In this document: in pieces, positions 1 to 64,000 of the stretch | Numbering within the stretch: the first letter of the stretch is position 1 | Layout of the letters: every line of letters starts with the position of its first letter | IMG/VR virus record: IMGVR_UViG_3300048573_000453 | Coordinates: 32,421-96,420 of that record | Strand: one strand, 5' to 3' | Length of the DNA: 64,000 nt | From: a virus | Lineage: Duplodnaviria; Heunggongvirae; Uroviricota; Caudoviricetes | Translations under genes and position numbers: made by a program | Notes under the pieces: generated by a model | The model's input: only the letters and a program-made list of their open reading frames with translations | What the model was told of the DNA's origin: nothing | Databases searched by the model: none

Positions 1-141
1 AATTGCAAGATTGGCATTTGACATGAGCAACATTGTCATGCATCTTGACTGAATGACAATAGAATTCTCCGGTGTTAATTTCAAACAAAGTATGTTCACT
101 GACCAGAAGCCAAGTAGATTCGCAATTGGGGCAATAGTAAG

Positions 142-405
142 TCATTTCTTACCTTTCAGACCAACATCGGCCTGGTGGGTGTAGCGCAATTGGAAGTTCC
201 AACCATCTGTTTTACCAGTCAGATCTGGCTTGTTATTTGGATCGGTTTTGTAGGTCACCGAATAGTCCGAAGAGTGGTCAGTAGTTGCGCCAATATACTT
301 CCGAACCGAAACAATTTCAACTTTGACTCCCGATGCACTAACCCAAACTTCGCCTTGAGCGAAAGCTGGTCCAGTTGCTTTGTGAAATTTGATTTTACCG
401 TTCAT
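142..405 (-). CDS. hypothetical small protein (start moved to the ATG at 405; the track start at 432 is a TTG inside a conserved 5' leader motif)
   Basis: ORF in minus array; AAGGA RBS 10 nt upstream of ATG 405; the leader motif is shared with the genes at 3701, 4527 and 44667. Confidence 0.5.
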   Translation of the reverse strand: MNGKIKFHKATGPAFAQGEVWVSASGVKVEIVSVRKYIGATTDHSSDYSVTYKTDPNNKPDLTGKTDGWNFQLRYTHQADVGLKGKK

Positions 406-450
406 GATGAATATCCTTTTGTTGATGGTCAAATTATACCACTAAATTCA
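406..450 (-). promoter_or_regulatory. conserved leader motif family P1, copy 1
   Basis: GGTATAATTTGACCATCAACAAAAGGATATTCATCATG. Confidence 0.45.
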
Positions 451-497
451 ACACTCTTCATCATAGAAGGTAAAAATTGCATTCTCACTAAAAGATC

Positions 498-713
498 TTA
501 GTTGATACCAACACGTTCTTTCATACGGTTCATCAAATCAATTGGATTCATGTGCCCCTTGGCTTCTATCATAGCCGCAGCAAAACATTCTTTAACAATC
601 AACTCAGCGAACTTTTTATGCGCTGTGTCCAGATACCCCAGTGCAAGCGTATCATCGTGAGCCATTTTGATGCCTGCTTCTCTTGCGATCTCTCTAATTC
701 GCTCGTTCATCAC
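498..713 (-). CDS. hypothetical small protein (71 aa)
   Basis: ORF; start overlaps stop of upstream ORF (ATGA coupling at 710-713). Confidence 0.5.
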   Translation of the reverse strand: MMNERIREIAREAGIKMAHDDTLALGYLDTAHKKFAELIVKECFAAAMIEAKGHMNPIDLMNRMKERVGIN

Positions 714-982
714 GGTGTCTCTTTGTAATCAACATCTTCCAGCAGCTTGGCGATAGTTGTCAGGTTATTTGCCCAAACTCCACTTTCTATTGTTATCCAG
801 TGTTCATCGAGCTTAAAGCTGTCACCAGCAATTACCTCATACTTGATGTTGTCAGCACCGGATACTTCAAGTTCCATAAATGCCGCCATGAATTTGGTGC
901 ATTGGTTTTTGTCGTAGAACCTGAATTGCAAATCCCAAGTGCAGATGCTGGCTCTGCCTTGAATACTTGGTCCGTATGTCAT
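710..982 (-). CDS. hypothetical protein (90 aa)
   Basis: ORF; 4-nt overlaps with both neighbours. Confidence 0.5.
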   Translation of the reverse strand: MTYGPSIQGRASICTWDLQFRFYDKNQCTKFMAAFMELEVSGADNIKYEVIAGDSFKLDEHWITIESGVWANNLTTIAKLLEDVDYKETP

Positions 983-1227
983 TCTTCGATTCCAAAATGT
1001 CGTTTCAACATAGTCTTGAACAGTTCTGTATCATCAGCAGAAATGTTATTTGATGCTTTATACCCAACTTCATCAATAATAGCAAGAACTTCATTGAGCA
1101 GCAGTTCTCCGAACCTTCCGATGTCCTTTGGACTGGCGATGTAGTCGCCCTCATCCCAATTGCTCGGCAAGCCCATGGGCTCGTAAAACCCAGCCCGTTT
1201 GGTAATTTCTTTAATTTTCTTGTTCAT
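979..1227 (-). CDS. hypothetical protein (82 aa)
   Basis: ORF; translationally coupled array. Confidence 0.5.
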   Translation of the reverse strand: MNKKIKEITKRAGFYEPMGLPSNWDEGDYIASPKDIGRFGELLLNEVLAIIDEVGYKASNNISADDTELFKTMLKRHFGIEE

Positions 1228-1233
1228 ACTATG

Positions 1234-1455
1234 TCACTCTTCATCAAAGAAGGTAAGATTCACATTCTTACCGTGGATTTCTGCTTTTGCAAATGGAACA
1301 AAATGTCGCTTGGTATCCCGAGAGATCGGACCACAGTCCATACCCGCATGAGTAATTGCTCCCATTAAAAGGGATCGCAGCATCAGATTGAGTTTCTTCT
1401 TACGTTTCCGACCGTTAAGCTTCAGAAACTTGTTGGTCATTTTGATAGTGATCAT
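1234..1455 (-). CDS. hypothetical protein (start at ATG 1455, not the track TTG at 1461)
   Basis: ORF; AGGA RBS then ATG; preceded by a conserved ~45-bp upstream motif. Confidence 0.5.
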   Translation of the reverse strand: MITIKMTNKFLKLNGRKRKKKLNLMLRSLLMGAITHAGMDCGPISRDTKRHFVPFAKAEIHGKNVNLTFFDEE

Positions 1456-1461
1456 TTTCAA

Positions 1462-1510
1462 TCCTATAATTGGCAGTTAGTGACTTTGCGATATTTGACA
1501 ATGTGTAATT
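1462..1510 (-). promoter_or_regulatory. conserved ~45-bp upstream motif, copy 1
   Basis: ACACATTGTCAAATATCGCAAAGTCACTAACTGCCAAT..GGATTGAAAATG. Confidence 0.4.
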
Positions 1511-1522
1511 CGTTCGTTCATA

Positions 1523-1867
1523 TTACCACCTCACTCTGATAGCATAGCCAGTTCCTTCACAGGGCTTGTCGTCCACGCTACCAAGCCCACCGCCGATAGT
1601 GATCGGGTATCCGTGAATATCCACAGTGAATCCCAACTTCTCAAGTTCAACCTTGAGCAATCGTTGTACAGGAGTAAATTCAGGGTCGCGGTATGGTCTC
1701 TTATCAACCTTCACCCAGTCTGAGAGGTAGAGATAGTGATTTAACAATACTTCACGCTTACCCAAAGTGGCCTCTGATCTAACCAATTTGTCAACACATT
1801 CCAATCGTTTTTTAACGGTGGCATCACTTTGCTCAACCATCTCACGGGCTTCTTTTGCTGTGATCAT
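1523..1867 (-). CDS. hypothetical protein (start at ATG 1867)
   Basis: ORF; same conserved upstream motif and RBS as the gene at 1455. Confidence 0.5.
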   Translation of the reverse strand: MITAKEAREMVEQSDATVKKRLECVDKLVRSEATLGKREVLLNHYLYLSDWVKVDKRPYRDPEFTPVQRLLKVELEKLGFTVDIHGYPITIGGGLGSVDDKPCEGTGYAIRVRW

Positions 1868-1869
1868 TT

Positions 1870-2328
1870 TCAATCCTTTGATTGGCAGTTAGTGACTTTG
1901 CGATATTTTACAATGTGTCGATATGAGTCATTGACGTTCCAAGAGGCATCCCACGCCAGCGATTGGGCTTTGTGAATATGCCCATTAGACAGCACGACTT
2001 CGATTATATCTTCTTCGCTCAATGTAGATGGGGCCAGAGGCAATGTTTGAGTATTGAGAATCCATTCATCGGAAGAGTCAGTCTTGGTTTCATATTTCTC
2101 ACATTCAGCTTGCGTCTCAAAGATTTTACCGTCGTCGGTCAGACAAGCCGCCGTAAGTTCCATTACCGAGTATCCATTGAGCCATGGTTCACCATTCTGT
2201 TTCTTGATGAAGTATACGGGGTATTTCCAGTCTGGAAGCGAAATGCCAACCACGACACATAATGTACCGTCCAAACTAGCTGAAGTGTTTACGATCTTGA
2301 CAAGTTGTCCATTAGGGAAGAGTTTCAT
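1870..2328 (-). CDS. hypothetical protein (152 aa)
   Basis: ORF in array. Confidence 0.5.
   Translation of the reverse strand: MKLFPNGQLVKIVNTSASLDGTLCVVVGISLPDWKYPVYFIKKQNGEPWLNGYSVMELTAACLTDDGKIFETQAECEKYETKTDSSDEWILNTQTLPLAPSTLSEEDIIEVVLSNGHIHKAQSLAWDASWNVNDSYRHIVKYRKVTNCQSKD
1874..1922 (-). promoter_or_regulatory. conserved ~45-bp upstream motif, copy 2
   Basis: Near-identical to the copy at 1462..1510. Confidence 0.4.
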
Positions 2329-2406
2329 TGTGTATCCTTTGTTTTGATGGTGATAATTATATCACAGAAAATCAATATGGAGAACATTTGTTCATCACCT
2401 TTACGG

Positions 2407-2760
2407 TCAATCCCGAAACAAAATAGAAACATCATTTTCATTGAGAGTCACTGGATCGCCATGCTGAGCAACGAGAAGTAGTTTCTTTACCGCCAGTAGT
2501 CGTTCCCCTTTGGTCCTAATATAGAAGTTTACGTAGGAGCAACCAAGCCGCCGCTCCCAATCAATTTCGTTCTTCTTTGCCGCTCTTCTTCCAATCCAAG
2601 GGAATGTTTTGGTCCGACAAAAGACTTTGTTGCGAGCAAGGATACCTGAGATTTCTTCCTCTTTCTCTGCCTCAAGACGATCAATGTCATCCCGTAAATT
2701 CTGAATAGATGTGTTGGCAGCTTCGATGACTTTGGCTGCTGGAATTGTGATCGTTGCCAT
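2407..2760 (-). CDS. hypothetical protein (117 aa)
   Basis: ORF in array. Confidence 0.45.
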   Translation of the reverse strand: MATITIPAAKVIEAANTSIQNLRDDIDRLEAEKEEEISGILARNKVFCRTKTFPWIGRRAAKKNEIDWERRLGCSYVNFYIRTKGERLLAVKKLLLVAQHGDPVTLNENDVSILFRD

Positions 2761-2810
2761 AATGTCCTTTGTTTGATGGGGTCTTTTGTATCACGAAAAC
2801 TCAACTAAAG

Positions 2811-3347
2811 TCAATTTGGTGGTGCACGGAAAATAACTTTCCCATCAATCACGCTCAGCGATCCGCCGTTGGATGTGGCGTGACCGTTCTTGTCAATCCA
2901 AAGATCATCACCATCGGAATTTCCTGCGAGCCAACGAGTTTCTCTCTCATCAATTATAACGAAATCGTCAGTATCGACTATCTTTTCGACCCTCAGAGAG
3001 ACAGCCACCGAATAGTATCCGTTGCTGGAACCATAGAATCGAATATCGACCCAACCCTTAACCGTTGCGAGTTTGTAGAAAGTCCATCGCTGATCCCCAT
3101 CATCAGTTTCGGTATCGTTGATGCTTTCTTCTGCGAAGAGAATTTCTGAACCTACTAAGTCTTCAAGATCGCCGACAATGGATTCGATGTAAACTTCCTC
3201 GCAGCAATCCTGAACATGGTCTAGTTTGAATTTTGTACCATCATCACAGATGAAGGTTATGGTGTAATGGTCACTCATGACTGAGCTGAAAGACTTACCC
3301 TTCAGCGTTTCAAATGCAACAGATTTTGGATTAAGTTTAATTTTCAT
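2811..3347 (-). CDS. hypothetical acidic protein (178 aa)
   Basis: ORF; 3-nt gap to the next gene. Confidence 0.5.
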   Translation of the reverse strand: MKIKLNPKSVAFETLKGKSFSSVMSDHYTITFICDDGTKFKLDHVQDCCEEVYIESIVGDLEDLVGSEILFAEESINDTETDDGDQRWTFYKLATVKGWVDIRFYGSSNGYYSVAVSLRVEKIVDTDDFVIIDERETRWLAGNSDGDDLWIDKNGHATSNGGSLSVIDGKVIFRAPPN

Positions 3348-3350
3348 GAT

Positions 3351-3701
3351 TTATGCGGTTTTCTGAGGACTATTCCGAAAATCCTCATGGTATTGGGTGA
3401 CTACTACTTCGCGAGCTTCAACAAAGTACCAGCGTTCAAAAGTTGCGCCGTCGTATGAGTAGTATACTCCATCAAATTTCACAAAGCATGACTCATCAGT
3501 TTCACTATCAGTGAACTTGTATACGCTCCAGAATTCTGTACCTTGGTCTTCGCCGCCACAAAAATCGACGATCTTTTGCTCTAAGCCGGATTTGAGCATC
3601 AGAATGGCATTGATGTCGCCATCAGGATAACCATGGAAGAATTTATTCAAAGTGGTTTTATTTGTTTTTAGAAAGTCTTCTACTTTTTGTTGGATAGTCA
3701 T
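3351..3701 (-). CDS. hypothetical protein (start at ATG 3701; track N-terminal extension rejected)
   Basis: Conserved leader GGTATAAT...CCATCAACTCAAGGAATCTAAAATG precedes ATG 3701. Confidence 0.55.
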   Translation of the reverse strand: MTIQQKVEDFLKTNKTTLNKFFHGYPDGDINAILMLKSGLEQKIVDFCGGEDQGTEFWSVYKFTDSETDESCFVKFDGVYYSYDGATFERWYFVEAREVVVTQYHEDFRNSPQKTA

Positions 3702-3748
3702 TTTAGATTCCTTGAGTTGATGGCGAATTATACCGCACAAAAGTCTAC
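3702..3748 (-). promoter_or_regulatory. P1 copy 2
   Basis: TGCGGTATAATTCGCCATCAACTCAAGGAATCTAAAATG. Confidence 0.5.
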
Positions 3749-4527
3749 ATCAAGCCGAGAATTTCTCTCTCTTCTTTGGACAATTTGTTCAGCGCAACTA
3801 ATTTCTTTTCAGCTCGCTGACGCTCTTCTTCAACTCTCGCCAACTCTCGATTGCATTCGTAATCCAAATCATCCATACTTTCGAGAATTTTCTCAGCTTC
3901 CCGAACAGTCAACTCATCAGGCAAGATAATCGGAAAATCAATAAGAATATCAGAATTGCCGCAAAGAAGATCAAATGATTTCCCATTTGATTTTACAACC
4001 CAAGTAAGACTTGTATATTTTGCCAAAAGTTGAAGCAGCTTTGTTTGATAATTTGCCTTAAACTCAGCAAGCTGCTTTTCCTTTTCCTCTTTCCGAAACT
4101 GCTCAATTTCTGCTTGCTTTTCTGCCTTGGTTTTACGCTTTTTAGGTTTCTTTGGTGCGTCTTCGGTCACAACAACTCCGGAAGCAATGTATTCGGCCCA
4201 TTCTTCCTTCATTGCTTCAAGCCGTTCGGCGAAATCTCTTAGTGCTGTTTCCGTATAGCAACCGGGTCCACCAGCTTCGATGTGGCAATGTTTATCCAAG
4301 CAGTAGTTATACTCGCCACCTTTCCACCCATAAAATTTTTCTGTGATGGCTCTGTCAACGCATTCCAGCATGTCAGCGGAAGTCAAGAGGTAAGCTGATT
4401 GAAATGCAATCTCGCTATATTCGCCTCGCCACGAATGTGGATTGTTGAATGCATTTACGAATTCAAAATTTGGGTCCGTTGCTTGAACATTTTCCAGAAA
4501 TTCTTTAACTGCGAGCAGAGTGGTCAT
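3745..4527 (-). CDS. hypothetical protein with C-terminal coiled-coil/basic region (260 aa)
   Basis: ORF; same conserved leader/RBS motif as the gene at 3701. Confidence 0.55.
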   Translation of the reverse strand: MTTLLAVKEFLENVQATDPNFEFVNAFNNPHSWRGEYSEIAFQSAYLLTSADMLECVDRAITEKFYGWKGGEYNYCLDKHCHIEAGGPGCYTETALRDFAERLEAMKEEWAEYIASGVVVTEDAPKKPKKRKTKAEKQAEIEQFRKEEKEKQLAEFKANYQTKLLQLLAKYTSLTWVVKSNGKSFDLLCGNSDILIDFPIILPDELTVREAEKILESMDDLDYECNRELARVEEERQRAEKKLVALNKLSKEEREILGLM

Positions 4528-4575
4528 TTTAGATTCCTTGAGTTGATGGTAAAATTATACCGCAAAAATCAACTA
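4528..4575 (-). promoter_or_regulatory. P1 copy 3
   Basis: TGCGGTATAATTTTACCATCAACTCAAGGAATCTAAAATG. Confidence 0.5.
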
Positions 4576-5226
4576 ATTTGTCCTATTCACATAAGAAACC
4601 CAGTCAAAATATCGAACGTTCTCAATCGAAGCAGTCTCAGAATTATCGGCATAGTAAAAAGTAGTTGTTTTCTCGTCGATGACCACTTTCCAGTATCCTG
4701 AAGGAATCGGAATTTTACTTGCTAGAAACAACGGGAAAGCCCCGTAAACGGGGATAGTGACGATCCATAGGTCAGCACCAGACTTCTGCCAGCGGGTTCG
4801 TATACGAGTTTCCAATGCCTTCCATGCGCCCCTGTTCAGCTTTGGATTTTGAGGAGTTACGTTGCTCATCCAGTAGGTTTCAAGCGCCTCCTGCGGATTT
4901 GACGCATTATCAGCAGCAGCTAAATGGCCTCGATCAAATCCGCTGTTGATATACATTGACGGTGAATGATTGACCAATAACCTACGATCAACTCGAAAAT
5001 TTCCGCTGCGAACCGTAGACCCAACAGCAACATTGCTCTTCAGTTTTTCAGAACTAAGGATCGGATGGTTGTTCTTTTGATCATACAGGACCACATAGAA
5101 CAGATTGCATAGTTCTGTCGCTGATGGGACAGTAACTGGGGTACCATTTGGATATAGGTCGGGGCATGATGCTTGAGCCTGGGAATAGATAAGCCCGAAG
5201 AATATCGAAATAATTGCTTTTAGCAT
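4573..5226 (-). CDS. secreted DNA/RNA non-specific endonuclease (Serratia NUC family)
   Basis: N-terminal signal-peptide-like hydrophobic segment; FDRGHLAAAADN active-site DRGH motif. Confidence 0.7.
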   Translation of the reverse strand: MLKAIISIFFGLIYSQAQASCPDLYPNGTPVTVPSATELCNLFYVVLYDQKNNHPILSSEKLKSNVAVGSTVRSGNFRVDRRLLVNHSPSMYINSGFDRGHLAAADNASNPQEALETYWMSNVTPQNPKLNRGAWKALETRIRTRWQKSGADLWIVTIPVYGAFPLFLASKIPIPSGYWKVVIDEKTTTFYYADNSETASIENVRYFDWVSYVNRTN

Positions 5227-5263
5227 CTTAGCTTCCTGTTTTAGTCATTTTTCTTGATGTCAG

Positions 5264-5638
5264 TTAAATTAATTCATCTGGAACTTTTACTTTTTCGCCA
5301 AGTTTGCTTACTACGTAGCAGCGGAGGGCTGCAAGGAGAGGGGTTTCTCCGTACTGAACAATGCGGGCTGGGTGCTGTACGTCGTGAGTCATTGAGACCC
5401 AGTTACCCGCACCGGATGCACGCAGGTTTAACCGCTCTCGTTCAATAATTTGCCCACCTCTTGCCCAGTCGGTTGAGTAGCTTGGCAGAGGGTTGCCCCA
5501 AGCATGCTCGTAGGCTTGCCACTCTATAAAGCCTTCTTGCTCAAGCATCCAAGGGCACCGGGACGGGTGCTCTTCACACTTCGCTACCAGCCAGTCCAGA
5601 ACGGTCCCACTCGCTTCTGAAACTTTAACGGTTTTCAT
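5264..5638 (-). CDS. hypothetical phage protein (possibly NinX/DUF2591-like)
   Basis: ORF; weak recollection of the family from the ...VLDWLVAKCEEHP... segment. Confidence 0.4.
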   Translation of the reverse strand: MKTVKVSEASGTVLDWLVAKCEEHPSRCPWMLEQEGFIEWQAYEHAWGNPLPSYSTDWARGGQIIERERLNLRASGAGNWVSMTHDVQHPARIVQYGETPLLAALRCYVVSKLGEKVKVPDELI

Positions 5639-5659
5639 GATTTAGTTCCCTAGTTTTGC

Positions 5660-5971
5660 TTAGTATGAGTAAACTTCTTTAGCGAATGGATCGTAGCAGA
5701 ACTGAACGTCCCATTCAAGAATATGTGGCTTATCGCCGACATACATGTACTGACGGAGGTAATCCGCATGATCAGCGTCTGATCCCGACCACCGAAGCCA
5801 AGATGAAGCCTTGGCAAAAGCAGCAGACAAAATAACGATGGCTTCCTTCTGATTATCGGTTTCTGCATTCAGAAAATCTTCATCCTTGACCAGGGTCGAA
5901 AATGCGTTTTCGATATGTCGCTGGAAGTCAATGTCAGGGAAGGCTACGCAGAGTGCCTTTTTGTGTGTCAT
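5660..5971 (-). CDS. hypothetical protein (103 aa)
   Basis: ORF preceded by promoter-module copy A and an AAGGAAAT RBS. Confidence 0.55.
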   Translation of the reverse strand: MTHKKALCVAFPDIDFQRHIENAFSTLVKDEDFLNAETDNQKEAIVILSAAFAKASSWLRWSGSDADHADYLRQYMYVGDKPHILEWDVQFCYDPFAKEVYSY

Positions 5972-6045
5972 GATATATTTCCTTGGTTCAGCGTTTTATA
6001 ATTAAGCATACCGCGGAGTTGAATAAAAGTAAACGGTACCGAAGT
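5972..6045 (-). promoter_or_regulatory. repeated promoter/leader module, copy A
   Basis: CTTTACTTTTATTCAAC-N7-GGTATGCTTAATTATAAAACGCTGAAC...AAGGAAATATATCATG: -35-like TTTACT, 17-bp spacer, -10-like TATGCT/TATACT. Confidence 0.5.
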
Positions 6046-6053
6046 TTACGATT

Positions 6054-6125
6054 TCAAATGAACAAATCCACAATGACAACTATGATCAAGATGGCAAACA
6101 ACAGACGACAGGTATCAGCAATCAT
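6054..6125 (-). CDS. small hydrophobic peptide (23 aa, MIADTCRLLFAILIIVVIVDLFI)
   Basis: Not in ORF track (<60 aa); has its own copy of the promoter module and AAGGAAAT RBS; single predicted TM helix. Confidence 0.45.
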   Translation of the reverse strand: MIADTCRLLFAILIIVVIVDLFI

Positions 6126-6200
6126 AATATATTTCCTTGGTTCAGCGTTTTATAAATTAAGTATACCGCGGAGTTGAATAAAAGTAAAGACCGGCACGTC
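6126..6200 (-). promoter_or_regulatory. repeated promoter/leader module, copy B
   Basis: Same module upstream of the 23-aa peptide gene. Confidence 0.5.
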
Positions 6201-6211
6201 TTTACTGACAT

Positions 6212-6322
6212 TCATTCTTCCCCTACTGAGTAGAACACGTCACGAAATGGCGAACCGCTTTCTTCGTTATCCCAGAAGGTGTCATCGTAAGACTGGAAAT
6301 TTCGGTAAACTACGAATTTCAT
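6212..6322 (-). CDS. small protein (36 aa, MKFVVYRNFQSYDDTFWDNEESGSPFRDVFYSVGEE)
   Basis: Own promoter-module copy C and AAGGAAAC RBS. Confidence 0.4.
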   Translation of the reverse strand: MKFVVYRNFQSYDDTFWDNEESGSPFRDVFYSVGEE

Positions 6323-6400
6323 TTTGTTTCCTTCAGTTCAGCGTTTCATTATATTAAGTATACCGCAACGTTGAATAAAAGTAAAGATCAAACTTTACCG
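6323..6400 (-). promoter_or_regulatory. repeated promoter/leader module, copy C
   Basis: Same module upstream of the 36-aa gene. Confidence 0.5.
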
Positions 6401-6768
6401 AAGCTGCAATTTTTGATGAACTCACATTCGCTGCCGAAGGTACAGTAGTTGCCAAAGTTGCAGTAGCTATCGAAGCTGCAGTAGTTGCCGAACTCGCAGT
6501 GGCTGCTGAAGATGCAATTACTTCCGAAGGTGCAGTGTTTGCCGAAGATGCAATTGCTATCGAAGGTACAGAAGTTGCCGAAAGTAGAGTGGCTTCCGAA
6601 AGTAGAGTGGCTTCCGAAAGTAGAGTGGCTTCCGAAAGTAGAGTGGCTTCCGAAGTCGCATTCGTCGCCGAAGTTGCGCACCTCGGAATAATCTCCAGTG
6701 GGGCACTGACGCCAACCGCTGATGCCCATAGGCAGGGCATCAAACTCTTTCTGGGTGAACTTTTTCAT
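6388..6768 (-). CDS. cysteine-rich hexapeptide-repeat protein (126 aa)
   Basis: Encoded by ~18 tandem 18-bp repeats; protein has 6-aa period xCxFGx plus 4 exact FGSHST units; AAGGAAAT RBS; the four overlapping track ORFs here are repeat artefacts. Confidence 0.6.
   Translation of the reverse strand: MKKFTQKEFDALPMGISGWRQCPTGDYSEVRNFGDECDFGSHSTFGSHSTFGSHSTFGSHSTFGNFCTFDSNCIFGKHCTFGSNCIFSSHCEFGNYCSFDSYCNFGNYCTFGSECEFIKNCSFGKV
6426..6680. repeat. coding tandem 18-bp repeat array (~14 units, 4 of them identical)
   Basis: cgaaagtagagtggcttc x4 exact, flanked by degenerate gaaNNTGCAGTNNNTGCC units. Confidence 0.9.
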
Positions 6769-6821
6769 AATGTATTTCCAGTACCGTTAAAATTCAGAGA
6801 ATTAAAACTTCCCCGTTCCAA

Positions 6822-6912
6822 ATCTCAATTATACCCTACACTTGAATAAAAGTACAGACTTGTTATTTGTCTATGACAGACGTGACTGAACTTCGATTTC
6901 AAGAACCGAAGT
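6822..6912 (-). promoter_or_regulatory. distal part of the module (copy E), shared with copy D
   Basis: TTGAATAAAAGTACAGACTTGTTATTTGTCTATGACAGACGTGACTGAACTTCGATTTCAAGAACCGAAG. Confidence 0.4.
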
Positions 6913-6913
6913 G

Positions 6914-7921
6914 TCAAATTGAAGAGCGAAGCCGCGCAATGCGATCTTTAAGTTCTTGCTCTTGTGCCTCAAGCTCTTTAAGCTTTTTGATTTTATCCTG
7001 TTGATCAGACAGTAGCTTCTCATACTTTATCGGAAACGCCAACAATTCCGACATCTGTCGATGTATGTCGGCAATTATAGAAGGGTTTGAATACTGTGCA
7101 TCATTAAAATAAATCGGTTCTTTTGGGTAATCTGGTTCATCTGTGTAAAACGTCTCATATTGCGGTTCACGATCAGAATATTCAGTTATCGTGTTGCCAC
7201 CATTCCATTCGGAGTCCTTATAAGTATGGCGCATTCCTCCCACATACCCGACAATTTTAGTGCGATCATAATGCATGACTGAGCGGACACGTTCGCCCCG
7301 TTTTGCTTTTTGGGTTTCTGCGTCAAACCATGCTTTTGCATTTGTATTTTTTAAGTGCTCGGCTTCGATCTGTTCCTCTAGTTCAATCTTACGCTTTTCC
7401 AATATTTCATACTGCTTTAGCACAAGTGGATACAAAGCCAGAGATTCCTCTGGAGTTGCAGCCATTAGCAAATCTTGATCTTCGATAATTTGGCCCATGG
7501 CTTTTAAAGAAATCTCTACCCATTGCATAGGAGTAAAATCGTGGGATACGAAAATCAACCCTTCTTTCCGAGCCAAATCTGGCAGTTTTTCGCGAGCATC
7601 TCGAAACCGACCATCACTTCCAAGATACTTGCGTGAGCGGGAAATATCACCGTGGACCAAAACGCCCCTATGAATGATGCAATATCCATCAGAATAGAAA
7701 ATAGAAGTTGAGAACTTATCAACTTTTGCCCGAATGAAACGACCAGAAGGCGAACGAATTATTTTAACAGGAAGACTTGGAAGGACATTGAGCCAAGAGC
7801 TAACAAAATCCAAAGGAATGTTAGTTGCTTTGGAAAGCATTTTCTGGGTATACGGCTTGGAATTATTGCACGTAAACAGAACCAATTCTTTAATATACTG
7901 ACATTTTTTGTCGTAAGTCAT
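6914..7921 (-). CDS. hypothetical protein with C-terminal coiled coil (335 aa)
   Basis: ORF; no confident motif. Confidence 0.5.
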   Translation of the reverse strand: MTYDKKCQYIKELVLFTCNNSKPYTQKMLSKATNIPLDFVSSWLNVLPSLPVKIIRSPSGRFIRAKVDKFSTSIFYSDGYCIIHRGVLVHGDISRSRKYLGSDGRFRDAREKLPDLARKEGLIFVSHDFTPMQWVEISLKAMGQIIEDQDLLMAATPEESLALYPLVLKQYEILEKRKIELEEQIEAEHLKNTNAKAWFDAETQKAKRGERVRSVMHYDRTKIVGYVGGMRHTYKDSEWNGGNTITEYSDREPQYETFYTDEPDYPKEPIYFNDAQYSNPSIIADIHRQMSELLAFPIKYEKLLSDQQDKIKKLKELEAQEQELKDRIARLRSSI

Positions 7922-7987
7922 GCCGGAGTCCGTGGTCTTAAAAGAAAATTATAAAGTGTTTAAGTTCTTTGAACTTCATCATTTACA

Positions 7988-8209
7988 TCATACCTGACTC
8001 TGAATATCCAATGAAAGTTTACGGGCGAGAAGACCTGCGTCGCCTAACCAGCCATCTTTATGATCATTGATAAAGTCATAAACGTCGGATCTAGGGAAGG
8101 AAAAGAGAATAGTCCAGACAAGATGATTCTGCTCAGGTTGAGATTTCTCTGAGAAGTTCATTGAATAGGTGTTGATCGTTTTGATCAGAGGGGTCACCAT
8201 CATCGCCAT
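7988..8209 (-). CDS. hypothetical small protein (73 aa)
   Basis: ORF preceded by promoter-module copy D. Confidence 0.5.
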   Translation of the reverse strand: MAMMVTPLIKTINTYSMNFSEKSQPEQNHLVWTILFSFPRSDVYDFINDHKDGWLGDAGLLARKLSLDIQSQV

Positions 8210-8330
8210 AATATATTTCCTTCAGTTCAGCGGTTTATAATTAAGTATACCGCAACGTTGAATAAAAGTAAAGACTTGTTATTAGTGTATGCCAGACGTG
8301 ACTGAACTTCGATTTCAAGAACCGAAGCGG
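8210..8330 (-). promoter_or_regulatory. repeated promoter/leader module, copy D (full, with distal part)
   Basis: Upstream of 7988..8209. Confidence 0.5.
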
Positions 8331-8357
8331 TGAGAAATTGTTCGATTACCTCAAGAA

Positions 8358-8612
8358 TCACCTAATAGCATCAAGCTCTTCCTTCAGACGTTCATGGAAC
8401 GTCGATTCACCATCATCTGCGCTTAGCAGATAGTCAATCCGATGAACATAGACATAGGCCTTCTTCAAAGCAACCAACCCCTTCTTGAACTCATCCAGGG
8501 TTTCTTGGCTATATTCGGTATAGAACGGTTCCGTTCCGTTCAAGTGAGATTCCAACGCATCAATGACATTCCGGATGTGATACTGGTCATAGTTAAAGTG
8601 TCCGCCGCTCAT
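8358..8612 (-). CDS. hypothetical protein (84 aa)
   Basis: ORF. Confidence 0.45.
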   Translation of the reverse strand: MSGGHFNYDQYHIRNVIDALESHLNGTEPFYTEYSQETLDEFKKGLVALKKAYVYVHRIDYLLSADDGESTFHERLKEELDAIR

Positions 8613-8682
8613 TTGTTTGTTTCCCTAGTCAAGATAAGAACATTTGTGTTTGTTGATAGCAACCCCGCAGTCATCAGAAAAT

Positions 8683-9048
8683 TTACCCCTTGTACTTGCC
8701 CAGATTTGCTGCTGCTTGCACTATCAACATGCGAGCCACGCTCGCCCTCGACTGTCCCGAAGAGACATCACCGAATAATGGTGGGGCGCCAATCAATTCT
8801 ACCGGCAGCCCAATCTTTGGGTATTCGACTTCGACGCATGCCGGAAAATGACGGACGGAAATTTGGAGGTCAGCGGCAAGTTGAAACGCATCATCAGAGT
8901 CAGTCAACGGATCCCACATTCCAGCCCCAAAACCAATGGAGTCGATCATCTCCAGTCCGACTTCACCGTCATAGCCTGAACCAGCGTAATCAACATGGGG
9001 GATGCCAACGGCTTTAGCAGCAAGAATCAGGATACCAAGTTTAGCCAT
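8683..9048 (-). CDS. hypothetical protein (121 aa)
   Basis: ORF. Confidence 0.45.
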   Translation of the reverse strand: MAKLGILILAAKAVGIPHVDYAGSGYDGEVGLEMIDSIGFGAGMWDPLTDSDDAFQLAADLQISVRHFPACVEVEYPKIGLPVELIGAPPLFGDVSSGQSRASVARMLIVQAAANLGKYKG

Positions 9049-9062
9049 ATTGCCCTATCAAA

Positions 9063-9671
9063 TTATTTAGAAATGTTCACGAGCACTCGATTGTGCAAGC
9101 ACTGAATGTTGTACCCGCCTGCCAAGATAACTTGAATGGTAACCCAACGATCATTGACCTTAAAGGTTCCTGTAAAACCATCGTGACTGTACCGAACTTC
9201 AGCAGATTCCACTGCTTGGATGCCAGCTTTTAGAAGTTTCTTTGCAATCATCACATTTCGCTTATCAGCTTTAGCAGCAGAATTCTTGCGAACAAATTCT
9301 TCGATTACCGCAAACGAACGGCCGTCGAAAACGTTGTACCAAGTTTTTCCGCCAGCAACAGCAAACAATGCTGGGTAAAAGCCGCCAAATGCGCCCTTCT
9401 TCAAAAGTTCTTTGGCTTCTTCAGAATTTTTAAATTCTTTAATAGCAGTGATGCGTTCTTTTGCCCAAATTACGTTGCGATCAGCTTCAGCTTTATCAGA
9501 TGAAGCAAAGAAGGATTCGAGGGATGTGATGATGTTTTGCATAGATGCAATTATACAGTAGAACCTCGCATATTTTGGGGCATTTCCAAAATCTTTAAAT
9601 TTTTTGAATTCCAGCAAGATGATCCCCAGAATCCATCGTATCGGAATTCCAGACGTTCTGTAGATGATCAT
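9063..9671 (-). CDS. hypothetical protein (alternative start at ATG 9542 would avoid a 77-nt overlap)
   Basis: ORF; start uncertain. Confidence 0.45.
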   Translation of the reverse strand: MIIYRTSGIPIRWILGIILLEFKKFKDFGNAPKYARFYCIIASMQNIITSLESFFASSDKAEADRNVIWAKERITAIKEFKNSEEAKELLKKGAFGGFYPALFAVAGGKTWYNVFDGRSFAVIEEFVRKNSAAKADKRNVMIAKKLLKAGIQAVESAEVRYSHDGFTGTFKVNDRWVTIQVILAGGYNIQCLHNRVLVNISK

Positions 9672-9960
9672 AATTAATCCGAATCCAGTCCTTGACCGAA
9701 TCTAAATCATCTAGTTCTAATTTACAAATTCCCGCTCGAATTTCTGGTTCAAGCGAAATGGAAACACTGAAGTTGTCGACAGCATCAAATTTTCCTGAGG
9801 TATTCGAAACTTTGATTCTAGGTCCATGCTTGGCTCCACCCCTGGGATAAACCCAAATGAAATGACCTAAACCCGAGAATCGAGTAGATACCGAAGTCAT
9901 TTCATCCAGTTGCATCTGGTCGGGTGAAGTTTCCCCAACAAACAGTTTAAAGTTTTGCAT
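9595..9960 (-). CDS. hypothetical protein (121 aa)
   Basis: ORF. Confidence 0.45.
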   Translation of the reverse strand: MQNFKLFVGETSPDQMQLDEMTSVSTRFSGLGHFIWVYPRGGAKHGPRIKVSNTSGKFDAVDNFSVSISLEPEIRAGICKLELDDLDSVKDWIRINYDHLQNVWNSDTMDSGDHLAGIQKI

Positions 9961-9966
9961 AAGGGG

Positions 9967-10239
9967 TTAGTTCCCTGGAAATGGCAAATTTTGAAATTCT
10001 TCTTCAGTAATCCCAATGAATTCTAATGGATTGGGATAATTGTCAGAAACCTTCCATTTTATTTTGTCCCCATGTTTGAACCCGACCCATCGGCAATAAC
10101 CGCCGTCAGACATTCCAGCAATAAATCCTGATGGGGTTTCATAAAGATCTACGGCCCAATTATCCATTCTAGGGTAATTGGGCCGTAGATAAAACTTTTC
10201 AATAGCAATTTTTGTATAGAGTTGCTGAAACGTCATCAT
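9967..10239 (-). CDS. hypothetical protein (90 aa)
   Basis: ORF; 4-nt overlap with the downstream gene. Confidence 0.5.
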   Translation of the reverse strand: MMTFQQLYTKIAIEKFYLRPNYPRMDNWAVDLYETPSGFIAGMSDGGYCRWVGFKHGDKIKWKVSDNYPNPLEFIGITEEEFQNLPFPGN

Positions 10240-10541
10240 GTATGCTCGATTATTTCTATTCCAGCCATTTTAATGGCTCGTTCACATATAGGACAGGGTT
10301 TAGCTAAACCATAACCGGTTTTTGTAGGTCGACTAATGAAAATTTTATGGGCTTTATCAATTGCGCGGCATTTAATAATGGCATCAATTTCAGCATGCAA
10401 AAACTTTTTATGAGGCAAGCCTACAGCATTTGCGTGCCTTGCTTGGATAGTATGCGTTTTAATATAAGAATTCTTACCGACTGAAAGGACCCTTCCGCGT
10501 TTATCATAAATGATGGCGGTTATTTCGTGCTTTATTGACAT
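10236..10541 (-). CDS. CMP/dCMP-type zinc deaminase domain protein
   Basis: HAE(IDAI) ... PCPICE zinc-binding motifs. Confidence 0.65.
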   Translation of the reverse strand: MSIKHEITAIIYDKRGRVLSVGKNSYIKTHTIQARHANAVGLPHKKFLHAEIDAIIKCRAIDKAHKIFISRPTKTGYGLAKPCPICERAIKMAGIEIIEHT

Positions 10542-10621
10542 TGTTTCGAGAAGAACGAAAATCGCTCTTCCTTGCTTCCAAGGAAAGTATCATGCTTTTT
10601 ATCTTTTGAATTCATTTTGTT

Positions 10622-11053
10622 TCAGTCTTGTTGCTGTTCAAATTGTGATCTATATTGCTCGAAATCTTCGATGCGATAGGACTCAGCCTGTTCCCACTCC
10701 TCATATAGAATTTCAAAGTTGCCGGATTCTGCAATCTCAGAAAGCACAGACGTGCAAAACAAATAAATTTCAGATTCGTAATTCTTCAGAGAGCACGCAA
10801 ACGTCCATCGACCGGTTGTTGCATCAAAGTGTCGCACAAACCGCTCATTGGTTTCCCATTCGTCGGGCATATAGCACAATGCCCCGAATGGAATAAAATT
10901 GGCACGATTTTTCATAGCGAACTTTTCCAGGAAAGGGAATTTCCCAATAAAATGTTTCCATGAATAATTACCCTCCCCCATGATTGAGCAAATCATGTCG
11001 CGATATTCTGGTTTGATCACCACATCAGCACGAAAACCGGTATACATTCCCAT
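10622..11053 (-). CDS. hypothetical protein (143 aa)
   Basis: ORF. Confidence 0.45.
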   Translation of the reverse strand: MGMYTGFRADVVIKPEYRDMICSIMGEGNYSWKHFIGKFPFLEKFAMKNRANFIPFGALCYMPDEWETNERFVRHFDATTGRWTFACSLKNYESEIYLFCTSVLSEIAESGNFEILYEEWEQAESYRIEDFEQYRSQFEQQQD

Positions 11054-11142
11054 AATTTAATTCTCCAAATCGGTTTTAACTGTTTGCGCTTGCGTTTAAA
11101 CCTTTTAAGGTTTACCGGAAATAGACGCTCAGCTATTGTACA

Positions 11143-11646
11143 TCAAATACTTCTTTCAGCGTGAACTTTGTTTTTCACGACAGAAAAGATAATTAGCTTC
11201 ACTTCGACCCCGTAGTAATTTAAGCTGTGTGGTTTTCTTGGGTTAAAGATGAGTGGTTCCCCAACATGTAGCTCTTGTGTTTTCTTCTTACCCGAACTAT
11301 CAAAGTAAGTAAGTTCCCCTGCGGAACTATAAATGCTTTTTGAAACGGCACCAGTTTTAAACGGGATCACACAGAACAAACATGGGGCGCAAACATCATC
11401 GTCATGTTCCTTTACCGAATGGTCATGCCACTGTATCTCAAAGAAACCGCCAGGAATGGCCGAATCAAAATTGCGAGACTGTTGTGGTAGGAGAGAAAAT
11501 CCGAGCTCAAGGACTTCTGCGCGAATTTCATTTTCAGTTTCAGAATCAAGTTGGCTCATCGGGATGAGACGGTTTACAAAATCCCCTACGGTGGTAAAGC
11601 GTTCAGGAGAATCTAGGAAATCGATTGAGGTTTTTGTGAAGTTCAT
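11143..11646 (-). CDS. hypothetical protein (167 aa)
   Basis: ORF. Confidence 0.45.
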   Translation of the reverse strand: MNFTKTSIDFLDSPERFTTVGDFVNRLIPMSQLDSETENEIRAEVLELGFSLLPQQSRNFDSAIPGGFFEIQWHDHSVKEHDDDVCAPCLFCVIPFKTGAVSKSIYSSAGELTYFDSSGKKKTQELHVGEPLIFNPRKPHSLNYYGVEVKLIIFSVVKNKVHAERSI

Positions 11647-11846
11647 AAGCGAATTATACTACAGATTTCGCCAAATTGCAGTTGCGGTTTTTAAATCTTT
11701 CGGAAAGAATCCTGCGGGCTGAGGCTGCGAAGAAAGTTGTTCGGGACCTGATTTAGCCAGACCCCGAACTCGTGATTCTACCCAGCAAGAATTGCATGTC
11801 TGTTTTACGGCAGGCTCAGAACATTTGCAGCTTGCAAACTGAAAAG

Positions 11847-12092
11847 TCATGGCTGAACTTCAATTTCTTCGATCGTCCAGAAATCAAAGCCCGAACCACA
11901 TTCTTCGCTCCACTCATCATCCCAGATATCTGGGTATTCTTCTTTAAGACGGAGGAATTCCTGCTTGAGGGTTTCCTTGTGTGAAAGAACAGCCATTATT
12001 GCACACTCTTTACTAAAGTGCAAGGACAGTATGCCGGCGACAGATCCTGGCCCATCTGAGTACAATGCAGCGAAGACTTTCATGTTCACCAA
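11847..12092 (-). CDS. hypothetical protein (81 aa)
   Basis: ORF. Confidence 0.4.
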   Translation of the reverse strand: MVNMKVFAALYSDGPGSVAGILSLHFSKECAIMAVLSHKETLKQEFLRLKEEYPDIWDDEWSEECGSGFDFWTIEEIEVQP

Positions 12093-12454
12093 TCAATATT
12101 AATTAAGTAATTTCCAGGAGCAAGTTTACCTTTGGCAGCAAGATCTTCAATGATCGTTGTGACGTCAGGATAGAAGTTTCTATGCCACCAAAGTTCATTG
12201 TTGTAGCTCATATTGACAGGATCGCGATCCAACCAAGCACGAAATGAAACTCCCATTTTATCAGTGGAAGTAGTTTCTGGGATTGAAATATTTGTGTAAT
12301 CCCAAGACTCACAAATCAAAGGAATACTAAATTCATATACTCCTCGATCTTTACACCCGGCTTGCTGCTGGAATGAATATGGCTTACCATATTCGGCAAC
12401 TACCATAGCATCCCATTCGGAGTCCTCGATCATATTGACAGTTTTGAATTTCAT
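12086..12454 (-). CDS. hypothetical protein (122 aa)
   Basis: ORF; overlapping neighbours. Confidence 0.45.
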   Translation of the reverse strand: MKFKTVNMIEDSEWDAMVVAEYGKPYSFQQQAGCKDRGVYEFSIPLICESWDYTNISIPETTSTDKMGVSFRAWLDRDPVNMSYNNELWWHRNFYPDVTTIIEDLAAKGKLAPGNYLINIDW

Positions 12455-12828
12455 TTCAATTCTTCTTCAGTCGGTTTACGGCATAAATTCCAAATGACTG
12501 GGGCGGATTTTGAAGTCCAAGAAGTAGTACCTTCTGCAAAAGTCATAGGGTGTCCAGTAAGGGATACACCTGCAAAATACCGTTTATGGCAATTTTCGTT
12601 ATTCATAGAAACGATTACTTTGTCATCAATTTTGAAGTCATCCCATTCAGACACTTCTATGAGTTCAAGATTTGAGTTTTCGTATCGTGATACTCCATGA
12701 ATATCCCAAGTGTAAATCCCATATACGTTAATTCCGATAACTGGAAAGTTTGTATCAGGACCATCAACGCACAAAATGCGAACAGGTTCACCGTATGCGG
12801 TTTTGTATTTCTTATCCATTGAAATCAT
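12451..12828 (-). CDS. hypothetical protein (125 aa)
   Basis: ORF. Confidence 0.45.
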   Translation of the reverse strand: MISMDKKYKTAYGEPVRILCVDGPDTNFPVIGINVYGIYTWDIHGVSRYENSNLELIEVSEWDDFKIDDKVIVSMNNENCHKRYFAGVSLTGHPMTFAEGTTSWTSKSAPVIWNLCRKPTEEELK

Positions 12829-12842
12829 ATAAGTTCCCAGTT

Positions 12843-13259
12843 TTAATCAGACTCGGGATCATCAACAGTATTCAAAATGCCAAGCATGGCTTTTGCAACC
12901 GTGATGGCGTCTTCCTTGTTGTCAAAAATCAACCCACGATCAAAAAGCCGCCTTGAGTATTCATGACTTGAGTATTCATGGTCCTGCCAATCAAACCAAC
13001 CATAAAATGTTTCGACGGTAATATCCGGATAAAAACAAGATGCGCCACGTTTAGGCCACACGGTCATCGGACCAGGAACCTCAATCCCATTGATAATTTG
13101 TGTCTTTGGTTTCAATCGGTATTCGGAGCGATAGTCCAAATCACGGAGAGACAGAATGTCAGCCCATTCTCCTGATGACATTCTGTACTGAACTCCTTTA
13201 CCTAAAGCAAAGGCCAAAATGTATTCGCAATTTCTGTGTTTCATAGTTTGATGTTTCAT
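12843..13259 (-). CDS. hypothetical protein (138 aa)
   Basis: ORF. Confidence 0.45.
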   Translation of the reverse strand: MKHQTMKHRNCEYILAFALGKGVQYRMSSGEWADILSLRDLDYRSEYRLKPKTQIINGIEVPGPMTVWPKRGASCFYPDITVETFYGWFDWQDHEYSSHEYSRRLFDRGLIFDNKEDAITVAKAMLGILNTVDDPESD

Positions 13260-13334
13260 AGTTTAAAACGATTATAATGTATGCACTATTATTCAATTTT
13301 GATTAAAGCTGCTCTGAAAGTAAATTTCCCAATT

Positions 13335-13853
13335 TCAAATTCCTAAAACTTTCGCGACTTGTTCAACCCTAGATCGAACGGGTCCAGTCAAAACATTATA
13401 CGGTATTTTGTGCGCCTCTAAGTAATCTTCGTAAAATTTTTCTTGCAGCAAGCTAAACTCTTCAGGACCCCTAGTGCCGTCATTCACAAATGGAAAATCC
13501 CGCTTGCATAAAAACACAAAATCATAGTTCCGATTTTCAGCTTGTTCAGTAATTGACATATCAACATAATTGTACCATACGTTAGAATAAAACATCGTTA
13601 CTAACGGAGTAGTATCACAAACCACAAAATCAATACTATTCTCTTTAGCATGAAGAACCGCTTTATCCTCCATGCGACATTGCACAGAACAAATATGACG
13701 CATATCGTCTTTGTTATAAATGTTCCCAATAAACTGGCCAAGAATGCGTCCATATTCTTGAACAACGGGGATTTCCAAAGACTGTGAAAGCGCATTTGCA
13801 AGAGTTGTCTTCCCAGAAGACTCTCCACCAATAAGAGCGATTTTTAAAGTCAT
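13335..13853 (-). CDS. ribosylnicotinamide kinase (NadR C-terminal-domain-like P-loop kinase)
   Basis: IALIGGESSGKTT Walker A in the NadR-RNK-like context; 4-nt overlap with the NMNAT gene. Confidence 0.65.
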   Translation of the reverse strand: MTLKIALIGGESSGKTTLANALSQSLEIPVVQEYGRILGQFIGNIYNKDDMRHICSVQCRMEDKAVLHAKENSIDFVVCDTTPLVTMFYSNVWYNYVDMSITEQAENRNYDFVFLCKRDFPFVNDGTRGPEEFSLLQEKFYEDYLEAHKIPYNVLTGPVRSRVEQVAKVLGI

Positions 13854-14377
13854 AGTTTGATTTCCGTTTCACAAATTCGAACGTCATTTTTATCAATGAC
13901 TGCTTTCAACATGATCTTTCTTACATCTGTATGAATGAACTGATGATGTATTGTACTGTCATTTCTTAGCAAAGTTGCACTAATGGGAACATTTTTTCGT
14001 GCTTTGTCGACTTCAAAATGCTTGACTGGCTTGCCCGATCTTTTTGAAAGATATGCTGCGAATCCAACGCCATAATCTTCAGATGTAAACACAATATCAG
14101 GAAGCATATTTGCAATCTTTGCTATTTGAAAACAGAATTCCCTATGAACATCTTCTCCCCCAAAGTCGTCGGGTATTCCTTCAGTTGGCATAATTACGGT
14201 GGCAGTTGGAAACCGAGATGCTAACATCTTTTTCCTAACACTTGCTGAGAACCCAAGATCCCTAGAAGTGTAAGAAATGATTAGCAGTTGGTCAACTTTT
14301 TCAAGCGCAGTGTTAATCAGCAGCTCGTGGCCAAAGTGCAACGGGCAAAATTTTCCAACCACCAATCCAATTGTCAT
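13850..14377 (-). CDS. NMN adenylyltransferase (NadR/NadM-type nucleotidyltransferase)
   Basis: GKFCPLHFGH (H/T)xGH nucleotidyltransferase motif near the N-terminus. Confidence 0.7.
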   Translation of the reverse strand: MTIGLVVGKFCPLHFGHELLINTALEKVDQLLIISYTSRDLGFSASVRKKMLASRFPTATVIMPTEGIPDDFGGEDVHREFCFQIAKIANMLPDIVFTSEDYGVGFAAYLSKRSGKPVKHFEVDKARKNVPISATLLRNDSTIHHQFIHTDVRKIMLKAVIDKNDVRICETEIKL

Positions 14378-14808
14378 TTTACTTCTGCGCCCAAGAGTTC
14401 AGATTTAACAGACCCGTCATCATTGACATACACTGTATCGTTTAGATTTAAACCTCTTACCCCAGTCTCAAATTTAAAAGTAAATGCTTTTCCAGCGTGG
14501 ATGACCCTGCTCGTGTGGCCCGAAGCTTGCGCAGAATACGAACCCGGGTTAAGTTTGGTCTCAACGGTTTCAGGCTCTTTAGCTTCTTGCGAAACTGGCT
14601 TTCCCAAGACTTTTGAACGAACCGAACCATCACCATCAACAGTAATGGCGTCAGGTACATTAAAACCCTTGACATAATTTTCGAATTTAAATACGAATGT
14701 TTTATCCCGATAGACAACTCGACTTTCGTTGCCTGATGCAATTGCGGGGTAAGTCCCAACTTGAAGGTTATCGCCGTTAAGTGATGATAATAAATTATAC
14801 ACGTTCAT
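14374..14808 (-). CDS. hypothetical protein with internal tandem duplication (start moved to ATG 14808)
   Basis: Two ~55-aa repeats (GTYPAIASGNESRVVYRDKTFVFKFE... / GSYSAQASGHTSRVIHAGKAFTFKFE...); GGAG RBS. Confidence 0.5.
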   Translation of the reverse strand: MNVYNLLSSLNGDNLQVGTYPAIASGNESRVVYRDKTFVFKFENYVKGFNVPDAITVDGDGSVRSKVLGKPVSQEAKEPETVETKLNPGSYSAQASGHTSRVIHAGKAFTFKFETGVRGLNLNDTVYVNDDGSVKSELLGAEVK

Positions 14809-15427
14809 TGTTTTGCTCCGTAATAATGATTTTCCATTTGTGCCATGCCCACCAAGCATGAACCCAAAATGCTGTGTACATGATTGCAGTAGGATACAAT
14901 TCTCGACTCCAATAAAGGGGAACTGCAACAGTGTTTACCAGGATCCAGAATGGCCAGTTTTCAAGTTTTCGGCGCATTAGGAGTAATTGTGCAACAACGC
15001 TAAATGTCAACACTAAACTGTCAACAAATGGTGCATAAGCCGTAGTAAATGTCTTTAGAAGTACGCCATAACAGATCGCAACAGATACTGCGCCAATAAA
15101 CATGATCAGAGAAGATTTAGTCGTGGCTTTAGAAATCTTCTCGCTTGGTTCAATGAATGAAACCTTCCAATCAGGATTGGCCCAGCTGTACCAACCAATA
15201 AACCCTGTTAGTACAAAGAACATTTGCAACGACACGTCTGCAAAGAGGTTGAACTGATAAAACAGCATAGCATACAATATCGTGCCGATAATCCCAATCC
15301 ACCAAGAATGGACACTGTTACGACCGGCTAAAAATACGCAGAGAACAGTTGCAAAAATTGCAGACCATTCAAGCCCGCTTACGTTCAAAAAAGCAGTAAA
15401 AATTTGATCAAACATAAAATTCCTCAC
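14795..15427 (-). CDS. pnuC: PnuC nicotinamide riboside transporter
   Basis: ~210 aa polytopic membrane protein with Trp-rich PnuC-like segments (WWIGIIG..., WYSWANPDW..., WVHAWWAWHKW). Confidence 0.65.
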   Translation of the reverse strand: MRNFMFDQIFTAFLNVSGLEWSAIFATVLCVFLAGRNSVHSWWIGIIGTILYAMLFYQFNLFADVSLQMFFVLTGFIGWYSWANPDWKVSFIEPSEKISKATTKSSLIMFIGAVSVAICYGVLLKTFTTAYAPFVDSLVLTFSVVAQLLLMRRKLENWPFWILVNTVAVPLYWSRELYPTAIMYTAFWVHAWWAWHKWKIIITEQNNERV

Positions 15428-15604
15428 AGTTCAAAATTGATTTATCAACCCGTAGATCCGGGCAAAAAGGCATCCTATTGGCCTATTGGCCTATTGTTCG
15501 ATCCAATGCCCCAATTACGTCATGTAAAGGCGTGAAATTGCAAATTGCTGATAAGGCAACCCAGCGAACAACGCCATCAACATAATTGTCGAGTGACACA
15601 TGTA

Positions 15605-15647
15605 AAAATCCCCTGAAATGTATTGTACTACAAATTCAGGGATTTCC
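15605..15647 (-). terminator. rho-independent terminator (minus strand), within the long pnuC upstream region
   Basis: ~11-bp stem AATCCCCTGAA/TTCAGGGATT then TTTTTACATG on the minus strand. Confidence 0.55.
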
Positions 15648-15662
15648 TAATGCTTTAAAGAA

Positions 15663-16046
15663 TTACAGCATTTTTTCCAGTTCCTCGATGCTCATATCTG
15701 CCAGTGCAGCATCCTTTTTATTCTGGATCAATTCCATGATGCGCTGTTTCTTAGCAGCAGTTTCACGTGCTGCATCCCGAATATTCTTTTCTTCGAGCTT
15801 AACCGCAATGATGTGCTTAACAACTTCGATTTGAGCTTCTAGAAGACTGTTGCTTTCGGTTTTGACTTCAACAAAAGAGGGTACGCTGCTAGCTTGGATT
15901 TCCTTGTGAAGTTGGCGAGCAACCCCATCTAGAGAAACGCCTGTGCTAGAAGTCAGCGGAAGTGCCCACAGATCTTCGGTAGTGATAAGACCTATTTTCG
16001 ACGAAAAACGGAAACCTTGGCGAGTTGCTTGTTCAAAAATGTTCAT
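15663..16046 (-). CDS. hypothetical protein (127 aa)
   Basis: ORF followed by a terminator hairpin. Confidence 0.5.
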   Translation of the reverse strand: MNIFEQATRQGFRFSSKIGLITTEDLWALPLTSSTGVSLDGVARQLHKEIQASSVPSFVEVKTESNSLLEAQIEVVKHIIAVKLEEKNIRDAARETAAKKQRIMELIQNKKDAALADMSIEELEKML

Positions 16047-16062
16047 GACTTTTCCTTTAAAA

Positions 16063-18075
16063 TTAAAAAACGATGTTAATAACGCGTGCAGTTTTACCAG
16101 TTACCCGGCATACTACCTTATTTTCAACTGTACTGGAGAATCCAACTCCGCTCAATTGATCCTTCGTGAAGCTTGGCTTATTCTTACTTGCCAAAAGTTC
16201 AAATACTTTGCGGTGTGCATCCAAATCGCTGCGCAAGAATTCATTATAAAAGCCTCGCGAGGTTTCGTCATTCTCGCAGCCCTCAAGCATAAAGAAGTAA
16301 TGTTTATTACCGACCTGTTGCTGCCAATAATTCGGTGACAACATCATTGCGTGAACCTTCACAAATTCATTCGTTGAGATGCCCCAAACAGTTTGTTTCT
16401 TTGCAACACCTTTTGACCCCTCAATATCAATATTGCCTTTACCGTCAGAAGTCAGGATCGCAACTTCGGTATTGATTCCGCTTCGACCATTATCTTGAAA
16501 TTCAAAAGAGTGAATTGTCCCCAGAATCTGAATCTGAACGGTAAATCCTTTATTGGTTTCCTCTCGGCGCGACCACTGATTTACGTACAGACGATATTTT
16601 CCGGCCTTCATAGTCTTGGCGTTTGAGAAGAAAATATTTTCAACTGGTTGACGCGTAGTTCCGAATGCAGCATTCATGTCGATGTCTAGTTTACCGCCCG
16701 AACGGGCGGTACGAGTGCGGAATGAAATTTCATTACCACATGGGCAGATCAAATGCAAATCCAAATCATCATAATTAGACCAAGCCAAACGGCAGCAAAC
16801 GTCTGCATCTACGTTGCCTCCTGCGGCTTTCACACGTTCCTTGATGGCATCAGCAGTTTCGCCGCGATAAGACCAGCTAAAGTTGTTGTCCCATTTGAAA
16901 ATTCGCTCTGCAGTTGCATCGTCCGCTGTCACCAAGCTAACCATTTGATTGGCGTGCTTATTATCTAGCAGCAACTCAATAGAAGTTGCTGTTGGCAGGT
17001 ACTCGGCAATAAACTTTTCGATAGGTACGTCTTGTAATTTGTCCAGCTTTTTAGGAGCCGAAGAAGCCGTTGCTGACAAGTCTGCAAACACACTACCAGA
17101 CAAATCAGCTTTAATAGAGCGATCTGCGAACAGCACATCATTAATGGACACATCAGACAGGGAAGCAAACCGACGACTAAAAGCACTCATTAGCCCAAGT
17201 TCTTGAACCTTTTCTTTGGCCTGATTAATCATTTTTTCAGTTACCAAAGCGGTTGGCCGCTTGTAATTGTGCGGTGCTACCACAGTTTCAAATGCTTTAA
17301 CAGCAGTCTCGAGATCCATGCCTTTGCTTAGGTTATTCAGCAGGGTTCCAATTGCGCTGTTGTTAATTCGGGCGACTGCGGCATTGGTGGTAGCAGATTT
17401 TTCCCATGAAAACAATTCTTTATTTTCGGCTTTATCAAAAGCTTGTTTCAACGTTAGGAAGGAAGACACTGCAAACTTCTGTTCAGCTCCACGATATAGC
17501 GTATTCTGAGCAATCAGCTCCAATACGGTTTCCAAGGAATCGACTGTAAGCTCTGTCAAACCACGATGAAATACATGACGAGTAGATTCAAATTCACTCT
17601 TTTTAGGACCAATATTCTTTTCCGAAGCCTGCAGGCTTCGTGGAATTGTCAAGTAAAAGTGATCGTGGGGGATAACTTCATTGCCACCCGCCTTTTCAAA
17701 ATTGCGTTCAATGCCAAATTTTGGTTCTGCGGTCAAAAACACGCCAGAAATATCACATGACCGTACGTAAGCTGCAAGAGCATTTGAAACTTGTTGATAT
17801 TCTGGTTCGCCTTTGATGAGCGCATCCCAAATTGTATACACTTTACCGTCTTTAATGGCAACAGCACCTCCTACTTGGCGAATAACTGCTTTACAGCAAT
17901 TACAGTCGTGCTCTGTTTTAACTTTGTAAACTGGGTTCGAACCTTCTGGGAAGGACGAAAGATATACTTCCCAAATTTTGGTTTTGTCAATATTTGCTTG
18001 AAACAGTACTGCTCCATCAGCAGTCATGTCTTTGAATGTTTTAGCAACTGCAGCCCGAAAGTTTACAAAGTTCAT
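16063..18075 (-). CDS. large hypothetical protein with Cys clusters (670 aa)
   Basis: Long ORF; CNCCK and CPCG Cys motifs; no family recognised. Confidence 0.55.
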   Translation of the reverse strand: MNFVNFRAAVAKTFKDMTADGAVLFQANIDKTKIWEVYLSSFPEGSNPVYKVKTEHDCNCCKAVIRQVGGAVAIKDGKVYTIWDALIKGEPEYQQVSNALAAYVRSCDISGVFLTAEPKFGIERNFEKAGGNEVIPHDHFYLTIPRSLQASEKNIGPKKSEFESTRHVFHRGLTELTVDSLETVLELIAQNTLYRGAEQKFAVSSFLTLKQAFDKAENKELFSWEKSATTNAAVARINNSAIGTLLNNLSKGMDLETAVKAFETVVAPHNYKRPTALVTEKMINQAKEKVQELGLMSAFSRRFASLSDVSINDVLFADRSIKADLSGSVFADLSATASSAPKKLDKLQDVPIEKFIAEYLPTATSIELLLDNKHANQMVSLVTADDATAERIFKWDNNFSWSYRGETADAIKERVKAAGGNVDADVCCRLAWSNYDDLDLHLICPCGNEISFRTRTARSGGKLDIDMNAAFGTTRQPVENIFFSNAKTMKAGKYRLYVNQWSRREETNKGFTVQIQILGTIHSFEFQDNGRSGINTEVAILTSDGKGNIDIEGSKGVAKKQTVWGISTNEFVKVHAMMLSPNYWQQQVGNKHYFFMLEGCENDETSRGFYNEFLRSDLDAHRKVFELLASKNKPSFTKDQLSGVGFSSTVENKVVCRVTGKTARVINIVF

Positions 18076-18124
18076 AAATTACCTCTTAAAGTTTAAAAAT
18101 TAATTATACAACAAATTCTGGATT

Positions 18125-18925
18125 TTACCCAACTATTTTGACAACATCTATTTTTGCTTCCACTAGCTCAGAAGCCTCTCGCTTGATTCTCTGTGCATTT
18201 AAAATCAAAAAGACATTAAAGTCGCCGTAAGTCATAGTGGTAACCAAATTCTTAAAAGCCTTAGAAACAGCTTGTAGAAGGTGAGACTTTCGGCAAATGC
18301 CAAAATCAAAATATCGCTCAAACGCAATAACAGCAGTTTCTTCAACTGCGCAACGCATTTTATTCTCTGGTGCAGAATCATTCCATAATTTTGAACTAAA
18401 GAGCGGAGAATTCAGATTTTCCCTCATTAGTTCATTTGCAGGTCTGTTCGGGTGGGCAACCATTTCGTGGAGCTTGTCATGATCAATTTTTCGGTTAACT
18501 GCATCCACAAAAAATTCATCATTCATTTTATCCATCTTGATCCGCTTTTTAGAATGCACTTTTTCCCAATGCGTTCTCAACATCTTCAGTAAAGCATGAT
18601 CAATTTCTGCTCCGGCGACTTTCATCAAATGGATATGAAACATAGTCTTTTCCCACTTGATATCCCAAGCAGCATGAGAAACTTTAAGCGTGAACAAAAA
18701 GTTAAGATCTAAAAAGACATCATGCTTGTTATTTTCTAGCATGTATTCAGACGCTGAACCGAACCACGTGTTTTCCAAGAGAAGTTTGGATGGACAGGGA
18801 GAAGGCTGAAAGGGCAGATTTTGGGACATGATGTCAATATCACCAGGCGGTCGATTTAAATCGACCCAGTGCGATAAGGCGACAGACCCAATAACTAAAA
18901 ATTTACGTTCTGGTTTAGGCGTCAT
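18125..18925 (-). CDS. putative nucleotidyltransferase-fold protein
   Basis: hGS-x12-DIDI minimal NTase motif (IGSVALSHWVDLNRPPGDIDIM). Confidence 0.4.
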   Translation of the reverse strand: MTPKPERKFLVIGSVALSHWVDLNRPPGDIDIMSQNLPFQPSPCPSKLLLENTWFGSASEYMLENNKHDVFLDLNFLFTLKVSHAAWDIKWEKTMFHIHLMKVAGAEIDHALLKMLRTHWEKVHSKKRIKMDKMNDEFFVDAVNRKIDHDKLHEMVAHPNRPANELMRENLNSPLFSSKLWNDSAPENKMRCAVEETAVIAFERYFDFGICRKSHLLQAVSKAFKNLVTTMTYGDFNVFLILNAQRIKREASELVEAKIDVVKIVG

Positions 18926-18931
18926 GTTGAA

Positions 18932-19285
18932 TCACTCAACGCTAAATTTCTTCCCATCTACCAGATAAGAAATAATGAGCTGTTCGGCAGCTTTTAAAAG
19001 AGTTCTAGGGAAAGCGGTAACTACATCCCCGTTGGATGTGTGCAAAACCACACGAACTTCGCGTTTAGCAGCATGGTTCAGCTTCTGAACTCGTGCATCG
19101 GGTAGAGTAATAACTGATCGTTTACAGTCGCCTGTGTCCCAAGAAACTTCTATTTCAGACATAGTTTTTCCAGCAAATACTCCCCACCCACTTTGGATTA
19201 CAGTCCCATAAACAGGTTCTGCTTCCCAGCCAGAGTCGGTAAAACTTACACGATCCCCACAAACGAATTCATCCACAATTTTCAT
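18932..19285 (-). CDS. hypothetical protein (117 aa)
   Basis: ORF. Confidence 0.45.
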   Translation of the reverse strand: MKIVDEFVCGDRVSFTDSGWEAEPVYGTVIQSGWGVFAGKTMSEIEVSWDTGDCKRSVITLPDARVQKLNHAAKREVRVVLHTSNGDVVTAFPRTLLKAAEQLIISYLVDGKKFSVE

Positions 19286-19324
19286 CTTAGCTCCTTAAAA
19301 CATCGTAGCAAATTATACTCTATT

Positions 19325-19963
19325 TTAGCTCCAGAGGTTGCTAAAATATTTGCCGAAAAGCCGTTCACCGTTTTCTACTCGTTTCTCGTGTTTCATCAGG
19401 CCGACGCGGTCGATTTCAATTGACGAAATTCTTGCAGCTATAGAATCATCCTTCCGATCATGATGGGTAAAGAACTTTGAATCTGAATTCGGATCACATT
19501 TCTGCTCGAACGCCCAAATCATTTCGTCTAAAATCCAGTCCCAGCGTTCATGATGATTGCCATCAATATCGTTTGGCCTTTCCGCAGGTTTCAATGTTGA
19601 ATGAAGCCAAATCGGAACATCACAATCATCAGTGAACGGTGCGCCCTGCTTTTGGTGCTTTAATTGCTTTAGCAGCGGGAGAATGATTAGGCTTAAAGTA
19701 TCGTCCGCATTCCATGTGTCATAAGAATCAATTCTGATTTTTACTGAACGGCTACGTTTCGAGTGAACATATTCGCACAGCTTAGCAAATTTTGAGTCCC
19801 CACCGTGTCGATCCTTTGCCAGCCAGTCACCAAAGGCTTCCACCTTTCGGTAACCGTCAGTAATTTCATACTCGCTGTCATACTTCTTTACCCAGAAGAA
19901 CAAAGCTTCAGCGATTTGGTATGGGCCCCAATAATTCAGGAACGGACCAATTTTGACTTTCAT
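19325..19963 (-). CDS. hypothetical protein (212 aa)
   Basis: ORF. Confidence 0.5.
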   Translation of the reverse strand: MKVKIGPFLNYWGPYQIAEALFFWVKKYDSEYEITDGYRKVEAFGDWLAKDRHGGDSKFAKLCEYVHSKRSRSVKIRIDSYDTWNADDTLSLIILPLLKQLKHQKQGAPFTDDCDVPIWLHSTLKPAERPNDIDGNHHERWDWILDEMIWAFEQKCDPNSDSKFFTHHDRKDDSIAARISSIEIDRVGLMKHEKRVENGERLFGKYFSNLWS

Positions 19964-19972
19964 AATTATCCT

Positions 19973-20143
19973 TTACGAAAAGGCACAAGCTTCTTCAATG
20001 GCCATCAGCGCATCAATCATTTCTTCACGAGGAGGCTGCTCAACATCATACCGTTGATTTTCAAAATAACACCCTGCCAACTGTTCAGTCGTCATTGATT
20101 CAAATTCGTTGCGAATTTGCTTGAGTTCATTGCGAATGTTCAT
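19973..20143 (-). CDS. small protein (56 aa)
   Basis: Not in track; GGAG RBS; TATAAT-like hexamer upstream; follows a terminator. Confidence 0.4.
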   Translation of the reverse strand: MNIRNELKQIRNEFESMTTEQLAGCYFENQRYDVEQPPREEMIDALMAIEEACAFS

Positions 20144-20202
20144 AATAAAGCTCCTTAAGTGTTGAGAAGTTTATTATACTATGGTTTTGCGTGCCAAATG
20201 AA

Positions 20203-20236
20203 AAAGTCGTGTAAACAAACGTGTTTACACGACTAT
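20203..20236 (-). terminator. rho-independent terminator (minus strand)
   Basis: 12-bp stem GTCGTGTAAACA/TGTTTACACGAC followed by TTTTTCATTT. Confidence 0.75.
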
Positions 20237-20251
20237 AAGAACAATGCTTTG

Positions 20252-21253
20252 TTAATTCTTTTGAATTGCGTCTAAGACCTCTTTCGCCTTGAATAAAGGG
20301 GAATCTGTTGACATTACCCGCAAAATTCGTTCAAGTTCTATTCTTGACATGCGCTTAGATGCAACCGCACCGAGTAGAGAAGTTGCTGCCTTCTCAGCAC
20401 TTAGTGCCCCAAAAAGGACATCCATGACATACTGAGTGTTATTCACTGAACCCTGCATAGTTGCCTTTGCAGAATTTTCTCGAGCTGCTAAATCTGCTTT
20501 GCGTTCTAATTTAGAAATGCGTTCTTCATCCTGTGCTTCAGGCGAAGCAGCTTTTTGCGACCTCGCATACTCTCTGATCGCTGTCATATAGCGTGCGTAA
20601 TTTGGGTAGTTTTCCAATATGTGCGGGTTGAAATGTTCTGCTCGCTCAGAGGCGGAAGTTTTAGCAGACATGGCAGTAATAACTTCTGGGTGTTTTGCTT
20701 TTTTAAGATTCAGTGTCATTACATAGAGTTTATGACTGAACAACTTTTTCAAAAGCGGGCGTGCAGCTTCAGTATCAGCTTGAAAGAGGGAATCAACAAG
20801 CGCCTTAGGAGCATTAATAATAACTGCCCTATCCATTCCTGCAGGAGCGTTCATCATTTTACTATAGGTGAAAGAATTACCGAGGAACGCCAACTTTAGC
20901 AGTTTAGTAGTCCCGCCTTTTTTAATTGCTTCTACTTCTGCATCATCTAACGCGTCAACTAATTTCCCACCACCGCCTTTTACAAGGTAATAATTTTTGA
21001 GTTCTAAGTGCTCTAGGTAAAGTACAACGCGAACTTCGCTCCTGTCAATTCCTAAGAGCTCTGAACCAATTGTGACAAGGGCATTTTCATCGTCATCATC
21101 TTCAGGTTTTATTCGCTCTGGTTCTTCGTCAGGTTTTTGTTCAGGTTGCTCATCAGGCTTTACGGTTTTAAATGCATTCCACCCACGCTTAATGGCATCC
21201 ATAACCCCCGCTTCAGATAGATAATTGATAGATGTTAAAAGTGATTTATCCAT
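20252..21253 (-). CDS. hypothetical protein with acidic low-complexity segment (333 aa; alternative start at 21202)
   Basis: ORF; the annotated ATG lies 6 nt after a 21-bp perfect hairpin. Confidence 0.5.
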   Translation of the reverse strand: MDKSLLTSINYLSEAGVMDAIKRGWNAFKTVKPDEQPEQKPDEEPERIKPEDDDDENALVTIGSELLGIDRSEVRVVLYLEHLELKNYYLVKGGGGKLVDALDDAEVEAIKKGGTTKLLKLAFLGNSFTYSKMMNAPAGMDRAVIINAPKALVDSLFQADTEAARPLLKKLFSHKLYVMTLNLKKAKHPEVITAMSAKTSASERAEHFNPHILENYPNYARYMTAIREYARSQKAASPEAQDEERISKLERKADLAARENSAKATMQGSVNNTQYVMDVLFGALSAEKAATSLLGAVASKRMSRIELERILRVMSTDSPLFKAKEVLDAIQKN

Positions 21254-21259
21254 AGAAAA

Positions 21260-21311
21260 AGCCCTGCTAGTTGATGTTACGCTTATTTATGTAACATCAA
21301 CTAGCAGGGCT
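21260..21311 (-). terminator. 21-bp perfect hairpin with U-tract (terminator-like), abutting the start codon of 20252..21253
   Basis: AGCCCTGCTAGTTGATGTTAC-N10-GTAACATCAACTAGCAGGGCT then TTTTCT ATG. Confidence 0.7.
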
Positions 21312-21328
21312 CCATTTCTAAATCGAAT

Positions 21329-21613
21329 TTATGCTTCTTGTGCCTTTAGCCTGAAAATAAAGGAAGGGGTTACAGACTTGTCAAATGAAGATTTCTCCCC
21401 ATACTCCCACCACATTTCAACAGCCTCATCAGGATTCTTCTTCCAATGCTGATAGACTAAATTCTCTATAACTTCCATTTCTCGAAGATTTTCTTTAATT
21501 TTCCAAACCTCATCAGAGAATTCAAACTTCCAATTAAACCCTTTCATTCGCTCTACAATTTGGCTCTTCGGGGCGCTGGTAATCTCAGGTCGCAAAATTT
21601 CAAAAACTTTCAT
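21329..21613 (-). CDS. hypothetical protein (94 aa)
   Basis: ORF. Confidence 0.45.
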   Translation of the reverse strand: MKVFEILRPEITSAPKSQIVERMKGFNWKFEFSDEVWKIKENLREMEVIENLVYQHWKKNPDEAVEMWWEYGEKSSFDKSVTPSFIFRLKAQEA

Positions 21614-21731
21614 CTTTTACCCTTAAATTAAAAACTTTAGCCGATTCCAAAAATTTATTCAGGCTTTGGAATCTCAATTTGTAAAATACGAAGGAAAATT
21701 AATAAACTATAAAATAAAGGAACAAACATTA

Positions 21732-22055
21732 CTATCCAATTCTAAAAGTTGCAGATTTCAAAAGTTCACACAGCTGGGACCTAGTCATTAGCGATCTACC
21801 GGGGCTGTGCTCGTCCATGTCATCATTATACCTTAAATGCTTTACAAAGTTTTTGTAGATTACTAATTCCCCATCATTTACGACAATATGCCCTTGAACA
21901 AGTTGAGAAAATAGCTGATGCCTAGAATCCTTCGTGATCAGCGAAGTTAACCCATTTTCCGCTCCAACCAAAATCATCTCAATTCCATTGACAAGTGCCG
22001 ACTGGCCGAATGCTAAAGTATTAATCTCCTCAGGAGTTTCGCTTAAATTTATCAC
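21732..22055 (-). CDS. hypothetical protein (107 aa)
   Basis: ORF. Confidence 0.45.
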   Translation of the reverse strand: MINLSETPEEINTLAFGQSALVNGIEMILVGAENGLTSLITKDSRHQLFSQLVQGHIVVNDGELVIYKNFVKHLRYNDDMDEHSPGRSLMTRSQLCELLKSATFRIG

Positions 22056-22061
22056 TTTTTA

Positions 22062-22670
22062 TTACAATCCTTTTAAAAGGGCGTTTACTAATTCCGTATT
22101 TCTGCGATAACATTTATCCACAATCGCGATTTGTTGATATGCTAAATCATGGGAAATACATGCGGCTTTATCAAGCGGCCATTCTGCAAGCTGCAATTTT
22201 GCAATTGCATCGCCATGATCAATAATCACCTGCAACCCACTCGTTTTTGCAAGATGTTGCATTGCTTTATTTTCCCGCAAGCATGACATATAAAGCATCC
22301 CTATATCATGCGACTTGCAAAAGACTAAAGTTCTGTCCATGAGCCTACGTGCCAGACCGAAACCCCTAAATGATGAGTCTACTGAAATACCTAGTTCCGC
22401 ACTTAGCCCAGAACCACCTTGCTCTATACCAGCAACATGAGCAAAGGCTATTAAAGTTTTTCGATCTTCATCAAAAATACCATATGCTTTAGATGCATCA
22501 AGATCAACCGTTTCATTTACATACTTATTCAGGGCGAAATCACCAAGTGCGGCAAAAAACCTGAGGTACCTATCATTTGGTGACAGGCGAAGCAAATGAG
22601 CTAAGATTTCTGGCTTATCATTGTTGTCTAATTCGGTAACTAGCAACCGCAAGTGATTATTGATTTTCAT
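22062..22670 (-). CDS. GNAT family N-acetyltransferase
   Basis: RGFGLARRLM motif A-like segment. Confidence 0.5.
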   Translation of the reverse strand: MKINNHLRLLVTELDNNDKPEILAHLLRLSPNDRYLRFFAALGDFALNKYVNETVDLDASKAYGIFDEDRKTLIAFAHVAGIEQGGSGLSAELGISVDSSFRGFGLARRLMDRTLVFCKSHDIGMLYMSCLRENKAMQHLAKTSGLQVIIDHGDAIAKLQLAEWPLDKAACISHDLAYQQIAIVDKCYRRNTELVNALLKGL

Positions 22671-22672
22671 TT

Positions 22673-22918
22673 TTAATTAACGGACACATTTGGTGAACCT
22701 GTTGCAGCAGAATGATTCTTACTATCTTTATCACCGACACGTACAACAGGCTTCCCATTTGCAAAAACATTTGGTGAACCAGCAACCTTCGAATGATTCT
22801 TGTTATCTTTATCACCGACTCGCACAATAGGTTTTCCATTTGCAAAAACATTTGGAGAACCAGTTACTGCAACCTGATTAGCAGAATCTGTATCTCCGAC
22901 TCTAACAATTTTTGACAT
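22673..22918 (-). CDS. PAAR-repeat protein (spike-tip, T4 gp5.4-like)
   Basis: Three repeats of GSPNVFANGKP(I/V)VRVGD matching the PAAR consensus. Confidence 0.6.
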   Translation of the reverse strand: MSKIVRVGDTDSANQVAVTGSPNVFANGKPIVRVGDKDNKNHSKVAGSPNVFANGKPVVRVGDKDSKNHSAATGSPNVSVN

Positions 22919-22920
22919 GA

Positions 22921-23109
22921 TTACTCAAGCAATCGAAAAAATGTTAGCAACAAAGCTGCAGGGATTACAGATGCCAAAGAAATCACTACTATAGAAGCCA
23001 AAATAGTGCATAGTAAAAATACAATGGTTGCAACGCCAACTGACGCTGCAAGAGCGCCAGTAATAACTAGCAAGCCGCCTAGTACGGCAAGCGCAATTGC
23101 GTTAAGCAT
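22921..23109 (-). CDS. small membrane protein (62 aa, two predicted TM helices; start at internal ATG 23109)
   Basis: Hydrophobic; start overlaps the upstream stop. Confidence 0.4.
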   Translation of the reverse strand: MLNAIALAVLGGLLVITGALAASVGVATIVFLLCTILASIVVISLASVIPAALLLTFFRLLE

Positions 23110-23290
23110 CAGATTTTGACCCCTTAGAGCCCTTCGCAAAGTCGCCGTAGGTGCGAAACTTTTGCCACCAGGCATTAACCTTTGTGTGCAGTGGCGTAGT
23201 TTTAGCTGCGCCCTTTTCACCACGCTGATGCATGGCAGTGATTACTTTAGCTTGGGCTTTACGTTTTGCGTTTTTGTTATTACGTGACAT
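23102..23290 (-). CDS. small basic protein (62 aa)
   Basis: AAGGAAGAAA RBS. Confidence 0.5.
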   Translation of the reverse strand: MSRNNKNAKRKAQAKVITAMHQRGEKGAAKTTPLHTKVNAWWQKFRTYGDFAKGSKGSKSDA

Positions 23291-24158
23291 TTTCTTCCTT
23301 CTTAAAAATTACTGGAGTTGTTTCTTTAAAAACTTTATCATTTGCGAACCAAAAACGGTTTGATATTGGTTCAGCAACGGTTAGTCCTTCCCAACCTTCG
23401 GCATCCATATCATAGCTGCCGTATGCCATTGTATCAAGATTTGTTTGACAATAAAACTGTATTGGGCGTTTAATTATCGTGTGTCCTGAATAAATCATGC
23501 TTAGTTCTTGACCAAAATGTTTATGTGGCCTCTCTAGTTCAGACCATTGTCGGATTTTTTTAATTTCGGCATCATCTAGTGTCTTCTTATACATGCGTTG
23601 AAACATGAATCTGCCCCAAGAAATGCAGCGGCCATCATCTGTTTCATATTCAGAAACAGCTTTGAATATTTCTGGGTCACTTAAATCTGCGTCAGTTATT
23701 TTTTCACTGCTATATAACTCTGCATGGATCACATGATAACGTCCACCATTTGGTAGTTCGACGGTAATAATATTCGGAAGGTTCATGATTTTTTCATAGA
23801 CAATGCGCCCAATTGAATCGGAAACTTCGTCTATGCCGCCCTTATATTCAACTCCCCATGACCCGCCGTTCCTCTGCCAGAAAAATATTCCCGGTATTTC
23901 ATTAGAGAAATAGCCTTCCATTAGTTCTTCATGGTTACCTTTGACACTATGGAACCAAGGCTCATTTAGAAGGGATAAACACTTTTCATTTTCTGGTCCA
24001 CGGTCTATCAAGTCGCCAACTGAGATTAGCCGATCAACCGCTTTGTCAAAATTAACGCCATTCATAAATGCGTTTACACAGCTATAAGAACCATGGATAT
24101 CACCGCAGACGAAGTCTCTACCCTGCACGTTTGCAGGAAGATTTTTAATTTTGCGCAT
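23280..24158 (-). CDS. Ser/Thr protein phosphatase (PPP-family metallophosphoesterase)
   Basis: GDIHG ... GDLIDRG ... GNHE motifs. Confidence 0.8.
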   Translation of the reverse strand: MRKIKNLPANVQGRDFVCGDIHGSYSCVNAFMNGVNFDKAVDRLISVGDLIDRGPENEKCLSLLNEPWFHSVKGNHEELMEGYFSNEIPGIFFWQRNGGSWGVEYKGGIDEVSDSIGRIVYEKIMNLPNIITVELPNGGRYHVIHAELYSSEKITDADLSDPEIFKAVSEYETDDGRCISWGRFMFQRMYKKTLDDAEIKKIRQWSELERPHKHFGQELSMIYSGHTIIKRPIQFYCQTNLDTMAYGSYDMDAEGWEGLTVAEPISNRFWFANDKVFKETTPVIFKKEENVT

Positions 24159-24164
24159 TTTGAT

Positions 24165-25283
24165 TTATTTCATCGATTTAAGCAAAGCAACAACCCTTTT
24201 TGCCTCAGCATCTAGGTCAGTAACTTTACGATTGTGTTCTCGTGTAGTAGTGTTTTTATAATCTGCCCCGACAGTTCGCTGCAACATTGAGATGTACTGC
24301 GGACGACAGCCAAGCATTTCAGCAATGGTTCCGGGTTCCCCGTGATTCCATTCAAATACTGTTCCGGGCTTCCAAGCTGCTTCAATGTCTTTAAGCATCT
24401 GTAAGAACACAGGTTTGCTTTTTCGAAGCACGGTTTCATAATCTGTTTTCAAAAAGAACTTGGATAAATTCTGCAGCGCATCGAATTTTGACATGTAAAT
24501 ATCAATGGTCGGAAACTTTCTAAACCAATCGTCTTGTCCGTAACTTCTAACTTCATACTTAAACGTTCCTATAGCAAGCAGTTTAAAAATTTTGCCTTTT
24601 GATTCGTCATTGAATTCTTCCGGATGGTGATGCATGATGTATTCTAACATCTTTTGCATGTCAGTATCGCTATCGTAGTCTTTCTTTTGCATTCTCGACA
24701 CTATAGAATTAACGTCATCGTCTGCGATAGTATCTTTAAATGTTTTTAACTCTTCAATTTCAACATTATAAGCCCCAGCAGGGAGAATAACTTCAGATTC
24801 TACGCCGAACCCCGTCTTTCGAATATCAAGCCCTTTGCCCGCTGGAATTTCCGTTTTGAGCACAACCCCACGGTAGCCTGTAATTCGTTCTTTTGCTTTC
24901 GACTGATTAGAGATGTTCGACCACATGCTAGCAGACATGAATTCCATATAAGACGGTTTAGTTTTTGCGAAGACCAAAGCTTGCTTTCTTGATGGCGACC
25001 AAGATGAAATTGATTCGAATTTTATTTTTCCGCTGTCAACTTGTCGCATAAAGGAATCATATTCTTCTTTACTTGAAAAATTCAAGCCTCTATAGATTGT
25101 CATTGGTTCATCATTACCATATCGTTCTATAGCATCATGAATAACTTCGGCAACTTCATGCGCATGAAAGGGATCTAACACGTATTTTGCAATGGCTCGT
25201 TCAATAGGATCACGAATTTTATTCGCATCATTCATTCGATCTTTAATTGCAGACTCTTTCAAGAAGTCAATAAAACGGCCCAT
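24165..25283 (-). CDS. putative ADP-ribosyltransferase (R-S-E type, Alt/Mod-like)
   Basis: TIYRG (Arg), SISSWS (S-x-S), GVESEVILP (E-x-E). Confidence 0.4.
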   Translation of the reverse strand: MGRFIDFLKESAIKDRMNDANKIRDPIERAIAKYVLDPFHAHEVAEVIHDAIERYGNDEPMTIYRGLNFSSKEEYDSFMRQVDSGKIKFESISSWSPSRKQALVFAKTKPSYMEFMSASMWSNISNQSKAKERITGYRGVVLKTEIPAGKGLDIRKTGFGVESEVILPAGAYNVEIEELKTFKDTIADDDVNSIVSRMQKKDYDSDTDMQKMLEYIMHHHPEEFNDESKGKIFKLLAIGTFKYEVRSYGQDDWFRKFPTIDIYMSKFDALQNLSKFFLKTDYETVLRKSKPVFLQMLKDIEAAWKPGTVFEWNHGEPGTIAEMLGCRPQYISMLQRTVGADYKNTTTREHNRKVTDLDAEAKRVVALLKSMK

Positions 25284-25485
25284 AAATTCCCCTAAGTTGA
25301 TAATCCTATAAAATAGGAGTAATGTTTAAGGGTATTTATGGGCCGATGGAGGCAAAACATCTTTTTAATTCTTCGGTCCACTAAATTATTTAGTTCCTAC
25401 GAATAATAGCAGCCCATTTATTTGAACTGCAACAGGATAAAAATTGGGGAGAAATCCATATGGACAAAAATCTTTTATGGCATTT

Positions 25486-26124
25486 TCATGTTTTCATGAC
25501 TAATAAGGTATGGTATTTTGAATAATTTTCATCACTTGACCAAATTGCATCGGCATTAATGTTTGTGCCGTCATACGAAACGGGCTCTCCATCTTTTTCT
25601 ACAAGACCAAATTCATCATCAAGTACAAAGATTTTGTAAGAATTTAAATGCGCCTTTTTCGCCATCTTTTCCCACAATTTTCGGCCATCTGTAAATTGAC
25701 TGCAATCTGAAAGAATTATGAACCCCATTTCAGCCAATCGAGAATAAGCAAATGACGCAATGCCATAACCTTCATATCTGGGGCGCACAGAAACACTATT
25801 CACTTGAATAATTTTGGAAGCGTCTAAGCCTATTGGTATTTTACTAATAGTTAATTCGTCTTTAAAATTAAGCGTGAAAATATTACTGTTTGATTCCTCA
25901 CCATCAGGTTTTACTACTGGAACTGTTCCAATGACATGGGCTCGATCATCATTGAGCAAATGCAGCTCCACAGACTTATCATCTGCTTCGATTATTCCCA
26001 AAGGAATGTAATTGCGAGATAGGGAGTTTGTTGAGATAAAACTTCCAACAAACTCCCTTTTCATAGTACCATGATGTTGGAACGGCATTTCGGATAAAAT
26101 CTTTTTTATTTGGCTTAATTCCAT
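25486..26124 (-). CDS. paralog family B protein
   Basis: C-terminal segment ...GFIILSDCSQFTDGRKLWEKMAKK... matches 29657..30262 and 35558..35965. Confidence 0.5.
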   Translation of the reverse strand: MELSQIKKILSEMPFQHHGTMKREFVGSFISTNSLSRNYIPLGIIEADDKSVELHLLNDDRAHVIGTVPVVKPDGEESNSNIFTLNFKDELTISKIPIGLDASKIIQVNSVSVRPRYEGYGIASFAYSRLAEMGFIILSDCSQFTDGRKLWEKMAKKAHLNSYKIFVLDDEFGLVEKDGEPVSYDGTNINADAIWSSDENYSKYHTLLVMKT

Positions 26125-26165
26125 TTATGCGGTGAGGGCTGTAAAGTCTTTTACAGCCTTCTTAA

Positions 26166-26612
26166 TCATTTGAAAATGCTTCGTGCGATTTCGGATGCAG
26201 TTTTGCCATCATATTGGCCAGCATGCTCTTTCTTCAACAACTGCATAAACGCTGGCATTGTGGCACATGTTTTTGCAAGTTCTGTCAATTCATTCTTGTC
26301 CATTTGGCGTGGCAAGAATGCTTTTAGTACCGCTGCTTCCCGCTGAAGCGTTTCTCGAACTTGAATATCAGATGCAACGCGAAGAGTTTCGTCAATGTTT
26401 TTTAGAAACTTCTGAACAACGGCAACGACTTCTTCGTCGGTTGGTTCGCGGTTGCCGTTATTCTTGCCAACCATCTGTGCTTCACCCAGTAGGGTAGTAA
26501 GTACTGAAGCACTCTGAATACGGGCAACACGGGCAGCAACTTGTTGTTCTCGAACTTTCTGAATAAGAGTCATAAAATCTCCAAATGTGAAATAAAATTC
26601 ATTATAACACAA
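26166..26612 (-). CDS. GatB/YqeY domain protein
   Basis: ~148 aa with a YqeY-like helical repeat pattern. Confidence 0.45.
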   Translation of the reverse strand: MCYNEFYFTFGDFMTLIQKVREQQVAARVARIQSASVLTTLLGEAQMVGKNNGNREPTDEEVVAVVQKFLKNIDETLRVASDIQVRETLQREAAVLKAFLPRQMDKNELTELAKTCATMPAFMQLLKKEHAGQYDGKTASEIARSIFK

Positions 26613-26627
26613 TTGGAGCAGAAAGCT

Positions 26628-26990
26628 TTAAGCAGTCACAATTTTCTGCCACATCCGAATATATGTGTTCGCTTGGGTGCTGTCAACTAGATAACGTGTT
26701 CCGTCGTCAAACTCGATAATGAACATGTTTGGGAATTTTGAAGTATCCCCGCCCTTAACAGAAGCTAAAGCGCCTTTTGGTTTTTGATCAACTCCAAAAA
26801 CCTCTTTGCCCGTTAATACCGGCAATTTGTAACCAAGCTCTCTTTCAATTTTCTTTAGTTTAATGTCATGGATGTTACGGTCTTCATAGTGCCCGCCTTC
26901 TTCAAAATCTTCCCAATACGGCTTTTCAGAAAGCTTAATTCCTGCATCATTTAAAATGTTCATTTCTTTTGAACCAAAAGCTTGCATCAT
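26628..26990 (-). CDS. hypothetical protein (120 aa)
   Basis: ORF. Confidence 0.45.
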   Translation of the reverse strand: MMQAFGSKEMNILNDAGIKLSEKPYWEDFEEGGHYEDRNIHDIKLKKIERELGYKLPVLTGKEVFGVDQKPKGALASVKGGDTSKFPNMFIIEFDDGTRYLVDSTQANTYIRMWQKIVTA

Positions 26991-27020
26991 GGTAATCTTT
27001 TGAGCGTTCTTAAGCCGTTC

Positions 27021-27143
27021 ATCATCAGGTTTTACTAGAGTTGCTCCTGAGTTATCCGCAATTTTGTCGGCAAGTTGTTTGTCAAATTTGTCTTTTCTCT
27101 ATCCTTACCGAATTTGGCATGGATTACAATTTCGTGAAGTGTC
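27021..27143 (-). CDS. possible small protein (40 aa)
   Basis: AGGA RBS; TATAAATA late-promoter-like octamer ~30 nt upstream. Confidence 0.3.
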
Positions 27144-27274
27144 TTAAGAAGTTTCATTGGGATCCTTATGGCTAAAAAGGTTATTTATAATGTTTGAGAC
27201 AAACGACAATGATAGCTTAAACGAAAGTTGTTCTTTAAGCATTGAGAACACGTTTACAATTTTGGGGGCGCAAA

Positions 27275-27303
27275 TAAAAAGGGTCTCAAATGAGACCCCT
27301 TTA
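27275..27303 (-). terminator. rho-independent terminator (bidirectional-capable)
   Basis: AAGGGTCTCA-AAT-TGAGACCCCTT flanked by A-run and T-run. Confidence 0.7.
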
Positions 27304-27355
27304 GCAGATGTTCAGAGCTGGCAACAAAAGCATTTAACGCGTAACTAGCATCAAT

Positions 27356-27979
27356 TTATTCTTGGCAAAAGTCATAATCTGAAATAGCTATTCGTAACCC
27401 CTCATGGAACCCACGTTTATTTCCCCATGGAGAATGTTCTGATTCATATAATAATCGATAATCTTCATAAGTCGAAATTCTCTTAGTCTTCTTCCTGTTA
27501 AAATCTATTAGATAGACTTTATAGTTGCCAGTAGAAAATGCAGTAGCAATCATTCGCTGCCAGAAATGTTCACCTCTTACAGTTTGCTCTCCATCTGAGA
27601 CAACAGTTCCAGTTTCCGGAATTATGTACTCAAAAAAGATTTTGTCTGGCAACCCTTTAGTTTGTGGACTAACCCCCGCCCACACTAGTACCTGGGTACA
27701 CCAATTGGTGTCAGCAAAATGACTTTCTTGTAATTCCCACCGTACGTAATATCCCACATAAGATTCGCTAGGAATTACGCCAAAAATTTCTGTTTCCCTA
27801 CCTTTACAAATCTTCCAAAGCTCTACGTTATTAAAATGGCTAATAAACTGTTTATCAGTTCTCTGTGCTAAGGTTTTAAATAGCTTTTTATTTTCTTTGT
27901 AATTTTCCAATTTGGGGATTACTAAAGATGGAATCCTCATTGGGCTTTCTTGGATTCCAAGCAGCTCAAATAGGAGCAT
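27356..27979 (-). CDS. hypothetical protein (207 aa)
   Basis: ORF; strong terminator downstream. Confidence 0.5.
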   Translation of the reverse strand: MLLFELLGIQESPMRIPSLVIPKLENYKENKKLFKTLAQRTDKQFISHFNNVELWKICKGRETEIFGVIPSESYVGYYVRWELQESHFADTNWCTQVLVWAGVSPQTKGLPDKIFFEYIIPETGTVVSDGEQTVRGEHFWQRMIATAFSTGNYKVYLIDFNRKKTKRISTYEDYRLLYESEHSPWGNKRGFHEGLRIAISDYDFCQE

Positions 27980-27981
27980 TG

Positions 27982-28242
27982 TCAGAAACCACCAGGTCGA
28001 GCTGAGTCAACTTTAAACCGGTTCAGCAATGTCTGCTGCGCAGCATATAAGACTTCTTCTGGCATCGGGCCGTCAGATGCAAAGTCATTAACACGCATGT
28101 GCTCGAGGCGATCTCGAGATGCCATACGAATTTGAATCTTTTCGCCATCATTGAGGCGGTTTAGAAATTCATTTGCGGTTTTGGGTTTTGAAATTTCAAA
28201 ATACATATTATTCCTTAAAAATTTTAATGATAAACAACGCAC
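27982..28242 (-). CDS. hypothetical protein (86 aa)
   Basis: ORF. Confidence 0.45.
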   Translation of the reverse strand: MRCLSLKFLRNNMYFEISKPKTANEFLNRLNDGEKIQIRMASRDRLEHMRVNDFASDGPMPEEVLYAAQQTLLNRFKVDSARPGGF

Positions 28243-28559
28243 GACATTGGTTGCAATTTTGAGTCCAAAATCATGTTTCCTACTCTATAATTGTCCGCTT
28301 TTTCTGAAATAAAATGACCTACTGCATAGACATGTCCTTCAAATACAAATTTATTAATTTCGTAATCGTACGTAACAATTTCTTCTGTATTGCCTGCAGA
28401 TCCTGGTCCTACCAAGTTCTTTTGATGATTAACCTCGGACCAGCGAAATGATGACTGAAATTCAGCCCATATTGTTTTACCATTTGCTGGTCCGCCAATA
28501 AACAGAATTTGTTGCATAATTTTCTTATAATGTGGACCGTGCCGGGATCGAACCAGCAA
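28224..28559 (-). CDS. hypothetical protein (111 aa)
   Basis: ORF. Confidence 0.45.
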   Translation of the reverse strand: MLVRSRHGPHYKKIMQQILFIGGPANGKTIWAEFQSSFRWSEVNHQKNLVGPGSAGNTEEIVTYDYEINKFVFEGHVYAVGHFISEKADNYRVGNMILDSKLQPMSCVVYH

Positions 28560-28607
28560 CCTGTATGCTTTAGCAAAGCAACCGCTCTCCCAATTGAGCT
28601 AACGGTC
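28532..28607 (-). tRNA. tRNA, anticodon ambiguous (TTGCTAA loop reads GCU; stem weak with 2 extra nt)
   Basis: 7-bp acceptor GGACCGT/ACGGTCC; D-arm GCTC-AATTGGGA-GAGC; T-arm GCTGG-TTCGATC-CCGGC; no encoded CCA. Confidence 0.6.
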
Positions 28608-28738
28608 CGTAAAATTTCTTATTTAGAACCCCAAGTAGCTTAAAACATTCAATCATTGCGATGTAAGAACTAGTAAAGATGTCGGTTCTTTTTTACGTTC
28701 TGAGTTGTTCTTGAAAAACTCGTCAATGTTTTCGTCGT
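28574..28738. repeat. direct repeat copy 1 (~165 bp, ~93% identical to 29567..29747)
   Basis: Alignment read by eye; covers tRNA 5' part, upstream region and a gene remnant. Confidence 0.85.
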
Positions 28739-28790
28739 GTTCAAGTTCCCCCAACTTATAAGGCACATCTCAGAAATGTTGATATTTTGC
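28652..28790 (-). pseudogene. remnant of a family-B paralog (N-terminal ~8 codons fused to C-terminal ~30 codons, with a frameshift)
   Basis: Encodes ...PYKLGELEHDENIDEFFKNNSERKKEPTSLLVLTSQ*; compare 29657..30262, which starts MKLSTLFEMPYQLGQF and ends ...ENIDEFFIWNNSEHKKEPTSLLVLTSQ*. Confidence 0.55.
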
Positions 28791-28803
28791 TACTGGCGGT
28801 AAT

Positions 28804-29418
28804 TCACTTTGGGTTAAGATAAATTATTTTTTGCTTATATTGCTCGTCAATGATGTCAACATGCCCAATTTCAAAATCTATTAAACTTCTATTTTTAACA
28901 ATTACTTCTCCCAATCCGTCGCCTATTTCTGAGATGTCAAACAGTACTTCTGCACGTTGGGTTGGAATAAAAAGCACAATTCCGGTCCAATTTTTTAAAT
29001 CTTCATCTTTCGTTGCATATAATTCAGCAACCTGTTTTGAAAGCGACCAAGATTCATATCCCTTAAACGGAATATTGATTTGCTTAGTTTGTTCTAGCTG
29101 CTTTATAATTGGAGATCGATTACTAAAAACCATTCCGCGAAAAAGCGTTTCCGATTTCAATTTTGTGGACAAATCTTTAAAATATTTGTCATAGATTTTT
29201 CTTGAACCCACCATATTTGACATAAATTCTGATGCCCAATAGCATAATGGATGGGTTAGTTCAAATTCATCATACAAATCTTCAATTTCTCCATCTTTCA
29301 TTTCATACTTGTTGTTCAAGTATTTGCCAATTTGCATTTCTTTTGTCAATTTGAAACTAACACCGCCAATATTGACGTGTTCTGCGGACGTAGCATTTAA
29401 AATTTCTTTGAGCAGCAT
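28804..29418 (-). CDS. hypothetical protein, possible ADP-ribosyltransferase-like (ModA/ModB-sized)
   Basis: TLFRGMVF (Arg), GYESWSLS (S-x-S), GLGEVIV (single Glu); weak. Confidence 0.3.
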   Translation of the reverse strand: MLLKEILNATSAEHVNIGGVSFKLTKEMQIGKYLNNKYEMKDGEIEDLYDEFELTHPLCYWASEFMSNMVGSRKIYDKYFKDLSTKLKSETLFRGMVFSNRSPIIKQLEQTKQINIPFKGYESWSLSKQVAELYATKDEDLKNWTGIVLFIPTQRAEVLFDISEIGDGLGEVIVKNRSLIDFEIGHVDIIDEQYKQKIIYLNPK

Positions 29419-29523
29419 AAATTCCCCTATAGATCACCGTATTTACTTGATTCTGCATGGAAAACAACTCAAGAGCTAAGGCAAGTTCTTTGATTACTGA
29501 GGCGGGTTTTGCAGGTGTTGAAC

Positions 29524-29559
29524 CCACTACCAACTACCAACTACCAACTACCAACTACC
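29524..29559. repeat. heptamer tandem repeat (CAACTAC)x5
   Basis: ccactac + 4 x caactac. Confidence 0.9.
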
Positions 29560-29566
29560 TGATCCT

Positions 29567-29602
29567 AAAGCAACCGCTCTCCCAATTGAGCTAACAGTCT
29601 GT
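29567..29602 (-). pseudogene. truncated tRNA (5' 36 nt, diverged copy of the tRNA at 28532..28607)
   Basis: ACAGACTGTTAGCTCAATTGGGAGAGCGGTTGCTTT vs ACGGACCGTTAGCTCAATTGGGAGAGCGGTTGCTTT. Confidence 0.6.
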
Positions 29603-29747
29603 AAAATTTCTTATTTAGAACCCCAAGTAGCTTAAAACGTTCAATCATTGCGACAATCATTGTGAAGTAAGAACTAGTAAAGATGTCGGTTCTTTTTTAT
29701 GTTCTGAGTTGTTCCAAATGAAAAACTCGTCAATGTTTTCGCCGTTG
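29567..29747. repeat. direct repeat copy 2 (~180 bp including a 9-bp indel)
   Basis: Matches 28574..28738; overlaps the 3' end of CDS 29657..30262. Confidence 0.85.
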
Positions 29748-30262
29748 TAAATTATTATTTCGCCTGTTTCATCCCTTAACCAATCTTCAAGAGCATCGCT
29801 CCAAATTCTGATTACAAATTTCCTAATTAGGCTTTCTGTTGCCATCTTTTTCCAGAGAGCTTTGCCGCCATCAAACTGTTCAAAATCAGGGACAATTGTA
29901 AAACCGTATCTAGCAAGAAGAACATACATTGCCATTGCAAGGTTTCTGTTTCTAAACTTCGGTTGATTGTACACTGTATGAACTTGTAATTCATTATCTA
30001 CTGGCACCCCCGCTCTATTATCAAAGCGCACAGATAGAACTATTTCATTCCTTTCTGCACCTTTAGACTTGATGGTGACCGTAGCACCACCTTTGTCATT
30101 AGAAAGCCAAAATCTAAATCGATCTTCACCCTGTTCAAGTTCCCCAAGAAAATGATTTTCTCGTTCCAAACCCGCATCTGAAGGTGTAGCAATGTTGCTG
30201 ATAGATGGCGGTTGAAACTGTCCAAGTTGATAAGGCATTTCAAACAACGTTGATAATTTCAT
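29657..30262 (-). CDS. paralog family B protein (full length, 201 aa)
   Basis: ORF; homologous to 25486..26124, 35558..35965 and the fragments at 28652 and 33579. Confidence 0.55.
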   Translation of the reverse strand: MKLSTLFEMPYQLGQFQPPSISNIATPSDAGLERENHFLGELEQGEDRFRFWLSNDKGGATVTIKSKGAERNEIVLSVRFDNRAGVPVDNELQVHTVYNQPKFRNRNLAMAMYVLLARYGFTIVPDFEQFDGGKALWKKMATESLIRKFVIRIWSDALEDWLRDETGEIIIYNGENIDEFFIWNNSEHKKEPTSLLVLTSQ

Positions 30263-30873
30263 AACTTTACAAATGGGCCAGTTTTTAAGAATTCTGTTAG
30301 GGACGCTCTTCTAGGGTCAATCCATTCGGCATTATTAATTTGTTTTAAGCTTACTAAGAATTCATTTGGCCGATTTCTTCGTTGGTAAAAATATCCATTT
30401 TTCTGTCTTGCAATTCTTCGTGCAAGCATTTCGTAAAGTTTTACAGTTTGCTGGAACTGTTTATTATTTTGGCTATGAAAGTATTCGGCCGAAAAATAAA
30501 ATGGAACGTCACTAATCTTATCAGCTAAAGCATTTAGAACCACCCCATAGACAGTTGACGGTACAACATCAGAAGATTTAGCGGGTTTTAAAAATGCTTG
30601 GTTGCTATCTTCGTTTCTAAAGAAACATACTTCAAAAGCATTTTCGACTGTAACTGCTGGGCCAATCTGTATTATAAATTGCTGTTCGTCCCAAATGAAT
30701 GCTGTTAATTCATAATCCCCATGTTTTTGCCAAACTAGGTCAAGTTTAGTATCAAAAATTTCGTAAAGAAAACTATCCATAATTGCTTTCTCCAAATTTA
30801 AAAACTCCCTGGGCACAAATCCCAGGGAGTTTTTAAACGGTTTTGGAGGAGCATAATAGAATCGAACTATCAC
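30259..30873 (-). CDS. paralog family A protein (204 aa)
   Basis: Shares ...WQ(K/Q)(H/N)G..EL(T/A)(A/S)F... and ...YGVVLNA... with 55903..56469 and 56466..57023. Confidence 0.5.
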   Translation of the reverse strand: MIVRFYYAPPKPFKNSLGFVPREFLNLEKAIMDSFLYEIFDTKLDLVWQKHGDYELTAFIWDEQQFIIQIGPAVTVENAFEVCFFRNEDSNQAFLKPAKSSDVVPSTVYGVVLNALADKISDVPFYFSAEYFHSQNNKQFQQTVKLYEMLARRIARQKNGYFYQRRNRPNEFLVSLKQINNAEWIDPRRASLTEFLKTGPFVKL

Positions 30874-30933
30874 CGTTTCATCAACGGTGGGACGGTTTTC
30901 AAGACCGTGTGTCTGCCATAGACCCTACACTCC
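30844..30933 (-). tRNA. tRNA-Ser(TGA), type II
   Basis: Anticodon arm ACGGT-CTTGAAA-ACCGT; long variable arm CCGTT-GATGA-AACGG; T-loop TTCGATT; 3' CCA encoded. Confidence 0.8.
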
Positions 30934-30947
30934 AAAAATACTTTGAT

Positions 30948-31031
30948 TGGATGCCCCAGGTATCGAACCTGGCATGTTATAAAAACGCGGAGTGTTCAAT
31001 TCCGGCCACCTCCTTAGTGGTATAGACATCC
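30948..31031 (-). tRNA. tRNA-like, type II with long variable region; anticodon ambiguous (9-nt loop ATTGAACAC)
   Basis: Acceptor GGATGTC/GGCATCC; D-arm TACC..GGTG; T-arm CCAGG-TTCGATA-CCTGG; weak 4-bp anticodon stem. Confidence 0.4.
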
Positions 31032-31044
31032 AATTTTAAAACCC

Positions 31045-31095
31045 CTTTGTCCGGCCAGCTGGATTCGAACCAGCGACTTATTGCTTAGCTTACCA
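31045..31095 (-). other. tRNA 3'-half-like segment (T-arm GCTGG-TTCGAAT-CCAGC + acceptor 3' strand TGGCCGG)
   Basis: Base-pairs over 13 nt with the 5'-half-like segment at 31510..31556. Confidence 0.35.
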
Positions 31096-31401
31096 CTATA
31101 GCTTTCGCTACTGAGAATTTTTATCTTCCCGCGCGTGGTCTGAGCTTTGTCTTCATCTGTTCTAGATGGTAGCCGTCAAGTCTCTACACGTTCCTTTTTC
31201 AAGGCTTCGCTCGGCGTTGGCATAAAAATACTGTCCTCTGGATTAAATGTATTTATGCAGCGTTCGCCGAATTTGACTACATTCACAATAAACATCCCTA
31301 TTTATGTGCCCCATTAGAACTGTTTAACATATTTGCTTCTTATTCATTGTCGTAGAATTATTGTAACTCAAATTATTCTATCTAGAATAATAAATTAAAA
31401 T

Positions 31402-31494
31402 GTACTTTGCTCGCCAGAGTGGATTCGAACCACCATTGACTCCGTTACGGTACTACGCTTTAGAAGAGCGCTCCGGTACTGGCGAGCAAAGTAC
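31402..31494 (-). other. inverted-repeat-bounded tRNA-like element (16-bp IR GTACTTTGCTCGCCAG)
   Basis: Contains T-arm GGTGG-TTCGAAT-CCACT and an anticodon-like hairpin GCGCT-CTTCTAA-AGCGT (UCU); no canonical D-arm. Confidence 0.35.
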
Positions 31495-31509
31495 AATCAG
31501 GTAAAAGGT

Positions 31510-31556
31510 TAAATACTCAAAATTACTCTATCCATCTGAGTTATGGCCGGACAAAG
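31510..31556 (-). other. tRNA 5'-half-like segment (acceptor 5' strand CCGGCCA + D-arm ACTC-AGATGGAT-AGAGT)
   Basis: 13-bp inverted repeat with 31045..31057 (CTTTGTCCGGCCA / TGGCCGGACAAAG). Confidence 0.35.
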
Positions 31557-31594
31557 AGGTCTTTCTAATCATATACAAATTTCCAAAACATAAA

Positions 31595-31708
31595 TGGTAG
31601 GCCGTGTTGGACTCGAACCAACGACCAAAGGATTATTCTTCGGCTTCTTTTGTTATTATCCAACAGAATGCCTGAGTCCTCTGCTCTAACCAACTGAGCT
31701 AACGGCCC
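31595..31708 (-). tRNA. tRNA with expanded anticodon region (114 nt; ~38 extra nt between anticodon-stem halves)
   Basis: Acceptor GGGCCGT/ACGGCCT + A + CCA; D-arm GCTC-AGTTGGTT-AGAGC; T-arm GTTGG-TTCGAGT-CCAAC; stem halves GAGGA ... TCCTT are 44 nt apart. Confidence 0.55.
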
Positions 31709-31890
31709 ACACTTTTTGCATTCTCCAATTATACCATACTTTTCTATCTTTACAAATTTATTTTTGTTTTACTAAAGAATAAACAGTTCGATTTCTTCTT
31801 CAGAAGGAGTTTTTCTGCCAAGAATCTTGTAAAAAGCTTTTGAATTTTCTATCCATTCCGGGGAAGCAAATGCAAAATTTACGTTTCTAT

Positions 31891-32238
31891 TCACCCACTT
31901 GTAAAGCGCATCGTATAATTTTTTCGACTTTCAACTAATCCCGAAGTTTTATCAACGGCGATTAAAATGAAATCCGGCCCTAGTTCCTGAAGTTTTGGGA
32001 CAGCAGCATTTAACACTGCCCCAATTAGTTTGGCAGCAGGAATTTCTCCACCTGTAGCCTTATTGGTGCCATTTACAGCAAACCCAAAATCTATAAGATG
32101 TTTTGATTCTACATCGTATTCATCAATTTGTACATGACAAAGTTTGCCATCAATGATAAATTCCCCGATGTGCCTATGCCCAACATTTTCCCATTTGACT
32201 ATTGGTTTAGTGTTTAGAATTTCAAGCAAATTCATCAA
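31891..32238 (-). CDS. hypothetical protein (115 aa), possibly a short family-A relative
   Basis: ORF; ...KLIGAVLNAAVPKLQEL resembles the family-A YGVVLNA segment. Confidence 0.45.
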   Translation of the reverse strand: MMNLLEILNTKPIVKWENVGHRHIGEFIIDGKLCHVQIDEYDVESKHLIDFGFAVNGTNKATGGEIPAAKLIGAVLNAAVPKLQELGPDFILIAVDKTSGLVESRKNYTMRFTSG

Positions 32239-32810
32239 AGTAGATTTTCAATTGAATTAATCATAGGCAGCGCGATATGTTGCTTTCTAACTTTACATTT
32301 ATCCCACGTGTATTTGGTTCCACCGTCTTTTGGGATGTCCCCTCTGCCAAAGGTATACGCAAGCATAAAATCACATCCTGCTGCAACTTTATCATTTCTT
32401 CCAAACATTCCGGAATAACCGTTAGATTTTGGCTCGTATGTAACGAACTGTTTTGAATCTATGACTTCTGCTATTTGTCGGAGCGAATCATACCCTATTA
32501 TTTGGCTGAACTTTTCATGGTAAAAATTGCATGCCCTAGAGGTCTTATTGTAAGCTGCATCGCTAAAACGTTTTGTCTGAAGACAGAAAGGTGCAGGTAA
32601 ATGTAAAATTATATCCTTACATTTTCCTGTCAAAAACAATTCGACAGCTAAATGATCTGCCCATGCAGCTCCACCAGAAATCACCGTATCATCTTCACGA
32701 ACATCTGAAGAAACATCCCGAATCATCCAGCGCCATAATTCTTTAGACATCGGAATCAATTTATCCCTTCCAGCAGTTCCTATAATAGCAATTTTCATCT
32801 CTACTCCCAA
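32235..32810 (-). CDS. SLOG/DprA-like Rossmann-fold protein
   Basis: IAIIGTAGRD ... ISGGAAWADHLAVE pattern typical of the SLOG (Smf/DprA-LOG) superfamily. Confidence 0.4.
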   Translation of the reverse strand: MGVEMKIAIIGTAGRDKLIPMSKELWRWMIRDVSSDVREDDTVISGGAAWADHLAVELFLTGKCKDIILHLPAPFCLQTKRFSDAAYNKTSRACNFYHEKFSQIIGYDSLRQIAEVIDSKQFVTYEPKSNGYSGMFGRNDKVAAGCDFMLAYTFGRGDIPKDGGTKYTWDKCKVRKQHIALPMINSIENLL

Positions 32811-32816
32811 AGCTGC

Positions 32817-33368
32817 TTAATCTTCATGCAACGCAAAGACATAATCATGAAGACCGTTAATCTTTTTACAAATTGACTGACTTTCAACAATTAAAGCTTT
32901 CTCATAATTATTGTAAAGCTCAACTGGAACAATGTCAGTTATTTCATGCGTTTTTAAATCAATCATTTTTACAGGCCACTGATCGCGCAATTTGTCCCAT
33001 AGCCCGATTGTTTCTCTCGACTGTTCAACGTCTGAAATCAAGGCGAAGTTTAGAGTGTTGTATATAAACCGATATAGGTTTACTATAATTCCTCTCCTCC
33101 TATAGTTTGGGGAACACCATGAGCGCTTGACCATTAGTACTGACTTGTTTGAAGGCAGGTTTAAATCATCTATTGTTGTTAAAAGTAGCGCTGCAATTAT
33201 GCTATCATCCTTTTTCACGATGAAAACTTTAATATCCCCAGATGATCCAAGTTCAATTGTATAATCTTGGAGATAGTCGAGGCACACGATTTTAAAATTA
33301 GTAATTTTGTTTAAGTCAAATCCCAAATTAGGTTGACTTACAACTCGTGCAATCTCAGATAATTTCAT
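32817..33368 (-). CDS. hypothetical protein (183 aa)
   Basis: ORF. Confidence 0.45.
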   Translation of the reverse strand: MKLSEIARVVSQPNLGFDLNKITNFKIVCLDYLQDYTIELGSSGDIKVFIVKKDDSIIAALLLTTIDDLNLPSNKSVLMVKRSWCSPNYRRRGIIVNLYRFIYNTLNFALISDVEQSRETIGLWDKLRDQWPVKMIDLKTHEITDIVPVELYNNYEKALIVESQSICKKINGLHDYVFALHED

Positions 33369-33578
33369 AATTAGAAATTTTAAAATGGGATAAATTCACC
33401 GACATTCAATCCGACCAGACTAAAATACGGAACAAGCTTGCCAAACCGTATCAGCCCAGTAAGTTGCCAAGCTTATTCAACGGTCTCTGCGCAATCTATG
33501 GTAGTTATTTTTCCGTTACGTAATTTCCGCTTTTTGACTCACTTGAATTTTTTGCATTTCAAACCTTTAAAAATTGAA

Positions 33579-33690
33579 CTATTTTGATGTAAGCACTAAT
33601 AACGTTGTCGCTTCATTGTGCTGGGAAATATCTTTCCAAATTTGGTCATCATCGAGATTTTCAGCATTATAATTACGCGGTTCTATAAAA
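33579..33690 (-). pseudogene. C-terminal fragment of a family-B paralog displaced by the IS insertion
   Basis: Encodes ...NYNAENLDDDQIWKDISQHNEATTLLVLTSK*; compare ...IYNGENIDEFFIWNNSEHKKEPTSLLVLTSQ*; no start codon. Confidence 0.6.
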
Positions 33691-34908
33691 ATCTATAAAA
33701 CTCACTAAACGCTTCACAGAAGCTGCCTTTGGAAGAACTTCCTTAGGTCTTACTGCCCCTCCACGTCTGTACTCGGTTAATTCAGCCGAGGTCATGTCAT
33801 AAAGGTCCTTTACACCTTCATTTAAAATATTGATAGCCGCATTTAAGTCGCGATCATGGCTTGAGCCGCATATTGGGCATGTCCATTCTCTTATGGATAA
33901 ATCCATCGTTTCCATTTTATGGCCGCAGCAAGAACACGTCTTACTCGATGGGAACCAAGTATCTATCTTATGAAATGTGCGGCCATACCACCTACTTTTG
34001 TATTCCAGCATTGAAATAAAAGTGGACCAACTTGCATCAAGTATGGATTTTGCCAAACTATGATTCTTAACCATGTTTTTAACTTTTAGAGTTTCAGTAC
34101 AAATAACATCGTAATTTTCTATTAACCAACTCGACAGGTTATGGTAAATGAACTTGCGCTGATTTACAATATCCCTATGGATTTTCGCAACTTTGATTTT
34201 CTGTTTATTGTACCTTTTAGAACCCTTTGTTTTTCTGCTTAAATGCTGCTGTGACCGTTTTAGTTTAGATTGGTTTTCTCTGAACCATCTTGGATTGGAA
34301 ATTTGCGTACCATCACTTAAGATGAGCAAGTTTTTCAATCCGAGATCAATACCGATTGAGCGACCAGTATTTTGTTTCAATTCTATTTCTTCTTCAACTA
34401 AAATTGAAACAAAATATTGCCCACTTGGATTTTTAGAAATTGTGACAGATTTTGGTTTACCAGTAAAAGGTCTATCTATGATTACTTTTACTGGAGACAT
34501 TTTTGGAAATTTAATAAAACCTGCTTTAATTTGTTCAAATTTTTCTAAATGCATTGAAGCCGCAGGAATCCTAAATGATTCATTGCCACCCCGCTTTTTA
34601 AATTTTGGTCTTCCCAGTTTAGCTTTACGGTTTTTAGAGAAAAATTGCTTTTTGGTTTCATCAAAATCGATTCGTTTTTGCTGCAAGGCATAACTAATAG
34701 CATCTTTAAGCCATGGAAAGTTCTCATCATCTTTCAAAATCTTCTCATTCATTGGTCGGTTTGGGCCTTCTTTTGAAAAAGAATTAAAATTGGCAACTAA
34801 CTGATTCCAAATGAAGCGAACACATCCAAAATTTTGGAGAAGAAATTTCTCTTGCTTATTATTAGGATATATTCGGTACTTAAAAGCCTTAAGAACTGTA
34901 TTTGTCAT
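33673..34908 (-). CDS. tnpB: TnpB (OrfB) RNA-guided-nuclease-family protein of an IS607/IS200-605-type element
   Basis: N-terminal KYRIYPNNKQEKFLLQNFGCVRFIWN; zinc finger CSCCGH...CPICG; RuvC-III DRDLNAAINI. Confidence 0.85.
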   Translation of the reverse strand: MTNTVLKAFKYRIYPNNKQEKFLLQNFGCVRFIWNQLVANFNSFSKEGPNRPMNEKILKDDENFPWLKDAISYALQQKRIDFDETKKQFFSKNRKAKLGRPKFKKRGGNESFRIPAASMHLEKFEQIKAGFIKFPKMSPVKVIIDRPFTGKPKSVTISKNPSGQYFVSILVEEEIELKQNTGRSIGIDLGLKNLLILSDGTQISNPRWFRENQSKLKRSQQHLSRKTKGSKRYNKQKIKVAKIHRDIVNQRKFIYHNLSSWLIENYDVICTETLKVKNMVKNHSLAKSILDASWSTFISMLEYKSRWYGRTFHKIDTWFPSSKTCSCCGHKMETMDLSIREWTCPICGSSHDRDLNAAINILNEGVKDLYDMTSAELTEYRRGGAVRPKEVLPKAASVKRLVSFIDFYRTA

Positions 34909-35501
34909 TTTTCTGAATCGTTAGCTAATTCTTGAACCAATTTTTCCGTATTCCGTTTGCTGCGGCGCTGTCCATAAATTCTTGCGCAAAAAGATGTAAT
35001 GACGGACACAAAATCCTGAACAATGTCTTCTTTATCTGACTCTACATTATTCACTACATCGATTTCAATGCCATTAGAATTTAATAGCTGTTCAATATAA
35101 TTGAAACCGAATCTAGTCAGCCGATCCTTATGTTCAACTACTAATTTAGTAAAATCCTGTTCCTTAAGAAGCTTTTCCAGTTTTGGCCTCTTATCATTTA
35201 GTCCAGATCCAAATTCTGTAACGACTTTAGCAACTTTGTAACCTCTAGCGTTACAATATGAAATCAACCTTTCGGATTGAGTCTCAAGATTAGATTTATT
35301 TGCAGTCGAAGAAACACGACAATAAATCACTACGCGTTCTTCTTCCTTGGCCTTTATACCAAGGAATTTGTTGTAAGTTTCAATATCAACATAATTCATT
35401 GAACCAATTTTATGAAATTGTATTTTTCCAGCCTTCTTCCAATTCCACAGCGTCATCCTGGTTACACCAAGATCTGCAGCAAATTTTTTAAGTTTAATCA
35501 T
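34905..35501 (-). CDS. tnpA: IS607-type serine recombinase transposase TnpA (MerR-like HTH + resolvase catalytic domain)
   Basis: VIYCRVSSTANKSNLETQ catalytic Ser region; ...VTEFGSGLNDKRPKLEKLL...VVEHKDRLTRF. Confidence 0.8.
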   Translation of the reverse strand: MIKLKKFAADLGVTRMTLWNWKKAGKIQFHKIGSMNYVDIETYNKFLGIKAKEEERVVIYCRVSSTANKSNLETQSERLISYCNARGYKVAKVVTEFGSGLNDKRPKLEKLLKEQDFTKLVVEHKDRLTRFGFNYIEQLLNSNGIEIDVVNNVESDKEDIVQDFVSVITSFCARIYGQRRSKRNTEKLVQELANDSEK

Positions 35502-35557
35502 TTGATTTCCTATATAAGATATATTATATTTATACTTTTATTTATAGGAATTGAGAT

Positions 35558-35965
35558 TTAAATATAATATTGGGTAAAATCTGAAACAATAGTAAATCCG
35601 TATCGCGCCAAAACTACGTAAAGCGCCATTGCTAATCCCTGGGTTTGAAACTTTGCGTGAGTATAAACAGATTCAACTTGCAGCTCATTTTCTACTGGAA
35701 GGTTTGAACGGTTATTAAAACGCACTTTAGTTATAGTTAATTGACGAGGTTGGCCAATATCGTCTACGCCTGAAGTAGTAACTTCGGCATAAAATTTACC
35801 CTTATTTAGCCAAAAATGGTATTCAGTTCCACCTTTTTCAAGGGTTCCCAAAAAATCATTCATACGACGCAAATTTTCAAGAGATGGATAATTGTCCATC
35901 TTGATAATGGGCCTCGCATCTTGGTCCATATGATATGGGCCCTCAAAAAGTTCTTGGGTTTTCAT
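35558..35965 (-). CDS. paralog family B protein, 3'-truncated by the IS insertion (start at ATG 35965)
   Basis: MKTQELFEGPYHM... aligns to MKLSTLFEMPYQL...; ends ...SDFTQYYI* where intact paralogs continue. Confidence 0.55.
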   Translation of the reverse strand: MKTQELFEGPYHMDQDARPIIKMDNYPSLENLRRMNDFLGTLEKGGTEYHFWLNKGKFYAEVTTSGVDDIGQPRQLTITKVRFNNRSNLPVENELQVESVYTHAKFQTQGLAMALYVVLARYGFTIVSDFTQYYI

Positions 35966-36078
35966 GTCAATTTTTATTTTAGGTCTTGATTTAACTGCCA
36001 GTGCGTCGGTTTCCCAACGACAGTTTAGCAAACTGCTCCCTTAACCAACTTAACCACTCGTGCAAAAATCCATTTTTT

Positions 36079-36156
36079 TGGTGCCGCTTATCTGACTCGA
36101 ACAGGCGGCACCTATTGCTTACACGGCACGTACTCTTCTAACTGAGCCAAAGCAGC
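36079..36156 (-). tRNA. tRNA-like, 78 nt with CCA, degenerate anticodon arm (possible pseudogene)
   Basis: Acceptor GCTGCTT/AAGCGGC; D-arm GCTC-AGTTAGAA-GAGT; T-loop TTCGAGT; anticodon stem not convincingly pairable. Confidence 0.4.
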
Positions 36157-36162
36157 AATAAC

Positions 36163-36238
36163 TGGCTCCCTAGCGTGGGATCGAACCACGGACAACTTGA
36201 TTAACAGTCAAGCGCTCTACCGACTGAGCTACTAGAGA
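36163..36238 (-). tRNA. tRNA-Asn(GTT)
   Basis: D-arm GCTC-AGTCGGT-AGAGC; anticodon arm CTTGA-CTGTTAA-TCAAG; T-arm CGTGG-TTCGATC-CCACG; CCA encoded. Confidence 0.85.
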
Positions 36239-36246
36239 ATAAATTT

Positions 36247-36324
36247 TGGTTGCGGATGCTGGATTCGAACCAGCGACCTCTTGATTATGAGCCAAGTGAG
36301 ATAACCATGCTTCTCTAATCCGCA
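36247..36324 (-). tRNA. tRNA-Met/Ile2(CAT)
   Basis: Acceptor TGCGGAT/ATCCGCA; anticodon arm CTTGG-CTCATAA-TCAAG; T-arm GCTGG-TTCGAAT-CCAGC; CCA encoded. Confidence 0.8.
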
Positions 36325-36337
36325 ACAAATTTAAAAT

Positions 36338-36412
36338 TGGCGTCCCTACCTGGAATCGAACCAGGTCCTGCAGCGTGAAAGGCTATCGATCTAACCAGTA
36401 ATCTATAGGGAC
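36338..36412 (-). tRNA. tRNA-Glu(TTC)
   Basis: Acceptor GTCCCTA/TAGGGAC; anticodon loop CTTTCAC; T-arm CCTGG-TTCGATT-CCAGG; CCA encoded; 4-nt variable loop. Confidence 0.75.
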
Positions 36413-36536
36413 AAAAACTTTAGTCATAGAATTTAAAATCCTTCGAACTAAGTTTTAACGTAATGCGCATTACGCAAAATTTCGTATGCAGTGAATATCT
36501 ATTTATAGTGCCCACAGCAAATGCTCTTCAATAATT

Positions 36537-36956
36537 TTATAATTCTTCAAATAAATTTTCGAATTCACCAGAGATGCAAATTACATCATTTGACTCGGAA
36601 ATTTCCCCAGTTAGTCTGCTTCTTAAAGCGGTTTTAAGTGCTCTAGGATCACTCAACTGTCGAAATTCGAATTGCACTTTGAGGTGCCGGAATGCAGTAT
36701 TTATTGCACGGAAAACAAAATCATGCACGTTAAGCATATGGTCTATTGAGACGACATTTGCCGTGCTGAATGAATACAATGGAACTCCTCCGCAAAGACG
36801 GTGTTCGTCTTTTAGGACCCTAAAAGTTATTTCAGGATCTTCTGAACTCATTTCCACTAAATGCGATAGAAACGTACTAAGCTTAAGTGGCTCAATGTAT
36901 TCGCGCCTTGGCAAAGATGACCAAGCATAAACTTCATAGCACGTTTCTTTTCGCAT
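36537..36956 (-). CDS. hypothetical protein (139 aa)
   Basis: ORF. Confidence 0.45.
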   Translation of the reverse strand: MRKETCYEVYAWSSLPRREYIEPLKLSTFLSHLVEMSSEDPEITFRVLKDEHRLCGGVPLYSFSTANVVSIDHMLNVHDFVFRAINTAFRHLKVQFEFRQLSDPRALKTALRSRLTGEISESNDVICISGEFENLFEEL

Positions 36957-36971
36957 CTGTCAACCCTAAAA

Positions 36972-37277
36972 TTATGCTAGCGCAATACCGGTAGTTTGTT
37001 CAAGATACTGGCGAGTGACTTCAGCGTCAGTATCCACAACACACATGACAAATGTTGCTGGAATATCTACTTCACGCAAAGTTGGGTTTGAAAGCGTCCA
37101 AGGCATAAATGCCAACCCCATTTGCCCCGAATTTCCAAATGGGCGAAATTGTAATGTTTGTGGTTTACTAACCCGATACGCAGCAACATTACTGTCAAGA
37201 GTTGCAGAAATTTTAGAAACAAGCGTAGCAACAACTTCTTCACCAGACACCAACTTCAAAGTAACTACATTAGACAT
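36972..37277 (-). CDS. hypothetical protein (101 aa)
   Basis: ORF. Confidence 0.45.
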   Translation of the reverse strand: MSNVVTLKLVSGEEVVATLVSKISATLDSNVAAYRVSKPQTLQFRPFGNSGQMGLAFMPWTLSNPTLREVDIPATFVMCVVDTDAEVTRQYLEQTTGIALA

Positions 37278-37357
37278 AAACTATGATCTCCAAAAGGTTA
37301 AAAATAAGACTTGAGCAAGTCAATGTTATTATACCATGTTTATCTGAAGATGTAAAC

Positions 37358-37642
37358 TTATTGTTTTGGGCGGCGAACACGTTTTGTCTGTAGAGCCTTT
37401 TTAAAAATTGACTTAACATCGGGAACAAACTTTGCTGCAACAAGAGCGTCTATATGAGTCTGATTAATAAAAATTTGTCGATGTGGCAGAATGAGCCCAA
37501 GATTTGTTCGAACGAAGTCGCGAACGAGTAATGTGTCAACTTTACCAAATTGATCTGAGTGGCAATAAAAGATGAACAATAAGTTGAGTTCAAGTTCTGA
37601 GTAGTTGGGCAAGATTGATCCTTCACTGTTTAACGTACACAC
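37358..37642 (-). CDS. hypothetical protein (94 aa)
   Basis: ORF. Confidence 0.4.
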   Translation of the reverse strand: MCTLNSEGSILPNYSELELNLLFIFYCHSDQFGKVDTLLVRDFVRTNLGLILPHRQIFINQTHIDALVAAKFVPDVKSIFKKALQTKRVRRPKQ

Positions 37643-37701
37643 TTACTATTAGTGTGAAGAACTTTTTAAATTCCATTTGGTATTTATCGAGTGCACAAAA
37701 C

Positions 37702-37729
37702 AAAAAAGCGGACATTTGTCCGCTTTCGT
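37702..37729 (-). terminator. rho-independent terminator (minus strand)
   Basis: GCGGAC-ATTT-GTCCGC hairpin followed by TTTTTTGTTTTG on the minus strand, just after the stop of 37749..38084. Confidence 0.7.
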
Positions 37730-37748
37730 TCTTATTAGGTTTATGTGC

Positions 37749-38084
37749 TTAACTAATCTTTTTTGGCTTCAAATCGTTTATTCCAATGCTTTCAAGAACT
37801 TCAGCAATCCCAAGTGCAAGTTGATCTATAGGGGATTCCTTATGCTCGCCTTCATCATTCATTAGCTCGCGAATATTGTACTCGTTGATAATACCATGTA
37901 AAACTTCATGAAGCACTAGACGTAATTCGCGCTCGGGGCTAGTCTTCAAAACCCTAATCGAGTGCTGCAAATAACTTATCTGTCCCCACAATTTTTGACC
38001 GCTGCCATCATGGCAAACATCTAGTTCGCCTTTAACGGTTTTAATCTTATACGGAATGCCGCCAATCTTTATTTCTGTTCGCAT
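37749..38084 (-). CDS. small HExxH zinc-metallopeptidase-like protein
   Basis: LVLHEVLHGI (HExxH) motif. Confidence 0.4.
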   Translation of the reverse strand: MRTEIKIGGIPYKIKTVKGELDVCHDGSGQKLWGQISYLQHSIRVLKTSPERELRLVLHEVLHGIINEYNIRELMNDEGEHKESPIDQLALGIAEVLESIGINDLKPKKIS

Positions 38085-38101
38085 AATTTCTCAGTAAATT
38101 T

Positions 38102-38821
38102 TTAATCGTCTGATGACCAAATTGAAGTGCTAATTTTCTTCGTGCTAAAGTCTATTTCAACACTGACGCCTTTTGTATGGCCCCACTTATCGTCTACTGC
38201 CGATGTAGTAAAAGAAGAAACTACGTAACCAGTTTCAAGCGAATGTTTCACAAATGGCGTAAAACTTTGAACTGTAACCCCCAGCATAATAAAACCATTA
38301 TCTTTAAACCAATCAAACGCTGCTTGGTTTTTATCAGCCGCATTTTTGATAATCTTTGGAAGTTGGTCCATTGCGTCCTTAGCAATTTCTGGCATATTCG
38401 AACGCAATTCTTCTTGAATCTGTTTAACAATGCCACTTTTGTATTCCAAATGCATATCTAGAATCGTTTTGTTAAGTCGCTTCAGGCCATCGCTATTGTC
38501 AAAATCTGAAACAGCAAAATAAATCGCTGACTTCACTTTAGGGCTGGAACCCTTTAGCATATAACCAAGAACCTTCTTATTATCTTTCTCAATCGACACC
38601 CGTTTTAGATTGCCAATCGCGACTGTATTTAAACTGGCAACCACTGGAACTTCATGTTCGATACCATCATTGCACTTGACCATAACGGTTTGGTCTGAGA
38701 TTTTCAGGCCCATTTTTACCGCATTTTGTATAGGGTAATTAAACAGCTCACGAGTGCTTGAAGCCTTCATTCGCATTTCGCCTGTTGAAATATGAAATTC
38801 TGGGGTGTCTTGAATGTTCAT
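38102..38821 (-). CDS. hypothetical protein (239 aa)
   Basis: ORF. Confidence 0.5.
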   Translation of the reverse strand: MNIQDTPEFHISTGEMRMKASSTRELFNYPIQNAVKMGLKISDQTVMVKCNDGIEHEVPVVASLNTVAIGNLKRVSIEKDNKKVLGYMLKGSSPKVKSAIYFAVSDFDNSDGLKRLNKTILDMHLEYKSGIVKQIQEELRSNMPEIAKDAMDQLPKIIKNAADKNQAAFDWFKDNGFIMLGVTVQSFTPFVKHSLETGYVVSSFTTSAVDDKWGHTKGVSVEIDFSTKKISTSIWSSDD

Positions 38822-38824
38822 CTT

Positions 38825-39568
38825 TTAATCCAAACTAATAGTTAATGCCTTACATGATGCACCAAATTTTAAAAATTCAGATACATCAAGCGTAAGGATA
38901 TTATACCCTAGTTCTTTGAGCTTTCTTGACAACGCTTTAGAAAATTTAGAACCTATAATACTTTGGCCGACACAGATAGAATTGCAGACTAAGCCTAGAG
39001 CATCTTCACGTGAAATAGCTATCAATTTATCATCGAACATTTGTTCAAGCACATATTTCGAATGGTTCGAAAATGCCGCAGGAAAATAAAGAGCGTGACC
39101 ATCAGAAAGTATGCATAAACATGTATCTAGCGTTGAGAACACCGGATCTGCAAGTTCAAGAGGGCGAACTAATAAATCAGTCGATTCTAAAATTTTATCC
39201 AACGCAAACTTGCCATCTAGCAAAGTCTCGTATCCAAATCCCAAGAATAAATTATCCCCGTCGATAATGACGTCTCTTCCAGAGAAGGCTGCGTGTTCTT
39301 TCCCAATAATTGCAAACGAACGAAATTTTGGTTCTGCCCATTCTAAAAAGTTGCATTCAGAACTGGAAATAAAAGTGTCGCCGATAATGATTCCCGCATC
39401 AGCGCAAATAGAAGACTGCACAGGAACACTTGGCACAATAACATCTACCCCAACAGAGATAAGAGCATTACGTAAATTGGCCCACTGTTTTGCCTGTAAA
39501 GTCCTGGTCATTGCCATTTCTTTCGGCGCATCATTTGTTGGAGTAAACATTAAAAACTGCTTTGTCAT
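38825..39568 (-). CDS. amidinotransferase/DDAH-superfamily-like protein
   Basis: Conserved Cys near the C-terminus (GASCKALT) and overall pattern; weak. Confidence 0.3.
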   Translation of the reverse strand: MTKQFLMFTPTNDAPKEMAMTRTLQAKQWANLRNALISVGVDVIVPSVPVQSSICADAGIIIGDTFISSSECNFLEWAEPKFRSFAIIGKEHAAFSGRDVIIDGDNLFLGFGYETLLDGKFALDKILESTDLLVRPLELADPVFSTLDTCLCILSDGHALYFPAAFSNHSKYVLEQMFDDKLIAISREDALGLVCNSICVGQSIIGSKFSKALSRKLKELGYNILTLDVSEFLKFGASCKALTISLD

Positions 39569-39607
39569 TTATTTCCTTAGGTTTCTATTTGTCCTATTGT
39601 GGAAGTC

Positions 39608-39634
39608 ATAAAAGCTCACTTAAAAGTGAGCTTT
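39608..39634 (-). terminator. bidirectional rho-independent terminator
   Basis: Perfect palindrome AAAAGCTCACTT/AAGTGAGCTTTT. Confidence 0.65.
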
Positions 39635-39638
39635 TGAA

Positions 39639-39830
39639 TTATGCGCCTAAAATATGTTTTTCAAATTTAGCCGCAAGAGCAGAAATCTGAGCATCCCTAA
39701 CAGATGAACCTGTATCTGGTGCATAAGCTAATTCAGCTTTCCAAACATCTATTGCAAGTGCGATAGAGATAATTTTTACTTCTTCTAAAGAAGGAATTTT
39801 CCCGCTAATTGTGAAATTTGATGAAATCAA
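39639..39830 (-). CDS. hypothetical protein (63 aa)
   Basis: ORF. Confidence 0.4.
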   Translation of the reverse strand: MISSNFTISGKIPSLEEVKIISIALAIDVWKAELAYAPDTGSSVRDAQISALAAKFEKHILGA

Positions 39831-39920
39831 TTTTGTCCCCTAAGAAAAATGCAGTAACAGAAAATACCGTTACTGCATTATAAACTTTAATTAAATTGTT
39901 GTAAACTTATTTGCAGCCAG

Positions 39921-40490
39921 TTACCGAAGTTTCATCGGCTCTTCTTTTCCTGTTTCAAACGCATTATCTGCTCGCGCGGTTGAAACAATCTTATACTCAT
40001 CCAGATTCAATTTGGGAAATCCAGCAATTCGCAACCATGTGCCTGTCCAGAAATACCCAAGGGAAGTTTCATAACTTCGCTTGATGTCGAGCATCGCAGT
40101 TTGGCTATTCTTAAATTCATCACGACCAGCTTCAATCGACTGTTGAATCCGCAAATAAACTTTGCTATCAAGTTGCGGATTTTGTTCTTGGATCCACTGC
40201 ATGGTTGCTTTGGAACCGCCTTCACCATAGCGACCTTCAATCGCAGCGGTAACAACTTCTTTCAAATCATTCTTCATCATCTCCGGAACTTGAACCATCT
40301 CGGCAATCTTTTGGCCATATTGAGCAAGTACGTTTCGGTTATCATCACGCTTTGCTTTGAGTTGGGCTTCAATCGTTACCCCGTGGTTGTTTGCACTAAC
40401 ATAGCTGCCGAATGCAATGCCTGCTAGGCCTCCCAAAAACACTAAAACAGCCAGCAGCACAATAATCATTCCACCAATTTGCTTTTTCAT
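39921..40490 (-). CDS. LemA family membrane protein
   Basis: N-terminal TM segment then LemA-like conserved segment (GSYVSANN...QLKAKRDDNRNVLAQYGQKIAEM). Confidence 0.5.
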   Translation of the reverse strand: MKKQIGGMIIVLLAVLVFLGGLAGIAFGSYVSANNHGVTIEAQLKAKRDDNRNVLAQYGQKIAEMVQVPEMMKNDLKEVVTAAIEGRYGEGGSKATMQWIQEQNPQLDSKVYLRIQQSIEAGRDEFKNSQTAMLDIKRSYETSLGYFWTGTWLRIAGFPKLNLDEYKIVSTARADNAFETGKEEPMKLR

Positions 40491-40515
40491 TTCATTTTCC
40501 TTTAAAAGTCAACAT

Positions 40516-41673
40516 TTACCAAAGAGTTCGAAAAATACTAAATTTGCTAACTCGGCTGCGGTAGCCATAACTACTGCGAATTTCGCTATTCACGAAGAAC
40601 ATAACCAACCCAGCAGACATCAATTGTAACACGACCAACGCCATTAACACCCAAGAAGGTGGATCAATTTCATTTTCTAAATACTTGAACTCCTTCATAG
40701 AACGACGAACAAAGTTTTTATCTATTTGCGAAGCGATCGCAGGAATAACCTTTTCGCGATCCGCAACATTTAGGGATTGTATCGTATCACGCAATTCAAC
40801 TTTAAAGATCTCGCTTTTCGACCAAGTGATAATTCTTACCCAATCAATTTTTGGCCATTCTGACGTTCCCATGACAACAACGACATCATTTTTATTTGCA
40901 TTGTCCCAAGCTGTGCGCAGCGTGTATTCATAATTTGGGTCATTAGACTTCACAGCAACAACGACCGCATTAACTTGCTTTGACGGGCCACGGTCTTTAA
41001 GCATTTCGCTGATGTCTTCATTCCACTTGCTTGCATCAGGAACAGAAACACCTGGAGTCAAAAACCGATTAATTTTGTAAAAATCAAACGTGGAATCTGG
41101 ATAAGTAGGAATCAAGTCCTTAAACTTTTCCGTAAGTGATGCAGGAGAGGGAGCAAACAATGTCTGAGGAACAGCCTGAACATAGTTTGTGTACGACATC
41201 GCTTTTGCGACTGGTTGTCCCGGTTCAATTTCCAGCCAGCGTTTTGGGTCTGGGAGATTGTATACACGCCGATTGCCCCAATCCTCTTTTGCAATTTTAT
41301 AGTCGCCGACTGTGGTGTCACAGTTCCAAGTTACAGTATAGCGATCCTCGTAACAGGTGTCACAGGCCTCAGAACAAGAACGATTTTGCCCGGACCCACT
41401 ACAAACCTGTCGGCAATTACACGAATATGGTCGCTGATAAGAACCGTGAACGCGTTCTTTATTAAGGACTTTGCCATTCCAAATTTCAGTATCACTGGTT
41501 TGGACACCAGATGAAATAAGAAACGAAGCAATAGTAATAAGAGACCCAATCACTAGAATTGACAATGCTGAAATTGCGCTATATTTCCATCCGTGGTTTT
41601 TAAAGTAAATTGCAGAACCACCGGCCAAAGCCAGCGGAATTAGCATAAACCAAATCATCGTCAAGTTAAACAT
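40516..41673 (-). CDS. membrane protein with TM segments at both ends and a Cys-rich ectodomain (DUF2207-like partner of LemA)
   Basis: CNCRQVCSGSGQNRSCSEACDTCYEDRY Cys cluster; gene order after LemA. Confidence 0.4.
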   Translation of the reverse strand: MFNLTMIWFMLIPLALAGGSAIYFKNHGWKYSAISALSILVIGSLITIASFLISSGVQTSDTEIWNGKVLNKERVHGSYQRPYSCNCRQVCSGSGQNRSCSEACDTCYEDRYTVTWNCDTTVGDYKIAKEDWGNRRVYNLPDPKRWLEIEPGQPVAKAMSYTNYVQAVPQTLFAPSPASLTEKFKDLIPTYPDSTFDFYKINRFLTPGVSVPDASKWNEDISEMLKDRGPSKQVNAVVVAVKSNDPNYEYTLRTAWDNANKNDVVVVMGTSEWPKIDWVRIITWSKSEIFKVELRDTIQSLNVADREKVIPAIASQIDKNFVRRSMKEFKYLENEIDPPSWVLMALVVLQLMSAGLVMFFVNSEIRSSYGYRSRVSKFSIFRTLW

Positions 41674-41690
41674 CGTTGGGTCCTAAATGT

Positions 41691-41942
41691 TCAGGGTTTA
41701 ATTTTTCGCTGAGGTCGAAATGGTGAAGAAATTGAAACTTCTGGGCATTTCATTAGGTCCACTGAAATTTCAACAAGCATTTCATCAGGTCGCAACTTAA
41801 TGTCATGCTTATTTGTAAACTTCTTCGCACTTAAAGGTTCATCAACAAACTCAGCAGCGAATGCAGTCTTATTATACCCTGAAAAGTAACGACCTGCTGA
41901 GGTACGAACAACGTAAAGCGTAACATTGGACAAATTTTGCAT
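41691..41942 (-). CDS. hypothetical protein (start at internal ATG 41942)
   Basis: The longer track ORF overlaps the upstream gene. Confidence 0.4.
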   Translation of the reverse strand: MQNLSNVTLYVVRTSAGRYFSGYNKTAFAAEFVDEPLSAKKFTNKHDIKLRPDEMLVEISVDLMKCPEVSISSPFRPQRKIKP

Positions 41943-41955
41943 CTTATTCCTCTTT

Positions 41956-42759
41956 TTAAATTGTGAAAACGTTTGATGGATGGAAGCCGTTATTTTTAAA
42001 TTTTTCATTAGGGTACCCGACAGGGTTACACACTAGTTGAGTGCGCCCTATTGTCCCATTATAAGCATCATGTGTATGACCGAAAAACCAATAAGCTGGC
42101 TGATGCTTTAAAATGAAAGCATCTAAGTCGCTTGCGAATGCCCCATTTAATGGACTATCACCATATTTTGCATGGACTGCTTTGTAGGTAGGTAGGTGAT
42201 GAGTGACAATTACGGTCTTTGAATTGTCTTTGCCCTTCATTAATGTTGACAATTTTCGCTTACAACTTGCGTGCATTTTTTGTGCTGTGTCCGGAGTAAA
42301 AGCTCCACTTCCATCAAAAATATAAGCATGATCATTCATCTGAAAAGCCGCTGCGGACTTCATTTCTTCTGGGGACTTTTTGTAGTCGGTCCACATAGTG
42401 GCAGCATGAAAAGTTACTTCGTCAATGACCACAGTTTTTACTGTGTTTCCTGCAATGGTCAAATTGCTGTTTGGCAAATTAAGTTTTAAAATGCCTTCTG
42501 TTAACGAAATGTCAAAGCCATAATGTTCGTGATTTCCCAAGACATAAATGACATGTTTAAAACGTGAACAAAGGCTATCTACAAATCCGGCCAATAAGTT
42601 TGCACGTCTAGCCGTCCCAATATCACCAGCAATAATAAGGACCGTTTCATGATCTGTAGGAAGCGCAGGAATTATCCTTGCAGCCTCGCGTCGAATCTCT
42701 TCAGGATCTTTAATGAACTCTAGGTGAATATCACTTAGTTCGCGAATCAATAAAGTCAT
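41956..42759 (-). CDS. calcineurin-like metallophosphoesterase
   Basis: AGDIGT ... GNHEHYG ... VTHHLP ... GHTHD motifs. Confidence 0.7.
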   Translation of the reverse strand: MTLLIRELSDIHLEFIKDPEEIRREAARIIPALPTDHETVLIIAGDIGTARRANLLAGFVDSLCSRFKHVIYVLGNHEHYGFDISLTEGILKLNLPNSNLTIAGNTVKTVVIDEVTFHAATMWTDYKKSPEEMKSAAAFQMNDHAYIFDGSGAFTPDTAQKMHASCKRKLSTLMKGKDNSKTVIVTHHLPTYKAVHAKYGDSPLNGAFASDLDAFILKHQPAYWFFGHTHDAYNGTIGRTQLVCNPVGYPNEKFKNNGFHPSNVFTI

Positions 42760-43016
42760 AGCGTTTTATACCTATTAAAAATTCTTCGCAACGCATAAGA
42801 ACGGATTATTGAAACTACAGTGTAAAAAATAACCAGCAGAATGTTTTGGCTTGTAGAAATTTCCCATCCCAGTAATGGGAAAATAACCAAATTCGCAATG
42901 AATGAAACTACTAGCCCGACAATGACATTGGTTAATGTCTCAACAATTGATCCACGCCTACTTTGCATTATGAGCTTCCCATGTAATTTTTCGTTTCCAA
43001 TAGATTTTAGGCCCAA
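42756..43016 (-). CDS. small membrane protein (86 aa)
   Basis: Hydrophobic ORF. Confidence 0.45.
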   Translation of the reverse strand: MGLKSIGNEKLHGKLIMQSRRGSIVETLTNVIVGLVVSFIANLVIFPLLGWEISTSQNILLVIFYTVVSIIRSYALRRIFNRYKTL

Positions 43017-43167
43017 ATAATTTTACATGCCACATTACACCGTTTCCAACTTGCTCGGCATCAACAAAGAAGCCGAGCTTTGAATGGCGCTTAAGACGTT
43101 TTAGCGTCTTAAGCATTTGCGGATGCGTCATTGTATCCTGGGCAAAGAGATAAGTTTCTTGGGTCAT
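42958..43167 (-). CDS. hypothetical basic protein (69 aa)
   Basis: ORF. Confidence 0.35.
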   Translation of the reverse strand: MTQETYLFAQDTMTHPQMLKTLKRLKRHSKLGFFVDAEQVGNGVMWHVKLFGPKIYWKRKITWEAHNAK

Positions 43168-43388
43168 GACGCAACAATCTTCATTGCTGAAAGTGCAACT
43201 GCAAAACCAACTAGCCAGGCTACGCCAATTTGTGCAAGATATTCAGGCTTTACTTCGGGATCATATTCTGCAATTTGCATTGCCCACCATCCAGCAGTAA
43301 AAATACCAAAGACTGTAGAAAGTGTAAAAGCCATTTCATCTGTCATTTTATTCTCCAATTGGTTCAACAAATTTATCATCACGAACAT
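43164..43388 (-). CDS. small membrane protein (74 aa)
   Basis: Hydrophobic ORF. Confidence 0.4.
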   Translation of the reverse strand: MFVMINLLNQLENKMTDEMAFTLSTVFGIFTAGWWAMQIAEYDPEVKPEYLAQIGVAWLVGFAVALSAMKIVAS

Positions 43389-44667
43389 GATTATACACTG
43401 GGAATCGCAGAGAGAAAAACTTTGCGTCTTTCGCCTTAGACATTTCTTGATAGGTAATCACCGCAGTTTGATGCTTATATTTTGAATCGAAATTCTCAGC
43501 GATATCAGCGCGAACTTCATCGCTGAAACCTGATCCGACATTACAGCGGAATTCACGACCATGCTCGTCTCGACCTTCGACTGTGATGCCACCACAAGTG
43601 CCCTGGAGACGCGACTTAGGCTTGCCTTGATACCAAGCAACGATACGCGCGTCAACATCATAAAAGCGCTTAATTTTGCACCAATCCATAGATCGGTCCC
43701 ACTGATAAACAGCATCCCAGTTCTTTAGGATTAAACCCTCTTGACCATGAACATCAATGACTTCGTTGCAGTACGCGACCATATCTGCATAACTTTTGAC
43801 TTCCCGCCCATTGGTGATAAGAATCTTTTTGCAACCTGCTTCGTCAATAATTTTTGAAAGAGCTATTCGATTTTGACGCATGGTAATCTTTGTAGATTGG
43901 GCCAGCCAATCATTCAAAGGCATCAAGAAAAAAGCATGGAATCGCAAATTGCCTTTTGCAACATCATTACCTGCTTTTTTGGAATTCATGGTTTCAGTGA
44001 AGTCTGAAGCAAATGCTTCGCCGTCAAGGACAAAGTCATAACCGACATTATCACGCATCTTCTTCATGTCTTCATCAAAGATGCCTTCAAGGTGTTCAGA
44101 AATTTTTCCGCTACGAGCACGGTATTCTACAGGCTGATTGAGGCGAACAAATGCGATGGACCTGTTACCGTCCATTTTCCAATCTCCATGGGCGGGGTAC
44201 GTTACCTTCTCAAGGAACTCTTCTGGGCTATCACACTTGTCTGCAAGCATAATTTCGAATACTGGAATAATTTCCTGCTTCCATGCAGAATTAGCGGTAT
44301 CTGCAGAAAATCCTGCTTTCAAATCCTTGTCAAAAATTCGCGCAATATATTCTTGCGCATGTTCGGGAAATTTTGAAATAGATTGCGTGACTGCTGCTCG
44401 AGCCGCATCTCCAGTAATTTGACGCGTTGCAAGCTTATTAAGCACTTCAAAAAAGTCTGAATAATTTACATCAGACATCTTGACATCTTGTGCAATTGAA
44501 GGCATCTCAAACTTCTTAACGCCGAATACCTGATAGGGATCCAAAGCTGCACAAATCAATTGTTTTGCAATTTCGTCAGCTTTTTCGAGTGCTTCCTTAA
44601 TCACTTTTTTGGTTCCTGAACCAGAAGCAGTTTCACACGCTTTAATAACTTCTATAAAATTACTCAT
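43348..44667 (-). CDS. ATP-dependent DNA ligase (T4 gp30-like)
   Basis: KMDGNR nucleotidyltransferase motif I (KxDGxR); size; N-terminal region resembles the T4 ligase start. Confidence 0.6.
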   Translation of the reverse strand: MSNFIEVIKACETASGSGTKKVIKEALEKADEIAKQLICAALDPYQVFGVKKFEMPSIAQDVKMSDVNYSDFFEVLNKLATRQITGDAARAAVTQSISKFPEHAQEYIARIFDKDLKAGFSADTANSAWKQEIIPVFEIMLADKCDSPEEFLEKVTYPAHGDWKMDGNRSIAFVRLNQPVEYRARSGKISEHLEGIFDEDMKKMRDNVGYDFVLDGEAFASDFTETMNSKKAGNDVAKGNLRFHAFFLMPLNDWLAQSTKITMRQNRIALSKIIDEAGCKKILITNGREVKSYADMVAYCNEVIDVHGQEGLILKNWDAVYQWDRSMDWCKIKRFYDVDARIVAWYQGKPKSRLQGTCGGITVEGRDEHGREFRCNVGSGFSDEVRADIAENFDSKYKHQTAVITYQEMSKAKDAKFFSLRFPVYNHVRDDKFVEPIGE

Positions 44668-44712
44668 TTTAATTCCTTATTTTTGGTTGCATAATCGATT
44701 ATACCGCAAAAA
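44668..44712 (-). promoter_or_regulatory. P1-related copy 4 upstream of the DNA ligase
   Basis: TTTTTGCGGTATAATCGATTATGCAACCAAAAATAAGGAATTAAAATG. Confidence 0.4.
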
Positions 44713-44765
44713 TAAACGCTTTGAAAGAAGACATAAATAATATTTTGCAAAAATAAAAGGAATTT

Positions 44766-45182
44766 ATGGCTAAAAATCAAGCACCGACCTTGTGCGTTGA
44801 AGATACGGGGGAAGCATCTTACGTGTCCCTCTTGGAATATAAAAGGGAACATTATCTCTGCGTTATTGATAGGATTTCATCTGATGAAATTACGGCATAC
44901 GTGCTAGATTATGCCGAAGCTGAAAATATACCAATTCAACAATTTCTAAGCGTAGCAAATCTTTGGTTTTATGGAGCCTCTGATGATCACCCGCTATCTG
45001 TAGAGCTCGCAGCAAAAGGCCTTACAGACGTGCTTTCGCCAATCTATAAGACCTTTGATGCTAACTATGTTTCACGTATAATTGGCACTACTTTTAATCA
45101 TGCTAATACGGAATCGAAAATAAAACGAAGAAAAGCAATTCCTGTAGTCGAAGGAACGCCAGTTCGACTTAAAAAGCGGTGA
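44766..45182 (+). CDS. hypothetical protein (138 aa), plus strand
   Basis: AAAGGAATTT RBS; late-promoter-like CATAAATAAT upstream; divergent from the ligase gene. Confidence 0.5.
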   Translation: MAKNQAPTLCVEDTGEASYVSLLEYKREHYLCVIDRISSDEITAYVLDYAEAENIPIQQFLSVANLWFYGASDDHPLSVELAAKGLTDVLSPIYKTFDANYVSRIIGTTFNHANTESKIKRRKAIPVVEGTPVRLKKR

Positions 45183-46194
45183 GATTGTAAAGACGCTTTA
45201 GGTGTGACAACTTAAACATATTAAATTGGTCAGTCAATTCTTGAGTCTTTTCCTTCAAAACTGATTTAGCAACAGCTTCATCTACTTCTTCGAAACGGGC
45301 ATCAAGATAGGCCAAAGCCCCTTCAATTGTTTCTTTTCCCTCTTTTACAGAGCGCAGATAATCAGAATTAGGTCGTGGGAATATTAGCGCTCCGGTTCTT
45401 GAAATCTCAACAATCTGTTCAACAATGCGAATTGCATGGCTCAACGCTTTCCAATCTGCATGCTGGCCCTCAAAGCTTTTAACGCGTTCCCCGTATGAAT
45501 CTAGCGTATTCAACAGTGAACTGTAAACTTGCCACCAAGTATTAGACATCAAAAACTTTGGAGAAATAACTTGAATGCCAGGAGCGGTTTCAATTCCTCC
45601 TTTAGCATTGAGAATTTCTATACGTGTGACGTTTGGAAACTTGAGGATTTTGTCAATCAGCTCAGAGGACTCAGGAGAATCAAGCCGGGCTTTACGCATT
45701 ACTTCAGTCTCTGAACCAAAGTAATCTTTGATCGTATCGACAACCTTCTTCAATGAAGTGTATCGATCATTTTTAAGGCCGTAAGCTTTCGACTGCGAGA
45801 TAGCATAACCGACCATCTTCTTCACAGAATTGGTCATATAATGATCAACCATCTCCCTCATCATTTGAACTTCTGAAGGCTTAACACGTTCTGATTCGCC
45901 ATTAAGAACGGCAAATGCAACTTCCAATGCGTAAGTTTGCCCGTTAAAGAAATCATCAAAAAATACCTGAAGCGGCAAGTATTCGGTTTCTGATTCCCCA
46001 GCCTGCACTTTATCGCTCTGTGAACGCCCTTCGGGCTTTTCCTTGCGATTAGTTACCTTCTTATTAAGCAGCAGATCATCAAGCTTTGGAAGAACTACGG
46101 CCTTATAGTCATAGTCAGATTCTGGTCCGAAAGTTCCATAAAGACGAGAGCCACTAGGTACCGTAAACAGTGTCGTTTCTTTTTCAGCTTTCAT
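45169..46194 (-). CDS. nucleotidyltransferase-fold protein
   Basis: PSGSRLYGTFGPESDYDY (GS-x9-DxD) motif. Confidence 0.45.
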   Translation of the reverse strand: MKAEKETTLFTVPSGSRLYGTFGPESDYDYKAVVLPKLDDLLLNKKVTNRKEKPEGRSQSDKVQAGESETEYLPLQVFFDDFFNGQTYALEVAFAVLNGESERVKPSEVQMMREMVDHYMTNSVKKMVGYAISQSKAYGLKNDRYTSLKKVVDTIKDYFGSETEVMRKARLDSPESSELIDKILKFPNVTRIEILNAKGGIETAPGIQVISPKFLMSNTWWQVYSSLLNTLDSYGERVKSFEGQHADWKALSHAIRIVEQIVEISRTGALIFPRPNSDYLRSVKEGKETIEGALAYLDARFEEVDEAVAKSVLKEKTQELTDQFNMFKLSHLKRLYNLTAF

Positions 46195-47290
46195 TATTCA
46201 TCTCCTGTCGAATGGCAGTAATCATTGCCAAACTAATTTGGCGTCCAAGTTCTTTACCAGCAAAATTTGCTACGAGGTTGATTATATCAAGATTTGACGT
46301 GATTGAAGCGAATTTTCTCCAATCATGTGCTGAAAAAAGCAAGTTATTTTGTTGTATCGGCCAAAGTGCCGCCAAAACATTTAGGGCACAGTTTGCGTGC
46401 GTGCTAATAGCATTCGTAGAACGAGTCTTTACTAGAGCATAAACAACACCTTCTGCTGAATAGTCAGCAGAAGTAAAAATTTGCAAAGCATTTAAAGCAC
46501 CGTTAACATCATTTCCAAAAACCTTTGCTGCATTTGGCGCCATAACTGAAGAAAAAGTCGCAACTAAAATCTCACTCGTTTCCAAGTTACACTTACGTGC
46601 AGCTTCAAAATGTTTTTTCATTTCAAGAAGATGTGAACTACTTATATCCCCAAAAACATCTTTGAAAAAACGCACGTTCTGAAATACGCCAAGTTTGTAA
46701 AGAAGATCAACGAATCGGCCAAAGTCTGAACCATCGTCAAGGATGACTTTCTCAAACTCTTTTACAAATCGCTCTTTTGAAATGGTATCCATTTCACCAG
46801 ATTTAACAATCTGCTTTGACAATTCCATGGTTTCATCAGCAACAGAAAATTCAGAATAGCGAGCATAAAATCTAGCAAGTCGAACAACGCGCAAAGGATC
46901 TTCAGAAAATGCTAAAGATGTATGGCGAAGAATTTTTGCTTTGATGTCTTTCACGCCGCCATATGGATCAATGTATTCCCCGTTTACGGGGTTGAAAGCT
47001 ATCGAGTTGGTTGTAAAATCCCGACGCTTAAGGTCTGATTCGATTGTGACGTTTTCAGTCTCTACAGAAAATCCTGTATGACCAACACCAGCCTTTTGCT
47101 CAGTTCTAGCCAAAGCCCATTCATCCCCTGTTTCGGGATGGAGGAACACTGGAAATGATGCCCCAACTTGCTTAAAGCCGAGTCGAATCATTTCTTCAGT
47201 CGAAGACCCGACTACGACCCAATCAACATCCTTCGGCTCGCGCCCCATGAGTTGATCGCGAACGGCGCCTCCGACTTTATAAACATCCAT
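46184..47290 (-). CDS. cca: tRNA nucleotidyltransferase (CCA-adding enzyme), head domain plus body
   Basis: GGAVRD ... DVDW ... RRDFTTNS class II CCA/poly(A) polymerase motifs. Confidence 0.8.
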   Translation of the reverse strand: MDVYKVGGAVRDQLMGREPKDVDWVVVGSSTEEMIRLGFKQVGASFPVFLHPETGDEWALARTEQKAGVGHTGFSVETENVTIESDLKRRDFTTNSIAFNPVNGEYIDPYGGVKDIKAKILRHTSLAFSEDPLRVVRLARFYARYSEFSVADETMELSKQIVKSGEMDTISKERFVKEFEKVILDDGSDFGRFVDLLYKLGVFQNVRFFKDVFGDISSSHLLEMKKHFEAARKCNLETSEILVATFSSVMAPNAAKVFGNDVNGALNALQIFTSADYSAEGVVYALVKTRSTNAISTHANCALNVLAALWPIQQNNLLFSAHDWRKFASITSNLDIINLVANFAGKELGRQISLAMITAIRQEMNNES

Positions 47291-47322
47291 TTTAATTCCT
47301 TCGACTAAAAAAATTACGCCCT

Positions 47323-47616
47323 TCAGTCTCGCATGAACTTCTTAATTTTTGCCTTTTTGCTATTTGCAGCTTCGGTAATAGTATCCCAGTTCAAATTCAT
47401 CTGTGATAGCTCAGTGTTCATAATCATGTCAGTCATGCCAACCACATCACCAAGTTCTATGACTAGGTGTTGAATATTGGATGTTCGAAACGGATCTTCT
47501 GGGTGATAGCTGTCAACCCCGAATCGCTTAATTTTCGAGATAGCTTGAATTACTTCAGCACACTCTTCTTGAAGAATGTCTAGCAGATCGATGGTTTTTT
47601 GGGAAAGTTGTTTCAT
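47323..47616 (-). CDS. MazG-like nucleotide pyrophosphohydrolase (small)
   Basis: EExxE...ExxD pattern in a ~97-aa helical protein. Confidence 0.45.
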   Translation of the reverse strand: MKQLSQKTIDLLDILQEECAEVIQAISKIKRFGVDSYHPEDPFRTSNIQHLVIELGDVVGMTDMIMNTELSQMNLNWDTITEAANSKKAKIKKFMRD

Positions 47617-48182
47617 AAAACTCCGGCTTGAATTAAAAATAGTTGAAGGACGATAACGTGAGCGTATGCAATACTGTGGGCCTTTTTAAAAGTATAACCG
47701 TTTTCATCTTTGGCATACAACAGTGTTCTTGTTGCTATAGGATGTGCTTGATAGAGCGTTAACAGTTTCTTTTTTCCTGGTCTAATAAGCGCTAAAACGT
47801 CTGCTAATTGTACAATACTTTTGGGCTTTATAGCATCTAGTACAGATGAATGATTTGCTAATTGAAACAATTTGGGCTGATGTTCAGGGTCTAAAAGAAT
47901 TGACCAATCCGGTTCAAGGCATAAGAGCTCCTCGATTTCCTGTCGCGATTTGAAATGCGAGTATACATTAAGATGTAAAAAGTCGATTTTCATAAAACCG
48001 ACCTGTTCGGCTTCTTCATATGGAATAGCACAGAGCTTCGTGAGATGATCAACCGGAACAGGTTGGGGGTATACTCCACAAGGATGTGGACCGAGTTTCC
48101 CATTCTTAACCATGCTTGCTTTAGTCCATCCGAAAGCCTTACTTGGGTTAAACGTGTTTACTATATCAATATCGACATCCAT
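47613..48182 (-). CDS. hypothetical protein (189 aa)
   Basis: ORF. Confidence 0.45.
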   Translation of the reverse strand: MDVDIDIVNTFNPSKAFGWTKASMVKNGKLGPHPCGVYPQPVPVDHLTKLCAIPYEEAEQVGFMKIDFLHLNVYSHFKSRQEIEELLCLEPDWSILLDPEHQPKLFQLANHSSVLDAIKPKSIVQLADVLALIRPGKKKLLTLYQAHPIATRTLLYAKDENGYTFKKAHSIAYAHVIVLQLFLIQAGVL

Positions 48183-49039
48183 TAGAGCCCCATCTCTTTT
48201 GCAATATGCTTAATATTGTCAATGGCTGCTTTCTCAGTTTTAAAACGTTCTGCCCAATAAGCAGAATTTACTACCTGATTGAAAGCTTTAAGCTGTGACA
48301 TGTCCAGAGTCTTTAAAAAAGCACCAAAGCTTGTAGAACAGAATAGCAACCAAGGAGTCAACCTACGTTGTCTAATTAAAGACAAAACGGTATTCGGCCC
48401 GAGATGGGTAAAAATCTCTCGTAAATCAACCTTCTCCTTACCTGCAGTATCAATCAAATAAGAAATCGAATCTTGAACTTGATCTAGCGGATCTGAAATT
48501 TTGTCTGACCAATCTAAGTACAGTGCATAAGCAGAATCGCGGCACCAAAGAATTGGCAAAATATTGCCTTCGACCATCAACGAAATAAATTTGTTCGGGT
48601 TGGAAATATTTGCTTTTACTACAAGTTCAGAGAAATTAATGAATGCGCGGTAATATTTGGACTCCAAGAATGCGGCAGAAGAAGGCTGACTAAATTTCTT
48701 CTGCCGCATCCATTCACGATAGAACCCATAAGCAGTTTGTCCAACAGGACTTAGCAACTCTTGAGCACGTCTACGCGGTTCGCAAAAATGCTTCATGAAG
48801 GTAGTTTCAGTGGCAAACCTTTTTGTGCAATAGTGACAATACCAGTTGCCAATTTTGCCCAAATTTATTTCCGCATCTTCTAAAGGAATCCTACGTGCTG
48901 CAATCTCTTCAGCATTAAGAATTTTAGGGACCCTTGGTGGGTTTTGCTGTGACTGTTTCACCTTTCCATTTCCATCCCGGTTTAGTAGGTTCTCCGAATC
49001 CACGGAAGAATCTGATAAAATTTCTAATGACATGTTCAT
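48182..49039 (-). CDS. hypothetical protein with a C2HC zinc-finger-like motif (285 aa)
   Basis: CHYCTKRFATETTFMKHFC. Confidence 0.45.
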   Translation of the reverse strand: MNMSLEILSDSSVDSENLLNRDGNGKVKQSQQNPPRVPKILNAEEIAARRIPLEDAEINLGKIGNWYCHYCTKRFATETTFMKHFCEPRRRAQELLSPVGQTAYGFYREWMRQKKFSQPSSAAFLESKYYRAFINFSELVVKANISNPNKFISLMVEGNILPILWCRDSAYALYLDWSDKISDPLDQVQDSISYLIDTAGKEKVDLREIFTHLGPNTVLSLIRQRRLTPWLLFCSTSFGAFLKTLDMSQLKAFNQVVNSAYWAERFKTEKAAIDNIKHIAKEMGL

Positions 49040-49565
49040 CTATATGTGGCGTATTTACAGTTACATGGAGACCAACTACGGGCAAACCATAGTCTTTGAC
49101 AACAATTTTTGGCTGCACTTTTACTGGCAGAGCTGAAAGTTCGGCTTGTATTTTCTTCTTTCGTTTTCTGGCCTCTCTGTAAGCTTCATTAAATGGCAGT
49201 ACTGCCATAATTGTACCATCTTTTTTGTCTTTAATGAAACTTGGGAAGTCTGCAAGCTCAATTGCTTTGTCTTCAATCAGGGCGTAGGCTTCATAATTCA
49301 CCGTAGACATGGCTACAGCAAAATATAGCTTCTTTTGGGAATGGAAAAAATGAAAGTCTACCAATTGCCAGTTATGCCCGGGATCGTAAAACCGATCGCA
49401 ATAAAAATCTCCATTATAGGCACATTCTGGATATCGAACCATTAGCCGCTTCGCAAATATGTACGTCGCTTTACGCTTTTTGCGATTTGAAACCCGTAAA
49501 CCATATCTAGAAAATCGTATTGGCATGCTATTCCTTATTTGTTTTTGCCCTAATCTCCAGGCCAA
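48924..49565 (-). CDS. hypothetical basic protein (213 aa; 116-nt overlap with the downstream gene, start uncertain)
   Basis: ORF. Confidence 0.4.
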   Translation of the reverse strand: MAWRLGQKQIRNSMPIRFSRYGLRVSNRKKRKATYIFAKRLMVRYPECAYNGDFYCDRFYDPGHNWQLVDFHFFHSQKKLYFAVAMSTVNYEAYALIEDKAIELADFPSFIKDKKDGTIMAVLPFNEAYREARKRKKKIQAELSALPVKVQPKIVVKDYGLPVVGLHVTVNTPHIDEHVIRNFIRFFRGFGEPTKPGWKWKGETVTAKPTKGP

Positions 49566-49626
49566 CTAAACGCAGACATTTGCGAAGGCTGTTTGCGTGC
49601 AGGTTTTGCAATATGGCAGGTGATTT

Positions 49627-50085
49627 TTAGCGAAGTTTGCCATTCAATGTTTCAATTTCACTAATTTCCAAAATACGAATGCTGCCATTAAATTTTGCAG
49701 CATCAGCACAAAGCGTATTATAAATTGAACGTGCTAACATAGTCATCCTATGTGAAGCGTTTTGGCAGAAATAAGTGCTACCACTTGAATTTTTGAATTC
49801 GAAAAAATCTTCATGCTTAACAACATGCTCAATAGAAGAACCAAGTTTCCACGAATCTACGCCCGCAAAACCCCCATACCAGGATGCTAAGATCCTAAAC
49901 ACTGTTTTATTAGCATCTTTGATCTCTACTACAACCCAGCCATCAGGAGTATATTCACTCACTTTTGAATTCCTTTTTGAGCTTTGCAATTCGATCTTTG
50001 TCCCAGCCAAGTTCTTCTGCCATTTGCAAGATTTCTTCTTGAGGCGGAAGAGAGTAAGTTTTAGCTTCCCGTTCAGAGATACCAA
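49627..50085 (-). CDS. hypothetical protein (start uncertain; overlaps the upstream gene by 131 nt)
   Basis: ORF. Confidence 0.35.
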   Translation of the reverse strand: MVSLNGKLKLTLFRLKKKSCKWQKNLAGTKIELQSSKRNSKVSEYTPDGWVVVEIKDANKTVFRILASWYGGFAGVDSWKLGSSIEHVVKHEDFFEFKNSSGSTYFCQNASHRMTMLARSIYNTLCADAAKFNGSIRILEISEIETLNGKLR

Positions 50086-50416
50086 AATACTGTTTAATAA
50101 CTTCTACGCACTCGACAGATTTTTTGTTAGACTTTACGCCTAGCCAAGCATATCGCTTGGGCTTCTTAGAAGATGCAACTTGCAACAATTGCATAAGAAG
50201 ATGCGGGTGATCACTTAAAGTGAAAACGCTCGGATTAACAAATTCATTAAGCATCATAATCTGCCGCTCATCTGAAGTTCCCGTCATCCAACGCATGACG
50301 ACTAAAGGGGCAAAACCTTTTCGTTCGTCTTCAGTCAGTTTGCTGTAAATGTCTCCGCTTCGGGGGCTGTCAATGTTGGACAACAGCCCAAAAATGTCAA
50401 GTTTATAGGCGGCCAT
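49955..50416 (-). CDS. hypothetical protein, possible clamp-loader small subunit (gp62-like)
   Basis: Position near the gp44-like gene and weak C-terminal resemblance; low confidence. Confidence 0.3.
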   Translation of the reverse strand: MAAYKLDIFGLLSNIDSPRSGDIYSKLTEDERKGFAPLVVMRWMTGTSDERQIMMLNEFVNPSVFTLSDHPHLLMQLLQVASSKKPKRYAWLGVKSNKKSVECVEVIKQYFGISEREAKTYSLPPQEEILQMAEELGWDKDRIAKLKKEFKSE

Positions 50417-50738
50417 GTTTTTTCATATATTCTTCTTCAGCGAAACGAAGAGCTTCTCGCTCTGCCTCGATATCGATAGGTGGAGTATCTTCAGGGTTGT
50501 CGCTCAGCATGGCACGGTCCGCAATGTAATCAGCCCAAGCATGCAAAATCTTGCGAACTCTATCACGGCCCATGCATTCATTCTCAACAACAAGGGTTCC
50601 GTCTTTTGACAGAAAAACTTCTAGTTGACCAAATCCGCAACCTGTCCACTCCCAATTAAAATAAGTTTGCGCGCTATGCGCGAGGCTGACTGTGGGTTGA
50701 TTCGCATTAATAATAGCTCGACGTTCTTCTGGGGTCAT
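50403..50738 (-). CDS. hypothetical protein (111 aa)
   Basis: ORF. Confidence 0.45.
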   Translation of the reverse strand: MTPEERRAIINANQPTVSLAHSAQTYFNWEWTGCGFGQLEVFLSKDGTLVVENECMGRDRVRKILHAWADYIADRAMLSDNPEDTPPIDIEAEREALRFAEEEYMKKHGRL

Positions 50739-51001
50739 TTTAAACCTTTCTCTTCATATGCTTGCTTTTTGTTGTCAGTAATTATGTCAGTGCACCGCTG
50801 TTGATCCCATTCGCATTTGTCTGGCATCCCATCAGGGAAAGTGACACTGCAACTTGCGCATACCCATTCACACTCATTTCTGGCAGCTCGCATAGTCCAT
50901 TCACATGTAAATGCATCTATATCCGTAAAAACTTCGTCCCGCTTCGTTGAATCGCAAATGAAAATCCCCAGAATCATAGTTTCCCCAAAGAAATGAAGCA
51001 T
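50735..51001 (-). CDS. small Cys-rich protein (88 aa)
   Basis: CEW...CASC...CEW...C pattern. Confidence 0.45.
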   Translation of the reverse strand: MLHFFGETMILGIFICDSTKRDEVFTDIDAFTCEWTMRAARNECEWVCASCSVTFPDGMPDKCEWDQQRCTDIITDNKKQAYEEKGLK

Positions 51002-51885
51002 GCTGCCAAATTTATTTCAGTGTCTGAAACCAATGCGTGCGATTTCAAATATTCGGCAATAGTAACAATTGCCGCTTCCTTATCAGAAATTTTCATTCGC
51101 TCGATATTCGTATACAGGAACGTATAAACATCTTCGTGCTCTTCACGTGTTGCTGATTCGCAGACAAGTTTACGGGCTCGTTTAAAATCCCCCGCGGAAA
51201 TTGCATCCAGCAGCCCAAACTTCCAATCTGCAGAGTCCGAAGACATTTGCTGCGGGTTGAGAAGCTTTCCGTTCTGAACATTGCCCTGTAGCAACTGGAT
51301 GATCTTGCGAATATCTGGGTAACCAACATCTACATAAGTTAGTAATGTTTCCGCATCATACTCTACCTGTTCTTTTTCAAGAATTTCAGCAACATGAACC
51401 GCAACCTTTTCTTTGTCTGGGGCCTTAAAATAAAATTCTTGGAATCGCGATTTCAGGGCCGGAATAACTCTATTCGCATAATTGCATGTTGCAATATACC
51501 GACATGTTCTAGAAGTCTCTTCAATCAATGCGCGGAGCAATGCCATTGATTCAAGTGAAAGGTAATCAACCTCTTCAAGACGTACAACTTTAAAATCACC
51601 AAGAGGCATCGACATTGCAAACGAAGTAACTCGATTGCGAAGCGCTTCAATCTTTTCATCAGAACAGTTAATTTTTAAAACATCTGATGAAGCAACGTTC
51701 AGGTCTTTGATAAGGGACAGGGACGTAGAAGTTTTTCCGGTTCCTTGGACTCCGCTTAAAAACAAGTGAGGAATATCTCCTGCAGCAATAAAGCTTTTAA
51801 ACTTTTCGCGCTGGCGTTCATCTTGAAAAATGACGTCTTTAATAGACTTTGGACGGTAGCGTTCTACCCAAATAGAAGTTTTCAT
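50974..51885 (-). CDS. clamp loader ATPase subunit (RFC small subunit / T4 gp44-like)
   Basis: WVERYRPKSIKDV N-terminal RFC box; Walker A GVQGTGKTS. Confidence 0.7.
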   Translation of the reverse strand: MKTSIWVERYRPKSIKDVIFQDERQREKFKSFIAAGDIPHLFLSGVQGTGKTSTSLSLIKDLNVASSDVLKINCSDEKIEALRNRVTSFAMSMPLGDFKVVRLEEVDYLSLESMALLRALIEETSRTCRYIATCNYANRVIPALKSRFQEFYFKAPDKEKVAVHVAEILEKEQVEYDAETLLTYVDVGYPDIRKIIQLLQGNVQNGKLLNPQQMSSDSADWKFGLLDAISAGDFKRARKLVCESATREEHEDVYTFLYTNIERMKISDKEAAIVTIAEYLKSHALVSDTEINLAACFISLGKL

Positions 51886-51917
51886 AAAATATGTTTGCTC
51901 TAAAAGTAATTTAAAAA

Positions 51918-53024
51918 TTATTCTCGTCGGTAAACTTTTGCAACTGTTGAATAAGTGTCATTAGTAAACTCTATATCAGCATTACTGACATTGATTTCTT
52001 CCATGGAGGTCTTAAAAGGCAATACCTGTTGCCGGGGAATCGGTGCATCTGGGTAAACGATTTGTCCAGCAGCTTGATCGGCATCGTCCAACGATGATTT
52101 AAAAACTTGCGATTTTAGTGAGCGCATAGTAATTATTTCAGGTTGTTCGGTCTTAGCTTCAGCAGGTTCATTTTCTGCAGGCGGAACTACAGACGGTTTT
52201 TGAGGTTCTTCAACAGGCTCCTTTTCAACTTGTGGTTCAACTTTTATATTGTACTTCCATGGCACAATTGTTGGCTCGACTTTTTTAACTGGTGGTTTAA
52301 CAGGGGCTTGGAAAACAGGAAGTTCCTGGACAGCAGGTTCAAGTTCACTCTTCCTACGAGCAATAAGAAAGTTTCCAGCCACAAGTAGAGCAACTGCTAA
52401 CGGGTCAAACACGAAAATGATGAACAGAATGACCCATTTTACTGCTTGTTCTGGCGTAGTATTAAATACGCTAGCGACATACATGATTGGGCCAATTTTT
52501 GTGTTTTGACTGATCGCATTTACCTTGAGTTCTGGCAGCTCTTTATCTATGGCTACCAAGCGCTTATTGATAGAAGTAGATTCAACCTTAAATTGGTTGG
52601 TTAGGCGGACTCTGCTCGTCACAGAATTTGCAGGAAGATTCGCAATTTGCGCATCGATTTCCTCTTTGCGTTTCTGTAGGCGATCCTTCTCCTCGGTTAG
52701 GGCATCAATTAGGACCGTTTGCTGGTTGTTTCCAGAGATAGCTTTTTGGAATTCCCCAGAGAGGAATCCAAAAACTCCAGCCGAAGTAATGATCATCAGG
52801 ACCAATGTAGCAAATGACATGTAAAACTTCATTTTCAAACTGATTTCTTTCCAGTTTTTGTACAAGAACGTTACACTAGCGACTTTGGCAATATCCAGAG
52901 AAACTGCCATCGCAATTACAATCGGGCTTCCGGCAAAGAGTGCGCTAAGGCCGAGTACGCTAATCCAAGTTCCTAACCCCTCAAGTAAAAATGCAGACAA
53001 CATTACAAATGCAATAAACAGCAT
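51918..53024 (-). CDS. membrane protein with Pro/Val-rich region (368 aa)
   Basis: Multiple hydrophobic segments. Confidence 0.5.
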   Translation of the reverse strand: MLFIAFVMLSAFLLEGLGTWISVLGLSALFAGSPIVIAMAVSLDIAKVASVTFLYKNWKEISLKMKFYMSFATLVLMIITSAGVFGFLSGEFQKAISGNNQQTVLIDALTEEKDRLQKRKEEIDAQIANLPANSVTSRVRLTNQFKVESTSINKRLVAIDKELPELKVNAISQNTKIGPIMYVASVFNTTPEQAVKWVILFIIFVFDPLAVALLVAGNFLIARRKSELEPAVQELPVFQAPVKPPVKKVEPTIVPWKYNIKVEPQVEKEPVEEPQKPSVVPPAENEPAEAKTEQPEIITMRSLKSQVFKSSLDDADQAAGQIVYPDAPIPRQQVLPFKTSMEEINVSNADIEFTNDTYSTVAKVYRRE

Positions 53025-53049
53025 CGGCGCACCCTCTTTCTATCATCGT

Positions 53050-53373
53050 TTAAAAAGCGTATGTTACTGACTCATCTAAACCGATTGCAATAACTTTTGA
53101 ATCATCAGATTTCCAATAACCTTTATCTTCAAATTTATGTTCCACTGTCCACTGTAGGGATTCAATGAGGACCAGATCGCCTTCGGAGAAATCTTCCACT
53201 TTATCTCCTACAGCGATTACTTTCCCCCATCGGGCAGAATTGCCTTGTTGCGAAACATCTTGATTGGTTAGAATGATTGTACTACGATTTTTCTCAATAA
53301 ACCGTCCACCTACAGTCTCATTTACAAAAGAGAATAGAAAGGAGCGTCCTAGAGGTTTAAGTTTTGAAGTCAT
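53050..53373 (-). CDS. GroES-family co-chaperonin (T4 gp31-like)
   Basis: LKPLGRS...GKVIAVG...GDLVL pattern; ~107 aa. Confidence 0.55.
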   Translation of the reverse strand: MTSKLKPLGRSFLFSFVNETVGGRFIEKNRSTIILTNQDVSQQGNSARWGKVIAVGDKVEDFSEGDLVLIESLQWTVEHKFEDKGYWKSDDSKVIAIGLDESVTYAF

Positions 53374-53588
53374 TTTTTTGCTTTAGCTGATGTTTTAGCT
53401 GATTCTGAAGCCATAGATAGTGCTGCTGGAAGCACAGTAGTTTTTGATTTGGCCCCGTCTTTTTCATCGATGAATTTCCGACGATCGTTTACGCTAACAG
53501 GCGTTGGTGTCGACATGAGCTGCTGTTTAATTGCAAGCATATCAAAGTCCACCATTGTGCCTCGTGCGCTTCGTGTTTTTGATGACAT
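53370..53588 (-). CDS. hypothetical protein (72 aa)
   Basis: ORF. Confidence 0.4.
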   Translation of the reverse strand: MSSKTRSARGTMVDFDMLAIKQQLMSTPTPVSVNDRRKFIDEKDGAKSKTTVLPAALSMASESAKTSAKAKK

Positions 53589-53630
53589 TTTAATTTCCTC
53601 CTAAGGTATAAAGATCTATTTATCACTAAT

Positions 53631-54161
53631 TTAATCGTGAAAAAACTCAAGATGCGAGATGTCGTATTTCACTGGGTCAATACAGTGAACGCCAATTAAG
53701 AACATTATTAGGGAAGCGCATGAAGATCCCCGGCCAACTCCATACACTACCCCATTAGATTTAAAGTAATCAATAACATACATTAGCGTTTTGACCAGGC
53801 TGTCAAGATTGCGCGCTTTGATCTCCTGAAGTTCTATTTCGAGGCGCTCCTGATATTTTTGGAAATTTGCAACATATTCAAACTTTTCTGAAAGCAGATT
53901 GTGAAGCGTTGTTGAAATTTCCAAATTGAAAAATCGACTTGGAATCTTCCAACTAAAATCTGGAGAAAAGTCAATATCTACTTCTCCGCATTTTATCGAA
54001 ACATCAGCAAGTCGATTGTACTCAAGAACGTCATCGTCACATTCAAAGGCTGCAATTTTTTCAATTGGAACTCCCTGAATGAGCAGATCGACAATTTTAT
54101 CAGACGAAACTTGACAGGTCCCATCATAAAATAGGATCCTGTCTTCAAGAACTGTTTTCAA
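53631..54161 (-). CDS. hypothetical protein (176 aa)
   Basis: ORF. Confidence 0.45.
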   Translation of the reverse strand: MKTVLEDRILFYDGTCQVSSDKIVDLLIQGVPIEKIAAFECDDDVLEYNRLADVSIKCGEVDIDFSPDFSWKIPSRFFNLEISTTLHNLLSEKFEYVANFQKYQERLEIELQEIKARNLDSLVKTLMYVIDYFKSNGVVYGVGRGSSCASLIMFLIGVHCIDPVKYDISHLEFFHD

Positions 54162-54448
54162 TTTGCCGCTTTGGTAATCATTTGAACTGCGTGAGCTGAA
54201 AGCTTTCGCAGTACTGTATCCTGAACATTGGTATAAGGCTGCTCAACAAAAAACTGCACTTGACCCCATTGCCCGGTTTCCAGAAACTTTGCAGCAGATT
54301 CAATGTGAGCGGAATTCGTCGGATCGAAAAATTCACGAGAAATTACAAAACGACGGAGAATGTTAGAAGTCATCAACATATTTTTGGTCCTATTGAAAAG
54401 ATTGTGTTCTACGAACTTAAGGTTTTTTGGTAGCTTGTTCAACAGCAT
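54158..54448 (-). CDS. hypothetical protein (96 aa)
   Basis: ORF. Confidence 0.4.
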   Translation of the reverse strand: MLLNKLPKNLKFVEHNLFNRTKNMLMTSNILRRFVISREFFDPTNSAHIESAAKFLETGQWGQVQFFVEQPYTNVQDTVLRKLSAHAVQMITKAAN

Positions 54449-54743
54449 TGAACTTTTCGCTAAATTCGCTTTTTCGTTCAGTTTCTGTCATTTCAGGCTT
54501 ACGATTTCGATCAGTGATTTCTGCAGTAGATTTCTCAAAAACTGGGTTACTAAGACCTTGCGACTTGCCTTTCGGCAAGTAACTCGGGGTGATAGCGTTC
54601 AGCAAAATAAGCGTTGTAAAACAGGTAACTAAAAGAAACATGCTTTTCCCGATGGTCAACTTCTTTTTACTATGCAGAACGTATGCACTGATTATAAACA
54701 AAATCAGCACAATAATCGGCAGGAAGTTAAAAAATAATACCAT
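54417..54743 (-). CDS. small membrane protein (108 aa)
   Basis: Hydrophobic ORF. Confidence 0.45.
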   Translation of the reverse strand: MVLFFNFLPIIVLILFIISAYVLHSKKKLTIGKSMFLLVTCFTTLILLNAITPSYLPKGKSQGLSNPVFEKSTAEITDRNRKPEMTETERKSEFSEKFNAVEQATKKP

Positions 54744-55642
54744 TATTTTGAATTCGCAGTCGGCATAGTCATCAACACATTGGCCGCCTTATCACCACCC
54801 ATAACAGTTTGTGGCAGAGCGCCATCCCATTTTTCAATCCATGCACGCTCATTTTCCAGTTGGCGAAGTTTCAAAACTTTGTCATCAACCACGGCCCGCT
54901 GAATTTCCTGACTCTTAGCTTCAATTTGAGCTTTCTCCAGTTCAATTTGTCGACGTAGACGGGTTTCTTGAAGTTCGCGTTCCAATGTCACTTTCGAAAT
55001 TTGCAATTGAGCTTCTTCTTGTTGAATACGTTCACGACGCTCAGCAGCATTTTCTTGTGCCTCAGTGATAATTTCGGGGTACTTGATCGAAGTGATACCA
55101 GCGTAGCGCACTGTGAAAGGGGTTCGTTCTTGAATACGTTTGGACAGAGCTTCACGCAAGTCGCCGTTTACCTTTTCAAGGCTACCTGCGATTTCTGCAA
55201 TGCTGTACTTTGACAAGTATTCACGAGTCTCGGTCAAGACGATTTGCTTGGCATAGGTGCTATAAATGAAGTCCCAAGGAATCAAACCGACTTCACCGTC
55301 AGATTGCGTTGGCGGGATAGTAGAAAACAACGATTCTGCTTTACGCGGGTCAATAGACAGCGTCACCTGCATGACAACGTCCAAATTCAACTTATCTTCT
55401 GGGATGAAGATAGTCAAAGACTCTTGCTTAGCCTTATCAGAAGCATCCATCAAGACCAGCTTGTCACAGTACCAAATACAGAATGGCAGGCGAAATTTAC
55501 TAGTCGGGATTGTATTTTCCTGGTAGCCATCCTTGGTCATGATCTTACCCACGTGAGCAGGAGGAACTTCGACTCGCTGGCCACAGGCAGCAAGGATCAT
55601 GACAGAGGTAGCAATAATAGAAGTTTTAAAAATAGATTTCAT
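54743..55642 (-). CDS. lipoprotein with SPFH/band-7-like region and C-terminal coiled coil
   Basis: Signal peptide + lipobox ILAAC; coiled-coil EEAQLQISKVTLERELQETRLRRQIELEKAQIEAK. Confidence 0.45.
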   Translation of the reverse strand: MKSIFKTSIIATSVMILAACGQRVEVPPAHVGKIMTKDGYQENTIPTSKFRLPFCIWYCDKLVLMDASDKAKQESLTIFIPEDKLNLDVVMQVTLSIDPRKAESLFSTIPPTQSDGEVGLIPWDFIYSTYAKQIVLTETREYLSKYSIAEIAGSLEKVNGDLREALSKRIQERTPFTVRYAGITSIKYPEIITEAQENAAERRERIQQEEAQLQISKVTLERELQETRLRRQIELEKAQIEAKSQEIQRAVVDDKVLKLRQLENERAWIEKWDGALPQTVMGGDKAANVLMTMPTANSK

Positions 55643-55902
55643 CGGAAGATCCTAAAAGTTGTGGTGAGCGAATTATACCACAATTTTGCTTAGTGGTGGC
55701 AATTTTTGCCAGACGGATGATACCGCTCTAGAACCTGATGCCATGCCGCCACGGGAGCCTGCTACTGCAGAACTCCTTGAAGATGCAACGTTGCTTACTT
55801 CAGAAGCTTATTTGCCCAATCATTTCGGGGCTTAACAGCAATTCTTTTCATTAAAAGCAGGCCTTAATTAAATTATAAATAAAATTTTATAGGAGTGAGA
55901 TT

Positions 55903-56469
55903 ATGAAAATACAGGAAATTTTTGATACTAACGTAGATGTCGAATGGCAGCAAAATGGTAGATTTGAACTAGCATCATTTGTTTATGGTGAAACTTATGT
56001 AATCCAGATCGAGAAAAAGAAAATACCCAAACTAACGGAATTAAATGGTGCGAAACTGGCTGAAGCTTCATTTTACCGGACCGGAATTGAAGGGGAAAAC
56101 GCTTCGTTCACGACGACTAAGCAAGCAATTGACGTTCCGGTCCGAATTTACGGTGTAGTTTTAAATGCGGTTTCTGAAAAAATTGACGAATATGATGCGT
56201 TTATTTTTACTGCTGAAACAAAGCATTGTAGAACGGCTGAAGAGTTTTCATCAAAAAGGGATATTTATTCTGCAATCGCTGATAGAATAACTAAACGAAT
56301 GCACAACATTTTTTATTATGAACGCTTAACTGAAAATTCAGCGGAGTTTTTAATTACAAAAATTAAGCTATCGGAAGAAACTCAGGATAAAACAAATTTT
56401 AAAAACCCAAGGGCTGAAGCCATAAAAGCATTGAATTTGAAACCTACGGTATTACGTCCTAAATCTTGA
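55903..56469 (+). CDS. paralog family A protein (plus strand; tandem duplicate 1)
   Basis: Exact TATAAATA late-promoter-like octamer and AGGAG RBS upstream; MKIQEIFDT... like 56466..57023. Confidence 0.55.
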   Translation: MKIQEIFDTNVDVEWQQNGRFELASFVYGETYVIQIEKKKIPKLTELNGAKLAEASFYRTGIEGENASFTTTKQAIDVPVRIYGVVLNAVSEKIDEYDAFIFTAETKHCRTAEEFSSKRDIYSAIADRITKRMHNIFYYERLTENSAEFLITKIKLSEETQDKTNFKNPRAEAIKALNLKPTVLRPKS

Positions 56470-57023
56470 AAATACAAGAAATCTTTGATACGTCTGCGGA
56501 TATAGTTTGGCAGCAAAACGGTAGATTTGAACTAGCATCATTTGTGTGCGGTGAAAAATATGTTATTCAGATTGATAGAAAAAATCTAAATCAGTTCCCA
56601 GAATTAAAGCGTTCAAGGGTCGCAGAAATTTCGTTTTTTCGCTATGATGTTGATGATTCTGACGCAGCGCATACTACTGCACGGCAAGACTTAGATGTGC
56701 CCGTTAAAGTTTACGGAATAGTTTTAAATGCTCTATTAAAAAAGATGGAAGAATACGACGCATTCTTTTTCTCCGCGGAAACCAAACATTCGCCAACATT
56801 AGAAGAATACAAGTCTAAGAAATCAATTTATTTCTGGATTGCCGACCGCGTTTCTAAAAAATTATCAGGCGTAACACTTTATGAATACGAATGCAATGTT
56901 AGCGCACAATTCTTAATAAGCAAAATCAAACTTGCCAAAGAAACACAAAACGCGACCGGCTTTAAAAATGCACTTGCAGAAGCTTTAGCTGCTACCACAT
57001 TCACTTTTGCAAGCGCCAAATAA
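56466..57023 (+). CDS. paralog family A protein (tandem duplicate 2)
   Basis: Start overlaps the stop of copy 1. Confidence 0.55.
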   Translation: MKIQEIFDTSADIVWQQNGRFELASFVCGEKYVIQIDRKNLNQFPELKRSRVAEISFFRYDVDDSDAAHTTARQDLDVPVKVYGIVLNALLKKMEEYDAFFFSAETKHSPTLEEYKSKKSIYFWIADRVSKKLSGVTLYEYECNVSAQFLISKIKLAKETQNATGFKNALAEALAATTFTFASAK

Positions 57024-57025
57024 TT

Positions 57026-57829
57026 TCAAATTGATAGAAAGGGTATAGGAAACATCGAAGTGAGTCGCAAAGCCGAACAATCTGGAAGATACCCAATATC
57101 AAGTTCTGAAATTACTGAACGCTTAATAATCGGTGCATGATCCGGCCGATGCTTCTCTGGTATTTTAGAAAGTTGTTCCCGAGAAAGTCTCGAAATAACA
57201 TGTTGCCGTTTTACAAACGTGCCAGATTTAAAATGTAACGGTTCTAAATGCCATGGTTTCCCAATTTCCTGAAGCATGCGTTTTTTCTCTTCGCTGCAAA
57301 CACCGTGAAGCTGCTTACTTGAAAAGTGCGCTTGCGCTGCCATAGAAATGCTGTTCTTAATAGCGTCATTCTGTCGCCACAGGAAGTTTAGATATACATC
57401 TTTTGGCACGACATTCCAAACGCGCGCATCAAAAACGGGAATAGCATCAGCTTTTTCCGGAATGCGTTTACCCAATTCCTTTGCAAAATATGCGCTCGCC
57501 ATTCCAGCCATCACAGAACAAAGCTTTTGGTACTTTCCATCGTACCAGTATTGGCGAGTTTCAGTTTGGTCGTTAAACCAATACAAACTGATTTCATCTG
57601 ACTGTGTATATCCAAGTTCAGCATTTGTCTTTTCAACCAAATATTTGGTCGTATCAATCATAAGTCGGCTAAGGCGCAAATCATATGGTCGCTTCAAGCC
57701 TTTGGTAAATGTGTGAAACGCTTTGCCATCAAGGCGACACATCAACGGAAGCGTGGCATCACATTTTCTACCGGCTTCTGCCTGTTCATCAGATTTCAAA
57801 CGATCACCAAGTTTATCTTCTTTGTTCAT
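57026..57829 (-). CDS. Thg1-like protein (tRNA-His guanylyltransferase / 3'-5' polymerase family)
   Basis: CRLDGKAFHTF; KRPYDLRLSRLM; GYTQSDEISLYW matching Thg1 motifs. Confidence 0.75.
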   Translation of the reverse strand: MNKEDKLGDRLKSDEQAEAGRKCDATLPLMCRLDGKAFHTFTKGLKRPYDLRLSRLMIDTTKYLVEKTNAELGYTQSDEISLYWFNDQTETRQYWYDGKYQKLCSVMAGMASAYFAKELGKRIPEKADAIPVFDARVWNVVPKDVYLNFLWRQNDAIKNSISMAAQAHFSSKQLHGVCSEEKKRMLQEIGKPWHLEPLHFKSGTFVKRQHVISRLSREQLSKIPEKHRPDHAPIIKRSVISELDIGYLPDCSALRLTSMFPIPFLSI

Positions 57830-58200
57830 AGTAGGATGAAAATAATTAAAACGTAAGTTAGGGAATGTAGAAACTGATCAAAGCCTAATAGGACCCAGAA
57901 CTGTTCGTGGGTTGTAGGTTCATATCCGAGCTTTTTATTGAGATTCATTTTTGCCCAATCAATATGGTAATGAATAAATCCATCTAAAAGCCCCAACATA
58001 ATCGCCATTGGCAAATTAGCAAACCAAATTAAAACAAGATAAGTTCCCCAAGCATGTAAACCAGAATGAATCAACCCGCCAGGATGCCCGTAGGTCCCCT
58101 TGTTTTTGTACTGGTACGGGAATGCCTGCAATGGGAAATCCACAATAAAATGTTTTGAAAATAGTAAAACTAAAACTACTAAAATTTGTTCAGGTGTCAT
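57826..58200 (-). CDS. membrane protein (124 aa)
   Basis: Hydrophobic ORF. Confidence 0.45.
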   Translation of the reverse strand: MTPEQILVVLVLLFSKHFIVDFPLQAFPYQYKNKGTYGHPGGLIHSGLHAWGTYLVLIWFANLPMAIMLGLLDGFIHYHIDWAKMNLNKKLGYEPTTHEQFWVLLGFDQFLHSLTYVLIIFILL

Positions 58201-58270
58201 ATTTCAAAATATTCAGTATTGATGCAGAATTTTTGACATCTCTTCAAAAACCTCATGGCTTACTAGCATT

Positions 58271-58723
58271 TTACTTCCAGTCTAGATCAAGCGGTTCAGT
58301 GTATTCCTGGCCCAGAAGGATCGGGAATGTTATGGGAGGCAAGTTAATCTCATCTCCAGTGAAATTATAACACAGAGAAACATGCGGATGGTAAACCGGG
58401 TAGTCGTAAGTCGCAGAATGTTTTGCCATGAGCTGCAAATGGCGTGCGACAAGTAGCGGGCAGTGAAGTAGTGCAACTAAAGTTTTTGTGCCGTCTTCGT
58501 TAGGGAAGATGGTGAAGTCTTTAAACTCGGCCTCGAACACTGTATCGGGTTCGGCTATGATGTCGTGTTTCTTACGACTATAGATGACTGTAGTATGCAA
58601 AGTGGATGGGCACTCTTCGATGCCAACATCTTTTGCATATGCAAGCAGTTTCTTCTCGGTTTCCGGGAGAACGTACAACCCGACATACGTTCCTTCCGTA
58701 TGATAAAGATCTTGTAATTTCAT
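58271..58723 (-). CDS. 2H phosphoesterase superfamily protein (LigT/Acb1-like)
   Basis: Two H-x-T/S-x motifs: HTTVIY and HVSLCY; ~150 aa. Confidence 0.55.
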   Translation of the reverse strand: MKLQDLYHTEGTYVGLYVLPETEKKLLAYAKDVGIEECPSTLHTTVIYSRKKHDIIAEPDTVFEAEFKDFTIFPNEDGTKTLVALLHCPLLVARHLQLMAKHSATYDYPVYHPHVSLCYNFTGDEINLPPITFPILLGQEYTEPLDLDWK

Positions 58724-58734
58724 TTGCTATTTTC

Positions 58735-59259
58735 CTATTTTAGGTTTTGGTATGTAACATAGATGCCTGGTTGGTCGCCAATTATTTTCCTGCGTTTTGT
58801 CCAATCATCTATGTTTTTTAGCGATTTTAATTGATAGCCCCAAATGTAATCTGCACCAGCAATCGTAACCGAATAATCTTTCAGTTTTCTACCAATTCCA
58901 GAATTTTTATAATCTGGGTGCACAAACAGCCCTATCCCCTCAATGCCGCGTTTTCCTTGAATATCTTTGGCGTATAAGTCAAGATCCGTTGCTGCATCTT
59001 GCGGCATATCCTGTCTTGACAGGAAATACGCCCCAACAACTTTATCCCCATCTTTGACAATTTTTGATATGCGGGGATCAAATACTGAGAGGATTTCCCT
59101 TGCATAATCCCTATCATTATTAACGTGCGGTGCAAATGTTTCGGTTCCTAAATCCAATGCGCCGGCCACATCTTTTTTGTTTGTCGCATCCACGAACGTG
59201 AATTGGAGATGTTCGTTTATTTTTGTAATTCTATATGAATACAATTCCTTAAGTATCAT
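58735..59259 (-). CDS. GNAT family N-acetyltransferase (start at ATG 59259)
   Basis: GIEGIGLFVHPDYKNSGIGRKL motif A. Confidence 0.55.
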   Translation of the reverse strand: MILKELYSYRITKINEHLQFTFVDATNKKDVAGALDLGTETFAPHVNNDRDYAREILSVFDPRISKIVKDGDKVVGAYFLSRQDMPQDAATDLDLYAKDIQGKRGIEGIGLFVHPDYKNSGIGRKLKDYSVTIAGADYIWGYQLKSLKNIDDWTKRRKIIGDQPGIYVTYQNLK

Positions 59260-59260
59260 T

Positions 59261-59767
59261 TTATTCCTTGGGCTTCTGTGAACTAGCGGGGATATCGGAA
59301 TAGCCTTCGCTTCCAACGTATTTATTCCGTTCATAGGCGTCATATTCATGCTGACCTTCAACCCAAGGTCGAGAACCAACTGCAGAATCATCTGAAGCAT
59401 GTGCACCATACTTTGCCATTATAAGCTTTGAGAACCCGTCAATCGATGCAACATAGGAAAGATAGATTGCGAAAATATCCCAAGTCAGTTGACCCTGCAA
59501 TGTTAACTTGATCACAATGAACGTGCCAACAATCCCGCCAATCAATTGTAACACTTTTGTGGCAGAAACTTTAGTTCCGTCACGCGTAATCATGTCCATC
59601 CAATCAAATCGTCTTGCTTGCTGTGCACGATAGACCGCAATCATGAATACGCTAAAAATCAGCACGATGACTGCTGCGTAAATATTAAACGTGAACCCGA
59701 ATAAAGTGACCATAGAATCCTGCTGTAACTGTGTTGCGGCTATAACTTCCGCAGGTAAATCGTCCAT
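59261..59767 (-). CDS. membrane protein (168 aa)
   Basis: Hydrophobic segments; stop overlaps the downstream start (TAAAATG). Confidence 0.45.
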   Translation of the reverse strand: MDDLPAEVIAATQLQQDSMVTLFGFTFNIYAAVIVLIFSVFMIAVYRAQQARRFDWMDMITRDGTKVSATKVLQLIGGIVGTFIVIKLTLQGQLTWDIFAIYLSYVASIDGFSKLIMAKYGAHASDDSAVGSRPWVEGQHEYDAYERNKYVGSEGYSDIPASSQKPKE

Positions 59768-59863
59768 ATCAGACTCCGTTATTTGTTATTAGATGTGAGT
59801 ATTTATTCGCGCGGTTCAAAAAATGTAAATACGTAAAAATTCTCAACACTATAGGAACATAAA

Positions 59864-60520
59864 ATGCTTGAAACTATTTGCGATGTTATGCTTGAAGCTT
59901 ACAAAAGAAACTGGATTACTTCGCGTGATGGGAATGTCAGTATTCGCCATCATGATAGAGATCACTTTTACATTACTCCTAGTGGAATCCGTAAACAAAC
60001 TTTGCAGCCAGATCAATTTAAAAAGATTGGCATCACAAGACACCTTAAGTCAGGTACAGGCAAACTAGAGTTTGCCTATGGGTGGGAAGATTTGCCGTAT
60101 ACAGATATCAGCAAGAATTTGAAACCAAGTGGAGAACTTCCGCTCCACTTGGGGCTGCAGAAAGAAATGGGTCAACATGTGAATGATGTTAGAGTCGTCG
60201 TCCATGTTCACCCTACTTACTGTATTGCTGCAATGCATGCAGGAATAGATTTAAGTACTATTAGTAAAAACTTCCCCGAGCTCAACAGGTATACTAAGGT
60301 TGCGCCTAATGTTGGAGAGGTCGCTCCCATTTCTGAAGAGTTAGGAACGCAATGCTGTGATAATCTTGGGGTGGATGCGCAGGGTAACATCAAATTTGAT
60401 ATTGTGGGCATTAAGGGCCATGGAGTGGTCGCGATTGATACTTCGCCATGGCGCGCATTTGAGCACATAGAGCGAGTTGAACATATTTGTAAAATTGTTC
60501 TTGCGAGTGGCGTCAAGTAG
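59864..60520 (+). CDS. class II aldolase/adducin N-terminal domain protein (plus strand)
   Basis: GNVSIR ... ITPSG ... PSGELPLH ... HVHP pattern. Confidence 0.5.
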   Translation: MLETICDVMLEAYKRNWITSRDGNVSIRHHDRDHFYITPSGIRKQTLQPDQFKKIGITRHLKSGTGKLEFAYGWEDLPYTDISKNLKPSGELPLHLGLQKEMGQHVNDVRVVVHVHPTYCIAAMHAGIDLSTISKNFPELNRYTKVAPNVGEVAPISEELGTQCCDNLGVDAQGNIKFDIVGIKGHGVVAIDTSPWRAFEHIERVEHICKIVLASGVK

Positions 60521-61766
60521 CCTCTGCCCAATCATAGGCGTAAACCACGCTTTGCCATTCGGTATTGGTTCCATCCCGGTAGTCGATTGTTACAAAATAA
60601 TCGCCACTGATAGAAACCCCCAAACCAAACTGCTCAGTGTAATTGGGGGCTGGAGGCCCGATTATAGTGTCGTTTAGAATCCAATTAGTTCCAGCCCTGA
60701 TATAACAGTAAACTGCGCCGCGATACTCGCCTCCAGCGTCATCTCCATAGGCACTAATGATTAATCTGTCAGGAGATAAATCCATAAACTCCCCGAACCA
60801 CGCCCACGGGGATGGATGCGGATTTTCTATACTTGCTTCAAGCACCCAAGAATTTTGCGTCAATCTATAAATTGCTGCGGACCCAGAATTATCTAAAGAG
60901 TTTTCGACACCAAATGGCCACCCAACGCAAATAGCCCCAGCTGACATGGAAACGGCAACCATTATTTGCATCCATTGATAATTGTAAGGATGTGGTGAAG
61001 TAATCGTTTGGTGCAAAATCCAAGAACCGTTTTCAAACTTGTATATTTTTACAACCGGAGTTTCACTATAAACTTGGCCATTTGCTAATGAAGACGGATG
61101 ATTAAGCCCGCCAACAACAATAAAGCCGCCATCTGAGGAAATTGATTTCGGGTTAAATGTTGTTCCGCTTTCATCCGAAATCATGATCGTGTTCGATAAT
61201 GACCAGCTCGCACCAGTTCTGGAGTAATGAAAAATACAGGTTGCTGAAGCATCAAAAAGATCTAAAGACCCAAGAACCACTAGCGAATTTTCTAGTAAGC
61301 TCATTTCCGCGAAATAAGTCGAGTTTGGGTAATTTACTGGGGGCTTAATAGATTGTAATAATCCCCATGTCGGTAAAGTCCTGTCAAACATATGAATGGC
61401 TCGATTAATTGCATCCCCTCCCTGAGATGAAGAATAGATTGCGGCCTGATTGGAATTCAAATTTACGGTTGTTCCAAAGCCTACACGAAAAGCAATAACT
61501 GGAGGCGGAATCTCTTGATCCAGTGTCCAAGTTCCAGCAACATTTTTATATGCGAACGCCATTCCCGTGTCTTGTGCACCCGTATCATTAAAAGCATTAC
61601 CAATTAGTAGCGTATCGCCAAATACATCAATATGAGTTGCAAATCTATTTTGGAAATTTGTCCCATATGGATTAGTAATTTTGGCGTTAAAATTCCACTG
61701 CATTGGAACGTTCTTAAAGAAGTAAGAATTTATAAACATTTTTCCCTTTATTGCCAAATTTCCCAA
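60513..61766 (-). CDS. putative structural/receptor-binding protein, beta-propeller-like (417 aa)
   Basis: Gly/Asn-rich repetitive pattern. Confidence 0.4.
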   Translation of the reverse strand: MGNLAIKGKMFINSYFFKNVPMQWNFNAKITNPYGTNFQNRFATHIDVFGDTLLIGNAFNDTGAQDTGMAFAYKNVAGTWTLDQEIPPPVIAFRVGFGTTVNLNSNQAAIYSSSQGGDAINRAIHMFDRTLPTWGLLQSIKPPVNYPNSTYFAEMSLLENSLVVLGSLDLFDASATCIFHYSRTGASWSLSNTIMISDESGTTFNPKSISSDGGFIVVGGLNHPSSLANGQVYSETPVVKIYKFENGSWILHQTITSPHPYNYQWMQIMVAVSMSAGAICVGWPFGVENSLDNSGSAAIYRLTQNSWVLEASIENPHPSPWAWFGEFMDLSPDRLIISAYGDDAGGEYRGAVYCYIRAGTNWILNDTIIGPPAPNYTEQFGLGVSISGDYFVTIDYRDGTNTEWQSVVYAYDWAEAT

Positions 61767-62515
61767 GCAACTGTACCCTCCGCAGATTCCCCTCCATATG
61801 CACCTATTGTCATAATATAGTCCCCAGAAATAGGTACAGCATATTCGATGTAACTCGCCAGATTTTCATAGTCATCATTCGCCTGAACTTCCGTTCCATC
61901 TGGCGCAATTAGGCGGATGTAAGTGTCTCCAGTTGCTGAAGCCGAAGGTAAATTACATGTTCCAAACTTAATACTCTGATCAACTATTAAACTGACACTA
62001 ATATCGAGTGTATTGACAGTTGCATTTTGCGTATTCGTCACGTTAAAGTTCTGGGAAGATGCCGAGACCTGGGTGAGAACTGGGGGAGGTTGGGGAGGTG
62101 CTCCGTTCGGATCGATATATTCAACGGTGTATTGTAGATATTCTCCCCCAACGACATACAAAAAGTATTCAATATGCTTTGATCCAATACCGCTCGAAAA
62201 TATCTTGAAATCCCCTGGTCCGCTAATGTAAACTTCCCATTGTCCAAATCCAGGATCCGTTATAGTAATATACGCCACATCAGTTTCATAATACGGCGTG
62301 GTCTCGCTGCTGGAAACCTCATGACTAATATAACCTCCGTCTTGATCTCTGGTCACAATGCGCCTGTAAACGGCGAAGTTAGACCCAGAATAATCCCCCG
62401 GATCCCAATAAGAATCCCCAGTTTCACTTCCTGAATAAAATTGAGGCGGCGTTGGGCTAAACCACCATTCTTCTGAAGTAGTTGTTGCGGCTAGAAAATA
62501 ATAAGAGTTGATCAT
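61748..62515 (-). CDS. putative tail-fibre/adhesin component with PPC-like C-terminal domain
   Basis: GDTYIRLIAPDGTEVQANDDYENLASYIEY...GDYIMTIGAYGG pattern resembling the pre-peptidase C-terminal domain. Confidence 0.4.
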   Translation of the reverse strand: MINSYYFLAATTTSEEWWFSPTPPQFYSGSETGDSYWDPGDYSGSNFAVYRRIVTRDQDGGYISHEVSSSETTPYYETDVAYITITDPGFGQWEVYISGPGDFKIFSSGIGSKHIEYFLYVVGGEYLQYTVEYIDPNGAPPQPPPVLTQVSASSQNFNVTNTQNATVNTLDISVSLIVDQSIKFGTCNLPSASATGDTYIRLIAPDGTEVQANDDYENLASYIEYAVPISGDYIMTIGAYGGESAEGTVAWEIWQ

Positions 62516-62953
62516 TTACGGAGCACCTATAGTAGGAGTAATACCAGTGGCAATCACGCCATTGTAATTTCCAGTATGGTCGAATGCGGTTATGTAAAAA
62601 ACGCCATTGGAAATATAGTCAAAGCTATAAACTCCAGTTACCTCATCGCTCCAAGTTTCCTGCACGACTTCGCCGCTATTCTGATCATGTAGGCGAACCC
62701 GTCTACCAACAGGCAAATTACTAGGTGACGATTTATTTTTTGTCGTACCTGTAATTTTGTATTGTCCTGCCCATCTTCCGTTTACTGGTAATACCGGCAG
62801 TTCAATAATATGCGCATAGCTTATATTTGAGTTGCCAATATTAAAAGGGGCTGGTTCTGCGAACCCTGATGTTAATGCGGAGGAAACGTAACCGGCAAGA
62901 GTTCTTCCTGTAGATAGGCTGGTGCTTGGCGGATCGATCATAATTTCGCTCAT
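62516..62953 (-). CDS. putative structural protein (145 aa)
   Basis: ORF; context. Confidence 0.4.
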   Translation of the reverse strand: MSEIMIDPPSTSLSTGRTLAGYVSSALTSGFAEPAPFNIGNSNISYAHIIELPVLPVNGRWAGQYKITGTTKNKSSPSNLPVGRRVRLHDQNSGEVVQETWSDEVTGVYSFDYISNGVFYITAFDHTGNYNGVIATGITPTIGAP

Positions 62954-62957
62954 GATT

Positions 62958-63950
62958 TTACCAAGGACCGGTTATATCAAAGAATACTACACCTGCAGAT
63001 ACTGTTTGCGCAGATCCGCCGCATTTTACGGCCAACAATTGACGGCCAGCTAAGTCTCCAGATCCTTCAATTATGTTGTTTCTTGTAAAAGATGCATGAC
63101 AGTTTTGTGGCGTTACATACATTCCTCTTGTCGTCCCGCGATAACAAATATTGATTTCGCCGACATTTTTTCTTGAAAGCATCAAACCATTGTTTGGACC
63201 ATTTGGGTAAGTGGTTACTGTACCATATCCGCCTCCTGATGCGATGTTTGCATTGACTACATAGGTTTCTGGCGAGTGAAACCCAGCAATCGGTCCACCT
63301 ATTCCGGTGAAAGAGCGGGGGAAATAACTTCTGGACCCCGTTCCAGCTGCGCAATATTCCAAAGATGCGTTGTTCGTGGTCGTTGCAGCAGCATCAGTTG
63401 ATATGGGACAATTTAAAAAGGCGCCATAAGCATCAGCAGTTTTATAACTTGAAAAATCCCCAAATCCCCAAATGCTACCGGCAAGACTGTTTGCATTTGC
63501 TGTACCGGTATTGAAATAAACGGTCCTATCATCGGCAATTACTGTCCATGATTTAGCTGCCGAAGTCGCAGCGTTACTCTTTGGCCAGAAACCGCCACCG
63601 GAGATTTGTGATGCATCGGGGAACACGCCAGTACCTGTATCAACGTCGCCCATAACTTCATAGCCAACAACCCGAGCATCAACGCCTACGCTATCATCAA
63701 CTCGCAAAAACATTCGAGTGCCACCGGAAGTAACAGGTGCACGATAAACAGCTTTGTTGGTTCCCGTGAATGTTTTAGCCCAACCTGATGGTGCAAGTTT
63801 CACGGTGATCGAACCCGTTGCTGCACCGTCTGCAACCCCGGTGGCAAGGAAGGTTACGGTCGTTGCTGAACGAGTCAAAACACGTTTACGACCATTCAGA
63901 CCGACAGGCGTTGCGCCATCCACAAGAACGATCTGGCTCAGGTCAAACAC
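62958..63950 (-). CDS. putative tail-fibre-like Gly-rich protein (may extend beyond window)
   Basis: Gly/Thr/Ala-rich ORF. Confidence 0.4.
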   Translation of the reverse strand: MFDLSQIVLVDGATPVGLNGRKRVLTRSATTVTFLATGVADGAATGSITVKLAPSGWAKTFTGTNKAVYRAPVTSGGTRMFLRVDDSVGVDARVVGYEVMGDVDTGTGVFPDASQISGGGFWPKSNAATSAAKSWTVIADDRTVYFNTGTANANSLAGSIWGFGDFSSYKTADAYGAFLNCPISTDAAATTTNNASLEYCAAGTGSRSYFPRSFTGIGGPIAGFHSPETYVVNANIASGGGYGTVTTYPNGPNNGLMLSRKNVGEINICYRGTTRGMYVTPQNCHASFTRNNIIEGSGDLAGRQLLAVKCGGSAQTVSAGVVFFDITGPW

Positions 63951-64000
63951 ATGTGCCAGAGGGGTTGTGACCGTCGCAATGCCTGAAGCAACTGTGATGG

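Follow-up and report, generated by a model that had tools for sequence, protein, structure and literature searches.

The locus lies on the minus strand of a 64,000-nucleotide stretch of phage DNA (the window) and holds a 114-nt tRNA gene with an interrupted anticodon loop, the first of several tRNA-like genes (Table 1). Read from 31708 to 31595, the minus strand gives GGGCCGU UA GCUC AGUUGGUUA GAGC A GAGGA for the 5' part, CUCA GGCAUUCUGUUGGAUAAUAACAAAAGAAGCCGAAGAA UAA for the anticodon loop region, and UCCUU UGGUC GUUGG UUCGAGU CCAAC ACGGCCU A CCA for the 3' part. The acceptor, D and T arms and the encoded CCA are all intact. The 5-bp anticodon stem GAGGA/UCCUU encloses 44 nt in place of the canonical 7-nt loop, and the loop CUCAUAA is restored only when a 37-nt insert is removed. 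Two marks of the gene's backbone, U72 and the trailer UUUAUGUUUUGG, are specific to the phage.

Table 1. Features of the interrupted tRNA gene and its surroundings (window coordinates)
Feature	Position	Strand	Remarks
Interrupted tRNA gene (CAU, tRNA-Ile2/Met type)	31595-31708	-	114 nt including encoded CCA; Rfam RF00005 and ARAGORN intron mode
5' exon, 36 nt: acceptor 5' strand, D arm, GAGGA, loop CUCA	31673-31708	-	100% identical to L131 566-601
Insert, 37 nt, GGCAUUCUGUUGGAUAAUAACAAAAGAAGCCGAAGAA	31636-31672 (or 31637-31673, shifted by one A)	-	Absent from L131 and 18 uninterrupted homologues
Imperfect hairpin in insert, GGC-A-UUCU-G-UUG / 8-nt loop / CAA-A-AGAA-GCC	31642-31672	-	MFE fold
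3' exon, 41 nt: loop UAA, UCCUU, variable loop UGGUC, T arm, acceptor 3' strand, A73, CCA	31595-31635	-	100% identical to L131
Sigma-70-type promoter-like site, TTGTAA-16-TATAAT, upstream TG (extended -10)	31728-31755	-	10/12 consensus matches
Second interrupted tRNA-like gene	31050-31549	-	5' CCGGCCAUAACUCAGAUGGAUAGAGU and 3' GUCGCUGGUUCGAAUCCAGCUGGCCGGA pair 7/7 as acceptor stem
Group-I-like core in second interrupted gene	31140-31336		RF00028, 40.8 bits, below gathering score 50
Nested tRNA-like RNA	31405-31500	-	RF00005, 36.8 bits
86-nt "tRNA-Phe(GAA)"	30947-31032	-	ARAGORN
IS607-type pair (serine recombinase TnpA, TnpB)	33673-35501	-	Between two tRNA clusters
157-aa ORF adjoining the IS607-type pair	35558-36031		Truncated paralogue of 29657-30262
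Nucleic-acid-end enzymes	41956-47290 and 57026-57829	-	Metallophosphoesterase, T4-type DNA ligase, RlaP, CCA-adding enzyme, Thg1-like 3'-5' polymerase

The Rfam tRNA model RF00005 matched the gene with 57.6 bits (E = 1.4e-10, gathering score 29) over the full model (1-71), and a 40-nt insertion was placed in the anticodon loop. At default settings no tRNA was called here by ARAGORN. In its intron mode (-i) a 77-nt tRNA with a 37-nt intron at 37/38 was reported as tRNA-Leu(CAG). A preliminary description of the locus had recognised the canonical acceptor, D and T arms, the CCA and the 44 nt between GAGGA and TCCTT, all of which the sequence and the Rfam score bear out; an intron-aware predictor, which it had proposed as a check, does find the tRNA. 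Its estimate of about 38 extra nucleotides holds as to the presence of extra sequence and is corrected to exactly 37 nt by the alignment described below. It had named a different canonical cloverleaf at the site, or decayed relatives of the gene, as evidence that would count against the idea; no alternative cloverleaf exists, and no decayed relatives were found.

The gene was free of differences across independent JGI assemblies from six samples (L001/L174, L004, L008, L009, L175, L176), with full coverage in all of them except L009, which holds the first 22 nt only. Logan contig L007 is identical too and ends 13 nt short of the tRNA 3' end. The interrupted sequence is not an assembly artefact. 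As every copy is identical, population data are uninformative on the insert.

The borders of the insert were defined by an uninterrupted allele, which was found by scanning viral contigs for the T arm together with the acceptor 3' strand. Contig IMGVR_UViG_3300046714_000065 (L131) carries the insert-free copy GGGCCGUUAGCUCAGUUGGUUAGAGCAGAGGACUCAUAAUCCUUUGGUCGUUGGUUCGAGUCCAACACGGCCUACCA, an ordinary tRNA(CAU) according to ARAGORN, whose exons are identical to those of the window gene (76/76 nt). BLAST aligned L131 with the window in two blocks, 31673-31708 and 31591-31636, both at 100%, the second reaching 4 nt into the 3' flank. One A is common to both blocks, so the insert border is ambiguous by one base, and the last A of the 5' exon (CUCA) may belong to the insert instead. 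The insertion site thus falls between tRNA positions 34/35 or 35/36, inside CUC(A)...(A)UAA, and without the insert the exon join reads ...GAGGACUCA followed directly by UAAUCCUU... Besides the tRNA, no resemblance to the window was detected within 5 kb of the L131 copy, protein level included. L131 is an unrelated phage contig, and by this alignment the window gene is the intact allele plus exactly 37 inserted bases. Signs of a pseudogene are absent from the exons, which match the intact allele throughout and in which all four stems pair; the insert is the sole lesion, which still allows a loss of function.

On metagenome contigs the 3'-exon pattern matched 24 loci, none of which holds the insert. 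They comprise 18 uninterrupted tRNA(CAU) genes with flanks that look bacterial in nearly all cases, 5 attachment-site halves and 1 gene cut by the contig end. L131 and the 18 uninterrupted genes all read CUCAUAA, which indicates CAU as the ancestral anticodon. The closest E. coli matches of the insert-free sequence were genes annotated as tRNA-Ile (84-86% over 77/77 nt), so the gene is assigned to the tRNA-Ile2 type (CAU). Its body was found to be Ile2-like rather than Met-like, and it carries C4-G69 and C5-G68, which we take to be TilS determinants. The CAU anticodon of tRNA-Ile2 reads AUA after lysidine modification of C34. The anticodon CAG (Leu) suggested in the preliminary description has to be given up, since uninterrupted alleles read CAU and the body matches tRNA-Ile; the Leu reading arises only with cuts forced to 37/38, as in the intron mode of ARAGORN. 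The same text had rightly remarked that the variable arm would be atypically short for Leu: the variable loop is short, and the tRNA body is therefore not Leu-like. The comparison with homologous tRNAs that it had proposed succeeded in part, as uninterrupted copies were found and none with the insert.

The insert was found to fold by itself, as the folding proposed earlier was meant to examine. Its MFE was -10.2 kcal/mol, compared with -3.1 +/- 1.8 kcal/mol for 1000 dinucleotide shuffles, 0.2% of which were as stable. The hairpin has 3+4+3 bp, every pair being Watson-Crick, so that a DNA palindrome accounts for it equally well. The fraction of the ensemble compatible with a cloverleaf was larger with the natural insert than with 99.6% of the shuffled inserts. 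The whole 114-nt RNA reached -40.7 kcal/mol (z = -3.76), and its MFE fold shows the same insert hairpin.

No second copy of the insert was found in the 64-kb window, and no other copy in viral contigs by exact and degenerate patterns. Neither the tRNA nor the reverse complement of the tRNA resembles it significantly. A repeat or mobile element was rejected for want of a second copy in the window, and a duplication or snap-back product because the insert resembles neither the tRNA, nor its reverse complement, nor the rest of the window. At E <= 1 the tRNA was the sole Rfam match across 31595-31708, and no family covered the insert. Diverged orthologues bearing the insert were not found by the viral-contig patterns or by the 3'-exon pattern on metagenome contigs. 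A synteny search with the upstream 187-aa protein gave 1235 homologues, the nearest of which (60-69% identity) are on short or non-syntenic contigs. A K-turn-like reading of GCC-GAAGA was discarded, as the opposite strand has CA and not GA and the motif is missing in other examples.

The insert was compared with the known classes of tRNA introns. Group I self-splicing introns likewise occur in the anticodon loop of bacterial tRNAs, such as Azoarcus tRNA-Ile(CAU), the same isoacceptor, and cyanobacterial tRNA-Leu(UAA). They have a catalytic core P3-P9, the last base of their 5' exon is a U, which takes part in the G-U pair of P1, and that of the intron is a G; the smallest in tRNA genes are about 200 nt. 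The insert, in contrast, is far shorter at 37 nt and has no core; the exon base before it is C34 or A35, and its own last base is A in both registers. The group I model RF00028 gave no match over the insert at E <= 1, though the neighbouring gene does match. On grounds of size, core and splice-site bases a group I intron was rejected, a collapsed form included. The BHB introns of archaea and eukaryotes are, like the insert, short, non-catalytic and often hairpin-forming, and they are removed by an endonuclease and a ligase, the same kind of mechanism as proposed here. In a BHB, a 4-bp helix lies between two bulges of 3 nt each, an arrangement that fixes where both cuts fall. Searching exhaustively for a strict or relaxed version that would excise the insert at one of the three compatible cut pairs, CUC/AUAA, CUCA/UAA and CUCAG/AA, gave none, and a BHB intron was rejected for this reason. 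The insert further differs from that class in its site, which is not 37/38, in its bacterial or phage setting, and in that the roughly 84 kb of phage genome examined revealed no splicing endonuclease. Covariance models of self-cleaving ribozymes (hammerhead, twister, pistol, hatchet, HDV-like) gave no match over 31595-31708 at E <= 1. The earlier view of an intron-like insert in the anticodon loop of a genuine tRNA gene, too short for group I and removable only by an unknown activity, is upheld: Rfam and the L131 allele vouch for the tRNA, and the coreless 37 nt fit neither group I nor BHB.

The phage itself is novel; its best protein matches to isolated phages are below 47% identity and its DNA matches are tRNA pieces only. 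The genome measures at least 126 kb (longest contig 125.8 kb) with a GC content of 40%. Exon-identical host-type tRNAs and the match to Limnohabitans phage DC31 suggest freshwater Betaproteobacteria as hosts. AUA amounts to 10.3 per 1000 codons, so in a phage of this GC content a tRNA-Ile2, the AUA reader, would be useful. The promoter-like site ends 20 nt before the tRNA 5' end and is a consensus match only. The operon runs from the interrupted tRNA(CAU) through a second interrupted tRNA-like gene and an odd 86-nt tRNA to tRNA-Ser(UGA).

The second interrupted gene holds a group-I-like core and a nested tRNA-like RNA. Its halves are about 430 nt apart, and no clean anticodon arm could be rebuilt for it. 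The nested RNA sits on a 16-bp stem, has no D arm, and shows the loop CUUCUAA and a long variable arm. A free-standing, unannotated homologue with CCA and covarying stems was located in Limnohabitans phage DC31 (L161 2990-3065), and matches of 62-63 nt (87%) occur in Pseudomonas phages such as PAK_P2. The arrangement recalls the "tRNA inside a tRNA intron" of Lak phages. In the 86-nt tRNA the acceptor stem has 8 bp, the D arm is unusual and the variable region is long, and its sequence UGGCCGGA recurs at the 3' end of the neighbouring interrupted gene. In the IS607-type pair inserted further along, the genes of the recombinase and TnpB are called at different lengths in different assemblies. 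The families of ORFs next to the tRNA clusters were considered as nuclease or ligase candidates and dismissed; they form two unrelated paralogue groups, neither of which suggests such a function, and one is GNAT-like by eye on a single motif.

The phage encodes a CCA-adding enzyme, RlaP and a Thg1-like enzyme. Near the genes for these end-processing enzymes lie those of a Band-7 protein, a YqeY-like protein and an Acb1-family protein (the last from the L170 gene table). RlaP is an RNA-ligase-associated nucleotidyltransferase that acts in the repair of anticodon-loop damage (PMC12776372, PMC7824862). The ligase adjoining RlaP was rejected as an RNA ligase, its best structural relatives being T4-type DNA ligases. 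The examination of about 84 kb of the genome, which is at least 126 kb long, turned up neither an RNA ligase nor a polynucleotide kinase, an RtcB or a splicing endonuclease. Likewise, no EndA/Sen-family Pfam domain was present in the 50 window proteins scanned and the flanking 20 kb.

Viral contigs were searched with a pattern consisting of a common D arm, 25-55 extra nt and a T loop. It was matched by at least 79 distinct tRNA-like sequences with a near-perfect acceptor stem (6-7/7 pairs). Among the matches listed, insertion points were assigned where deleting a single segment gives back a canonical anticodon arm, and they are spread very unevenly: about 19 genes have the insert at 28/29, about 8 have it in the loop, 3 have it at 37/38, and a single, ambiguous one has it in the 3' stem strand or variable loop. 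The 28/29 group consists mostly of a conserved insert family of about 40-55 nt, composed of an A/U-rich lead, a hairpin with a UGUUYG-like loop and an ACAGCAA box; a smaller set ends in GUUACUU instead. The ACAGCAA-box family always lies between positions 28 and 29, in about 15-20 distinct phage tRNA genes of many isotypes among the matches listed (L051, L088, L101, L106, L113, L013, L047 and L091 among others). Its removal restores a perfect 5-bp stem and 7-nt loop, and no Rfam family matches it.

In tRNA(CAU)-like genes, unrelated inserts were found between CUC and AUAA at four loci (L159, 28 nt; L160, 30 nt; L030, 35 nt; L158, 51 nt), three of them simple hairpins. Control patterns revealed others after positions 31-33 (5 loci, 4 of which represent one family) and after position 36 (1 locus), and a single preferred site in tRNA(CAU) was therefore rejected. 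A 48-nt insert just 5' of CUCAUAA was observed at L163 5611-5731, L165 10164-10285 and L167 9782-9902. It forms a three-way junction, the outer helix of which pairs with loop bases C32-C34, and over the three sequences it keeps two hairpins by 4 compensatory pair changes while the exons diverge. Some phage tRNA insert families are clearly under selection. Some phages have 2-3 interrupted tRNAs per cluster. The comparison inserts share no sequence motif, fixed geometry or single site, and this heterogeneity means that they may not share one mechanism. No protein common to the surroundings of interrupted tRNAs was detected by tblastn of 173 window ORFs against 132 loci. Among 185,579 cellular genomes the CUC...AUAA pattern gave about one genuine case, the rest being chance matches and attachment-site partial duplications. 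In viral contigs it is common for a tRNA gene to be intact except for a short insert; in cellular genomes such genes are almost absent.

Two further arrangements were noted during this survey. On L160 (3684-4488) a GOLLD RNA (RF02032, 291 bits) is immediately followed by two interrupted tRNAs: a tRNA-Glu, whose 41-nt insert in the D loop is flanked by the 8-nt direct repeat TAGAGGAC, and the tRNA(CAU)-like gene with the 30-nt loop insert. A tRNA-like family of the form ACCCAAG...GAGACCAAAUAGUCCGUCGCAU...AUCCAGGGUCUUCAAAAGCUGGUUGAAAGUC...CCA occurs at L023, L027, L029, L043, L046, L050, L055, L061, L075, L076 and others. No single deletion gives it a normal anticodon arm, and its CCAG/CUGG complementarity suggests a pseudoknot.

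In the literature on short non-group-I introns in phage tRNAs only one report was found, that on Lak megaphages, whose tRNA genes hold conserved "enigmatic introns" of 79-93 nt with no Rfam match, one of which contains a tRNA-like (T-arm-like) element (Devoto et al. 2019, PMC6784885). As in the window gene, the arms are intact, the extra sequence is in the anticodon region and alleles exist with and without it. The two Lak introns examined (79 and 93 nt) are predicted at about 37/38 and include the T-arm-like piece, whereas the insert, a plain hairpin of 37 nt, lies at 34/35 or 35/36 and belongs to a phage of about 126 kb with a probably betaproteobacterial host. The gene has the features of an "enigmatic intron", a descriptive category without a defined mechanism. 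It is a real, precisely defined oddity, a variant within the poorly understood phenomenon of phage tRNA introns. A second likeness is to tRNA repair, both T4 Pnk/Rnl1 repair against PrrC and RlaP-assisted repair, in which the anticodon loop is likewise broken and re-sealed beside the wobble base. Repair restores a cut tRNA, whereas here inserted sequence would have to be removed, and we know of no phage anticodon-loop repair that does so.

The reading that we prefer, with a probability of about 0.45, is that the 37-nt insert is an intervening sequence excised from a tRNA(CAU) precursor. The phage would carry a copy of a bacterial tRNA-Ile2-type gene with a hairpin-forming insert just after the wobble base, at the head of a small tRNA operon with its own putative sigma-70-type promoter. 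The precursor would still fold as a cloverleaf, with the insert as a separate hairpin on the anticodon stem, and in this unspliced form it would be unable to decode. Two endonucleolytic cuts at the loop/insert borders (C34/A35, +/- one A) would then release the insert, and a ligase of the tRNA-repair type would re-join the exons to a 77-nt tRNA(CAU), which host TilS could convert to the AUA-reading lysidine form. A possible benefit is that the precursor might be immune to anticodon nucleases or to mischarging by MetRS. Since inserts of this kind recur often in phage tRNA genes and hardly ever in cellular ones, the activity is more likely phage-supplied or the RNA's own than a general host function. 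The excision, the enzymes involved and any benefit are what we infer from these data. In favour of excision we count the flawless exons, the exact insertion and the autonomous, non-interfering hairpin; the promoter-like site, the AUA usage, the phage-enriched class and the tRNA-repair toolkit; and the compensatory changes in L163/L165/L167, the several interrupted tRNAs per phage cluster and the Lak precedent (PMC6784885). Against it we count that no diverged relative of the insert was found, that about 84 kb yielded no RNA ligase, kinase, RtcB or endonuclease, that the comparison set is heterogeneous and that no protein is common to interrupted-tRNA loci.

A phage can do without its tRNA genes, and a copy that has lost its function could therefore be retained. 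It is conceivable, though we rather doubt it, that a recent DNA-level event put a 37-bp imperfect palindrome into such a gene, the RNA being made but useless and the decay of the exons not having begun for want of time. Aberrant site-specific recombination at the tRNA attachment site, break repair or the collapse of a larger element could have been the event. The existence of the identical uninterrupted allele L131 suits this explanation, as the insertion may then be recent. So does the use of the anticodon loop of the same tRNA as an integrase crossover point: five metagenome loci keep the 3' part only, starting at CUCAUAA (L133, L137, L146, L149) or UAUAA (L152), and cellular genomes L186, L187, L190, L197, L200, L209 and L212 have partial 5' copies ending in GACUC beside the full gene. 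These partial duplications resemble traces left by integrated elements and point to the tRNA(CAU) anticodon loop as a recombination hotspot. The phage inserts L158 and L166 hold T-arm-like tRNA pieces, as recombination scars would; the Watson-Crick pairing throughout the stem, the lack of splicing enzymes in the about 84 kb examined and the broken look of the neighbouring tRNA-like gene agree with a disabled gene as well. The precision and structure of the insert are less well accounted for in this way. The insertion is exact to the base, with neither loss nor duplication in the exons, and the dissimilarity of the insert to the tRNA, its reverse complement and the rest of the window speaks against an origin by snap-back synthesis or by duplication of nearby sequence. 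Few random 37-mers would have this much structure or disturb the cloverleaf this little, a simple collapsed group I intron is contradicted by the final base of the 5' exon, which is C or A and not U, and comparable inserts elsewhere are conserved with compensatory changes and occur several per cluster.

An unlikely alternative is that the unspliced tRNA-like RNA works as such, either by tying up a host anticodon nuclease, TilS or MetRS in the manner of a decoy or sponge, or as one of the stable tRNA-shaped RNAs long known from phage tRNA clusters. With its acceptor, D and T arms and CCA intact it could still be recognised by RNase P, CCA-adding enzymes and elbow-binding proteins; the phage invests in tRNA defence and repair, and the same operon has another non-canonical tRNA-like RNA, which is conserved in Pakpunaviruses. 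The exons, however, are those of a decoding tRNA down to the anticodon-loop bases, with no adaptation to another role, and the insert has neither conserved relatives nor a known target. Very improbable is an archaeal/eukaryal-type intron cut at 37/38, which would leave the loop CUCAGAA and a CAG (Leu) anticodon on an Ile-type body. The 37-nt intron of the tRNA-Leu(CAG) reported by ARAGORN -i has a length typical of such introns; against this stand the failure to find a BHB at the three cut pairs, the CAU of uninterrupted alleles, the short variable loop and tRNA-Ile-like body, the bacterial character of the host tRNA and promoter, and the lack of an EndA-like domain among the window proteins scanned.

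To our knowledge, all bacterial tRNA introns described so far are group I ribozymes, and the splicing of tRNAs by proteins is considered a feature of archaea and eukaryotes. Removal of the 37-nt insert, if it takes place, would require a third and so far unrecognised route of tRNA splicing in bacteria or their phages. We suggest, quite tentatively, that the gene is one instance of a widespread phage-specific tRNA maturation system, in which short structured inserts are removed by neither a group I ribozyme nor a BHB endonuclease. Such a system would have several insert families, including the ACAGCAA box at 28/29 and the three-way junction in tRNA(CAU), and removal could be the work of a novel class of small ribozyme or of a nuclease/ligase encoded by the phage. 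Carrying an insert might keep a phage tRNA in an inert precursor state, in which it would be spared attack by host anticodon nucleases or mischarging. If true, it would be essentially undescribed, with only the Lak "enigmatic introns" on record. If the insert is not removed, the locus would be a neat case of a tRNA gene killed by one precise insertion, and a warning that high-scoring tRNA matches can be dead. The survey of viral contigs suggests that phages commonly carry interrupted tRNA genes and that standard annotation overlooks them, which would bear on the interpretation of phage tRNA repertoires, of codon adaptation and of the arms race with host defences that centres on tRNAs.

Follow-up and report, generated by a model that had tools for sequence, protein, structure and literature searches.

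What has split a gene of this uncultured large phage, and is the intruder still a working mobile element? The window, by which we mean the whole 64,000-nucleotide stretch of DNA analysed, carries a transposase gene and a nuclease gene between two pieces of a phage gene. We think it very probable (roughly 85%, judging from sequence comparisons) that positions 33669..35566, minus strand, are an autonomous 1,898-bp IS607-family insertion sequence within a gene of ~204 aa. The element belongs to a known kind and is not a new type of system. It is an intact example that was probably mobile recently. By its sequence it departs from the textbook IS607 element in two ways: its core is TAT and its left flanks are RRTAT, in place of GG, and its TnpB is ISDra2-like, not IS607-type. 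The features are, in order of transcription:

35561..35965, minus strand: N-terminal fragment of the phage gene, 135 codons, matching the intact orthologue P0002 and a paralogue in the window
35567..35569, minus strand: TAT core, left copy, which serves as the Tyr codon of ...TQY, flank AATAT; presumed crossover and target motif
35502..35566, minus strand: AT-rich left end of 65 nt, upstream of tnpA, that carries CTATAAATA and GTATAAATA as subterminal motifs
34905..35501, minus strand: tnpA, serine transposase of the IS607 family, 198 aa; its N-terminal region is DNA-binding, its C-terminal domain catalytic
33673..34908, minus strand: tnpB, predicted RNA-guided endonuclease, 411 aa, ISDra2-like by profile, structure and catalytic-residue matches
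33669..33803, minus strand: candidate omega-RNA scaffold, ~135 nt, covering the right end and the ~43 final codons of tnpB, including two TTTATAG and the terminal TTAT
33653..33668, minus strand: predicted guide AATGCTGAAAATCTCG, flanking phage DNA past the right end
33579..33668, minus strand: C-terminal fragment of the phage gene, 29 codons plus stop, start-less, NAENLDDDQIWKDISQHNEATTLLVLTSK where P0002 has NAENLDDEQIWDDISRNNEATTLLVLTSK, each followed by the stop

A serine transposase and an ISDra2-like nuclease

The initial annotation placed both genes correctly on the minus strand, and family profiles (NF033518, NF040570, Pfam) bear out their identity. Residues 5-183 of TnpA match the NCBIfam equivalog NF033518, 'IS607 family transposase', with 200.9 bits (cut-off 110). 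Residues 57-189 match Pfam Resolvase, and residues 56-191 match the catalytic domains of ISC1926 and IS1535 TnpA in the PDB (E 6e-30 and 2e-29). tnpB lies downstream of tnpA in the same orientation, and the two reading frames overlap by 4 nt.

TnpB matches Pfam HTH_OrfB_IS605, OrfB_IS605 and Cas12f1-like_TNB (PF12323, PF01385, PF07282, all above cut-offs) and NF040570 (331 bits, cut-off 100). It scores 405.8 bits against NF038281 IS200_TnpB, slightly below the cut-off of 425, but only 174.9 bits against NF038280 IS607_TnpB, where the cut-off is 350. The ISDra2 TnpB structures 8BF8, 8EXA and 8H1J match residues 7-367 (E 1e-76). On these sequence and profile matches TnpB is ISDra2-like, not IS607-type. 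The zinc finger and RuvC motif noticed initially are intact: in an alignment of 25 homologues the catalytic triad D188/E272/D354 and the cysteines C325/C328/C344/C347 (CxxC...CxxC) are invariant. A nuclease-dead regulator of the TldR type is ruled out by the intact triad.

Five insertions define the ends

Element ends were set by five independent insertions, in the window and in the contigs L036, L033/L034, L035 and L132, whose TnpBs are 85-100% identical to that of the window. The left end begins at 35566, directly after the flanking TAT (35567..35569). The right end stops at 33669 and reads ...GCGTAA-TTAT, where TTAT is 33672..33669; tnpB thus reaches the end of the element, as had been proposed, with its stop 4 nt from the right end. 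In all five insertions the flank next to the left end finishes in RRTAT, and the element itself finishes in ...GCGTAA-TTAT where the right flank begins. Related tnpB genes, solo copies included, have the same terminus (...TAA-TTAT).

TAT is present at both junctions in all five cases. The left flanks are AATAT, AGTAT, GATAT, AGTAT and AATAT, and the right end, at these same five sites, is ATTAT. A GG core and a G-rich target, found in most but not all IS607 members (PMC13565253; GG is also typical according to PMC10690162), were not encountered, and we treat the TAT core as a variant feature that does not define the family. In-silico removal that keeps one TAT restores reading frames in L033, L035 and L036 (381, 232 and 408 aa at three of the five sites), an outcome that, from sequence alone, fits a shared core and a 3-bp TAT duplication alike.

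The left-end sequence is conserved in the window, L036 and L132 and recognisable in L033 and L035. Terminal inverted repeats are absent: the ends are TAT-TATATTTAAATC... and ...AACCGCGTAATTAT, and only the subterminal 7-nt CTATAAA recurs, in opposite orientation. This motif is confined to the vicinity of both ends (3 sites versus 0.8 expected) and appears inverted at the right end, as TTTATAG at 33693..33699 and 33683..33689. A scan for promoters and terminators gave no signal above shuffled expectation.

The interrupted phage gene

The N-terminal fragment is 77% identical to residues 1-133 of P0002, an intact orthologue of 204 aa. At least one paralogue of the gene lies in the window, at 29657..30262; the N-terminal fragment matches it with 47% identity (E 3e-35), and the C-terminal fragment matches its C-terminus (E 2e-6). 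Insertion into a paralogous phage gene, as the initial annotation had it, agrees with these matches and with intact orthologues of 198-227 aa in other metagenomes, to which both fragments align.

Could the two pieces be independent small genes that flank the element by chance? The N-terminal fragment has its own start and stop, and all sampled genomes of the lineage share the arrangement. However, that fragment ends with two codons (Y, I) and a stop (35558..35560) that the left end of the element contributes, the C-terminal fragment lacks a start codon, and virtual excision of the element brings the two into one frame. Moreover, 24 homologues of 198-227 aa cover both fragments colinearly, which contradicts the possibility, raised initially, that relatives carry them as separate intact genes. 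By these sequence comparisons the idea of two separate genes is already contradicted, and we consider it next to impossible.

Compared with P0002, the split gene lacks 41 codons, or 123 nt, in frame (NGGKALWKK...GGIIK in P0002), and not the ~190 nt first estimated. The missing 123 nt are not retained within the element: conserved element sequence makes up its left end, and on the right the flank begins 4 nt past the tnpB stop. We take the loss to be a secondary event, separate from the insertion, that arose either by slippage between the two TAT-AAT (Tyr-Asn) repeats or by an adjacent deletion begun at the element's end.

A candidate guide RNA at the right end

An omega-RNA that overlaps the 3' end of tnpB and takes its guide from the flank had been suggested, and the position of the right end, a covarying fold and synonymous constraint all speak for it. 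In a gapless alignment of eight elements, four of them closely related, the candidate scaffold folds into 35 pairs, 98.6% paired versus 34-46% in slid controls, with compensatory changes in six pairs; the structure was derived from the same eight sequences that were used to score it. The terminal hairpin shows no covariation and may instead reflect TnpA-binding repeats. Synonymous-codon identity is 0.72-0.74 in the last ~45 codons of tnpB versus 0.34-0.60 elsewhere in the gene, and the constraint is limited to these codons. Since the fold of the window sequence alone is unremarkable (z = -1.4), the structural evidence depends on comparison between elements. The covarying fold and the synonymous conservation at the 3' end of tnpB are as expected of an omega-RNA scaffold. 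Inside the element, a Rfam scan of 30000..40000 at E<=1 detected neither an omega-RNA nor a RAGATH-18 or intron family. The sole intron-like match of that scan lies outside it, at 31140..31336.

The guide is predicted from the position of the right end and the known architecture of TnpB and omega-RNA (PMC8612924, PMC10690162). It is whatever adjoins the right end and differs at every insertion site.

That last property bears on the suggestion that the phage has domesticated TnpB and its guide RNA, either as a weapon in co-infections with related phages or as an RNA-guided regulator, and no longer as part of a transposon. The guide is directed at a phage gene family, the TnpB lineage was met here only in phage-like gene neighbourhoods, often without tnpA, and the block made up of the element and its near flanks is identical in genomes that are mosaic elsewhere. 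Yet the guide has no second match within the 64-kb window at <=3 mismatches, and against the nearest intact orthologue it has 4 mismatches, with TAC replacing TAT. The adjacent tnpA is intact and the ends are conserved; the intact nuclease residues also argue against a TldR-type repressor. With near-identical copies at five sites as well, the domesticated nuclease of the initial annotation finds no support, and we regard it as quite improbable.

Copies, distribution and mobility

Close copies were located via a protein database. The element is identical in seven contigs, with 0 differences in 1,897 nt, while the flanks differ by up to 1.2%; the identical block, 33311..35639, comprises the element and its near flanks. 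In one contig, L131, the right end adjoins a different GATAT site, 41 nt further on. As far as its sequence can tell, this junction points to recent rearrangement or movement. A 41-nt hop would predict a junction of GGAAAGATAT with TATATTTAAATC. An adjacent deletion would predict CCCAATAT joined to TATATTT on the same molecules as TTAT joined to TTCCCAGC.

Alternatively, the element may be a fixed passenger that can no longer move. The youth of the insertion would then be the sole reason why its genes look intact, and neither phage nor element would at present have a use for TnpB and its RNA. All 12 contigs that carry the exact TnpB have the same insertion site. Within the phage lineage of the window we found no element-free allele, with no empty site above 77% protein identity, and the 64-kb window holds no second copy. 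Many TnpB relatives at 60-70% identity are solo tnpB genes, and decayed tnpA remnants were seen in two of four. Against this stand the integrity of both reading frames and all catalytic residues, near-identical copies at five different sites in other phage-like contigs, the changed right junction in L131 and the complete lack of substitutions in the element. A fixed passenger is conceivable, but we consider it unlikely; an element that was probably mobile recently is the reading we prefer.

For the genes split in L033 and L036 the window has no homologue, and for this reason there is no reciprocal empty site. Among 50,697 phage records, none matched 33300..36100 in a DNA search at near-identity, nor did tblastn of the N-terminal fragment against the phage records give a match; the collection holds no sequenced close relative of this phage. 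Scans of IMG/VR with the N-terminal fragment and TnpB turned up only remote relatives (35% and up to 46%, across most of the protein), and a metagenome scan with a TnpB alignment gave relatives of <=48% among the matches listed. No host copy appeared in a genome-collection scan (best full-length TnpB match 46%), which is weak evidence of absence because the scan uses exact peptide words.

The initial annotation overstated the rarity of such elements in phages: by tblastn, TnpB homologues occur in 433 and IS607-type TnpA homologues in 81 of the 50,697 phage records. Among them are large phages such as Thermus phage TMA, Staphylococcus vB_SauM phages and Microcystis LMM01, known as lytic myoviruses. 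The label T4-like applies only loosely to the phage of the window: its clamp loader matches jumbo myoviruses best, at 38-43% identity, and no close relative is in the collection.

A possible cycle of excision and homing

We propose that TnpA would excise the element as a double-stranded circle and insert it into RRTAT sites, with the crossover inside the TAT core. The expected circle junction is ...GCGTAATTAT joined to TATATTTAAATC, and the expected donor joint is CCCAATAT joined to AATGCTG, that is, CCCAATAT joined to AATGCTGAAAATC. Transcription through tnpB would yield the omega-RNA, with the last ~135 nt of the element as scaffold and the first ~16 nt of the right flank as guide. TnpB with this RNA would cut the element-free joint (a TAM of about RRTAT, a motif based on five sites, plus a guide match), and recombination with an occupied copy after the cut would restore or spread the element. 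The occupied site would be spared, as ATTAT at the right end differs from the RRTAT flanks at position -4.

A bolder version of this scheme, which we offer tentatively and think rather doubtful, is that a TAT-core IS607 lineage with an ISDra2-like TnpB lives mainly among large phages and acts as an RNA-guided gene drive at co-infection. TnpB would cut the element-free (or intact) alleles that related phages carry, and their repair would copy in both the element and a few hundred bases beside it. This would explain why genomes that differ by ~1% in the neighbouring DNA share the block 33311..35639 without a difference. The guide would be renewed again and again by end-adjacent deletions or short hops from RRTAT to RRTAT, of which the 123-nt loss and the shift by 41 nt in L131 would be examples. 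By cutting a co-infecting relative's element-free allele, a nuclease carried by a phage could spread through repair and co-convert flanks (reviewed in PMC13565253), and by analogy the identical block fits the homing pattern of T-even endonucleases. The free-standing homing endonucleases of T-even phages (SegB, SegF and others; PMC13565253) offer a functional analogy only; recognition by the window element would be RNA-guided and tied to a transposon.

Comparison with known systems

Among solved structures, the closest natural TnpB is that of ISDra2 (IS200/IS605 family, Deinococcus radiodurans), with the same domain set and 408 aa versus 411 aa here. In both elements the guide RNA scaffold, predicted in the window, overlaps the 3' end of tnpB and reads into the right flank, and an AT-rich motif lies beside the left end: TTGAT in ISDra2 (PMC10690162), candidate RRTAT here. 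However, ISDra2 moves by a Y1 (HUH) TnpA via single-stranded DNA, whereas the partner in the window is a serine recombinase. Polyphyletic pairing of 'typical' TnpBs with serine TnpA has already been described (PMC10691335).

The IS607-family IStron of Clostridium botulinum (CboTnpA-S and CboTnpB; Zedaveinyte et al., PMC10690162) likewise has a serine TnpA followed by tnpB. It excises without a scar via a core at both junctions, as the window element would with its TAT, and its transposase target equals the TnpB TAM, as RRTAT may in the window. At the right end each has a near-TAM, a putative one in the window, that is one position off (TGGG versus TCGG in the IStron, PMC10690162; RRTAT versus ATTAT in the window). 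It differs in its core (GG, with TAM TGGG, versus TAT) and in its TnpB clade, given the low NF038280 score of the window protein. An IStron has a group I intron at its 5' end, whereas no Rfam intron match lies within 33669..35566, which rules out the IStron class for the window element.

ISFba1-type IS607 TnpBs, which use RAGATH-18-derived RNAs (PMC11061315), share the IS607 context and a guide RNA from the right end. Their RNAs are located entirely 3' of the coding sequence, with AGGAG or GAGGG as TAM (PMC11061315), in contrast to the overlapping scaffold and AT-rich flanks in the window. As no RAGATH-18 was found in the Rfam scan, the window element was not placed in that class either.

IS607-type TnpA and TnpB pairs have already been deposited for isolated phages with large genomes: TMA_132/131 in Thermus phage TMA, ISCbt4 in Clostridium phage c-st, and pairs in Nodularia and Staphylococcus vB_SauM phages. 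All are <50% identical to the window element; the best phage match to its TnpA is that of Thermus phage TMA (48.7% identity).

Implications

The element provides a clean case, from nature, of an IS607-type insertion sequence that sits intact and with exact ends in a phage genome. Its AT-rich target motif RRTAT is unlike the G-rich motifs of characterised IS607 systems, its TnpB is compact and ISDra2-like, and its candidate guide scaffold can be read directly. TnpB is a candidate small nuclease with a different, putative TAM. The element also offers a testable case in which to ask if a transposon nuclease can drive homing from one co-infecting phage to another.

The element and its proteins

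The IS607-type element occupies 1,898 bp on the minus strand of the window (33669..35566) and is as long as its copy in contig L036. Its two genes lie on the minus strand where the initial annotation had placed them, and share an ATGA overlap:

34905..35501, minus strand: tnpA, 198 aa; NCBIfam IS607 family transposase profile and Pfam Resolvase
33673..34908, minus strand: tnpB, 411 aa; three TnpB Pfam domains and NF040570

The NCBIfam and Pfam matches for both proteins bear out their assignment as an IS607-family TnpA and a TnpB. With 200.9 bits, TnpA clears the cut-off (110) of the NCBIfam equivalog 'IS607 family transposase'. Its residues 56-191 align with solved catalytic domains of IS607-family TnpA (ISC1926 and IS1535), leaving an N-terminal DNA-binding region. 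TnpB fits the IS200/IS605-type TnpB model (405.8 bits) far better than the IS607-type model (174.9 bits), and its closest natural protein with a solved structure is ISDra2 TnpB (E 1e-76). An alignment of 25 homologues shows no variation at D188, E272, D354 or any of the four zinc-finger cysteines.

The finding is real, its core interpretation is correct, and the element belongs to an already known kind. Homologues of TnpB are found in 433 phage records and those of IS607-type TnpA in 81; large lytic phages are among them. Serine transposases have been described before as partners of 'typical' TnpBs, in pairings that are polyphyletic (PMC10691335).

In the phage collection we found no close relative of this phage. 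Its clamp loader shares 38-43% identity with jumbo-myovirus clamp loaders, so calling it T4-like is only loosely right.

Element ends and insertion sites

TnpB relatives of 93%, 86% and 85% identity occur in the protein database, as does P0152, a further member of the window TnpB's 90%-identity cluster. They come from other contigs, which have phage-like gene content and one of which is 291,687 nt long. Including the window, five independent insertions could be compared. At the left junction all five flanks end in RRTAT (AATAT, AGTAT, GATAT, AGTAT, AATAT), and the left end that comes next is conserved and AT-rich; at the right junction all five read ...TTTTATAGAACNGCGTAA-TTAT before unrelated flank. 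Hence the tnpB stop lies 4 nt short of the element end, close to the initial reading that tnpB runs to the very end.

There are no terminal inverted repeats at the element ends. The 7-nt sequence CTATAAA is confined to the vicinity of both ends, in opposite orientations, and is a candidate TnpA binding site.

When the element is deleted in silico and a single TAT retained, intact ORFs reappear in L033 (381 aa), L036 (232 aa) and L035 (408 aa). It follows that the element normally inserts cleanly and that the loss of 123 nt at the window's site is a separate event. The ORF restored in L035 is another, unrelated tnpB; L035 thus carries a nested transposon. Its copy (3049..6203; TnpB 86% identical to the window's) sits in this different tnpB on the opposite strand.

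Four further contigs (L117-L120) carry solo tnpB genes, 60-70% identical, in phage-like neighbourhoods and with a right end likewise reading ...TAA-TTAT. Decayed tnpA remnants upstream of tnpB in L118 and L120 suggest that this TnpB lineage has lost its transposase repeatedly.

The split gene

As initially proposed, the element splits a phage gene. The upstream ORF (start 35965) aligns with the in-window paralogue 29657..30262 except for its final two codons, and a frame without a start codon directly past the element aligns with that paralogue's C-terminus. A protein search returned 24 full-length relatives (198-227 aa), the nearest being P0002 (77% identity); it found no element-free allele closer than 77%. 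Joining the flanks without the element restores the frame (...DFTQY|NAENLDD...). Compared with P0002, the window gene lacks 41 codons (NGGKALWKK...GGIIK), that is 123 nt and not the ~190 nt first estimated.

Both breakpoints of this loss coincide with Tyr-Asn codons of the intact orthologue (cagTATAATggc and aaaTACAATgca). A deletion between two TAT-AAT repeats would give exactly the virtual empty site of the window, CAATAT|AATGCT. Three routes fit: an in-frame slippage allele that arose before the element inserted, an adjacent deletion made by TnpA between one of the ends and a nearby RRTAT, or leaky cleavage by TnpB of its own flank followed by microhomology repair.

Contig L131 (Logan SRR35627171) has another right junction. 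At 1833..1845 (window 33628..33672) the terminal TTAT adjoins TTCCCAGC, skipping 41 nt (AATGCTG...AAAGATAT) that end in another GATAT; the contig is otherwise identical. Since it has no left flank, both a further adjacent deletion and a 41-nt hop would explain this junction. Whichever it is, the right junction of the element is not static.

A candidate guide RNA scaffold at the tnpB 3' end

Eight elements, among them solo tnpB genes of 60-70% identity, could be aligned gap-free over the final 234 nt of tnpB and the TTAT that follows. RNAalifold predicts a multi-helix fold across the last ~135 nt. Scored on the same eight sequences that produced it, four of them closely related, its 35 pairs are paired in 98.6% of cells, versus 34-46% with partners slid by 1-3 columns, and six pairs show both-sided changes versus 0-1 in the slid controls. 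The terminal hairpin has no covariation and overlies the CTATAAA repeats. Independently of the fold, codon identity at same-amino-acid sites is 0.34-0.60 along tnpB and climbs to 0.72-0.74 over the final ~45 codons.

By sequence comparison, the conserved fold, compensatory pairs and synonymous constraint thus favour the suggested overlap of the guide RNA with the tnpB 3' end, an architecture known for ISDra2-type TnpB (PMC8612924, PMC10278001). A covariance model built from these aligned elements has a single match in the window, and weaker ones where distant tnpB genes end, for example in Vibrio phage 1.170.O. By analogy, the guide is predicted to be the right-flank sequence AATGCTGAAAATCTCG (33653..33668), which has no second match within the window.

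Surroundings and spread of the element

The surroundings of the element contain the following features:

36082..36412 and 28532..31032, minus strand: two tRNA clusters bracketing the region
36082..36156: weak tRNA-like match, 28.2 bits
33369..33578: 210-nt non-coding spacer between the C-fragment stop and the next gene, invariant among contigs
32817..33368: gene next to the spacer, weak GNAT-like match
31598..31708, minus strand: tRNA, Rfam 57.6 bits, 40-nt insert in the anticodon loop
31410..31485: tRNA, called by Rfam only
31140..31336, minus strand: group-I-intron-like match RF00028, 40.8 bits (below the gathering score of 50), E 9e-9

Genes for tRNA-Glu, tRNA-Met and tRNA-Asn and the fourth, weak match lie directly upstream of the disrupted gene. 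The tRNA at 31598..31708 is absent from the ARAGORN calls and may be an intron-containing phage tRNA. The RF00028 match lies among the clustered tRNAs, not in the insertion sequence.

Twelve contigs, drawn from several samples, contain the exact window TnpB, and in all of them it occupies the same site. Across seven contigs the element shows no difference in up to 1,897 nt, and the flanks differ blockwise, by up to 24 in 2,060 nt (L029). The tract invariant among the compared contigs, 33311..35639, comprises the element and its near flanks. Assuming independence, the chance of no difference in the element is ~1e-7; since the differences are clustered, this figure is only suggestive. The pattern is suggestive of a recent spread of the element together with its near flanks, such as homing with co-conversion would produce.

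Compared with the near-identical phage contigs L029, L030, L128 and L129, window 32300..36500 differs in tight blocks (for example 17 differences in 32307..32489 in L129 and 11 in 33050..33310 in L029), which indicates mosaic recombination in the phage population.

A possible life cycle

Drawing on established IS607 knowledge (PMC4058570, PMC6188088, PMC10690162), we propose that TnpA would cut the element out as a circle and reinsert it by a crossover inside the TAT core. TnpB with its RNA would cleave the element-free joint (RRTAT plus guide match), and recombination after cleavage could restore or spread the element. The right end, ATTAT, differs from the five left flanks, and so departs from RRTAT, at position -4. 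It resembles in this the C. botulinum element, where experiments showed a TAM (the motif beside the left end) of TGGG versus a right end of TCGG (PMC10690162).

In characterised IS607 systems the core is GG and the TAMs are G-rich (TGGG, AGGAG, GAGGG; PMC10690162, PMC11061315, PMC13565253), whereas the TAT core and RRTAT flanks seen here are a variant feature. The value of this element lies in its exactly defined ends and AT-rich target motif, in a guide scaffold that is readable from sequence, and in signs that it may have moved recently and spread among large phages in a homing-like way.

Follow-up and report, generated by a model that had tools for sequence, protein, structure and literature searches.

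Two conserved gene pairs in the replication region of an uncultivated phage clade and their possible role in the upkeep of tRNA ends

Four minus-strand genes in a 64,000-nucleotide stretch of phage DNA (the window) raise the question of whether a phage can encode a toolkit for the repair of both tRNA ends. The initial annotation proposed such a toolkit, composed of a Thg1-like protein, a CCA-adding enzyme, an adjacent nucleotidyltransferase and a 2H phosphoesterase. All four open reading frames are where it had placed them, profile searches support each of the Thg1, CCA and 2H assignments, and the proteins retain their catalytic residues. The four genes are neither one locus nor the single system that had been suggested: about 10 kb, with replication genes in it, separates one pair from the other, and both pairs lie within a replication module conserved in a phage clade. 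The reading that seems moderately probable is that the early/replication region of this clade holds two conserved pairs, MazG-CCA-RlaP and Acb1-(DUF3307)-TLP, and that the nucleotidyltransferases among them serve the upkeep of tRNA ends.

In the first pair, the last 11 nt of the CCA gene are also the first 11 nt of the RlaP gene. The CCA gene (46184..47290) encodes 368 amino acids with an E. coli-type head and neck and a helical body and tail; profile, motifs and fold agree in identifying it as a class II CCA-adding tRNA nucleotidyltransferase, as first annotated. The protein matches the Pfam PolyA_pol head (PF01743, E 3e-20) and PHROG 2244 (E 2e-90, residues 1–209), carries the motifs GGAVRD (7–12), DVD (21–23), RRD (89–91) and EDPLR (130–134), and gives an AF2 model (pLDDT 94) that aligns over its full length with CCA- and A-adding enzymes (TM 0.6–0.68, E down to 1e-14). 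Residues 1–188 align nearly gap-free, motifs A–D included, with positions 1–190 of 409 of the E. coli multifunctional CCA protein (NCBIfam NF008137), at 262 bits, which is below the cutoff of 451. The class II fold is alike overall, but the phage enzyme has no C-terminal HD phosphohydrolase domain, and its C-terminal 160 residues form a divergent helical body and tail common to a phage family of ~360–380 amino acids.

The partner gene (45169..46194, 341 amino acids) encodes a Pol-beta nucleotidyltransferase of the RlaP/T4 NrdC.11 type. The family given in the annotation is thus borne out, but the motif is GS-x10-DxD (G15-S16, D27-x-D29) rather than GS-x9-DxD. The protein matches Pfam PF10127 (E 5e-7; its 30 bits exceed the cutoff of 23) and PHROG 388, labelled 'nucleotidyltransferase' (E 4e-52), and a tblastn search returned 1437 phage records, including nrdC.11 of KVP40 at 33% identity and 96% coverage. 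G15, S16, D27, D29 and E91 are invariant across 32 homologues, and the AF2 model (pLDDT 88) has weak matches to Pol-beta nucleotidyltransferase folds, HalB and kanamycin nucleotidyltransferase (E ~0.02). T4 NrdC.11 and Pseudomonas RlaP share the Pfam family and the GS...DxD motif, and the window's protein is homologous to NrdC.11 of T4-like phages; however, the Pseudomonas gene lies between rtcB and rtcA, whereas the window's gene adjoins that of the CCA enzyme.

The gene annotated as Thg1-like (57026..57829, minus strand, 267 amino acids) does belong to the Thg1 family (Pfam PF04446, E 2e-27; PHROG 4717, E 4e-73; RLDG at 32–35, SDE at 77–79), but it is a Thg1-like protein (TLP) of the bacterial type, predicted to be a templated 3'-5' RNA polymerase, and not a true Thg1. 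Its top solved relative is the Bacillus thuringiensis TLP (BtTLP, PDB 4KGK/4KGM; 4KGK, E 3e-37), with which it aligns E15, R32, D34, D78, E79 and M163 to E12, R28, D30, D75, E76 and M158, so that the metal carboxylates, the equivalents of R28 and E12 and the TLP-type methionine are kept. It differs from BtTLP in being phage-encoded and in having 60 C-terminal residues conserved in the clade only. With the eukaryotic tRNA-His guanylyltransferase Thg1 it has the Pfam family and the catalytic carboxylates in common, but the similarity is far weaker (E 4e-9 to 6e-5), KNSISM stands at the site of HINNLYN in Candida Thg1, and the window has no tRNA-His. A true Thg1 identity was rejected on these weak scores, the KNSISM substitution and the closeness to BtTLP. 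The remark that phage Thg1-like proteins are poorly characterised is fair, as the literature searched yielded no experiments on a phage TLP.

The 2H gene (58271..58723, minus strand, 150 amino acids) has the two annotated motifs, HTT at 43–45 (H43-x-T45) and HVS at 114–116 (H114-x-S116). The annotation had offered an Acb1-like anti-CBASS phosphodiesterase as an alternative identity, and this proves to be the right one: the protein covers positions 1–142 of 144 of Pfam PF23474 (E 6e-30) and matches Acb1 of Erwinia phage FBB1 (7T26, E 8e-15), its C-terminal DLDW aligning with the FBB1 tail DLEW. Acb1 enzymes are described as having an HxT/HxT tetrad and a lid at the C terminus, and those relatives that have been characterised break down the cyclic oligonucleotides of CBASS (PMC9117128). 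Compared with T4 and FBB1 Acb1, the full-length profile match, HxT-type 2H motifs and C-terminal tail are kept, but the second motif is HxS, not HxT, and in the window's clade the gene stands directly upstream of the TLP gene. Since the protein belongs to the Acb1 family over its full length and its relatives degrade CBASS nucleotides, it most likely stands outside any tRNA toolkit; it would be a separate counter-defence enzyme that hydrolyzes CBASS-type cyclic oligonucleotides.

The presence of the genes, their families, catalytic residues and folds, and their synteny are established here; the activities, substrates and any cooperation of the enzymes are predictions. By homology, RlaP would extend the 3'-OH of a damaged RNA by 1–2 nucleotides, after which the class II CCA enzyme would restore C74-C75-A76, so that the first pair would amount to two template-independent 3'-end nucleotidyltransferases made from overlapping genes. 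The TLP, by homology with that of B. thuringiensis, would activate the 5'-phosphate of a 5'-shortened tRNA and then restore the lost nucleotides of the acceptor stem in the 3'-to-5' direction with the 3' strand as template. Together the three nucleotidyltransferases would most likely maintain chargeable acceptor ends on host and phage tRNAs throughout infection, against candidate threats such as exonucleolytic nibbling or end-damaging host toxins. This proposal is supported by what is established for homologues of each of the three, whose targets are the ends of tRNA or RNA: RlaP adds 1–2 NMP to an RNA 3'-OH (PMC12776372), and the preferred activity of BtTLP is the repair of 5'-truncated tRNAs (PMC3061083).

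The combination of RlaP, CCA enzyme and Thg1 was previously catalogued in jumbo phages by Iyer, Anantharaman, Krishnan, Burroughs and Aravind in 2021, who predicted that the three restore missing nucleotides at RNA 3' and 5' ends (PMC7824862). The toolkit idea agrees with that prediction and with the TLP and RlaP biochemistry; it is weakened by the membership of the 2H enzyme in the Acb1 family, by the division of the genes into two pairs, by the lack of a ligase or kinase partner among the genes of the window and by the relic-like character of the tRNA-likes without CCA. The same three families co-occur in large phages with the same predicted role, but in the window RlaP is coupled to a CCA gene, and a search of its 64 kb with the proteins of Vibrio phage D69 (OZ195729.1) as queries gave no homologue of an RNA ligase or a polynucleotide kinase. 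Neither was found among the Pfam-labelled genes within 10 kb on either side of the TLP and CCA genes of a relative. This counts against the repair proposal; RlaP was defined by its association with RNA ligases, whose distribution it mirrors in the jumbo-phage survey (PMC7824862). Phage D69 has the TLP (46% identical), a nucleotidyltransferase and the CCA enzyme (52% identity in the head domain) within 20 kb, but there they are accompanied by a polynucleotide kinase, Rnl1 and Rnl2, undetected in the window.

Do the enzymes instead serve the phage's own tRNAs, adding CCA where it is not encoded, fixing 5' ends or adding G-1 to a phage tRNA-His? ARAGORN and Rfam (at gathering score) each call six tRNAs, eight in union. 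If a weak match (36082-36156) and a split tRNA-like gene (31049-31550) are counted too, there are ~10 features, so that the annotated 'at least nine' is fair. All are on the minus strand. A cluster at 36082..36412 (ARAGORN and Rfam) holds a degenerate Thr-like gene besides Glu(UUC), Met/Ile2(CAU) and Asn(GUU), and CCA is encoded in each of the four. A second region at 30844..31709 holds Ser(UGA) and a tRNA(CAU) with a 37-nt insert in the anticodon loop, both with CCA, and two tRNA-likes without it. The two tRNAs reported to lack CCA do so (28533..28608 and an aberrant 86-nt gene at 30947-31032), as do 31410-31485 and the split gene, which encloses a D-armless tRNA-like and a group-I-intron-like element; these four, together with the frequent location of TLP genes within tRNA arrays in other phages, speak for own-tRNA maturation. 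Against it, all canonical-looking tRNAs in the window encode CCA, and the CCA-less genes are aberrant: 28533..28608 combines a GCU anticodon with a short variable loop, and a second copy of its leader and 5' half lies ~1 kb upstream; in others the D arm is missing or the gene is split by ~408 nt. Since these genes look like relics that have degenerated or been interrupted or duplicated, they argue only weakly that CCA addition is needed, and nearly every bacterial host has its own CCA enzyme. Readable acceptor stems have no mismatch at positions 1–3 that would call for 5' editing, and both tRNA-His genes that adjoin TLPs elsewhere encode G-1. The window does contain tRNAs, but 'next to tRNA clusters' overstates their proximity, as even the nearest is separated by 8.8 kb from the RlaP gene and by 20.6 kb from the TLP gene. 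None of 18 clade loci has a tRNA in the 10 kb on either side of its CCA-RlaP pair. Among 80 phage TLP loci, 23 have tRNA genes no more than 10 kb from the TLP, and nine of these have nine or more. With relic-like genes and no tRNAs near the pair in relatives, the argument that the enzymes mature atypical tRNAs is weak, and this explanation is unlikely.

The synteny of both CCA-RlaP and Acb1-(DUF3307)-TLP extends across a clade of uncultivated phages whose contigs reach 368 kb, and the gene backbone of the window recurs in a contig of that size. The window derives from this clade, whose phages are probably of jumbo size. The clade has no cultivated member: megablast gave no match for the window, and even the best protein matches to isolates are less than 55% identical. 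In 18 of 80 related CCA loci, RlaP is encoded downstream of the CCA enzyme, on the same strand and no more than 2.05 kb away; the CCA identities there are only 37–58%, and the distances to MazG and DNA ligase vary. The Acb1-like gene directly precedes the TLP gene in the eight closest TLP loci, and in the 368-kb relative the end of the former overlaps the beginning of the latter by 4 nt. An HMM of the clade's 2H proteins found no copy adjoining the TLP in the other 71 TLP loci, the sole other copy being 7 kb away (L024); this adjacency is thus clade synteny rather than a recurrent association, and conservation of both pairs may be inherited clade synteny and nothing more. Promoter and terminator scans gave sites no more numerous than in shuffled sequence.

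That unrelated accessory genes share the early region by chance, with the TLP or RlaP perhaps using other small RNAs or nucleotide signals, is consistent with the spacing of the pairs and with the heterogeneous TLP neighbourhoods (RlaP in 5/80, CCA in 3/80, Rnl1 in 3/80, PNK in 1/80). The distinct biological functions reported for four Dictyostelium 3'-5' polymerases (PMC5041481) point the same way. However, the three families share contigs in several phage lineages: their homologue lists repeatedly have longest contigs of equal size (e.g. 368085, 235146, 79676, 36002 and 29791), and at least eight IMG/VR contigs are common to the TLP and CCA locus lists. Together with the end-directed activities of the homologues, this makes chance an improbable explanation. 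As for the 2H enzyme, it is ill suited to assist the TLP, which requires a 5'-phosphate or triphosphate, neither of which a 2H enzyme supplies. A single integrated four-gene RNA-repair system, in which the 2H enzyme heals 2',3'-cyclic phosphate RNA ends or otherwise helps the TLP, is suggested by the Acb1-TLP adjacency and overlap, by the possible RNA-repair use of phage 2H enzymes (PMC7824862) and by the legacy label 'RNA ligase' of PHROG 755, but it is very improbable given the full-length match to the Acb1 profile and solved Acb1, the clade-restricted adjacency and the missing kinase or ligase nearby.

Two smaller minus-strand genes accompany the pairs. A MazG-like NTP pyrophosphohydrolase gene (47323..47616; Pfam MazG, E 4e-5; PHROG 4856, E 6e-18) lies just upstream of the CCA gene, as in 12 related loci, and is regarded as a syntenic neighbour, with no membership of a repair pathway claimed. 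A DUF3307 small membrane protein (57826..58200; Pfam DUF3307, E 2e-7; PHROG 2470, E 5e-19) is encoded between Acb1 and the TLP, its stop overlapping the TLP start by 4 nt; it has this position in the window and one relative (L066) only, and lies elsewhere in the genome in other relatives.

The four genes that the initial annotation assigned to a single tRNA end-repair toolkit are all present on the minus strand of the window, at the coordinates given for them, and they form two syntenic pairs rather than one system. Profile searches with the Thg1, CCA-enzyme head and 2H families support every family call, and the motifs quoted, with the catalytic carboxylates and histidines, are present. As judged from their sequences, three of the four are credible tRNA or RNA end-modifying nucleotidyltransferases, and to this extent the toolkit reading holds. 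It does not extend to the fourth member, since the 2H enzyme is assigned to the Acb1 family, nor to the grouping of all four, since the genes fall into a CCA-RlaP pair and an Acb1-TLP pair.

The Thg1-like protein (TLP; 57026-57829, minus strand, 267 aa) is recognized by the Thg1 catalytic-domain profile PF04446 (E 2e-27; 96 bits against a Pfam cutoff of 29) and by PHROG 4717 (E 4e-73). Its closest solved relative is the TLP of Bacillus thuringiensis (BtTLP, E 3e-37), and eukaryotic Thg1s match only at 4e-9 to 6e-5. Residues E15, R32, D34, D78 and E79 align with E12, R28, D30, D75 and E76 of BtTLP, which are the metal carboxylates and supporting residues of that enzyme (PMC3701042), and they are unchanged across 28 homologues. 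The three conserved carboxylates that the initial annotation needed are therefore in place (D34, D78 and E79, corresponding to D29, D76 and E77 in hTHG1). The segment KNSISM, with M163 at the position of BtTLP M158, aligns with KNSISM of BtTLP and with HINNLYN of Candida Thg1, so that the methionine typical of the TLP subgroup is found and HINNLYN is not. The similarity to BtTLP, the aligned residues and the KNSISM segment together show a bacterial-type TLP by sequence, as distinct from a strict tRNA-His guanylyltransferase. BtTLP favours the repair of 5'-truncated tRNAs, whatever their identity (PMC3061083). A literature search found no experimental work on a phage TLP, which makes this conserved protein with clear catalytic residues a reasonable candidate for biochemistry.

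The gene at 46184-47290 (minus strand, 368 aa) encodes a predicted class II CCA-adding enzyme, in agreement with the earlier assignment. The poly(A) polymerase/CCA head domain PF01743 is found at E 3e-20 and PHROG 2244, 'tRNA nucleotidyltransferase', matches at E 2e-90. Motifs A-D (GGAVRD at 7-12, D21xD23, RRD at 89-91 and EDPLR at 130-134) show little or no variation among 27 homologues. Full CCA specificity, over CC-adding, A-adding or poly(A) polymerase activity, is a tentative assignment: the top NCBIfam models describe CCA-adding equivalogs, with every score below the cutoffs. Residues 1-188 align, with no sizeable deletion, to positions 1-190 of the 409 in the E. coli-type 'multifunctional CCA addition/repair' model, and the score of 262 bits is under the cutoff of 451 because the window enzyme, in contrast to the E. 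coli-type protein, lacks the C-terminal HD phosphohydrolase domain (absent in the Pfam search, with the NCBIfam match stopping at position 190). The top PDB sequence and fold matches include the Aquifex A-adding enzyme. An AF2 model (pLDDT 94) aligns over its full length (350-417 columns) to CCA- and A-adding enzymes with TM 0.6-0.68; the predicted architecture is thus head-neck-body-tail, and the divergent C-terminal half is a normal body and tail.

The second nucleotidyltransferase (45169-46194, minus strand, 341 aa) is of the RlaP type. It matches Pfam RlaP (PF10127) at E 5e-7, over the curated cutoff, and PHROG 388 at E 4e-52; among the RlaP homologues listed, about half carry a prior PF10127 annotation. 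G15, S16, D27, D29 and E91 are invariant among homologues, and E91 would be the third carboxylate. A nucleotidyltransferase had been correctly placed here, though the motif spacing is GS-x10-DxD and not GS-x9-DxD. The protein is homologous to NrdC.11 of T4-like phages, with tblastn matches in 1437 phage records and 33% identity over 96% of the length to KVP40 nrdC.11. A recent preprint assigns T4 NrdC.11 to the RlaP family and reports that the RlaPs of Pseudomonas extend damaged RNA at its 3'-OH by one or two nucleotides (PMC12776372). Sequence and profile searches of the PDB gave no solved RlaP chain, and Foldseek with the predicted structure (pLDDT 88) gave just generic Pol-beta nucleotidyltransferases, weakly (E ~0.02). 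The family takes its name from a genomic association with RNA ligase, whereas the window RlaP lies beside the CCA gene with no ligase detected; tblastn detects no Rnl1, Rnl2 or PNK homologue in the 64-kb window, so the namesake association is not found there.

For the 2H enzyme (58271-58723, minus strand, 150 aa), an Acb1-like anti-CBASS role had been offered as the alternative to tRNA repair, and this alternative is the better reading. The match to Pfam Acb1 (PF23474; E 6e-30) runs from position 1 to position 142 of the 144 in the profile, and the solved Acb1 of Erwinia phage FBB1 (7T26) matches at E 8e-15. Characterized Acb1 has an HxT/HxT tetrad and a C-terminal lid and cleaves cyclic oligonucleotides (PMC9117128). 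The window protein has H43-x-T45 and H114-x-S116, the latter a conservative Thr-to-Ser change, and its C-terminal DLDW aligns with the DLEW tail of FBB1 Acb1. The FBB1 match, the histidine motifs and the tail, read against the published enzyme, place the protein in the characterized Acb1 family, with a predicted anti-CBASS activity.

The RlaP gene starts within the CCA gene, whose stop it overlaps by 11 nt; the TLP gene likewise shares its first 4 nt with the end of a gene for a DUF3307 membrane protein, and the Acb1 gene is 70 nt upstream of the DUF3307 gene. Between the pairs are genes for a clamp-loader-like AAA protein, DNA polymerase III alpha fragments, a Band-7 protein and others, and the CCA-RlaP pair is flanked by DNA ligase, MazG and metallophosphatase genes. 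Because the 13.5-kb region had no megablast match among 50,697 phage records, the genomic context was drawn from protein searches. The proteins are less than 55% identical to those of isolates and no cultivated phage is close; metagenomic contigs as long as 125.8 kb encode proteins identical to those of the window. A locus search with the single TLP sequence returned nothing, and an alignment of TLPs was used instead. Among 80 IMG/VR loci that encode a TLP homologue, the Acb1 gene sits just upstream of the TLP gene in the 8 closest (54-63% identical). In the rest of the 80 loci, outside the clade, an HMM made from these Acb1 proteins detects no copy next to the TLP gene, and a general linkage of 2H enzymes and TLPs is rejected on this ground. 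The RlaP gene is located within 2.05 kb downstream of the CCA gene, on the same strand, in 18 of 80 IMG/VR loci with CCA-enzyme homologues; MazG and DNA ligase occur at variable distances, and the pair is held more tightly than its surroundings. A 368-kb soil-metagenome contig keeps the same backbone, from Acb1-TLP to CCA-RlaP-DNA ligase, and its Acb1 stop overlaps the TLP start. These locus comparisons indicate that a single uncultivated clade of large phages conserves both pairs, and this conservation is best read as clade synteny. Promoter and terminator scans of the DNA for transcription units gave counts no higher than the shuffled expectation.

A 168-aa membrane protein, encoded in the window at 59261-59767 (minus strand), lies directly upstream of the Acb1 gene in 8 relatives from the clade; the two are separated in the window by a GNAT-like ORF (58735-59409 region), and simple longest-ORF selection masks the membrane-protein gene under a long overlapping ORF. 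Two tandem paralogous genes at 55903-57023 (plus strand), of 188 and 185 aa and both beginning MKIQEIFDT, separate the Band-7 gene from the TLP gene; no Pfam family matches them and the PHROG match is marginal, and the relative L015 has just one copy, located upstream of its Acb1 gene. DNA polymerase III alpha is found as separate small ORFs at 47613-48182 and 53631-54161 (minus strand). Several kb lie between the gene for a DNA_pol3_alpha fragment and, in a relative, that for a finger-domain fragment, which suggests a replicative polymerase that is split or fragmented in this clade. Outside the clade, six loci (L019, L028, L043, L049, L077 and L088, a set that includes Pseudomonas phage 201phi2-1) encode an HD-domain protein less than 4 kb from the TLP gene. 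By eye this protein resembles RelA/SpoT-type hydrolases, and it could be another tRNA-end or alarmone link.

Several observations favour a shared role of the three nucleotidyltransferases at tRNA ends, among them their joint recurrence elsewhere. The longest contigs among the TLP, CCA-enzyme and RlaP homologues recur with equal lengths, and at least 8 IMG/VR contigs are common to the TLP and CCA locus lists. tRNA genes lie within 10 kb in 23 of 80 phage TLP loci, with large arrays in 9 of those 23. In Vibrio phage D69 a TLP, a CCA enzyme and a nucleotidyltransferase are encoded in one 20-kb stretch, accompanied by a polynucleotide kinase and two RNA ligases. Against a shared role, the PNK, Rnl1, Rnl2 and phosphoesterase of D69, as tblastn queries, detect no homologue in the window, which is 64 kb of a larger genome. 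Among the Pfam-labelled genes up to 10 kb from the TLP and CCA genes of the 368-kb relative there is no kinase or ligase of this kind, and the 10 kb of left flank beyond the window contains no RNA-repair families. It is conceivable, if rather unlikely, that RlaP has moved from its RNA-ligase association to a translationally coupled partnership with an HD-less CCA enzyme and forms, with the TLP, a ligase-independent acceptor-end pathway. RlaP would restore the discriminator or the last nucleotides of the 3' strand, the CCA enzyme would re-add CCA, and the TLP would refill the 5' strand against that restored template; the conserved Acb1-TLP overlap would mark the genes as a counter-defence set. 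If the predicted activities hold, the phage could restore both strands of the tRNA acceptor end, and translation would be shielded from toxins or nucleases with which the host attacks these ends. For jumbo phages, RlaP, CCA enzyme and Thg1 have been proposed to put back bases lost from RNA ends (Iyer et al. 2021, PMC7824862). Both the gene set and its interpretation have thus been published before, and as a discovery the present case adds little. The only mildly new points are the CCA-RlaP coupling with no ligase detected in its context, the Acb1-TLP adjacency within one clade, and the fact that the literature search found no experimental study of a phage TLP.

About ten tRNA or tRNA-like features are present, consistent with the earlier count of at least nine: ARAGORN finds 6 and Rfam 6 at gathering score, with a union of 8, to which a weak match at 36082-36156 and a split tRNA-like gene are added. 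To describe the enzymes as next to tRNA clusters was an overstatement, as no tRNA comes closer than 8.8 kb to the RlaP gene or 20.6 kb to the TLP gene. The rival explanation, also raised initially, is that the enzymes mature the phage's own atypical tRNAs. Its starting point is right for the two tRNAs named: the GCU-anticodon tRNA at 28533-28608 (minus strand), which combines a Ser anticodon with a short variable loop, and the aberrant 86-nt tRNA-like gene at 30947-31032 (minus strand) both have no encoded CCA. The same is true of a D-armless tRNA-like element whose terminal helix is 16 bp long (31410-31485, minus strand) and of the split gene (31049-31550, minus strand), whose halves are about 408 nt apart. 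However, the canonical tRNAs (Glu, CAU, Asn, Ser-UGA), as well as a CAU tRNA carrying an insert, already encode CCA, and the genes without it look like relics. In the split gene, the 5' half has the acceptor and D arm and the 3' half the T arm and acceptor; the outer ends pair over 17 bp, but the anticodon arm could not be reconstructed. Between the halves are the D-armless element and, at 31140-31336, a group-I-intron-like element with an Rfam score of 40.8 bits (E 1e-7, under the gathering score); the latter resembles tRNA(CAU) introns of other phages, including a GUAGCGAAAGCUA P9-like hairpin. A need for 5' editing is rejected, as the readable tRNAs have no mismatch at acceptor positions 1-3. 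G-1 addition to tRNA-His is likewise rejected as the TLP role: ARAGORN and Rfam find no tRNA-His in the window, and elsewhere it occurs in only 2 of 23 TLP-linked tRNA sets, both encoding G-1. No tRNA lies within 10 kb of the CCA-RlaP pair in relatives from the clade. The relic-like genes, the acceptor stems free of 5' mismatches, the lack of tRNA-His and the lack of nearby tRNAs in relatives together leave the maturation explanation weak.

The tRNA region has further features of its own. In the CCA-encoding tRNA(CAU) at 31595-31709 (minus strand), a 37-nt insert lies between CTCA and TAATCC of the anticodon loop. The loop is uninterrupted (CUCAUAA) in 112 of 120 IMG/VR matches to the 5' half of this tRNA, and 3 matches have a 205-210-nt group I intron at the corresponding site; at 37 nt, the insert in the window is much too small to be an intron of that type. 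The leader and 5' half of the 28533-28608 tRNA are duplicated about 1 kb upstream (29567-29640, minus strand) with a 29-nt identical core, and the copies flank a segment with an ORF (28804-29418) that has no family match; the duplication looks like a scar of insertion or recombination at a tRNA gene. An ARAGORN candidate at 29027-29601, 'tRNA-Ile with a 479-nt intron', takes its 5' half from this duplicate and, on account of its poor T arm, is not accepted as a gene. An IS607-type pair at 33673-35501 (minus strand), 0.6 kb from the tRNA cluster, encodes a serine-recombinase TnpA (Resolvase domain, E 3e-19) and a TnpB (OrfB_IS605 and Cas12f1-like TNB domains), and TnpB genes recur close to TLP genes in 5 other phage loci.
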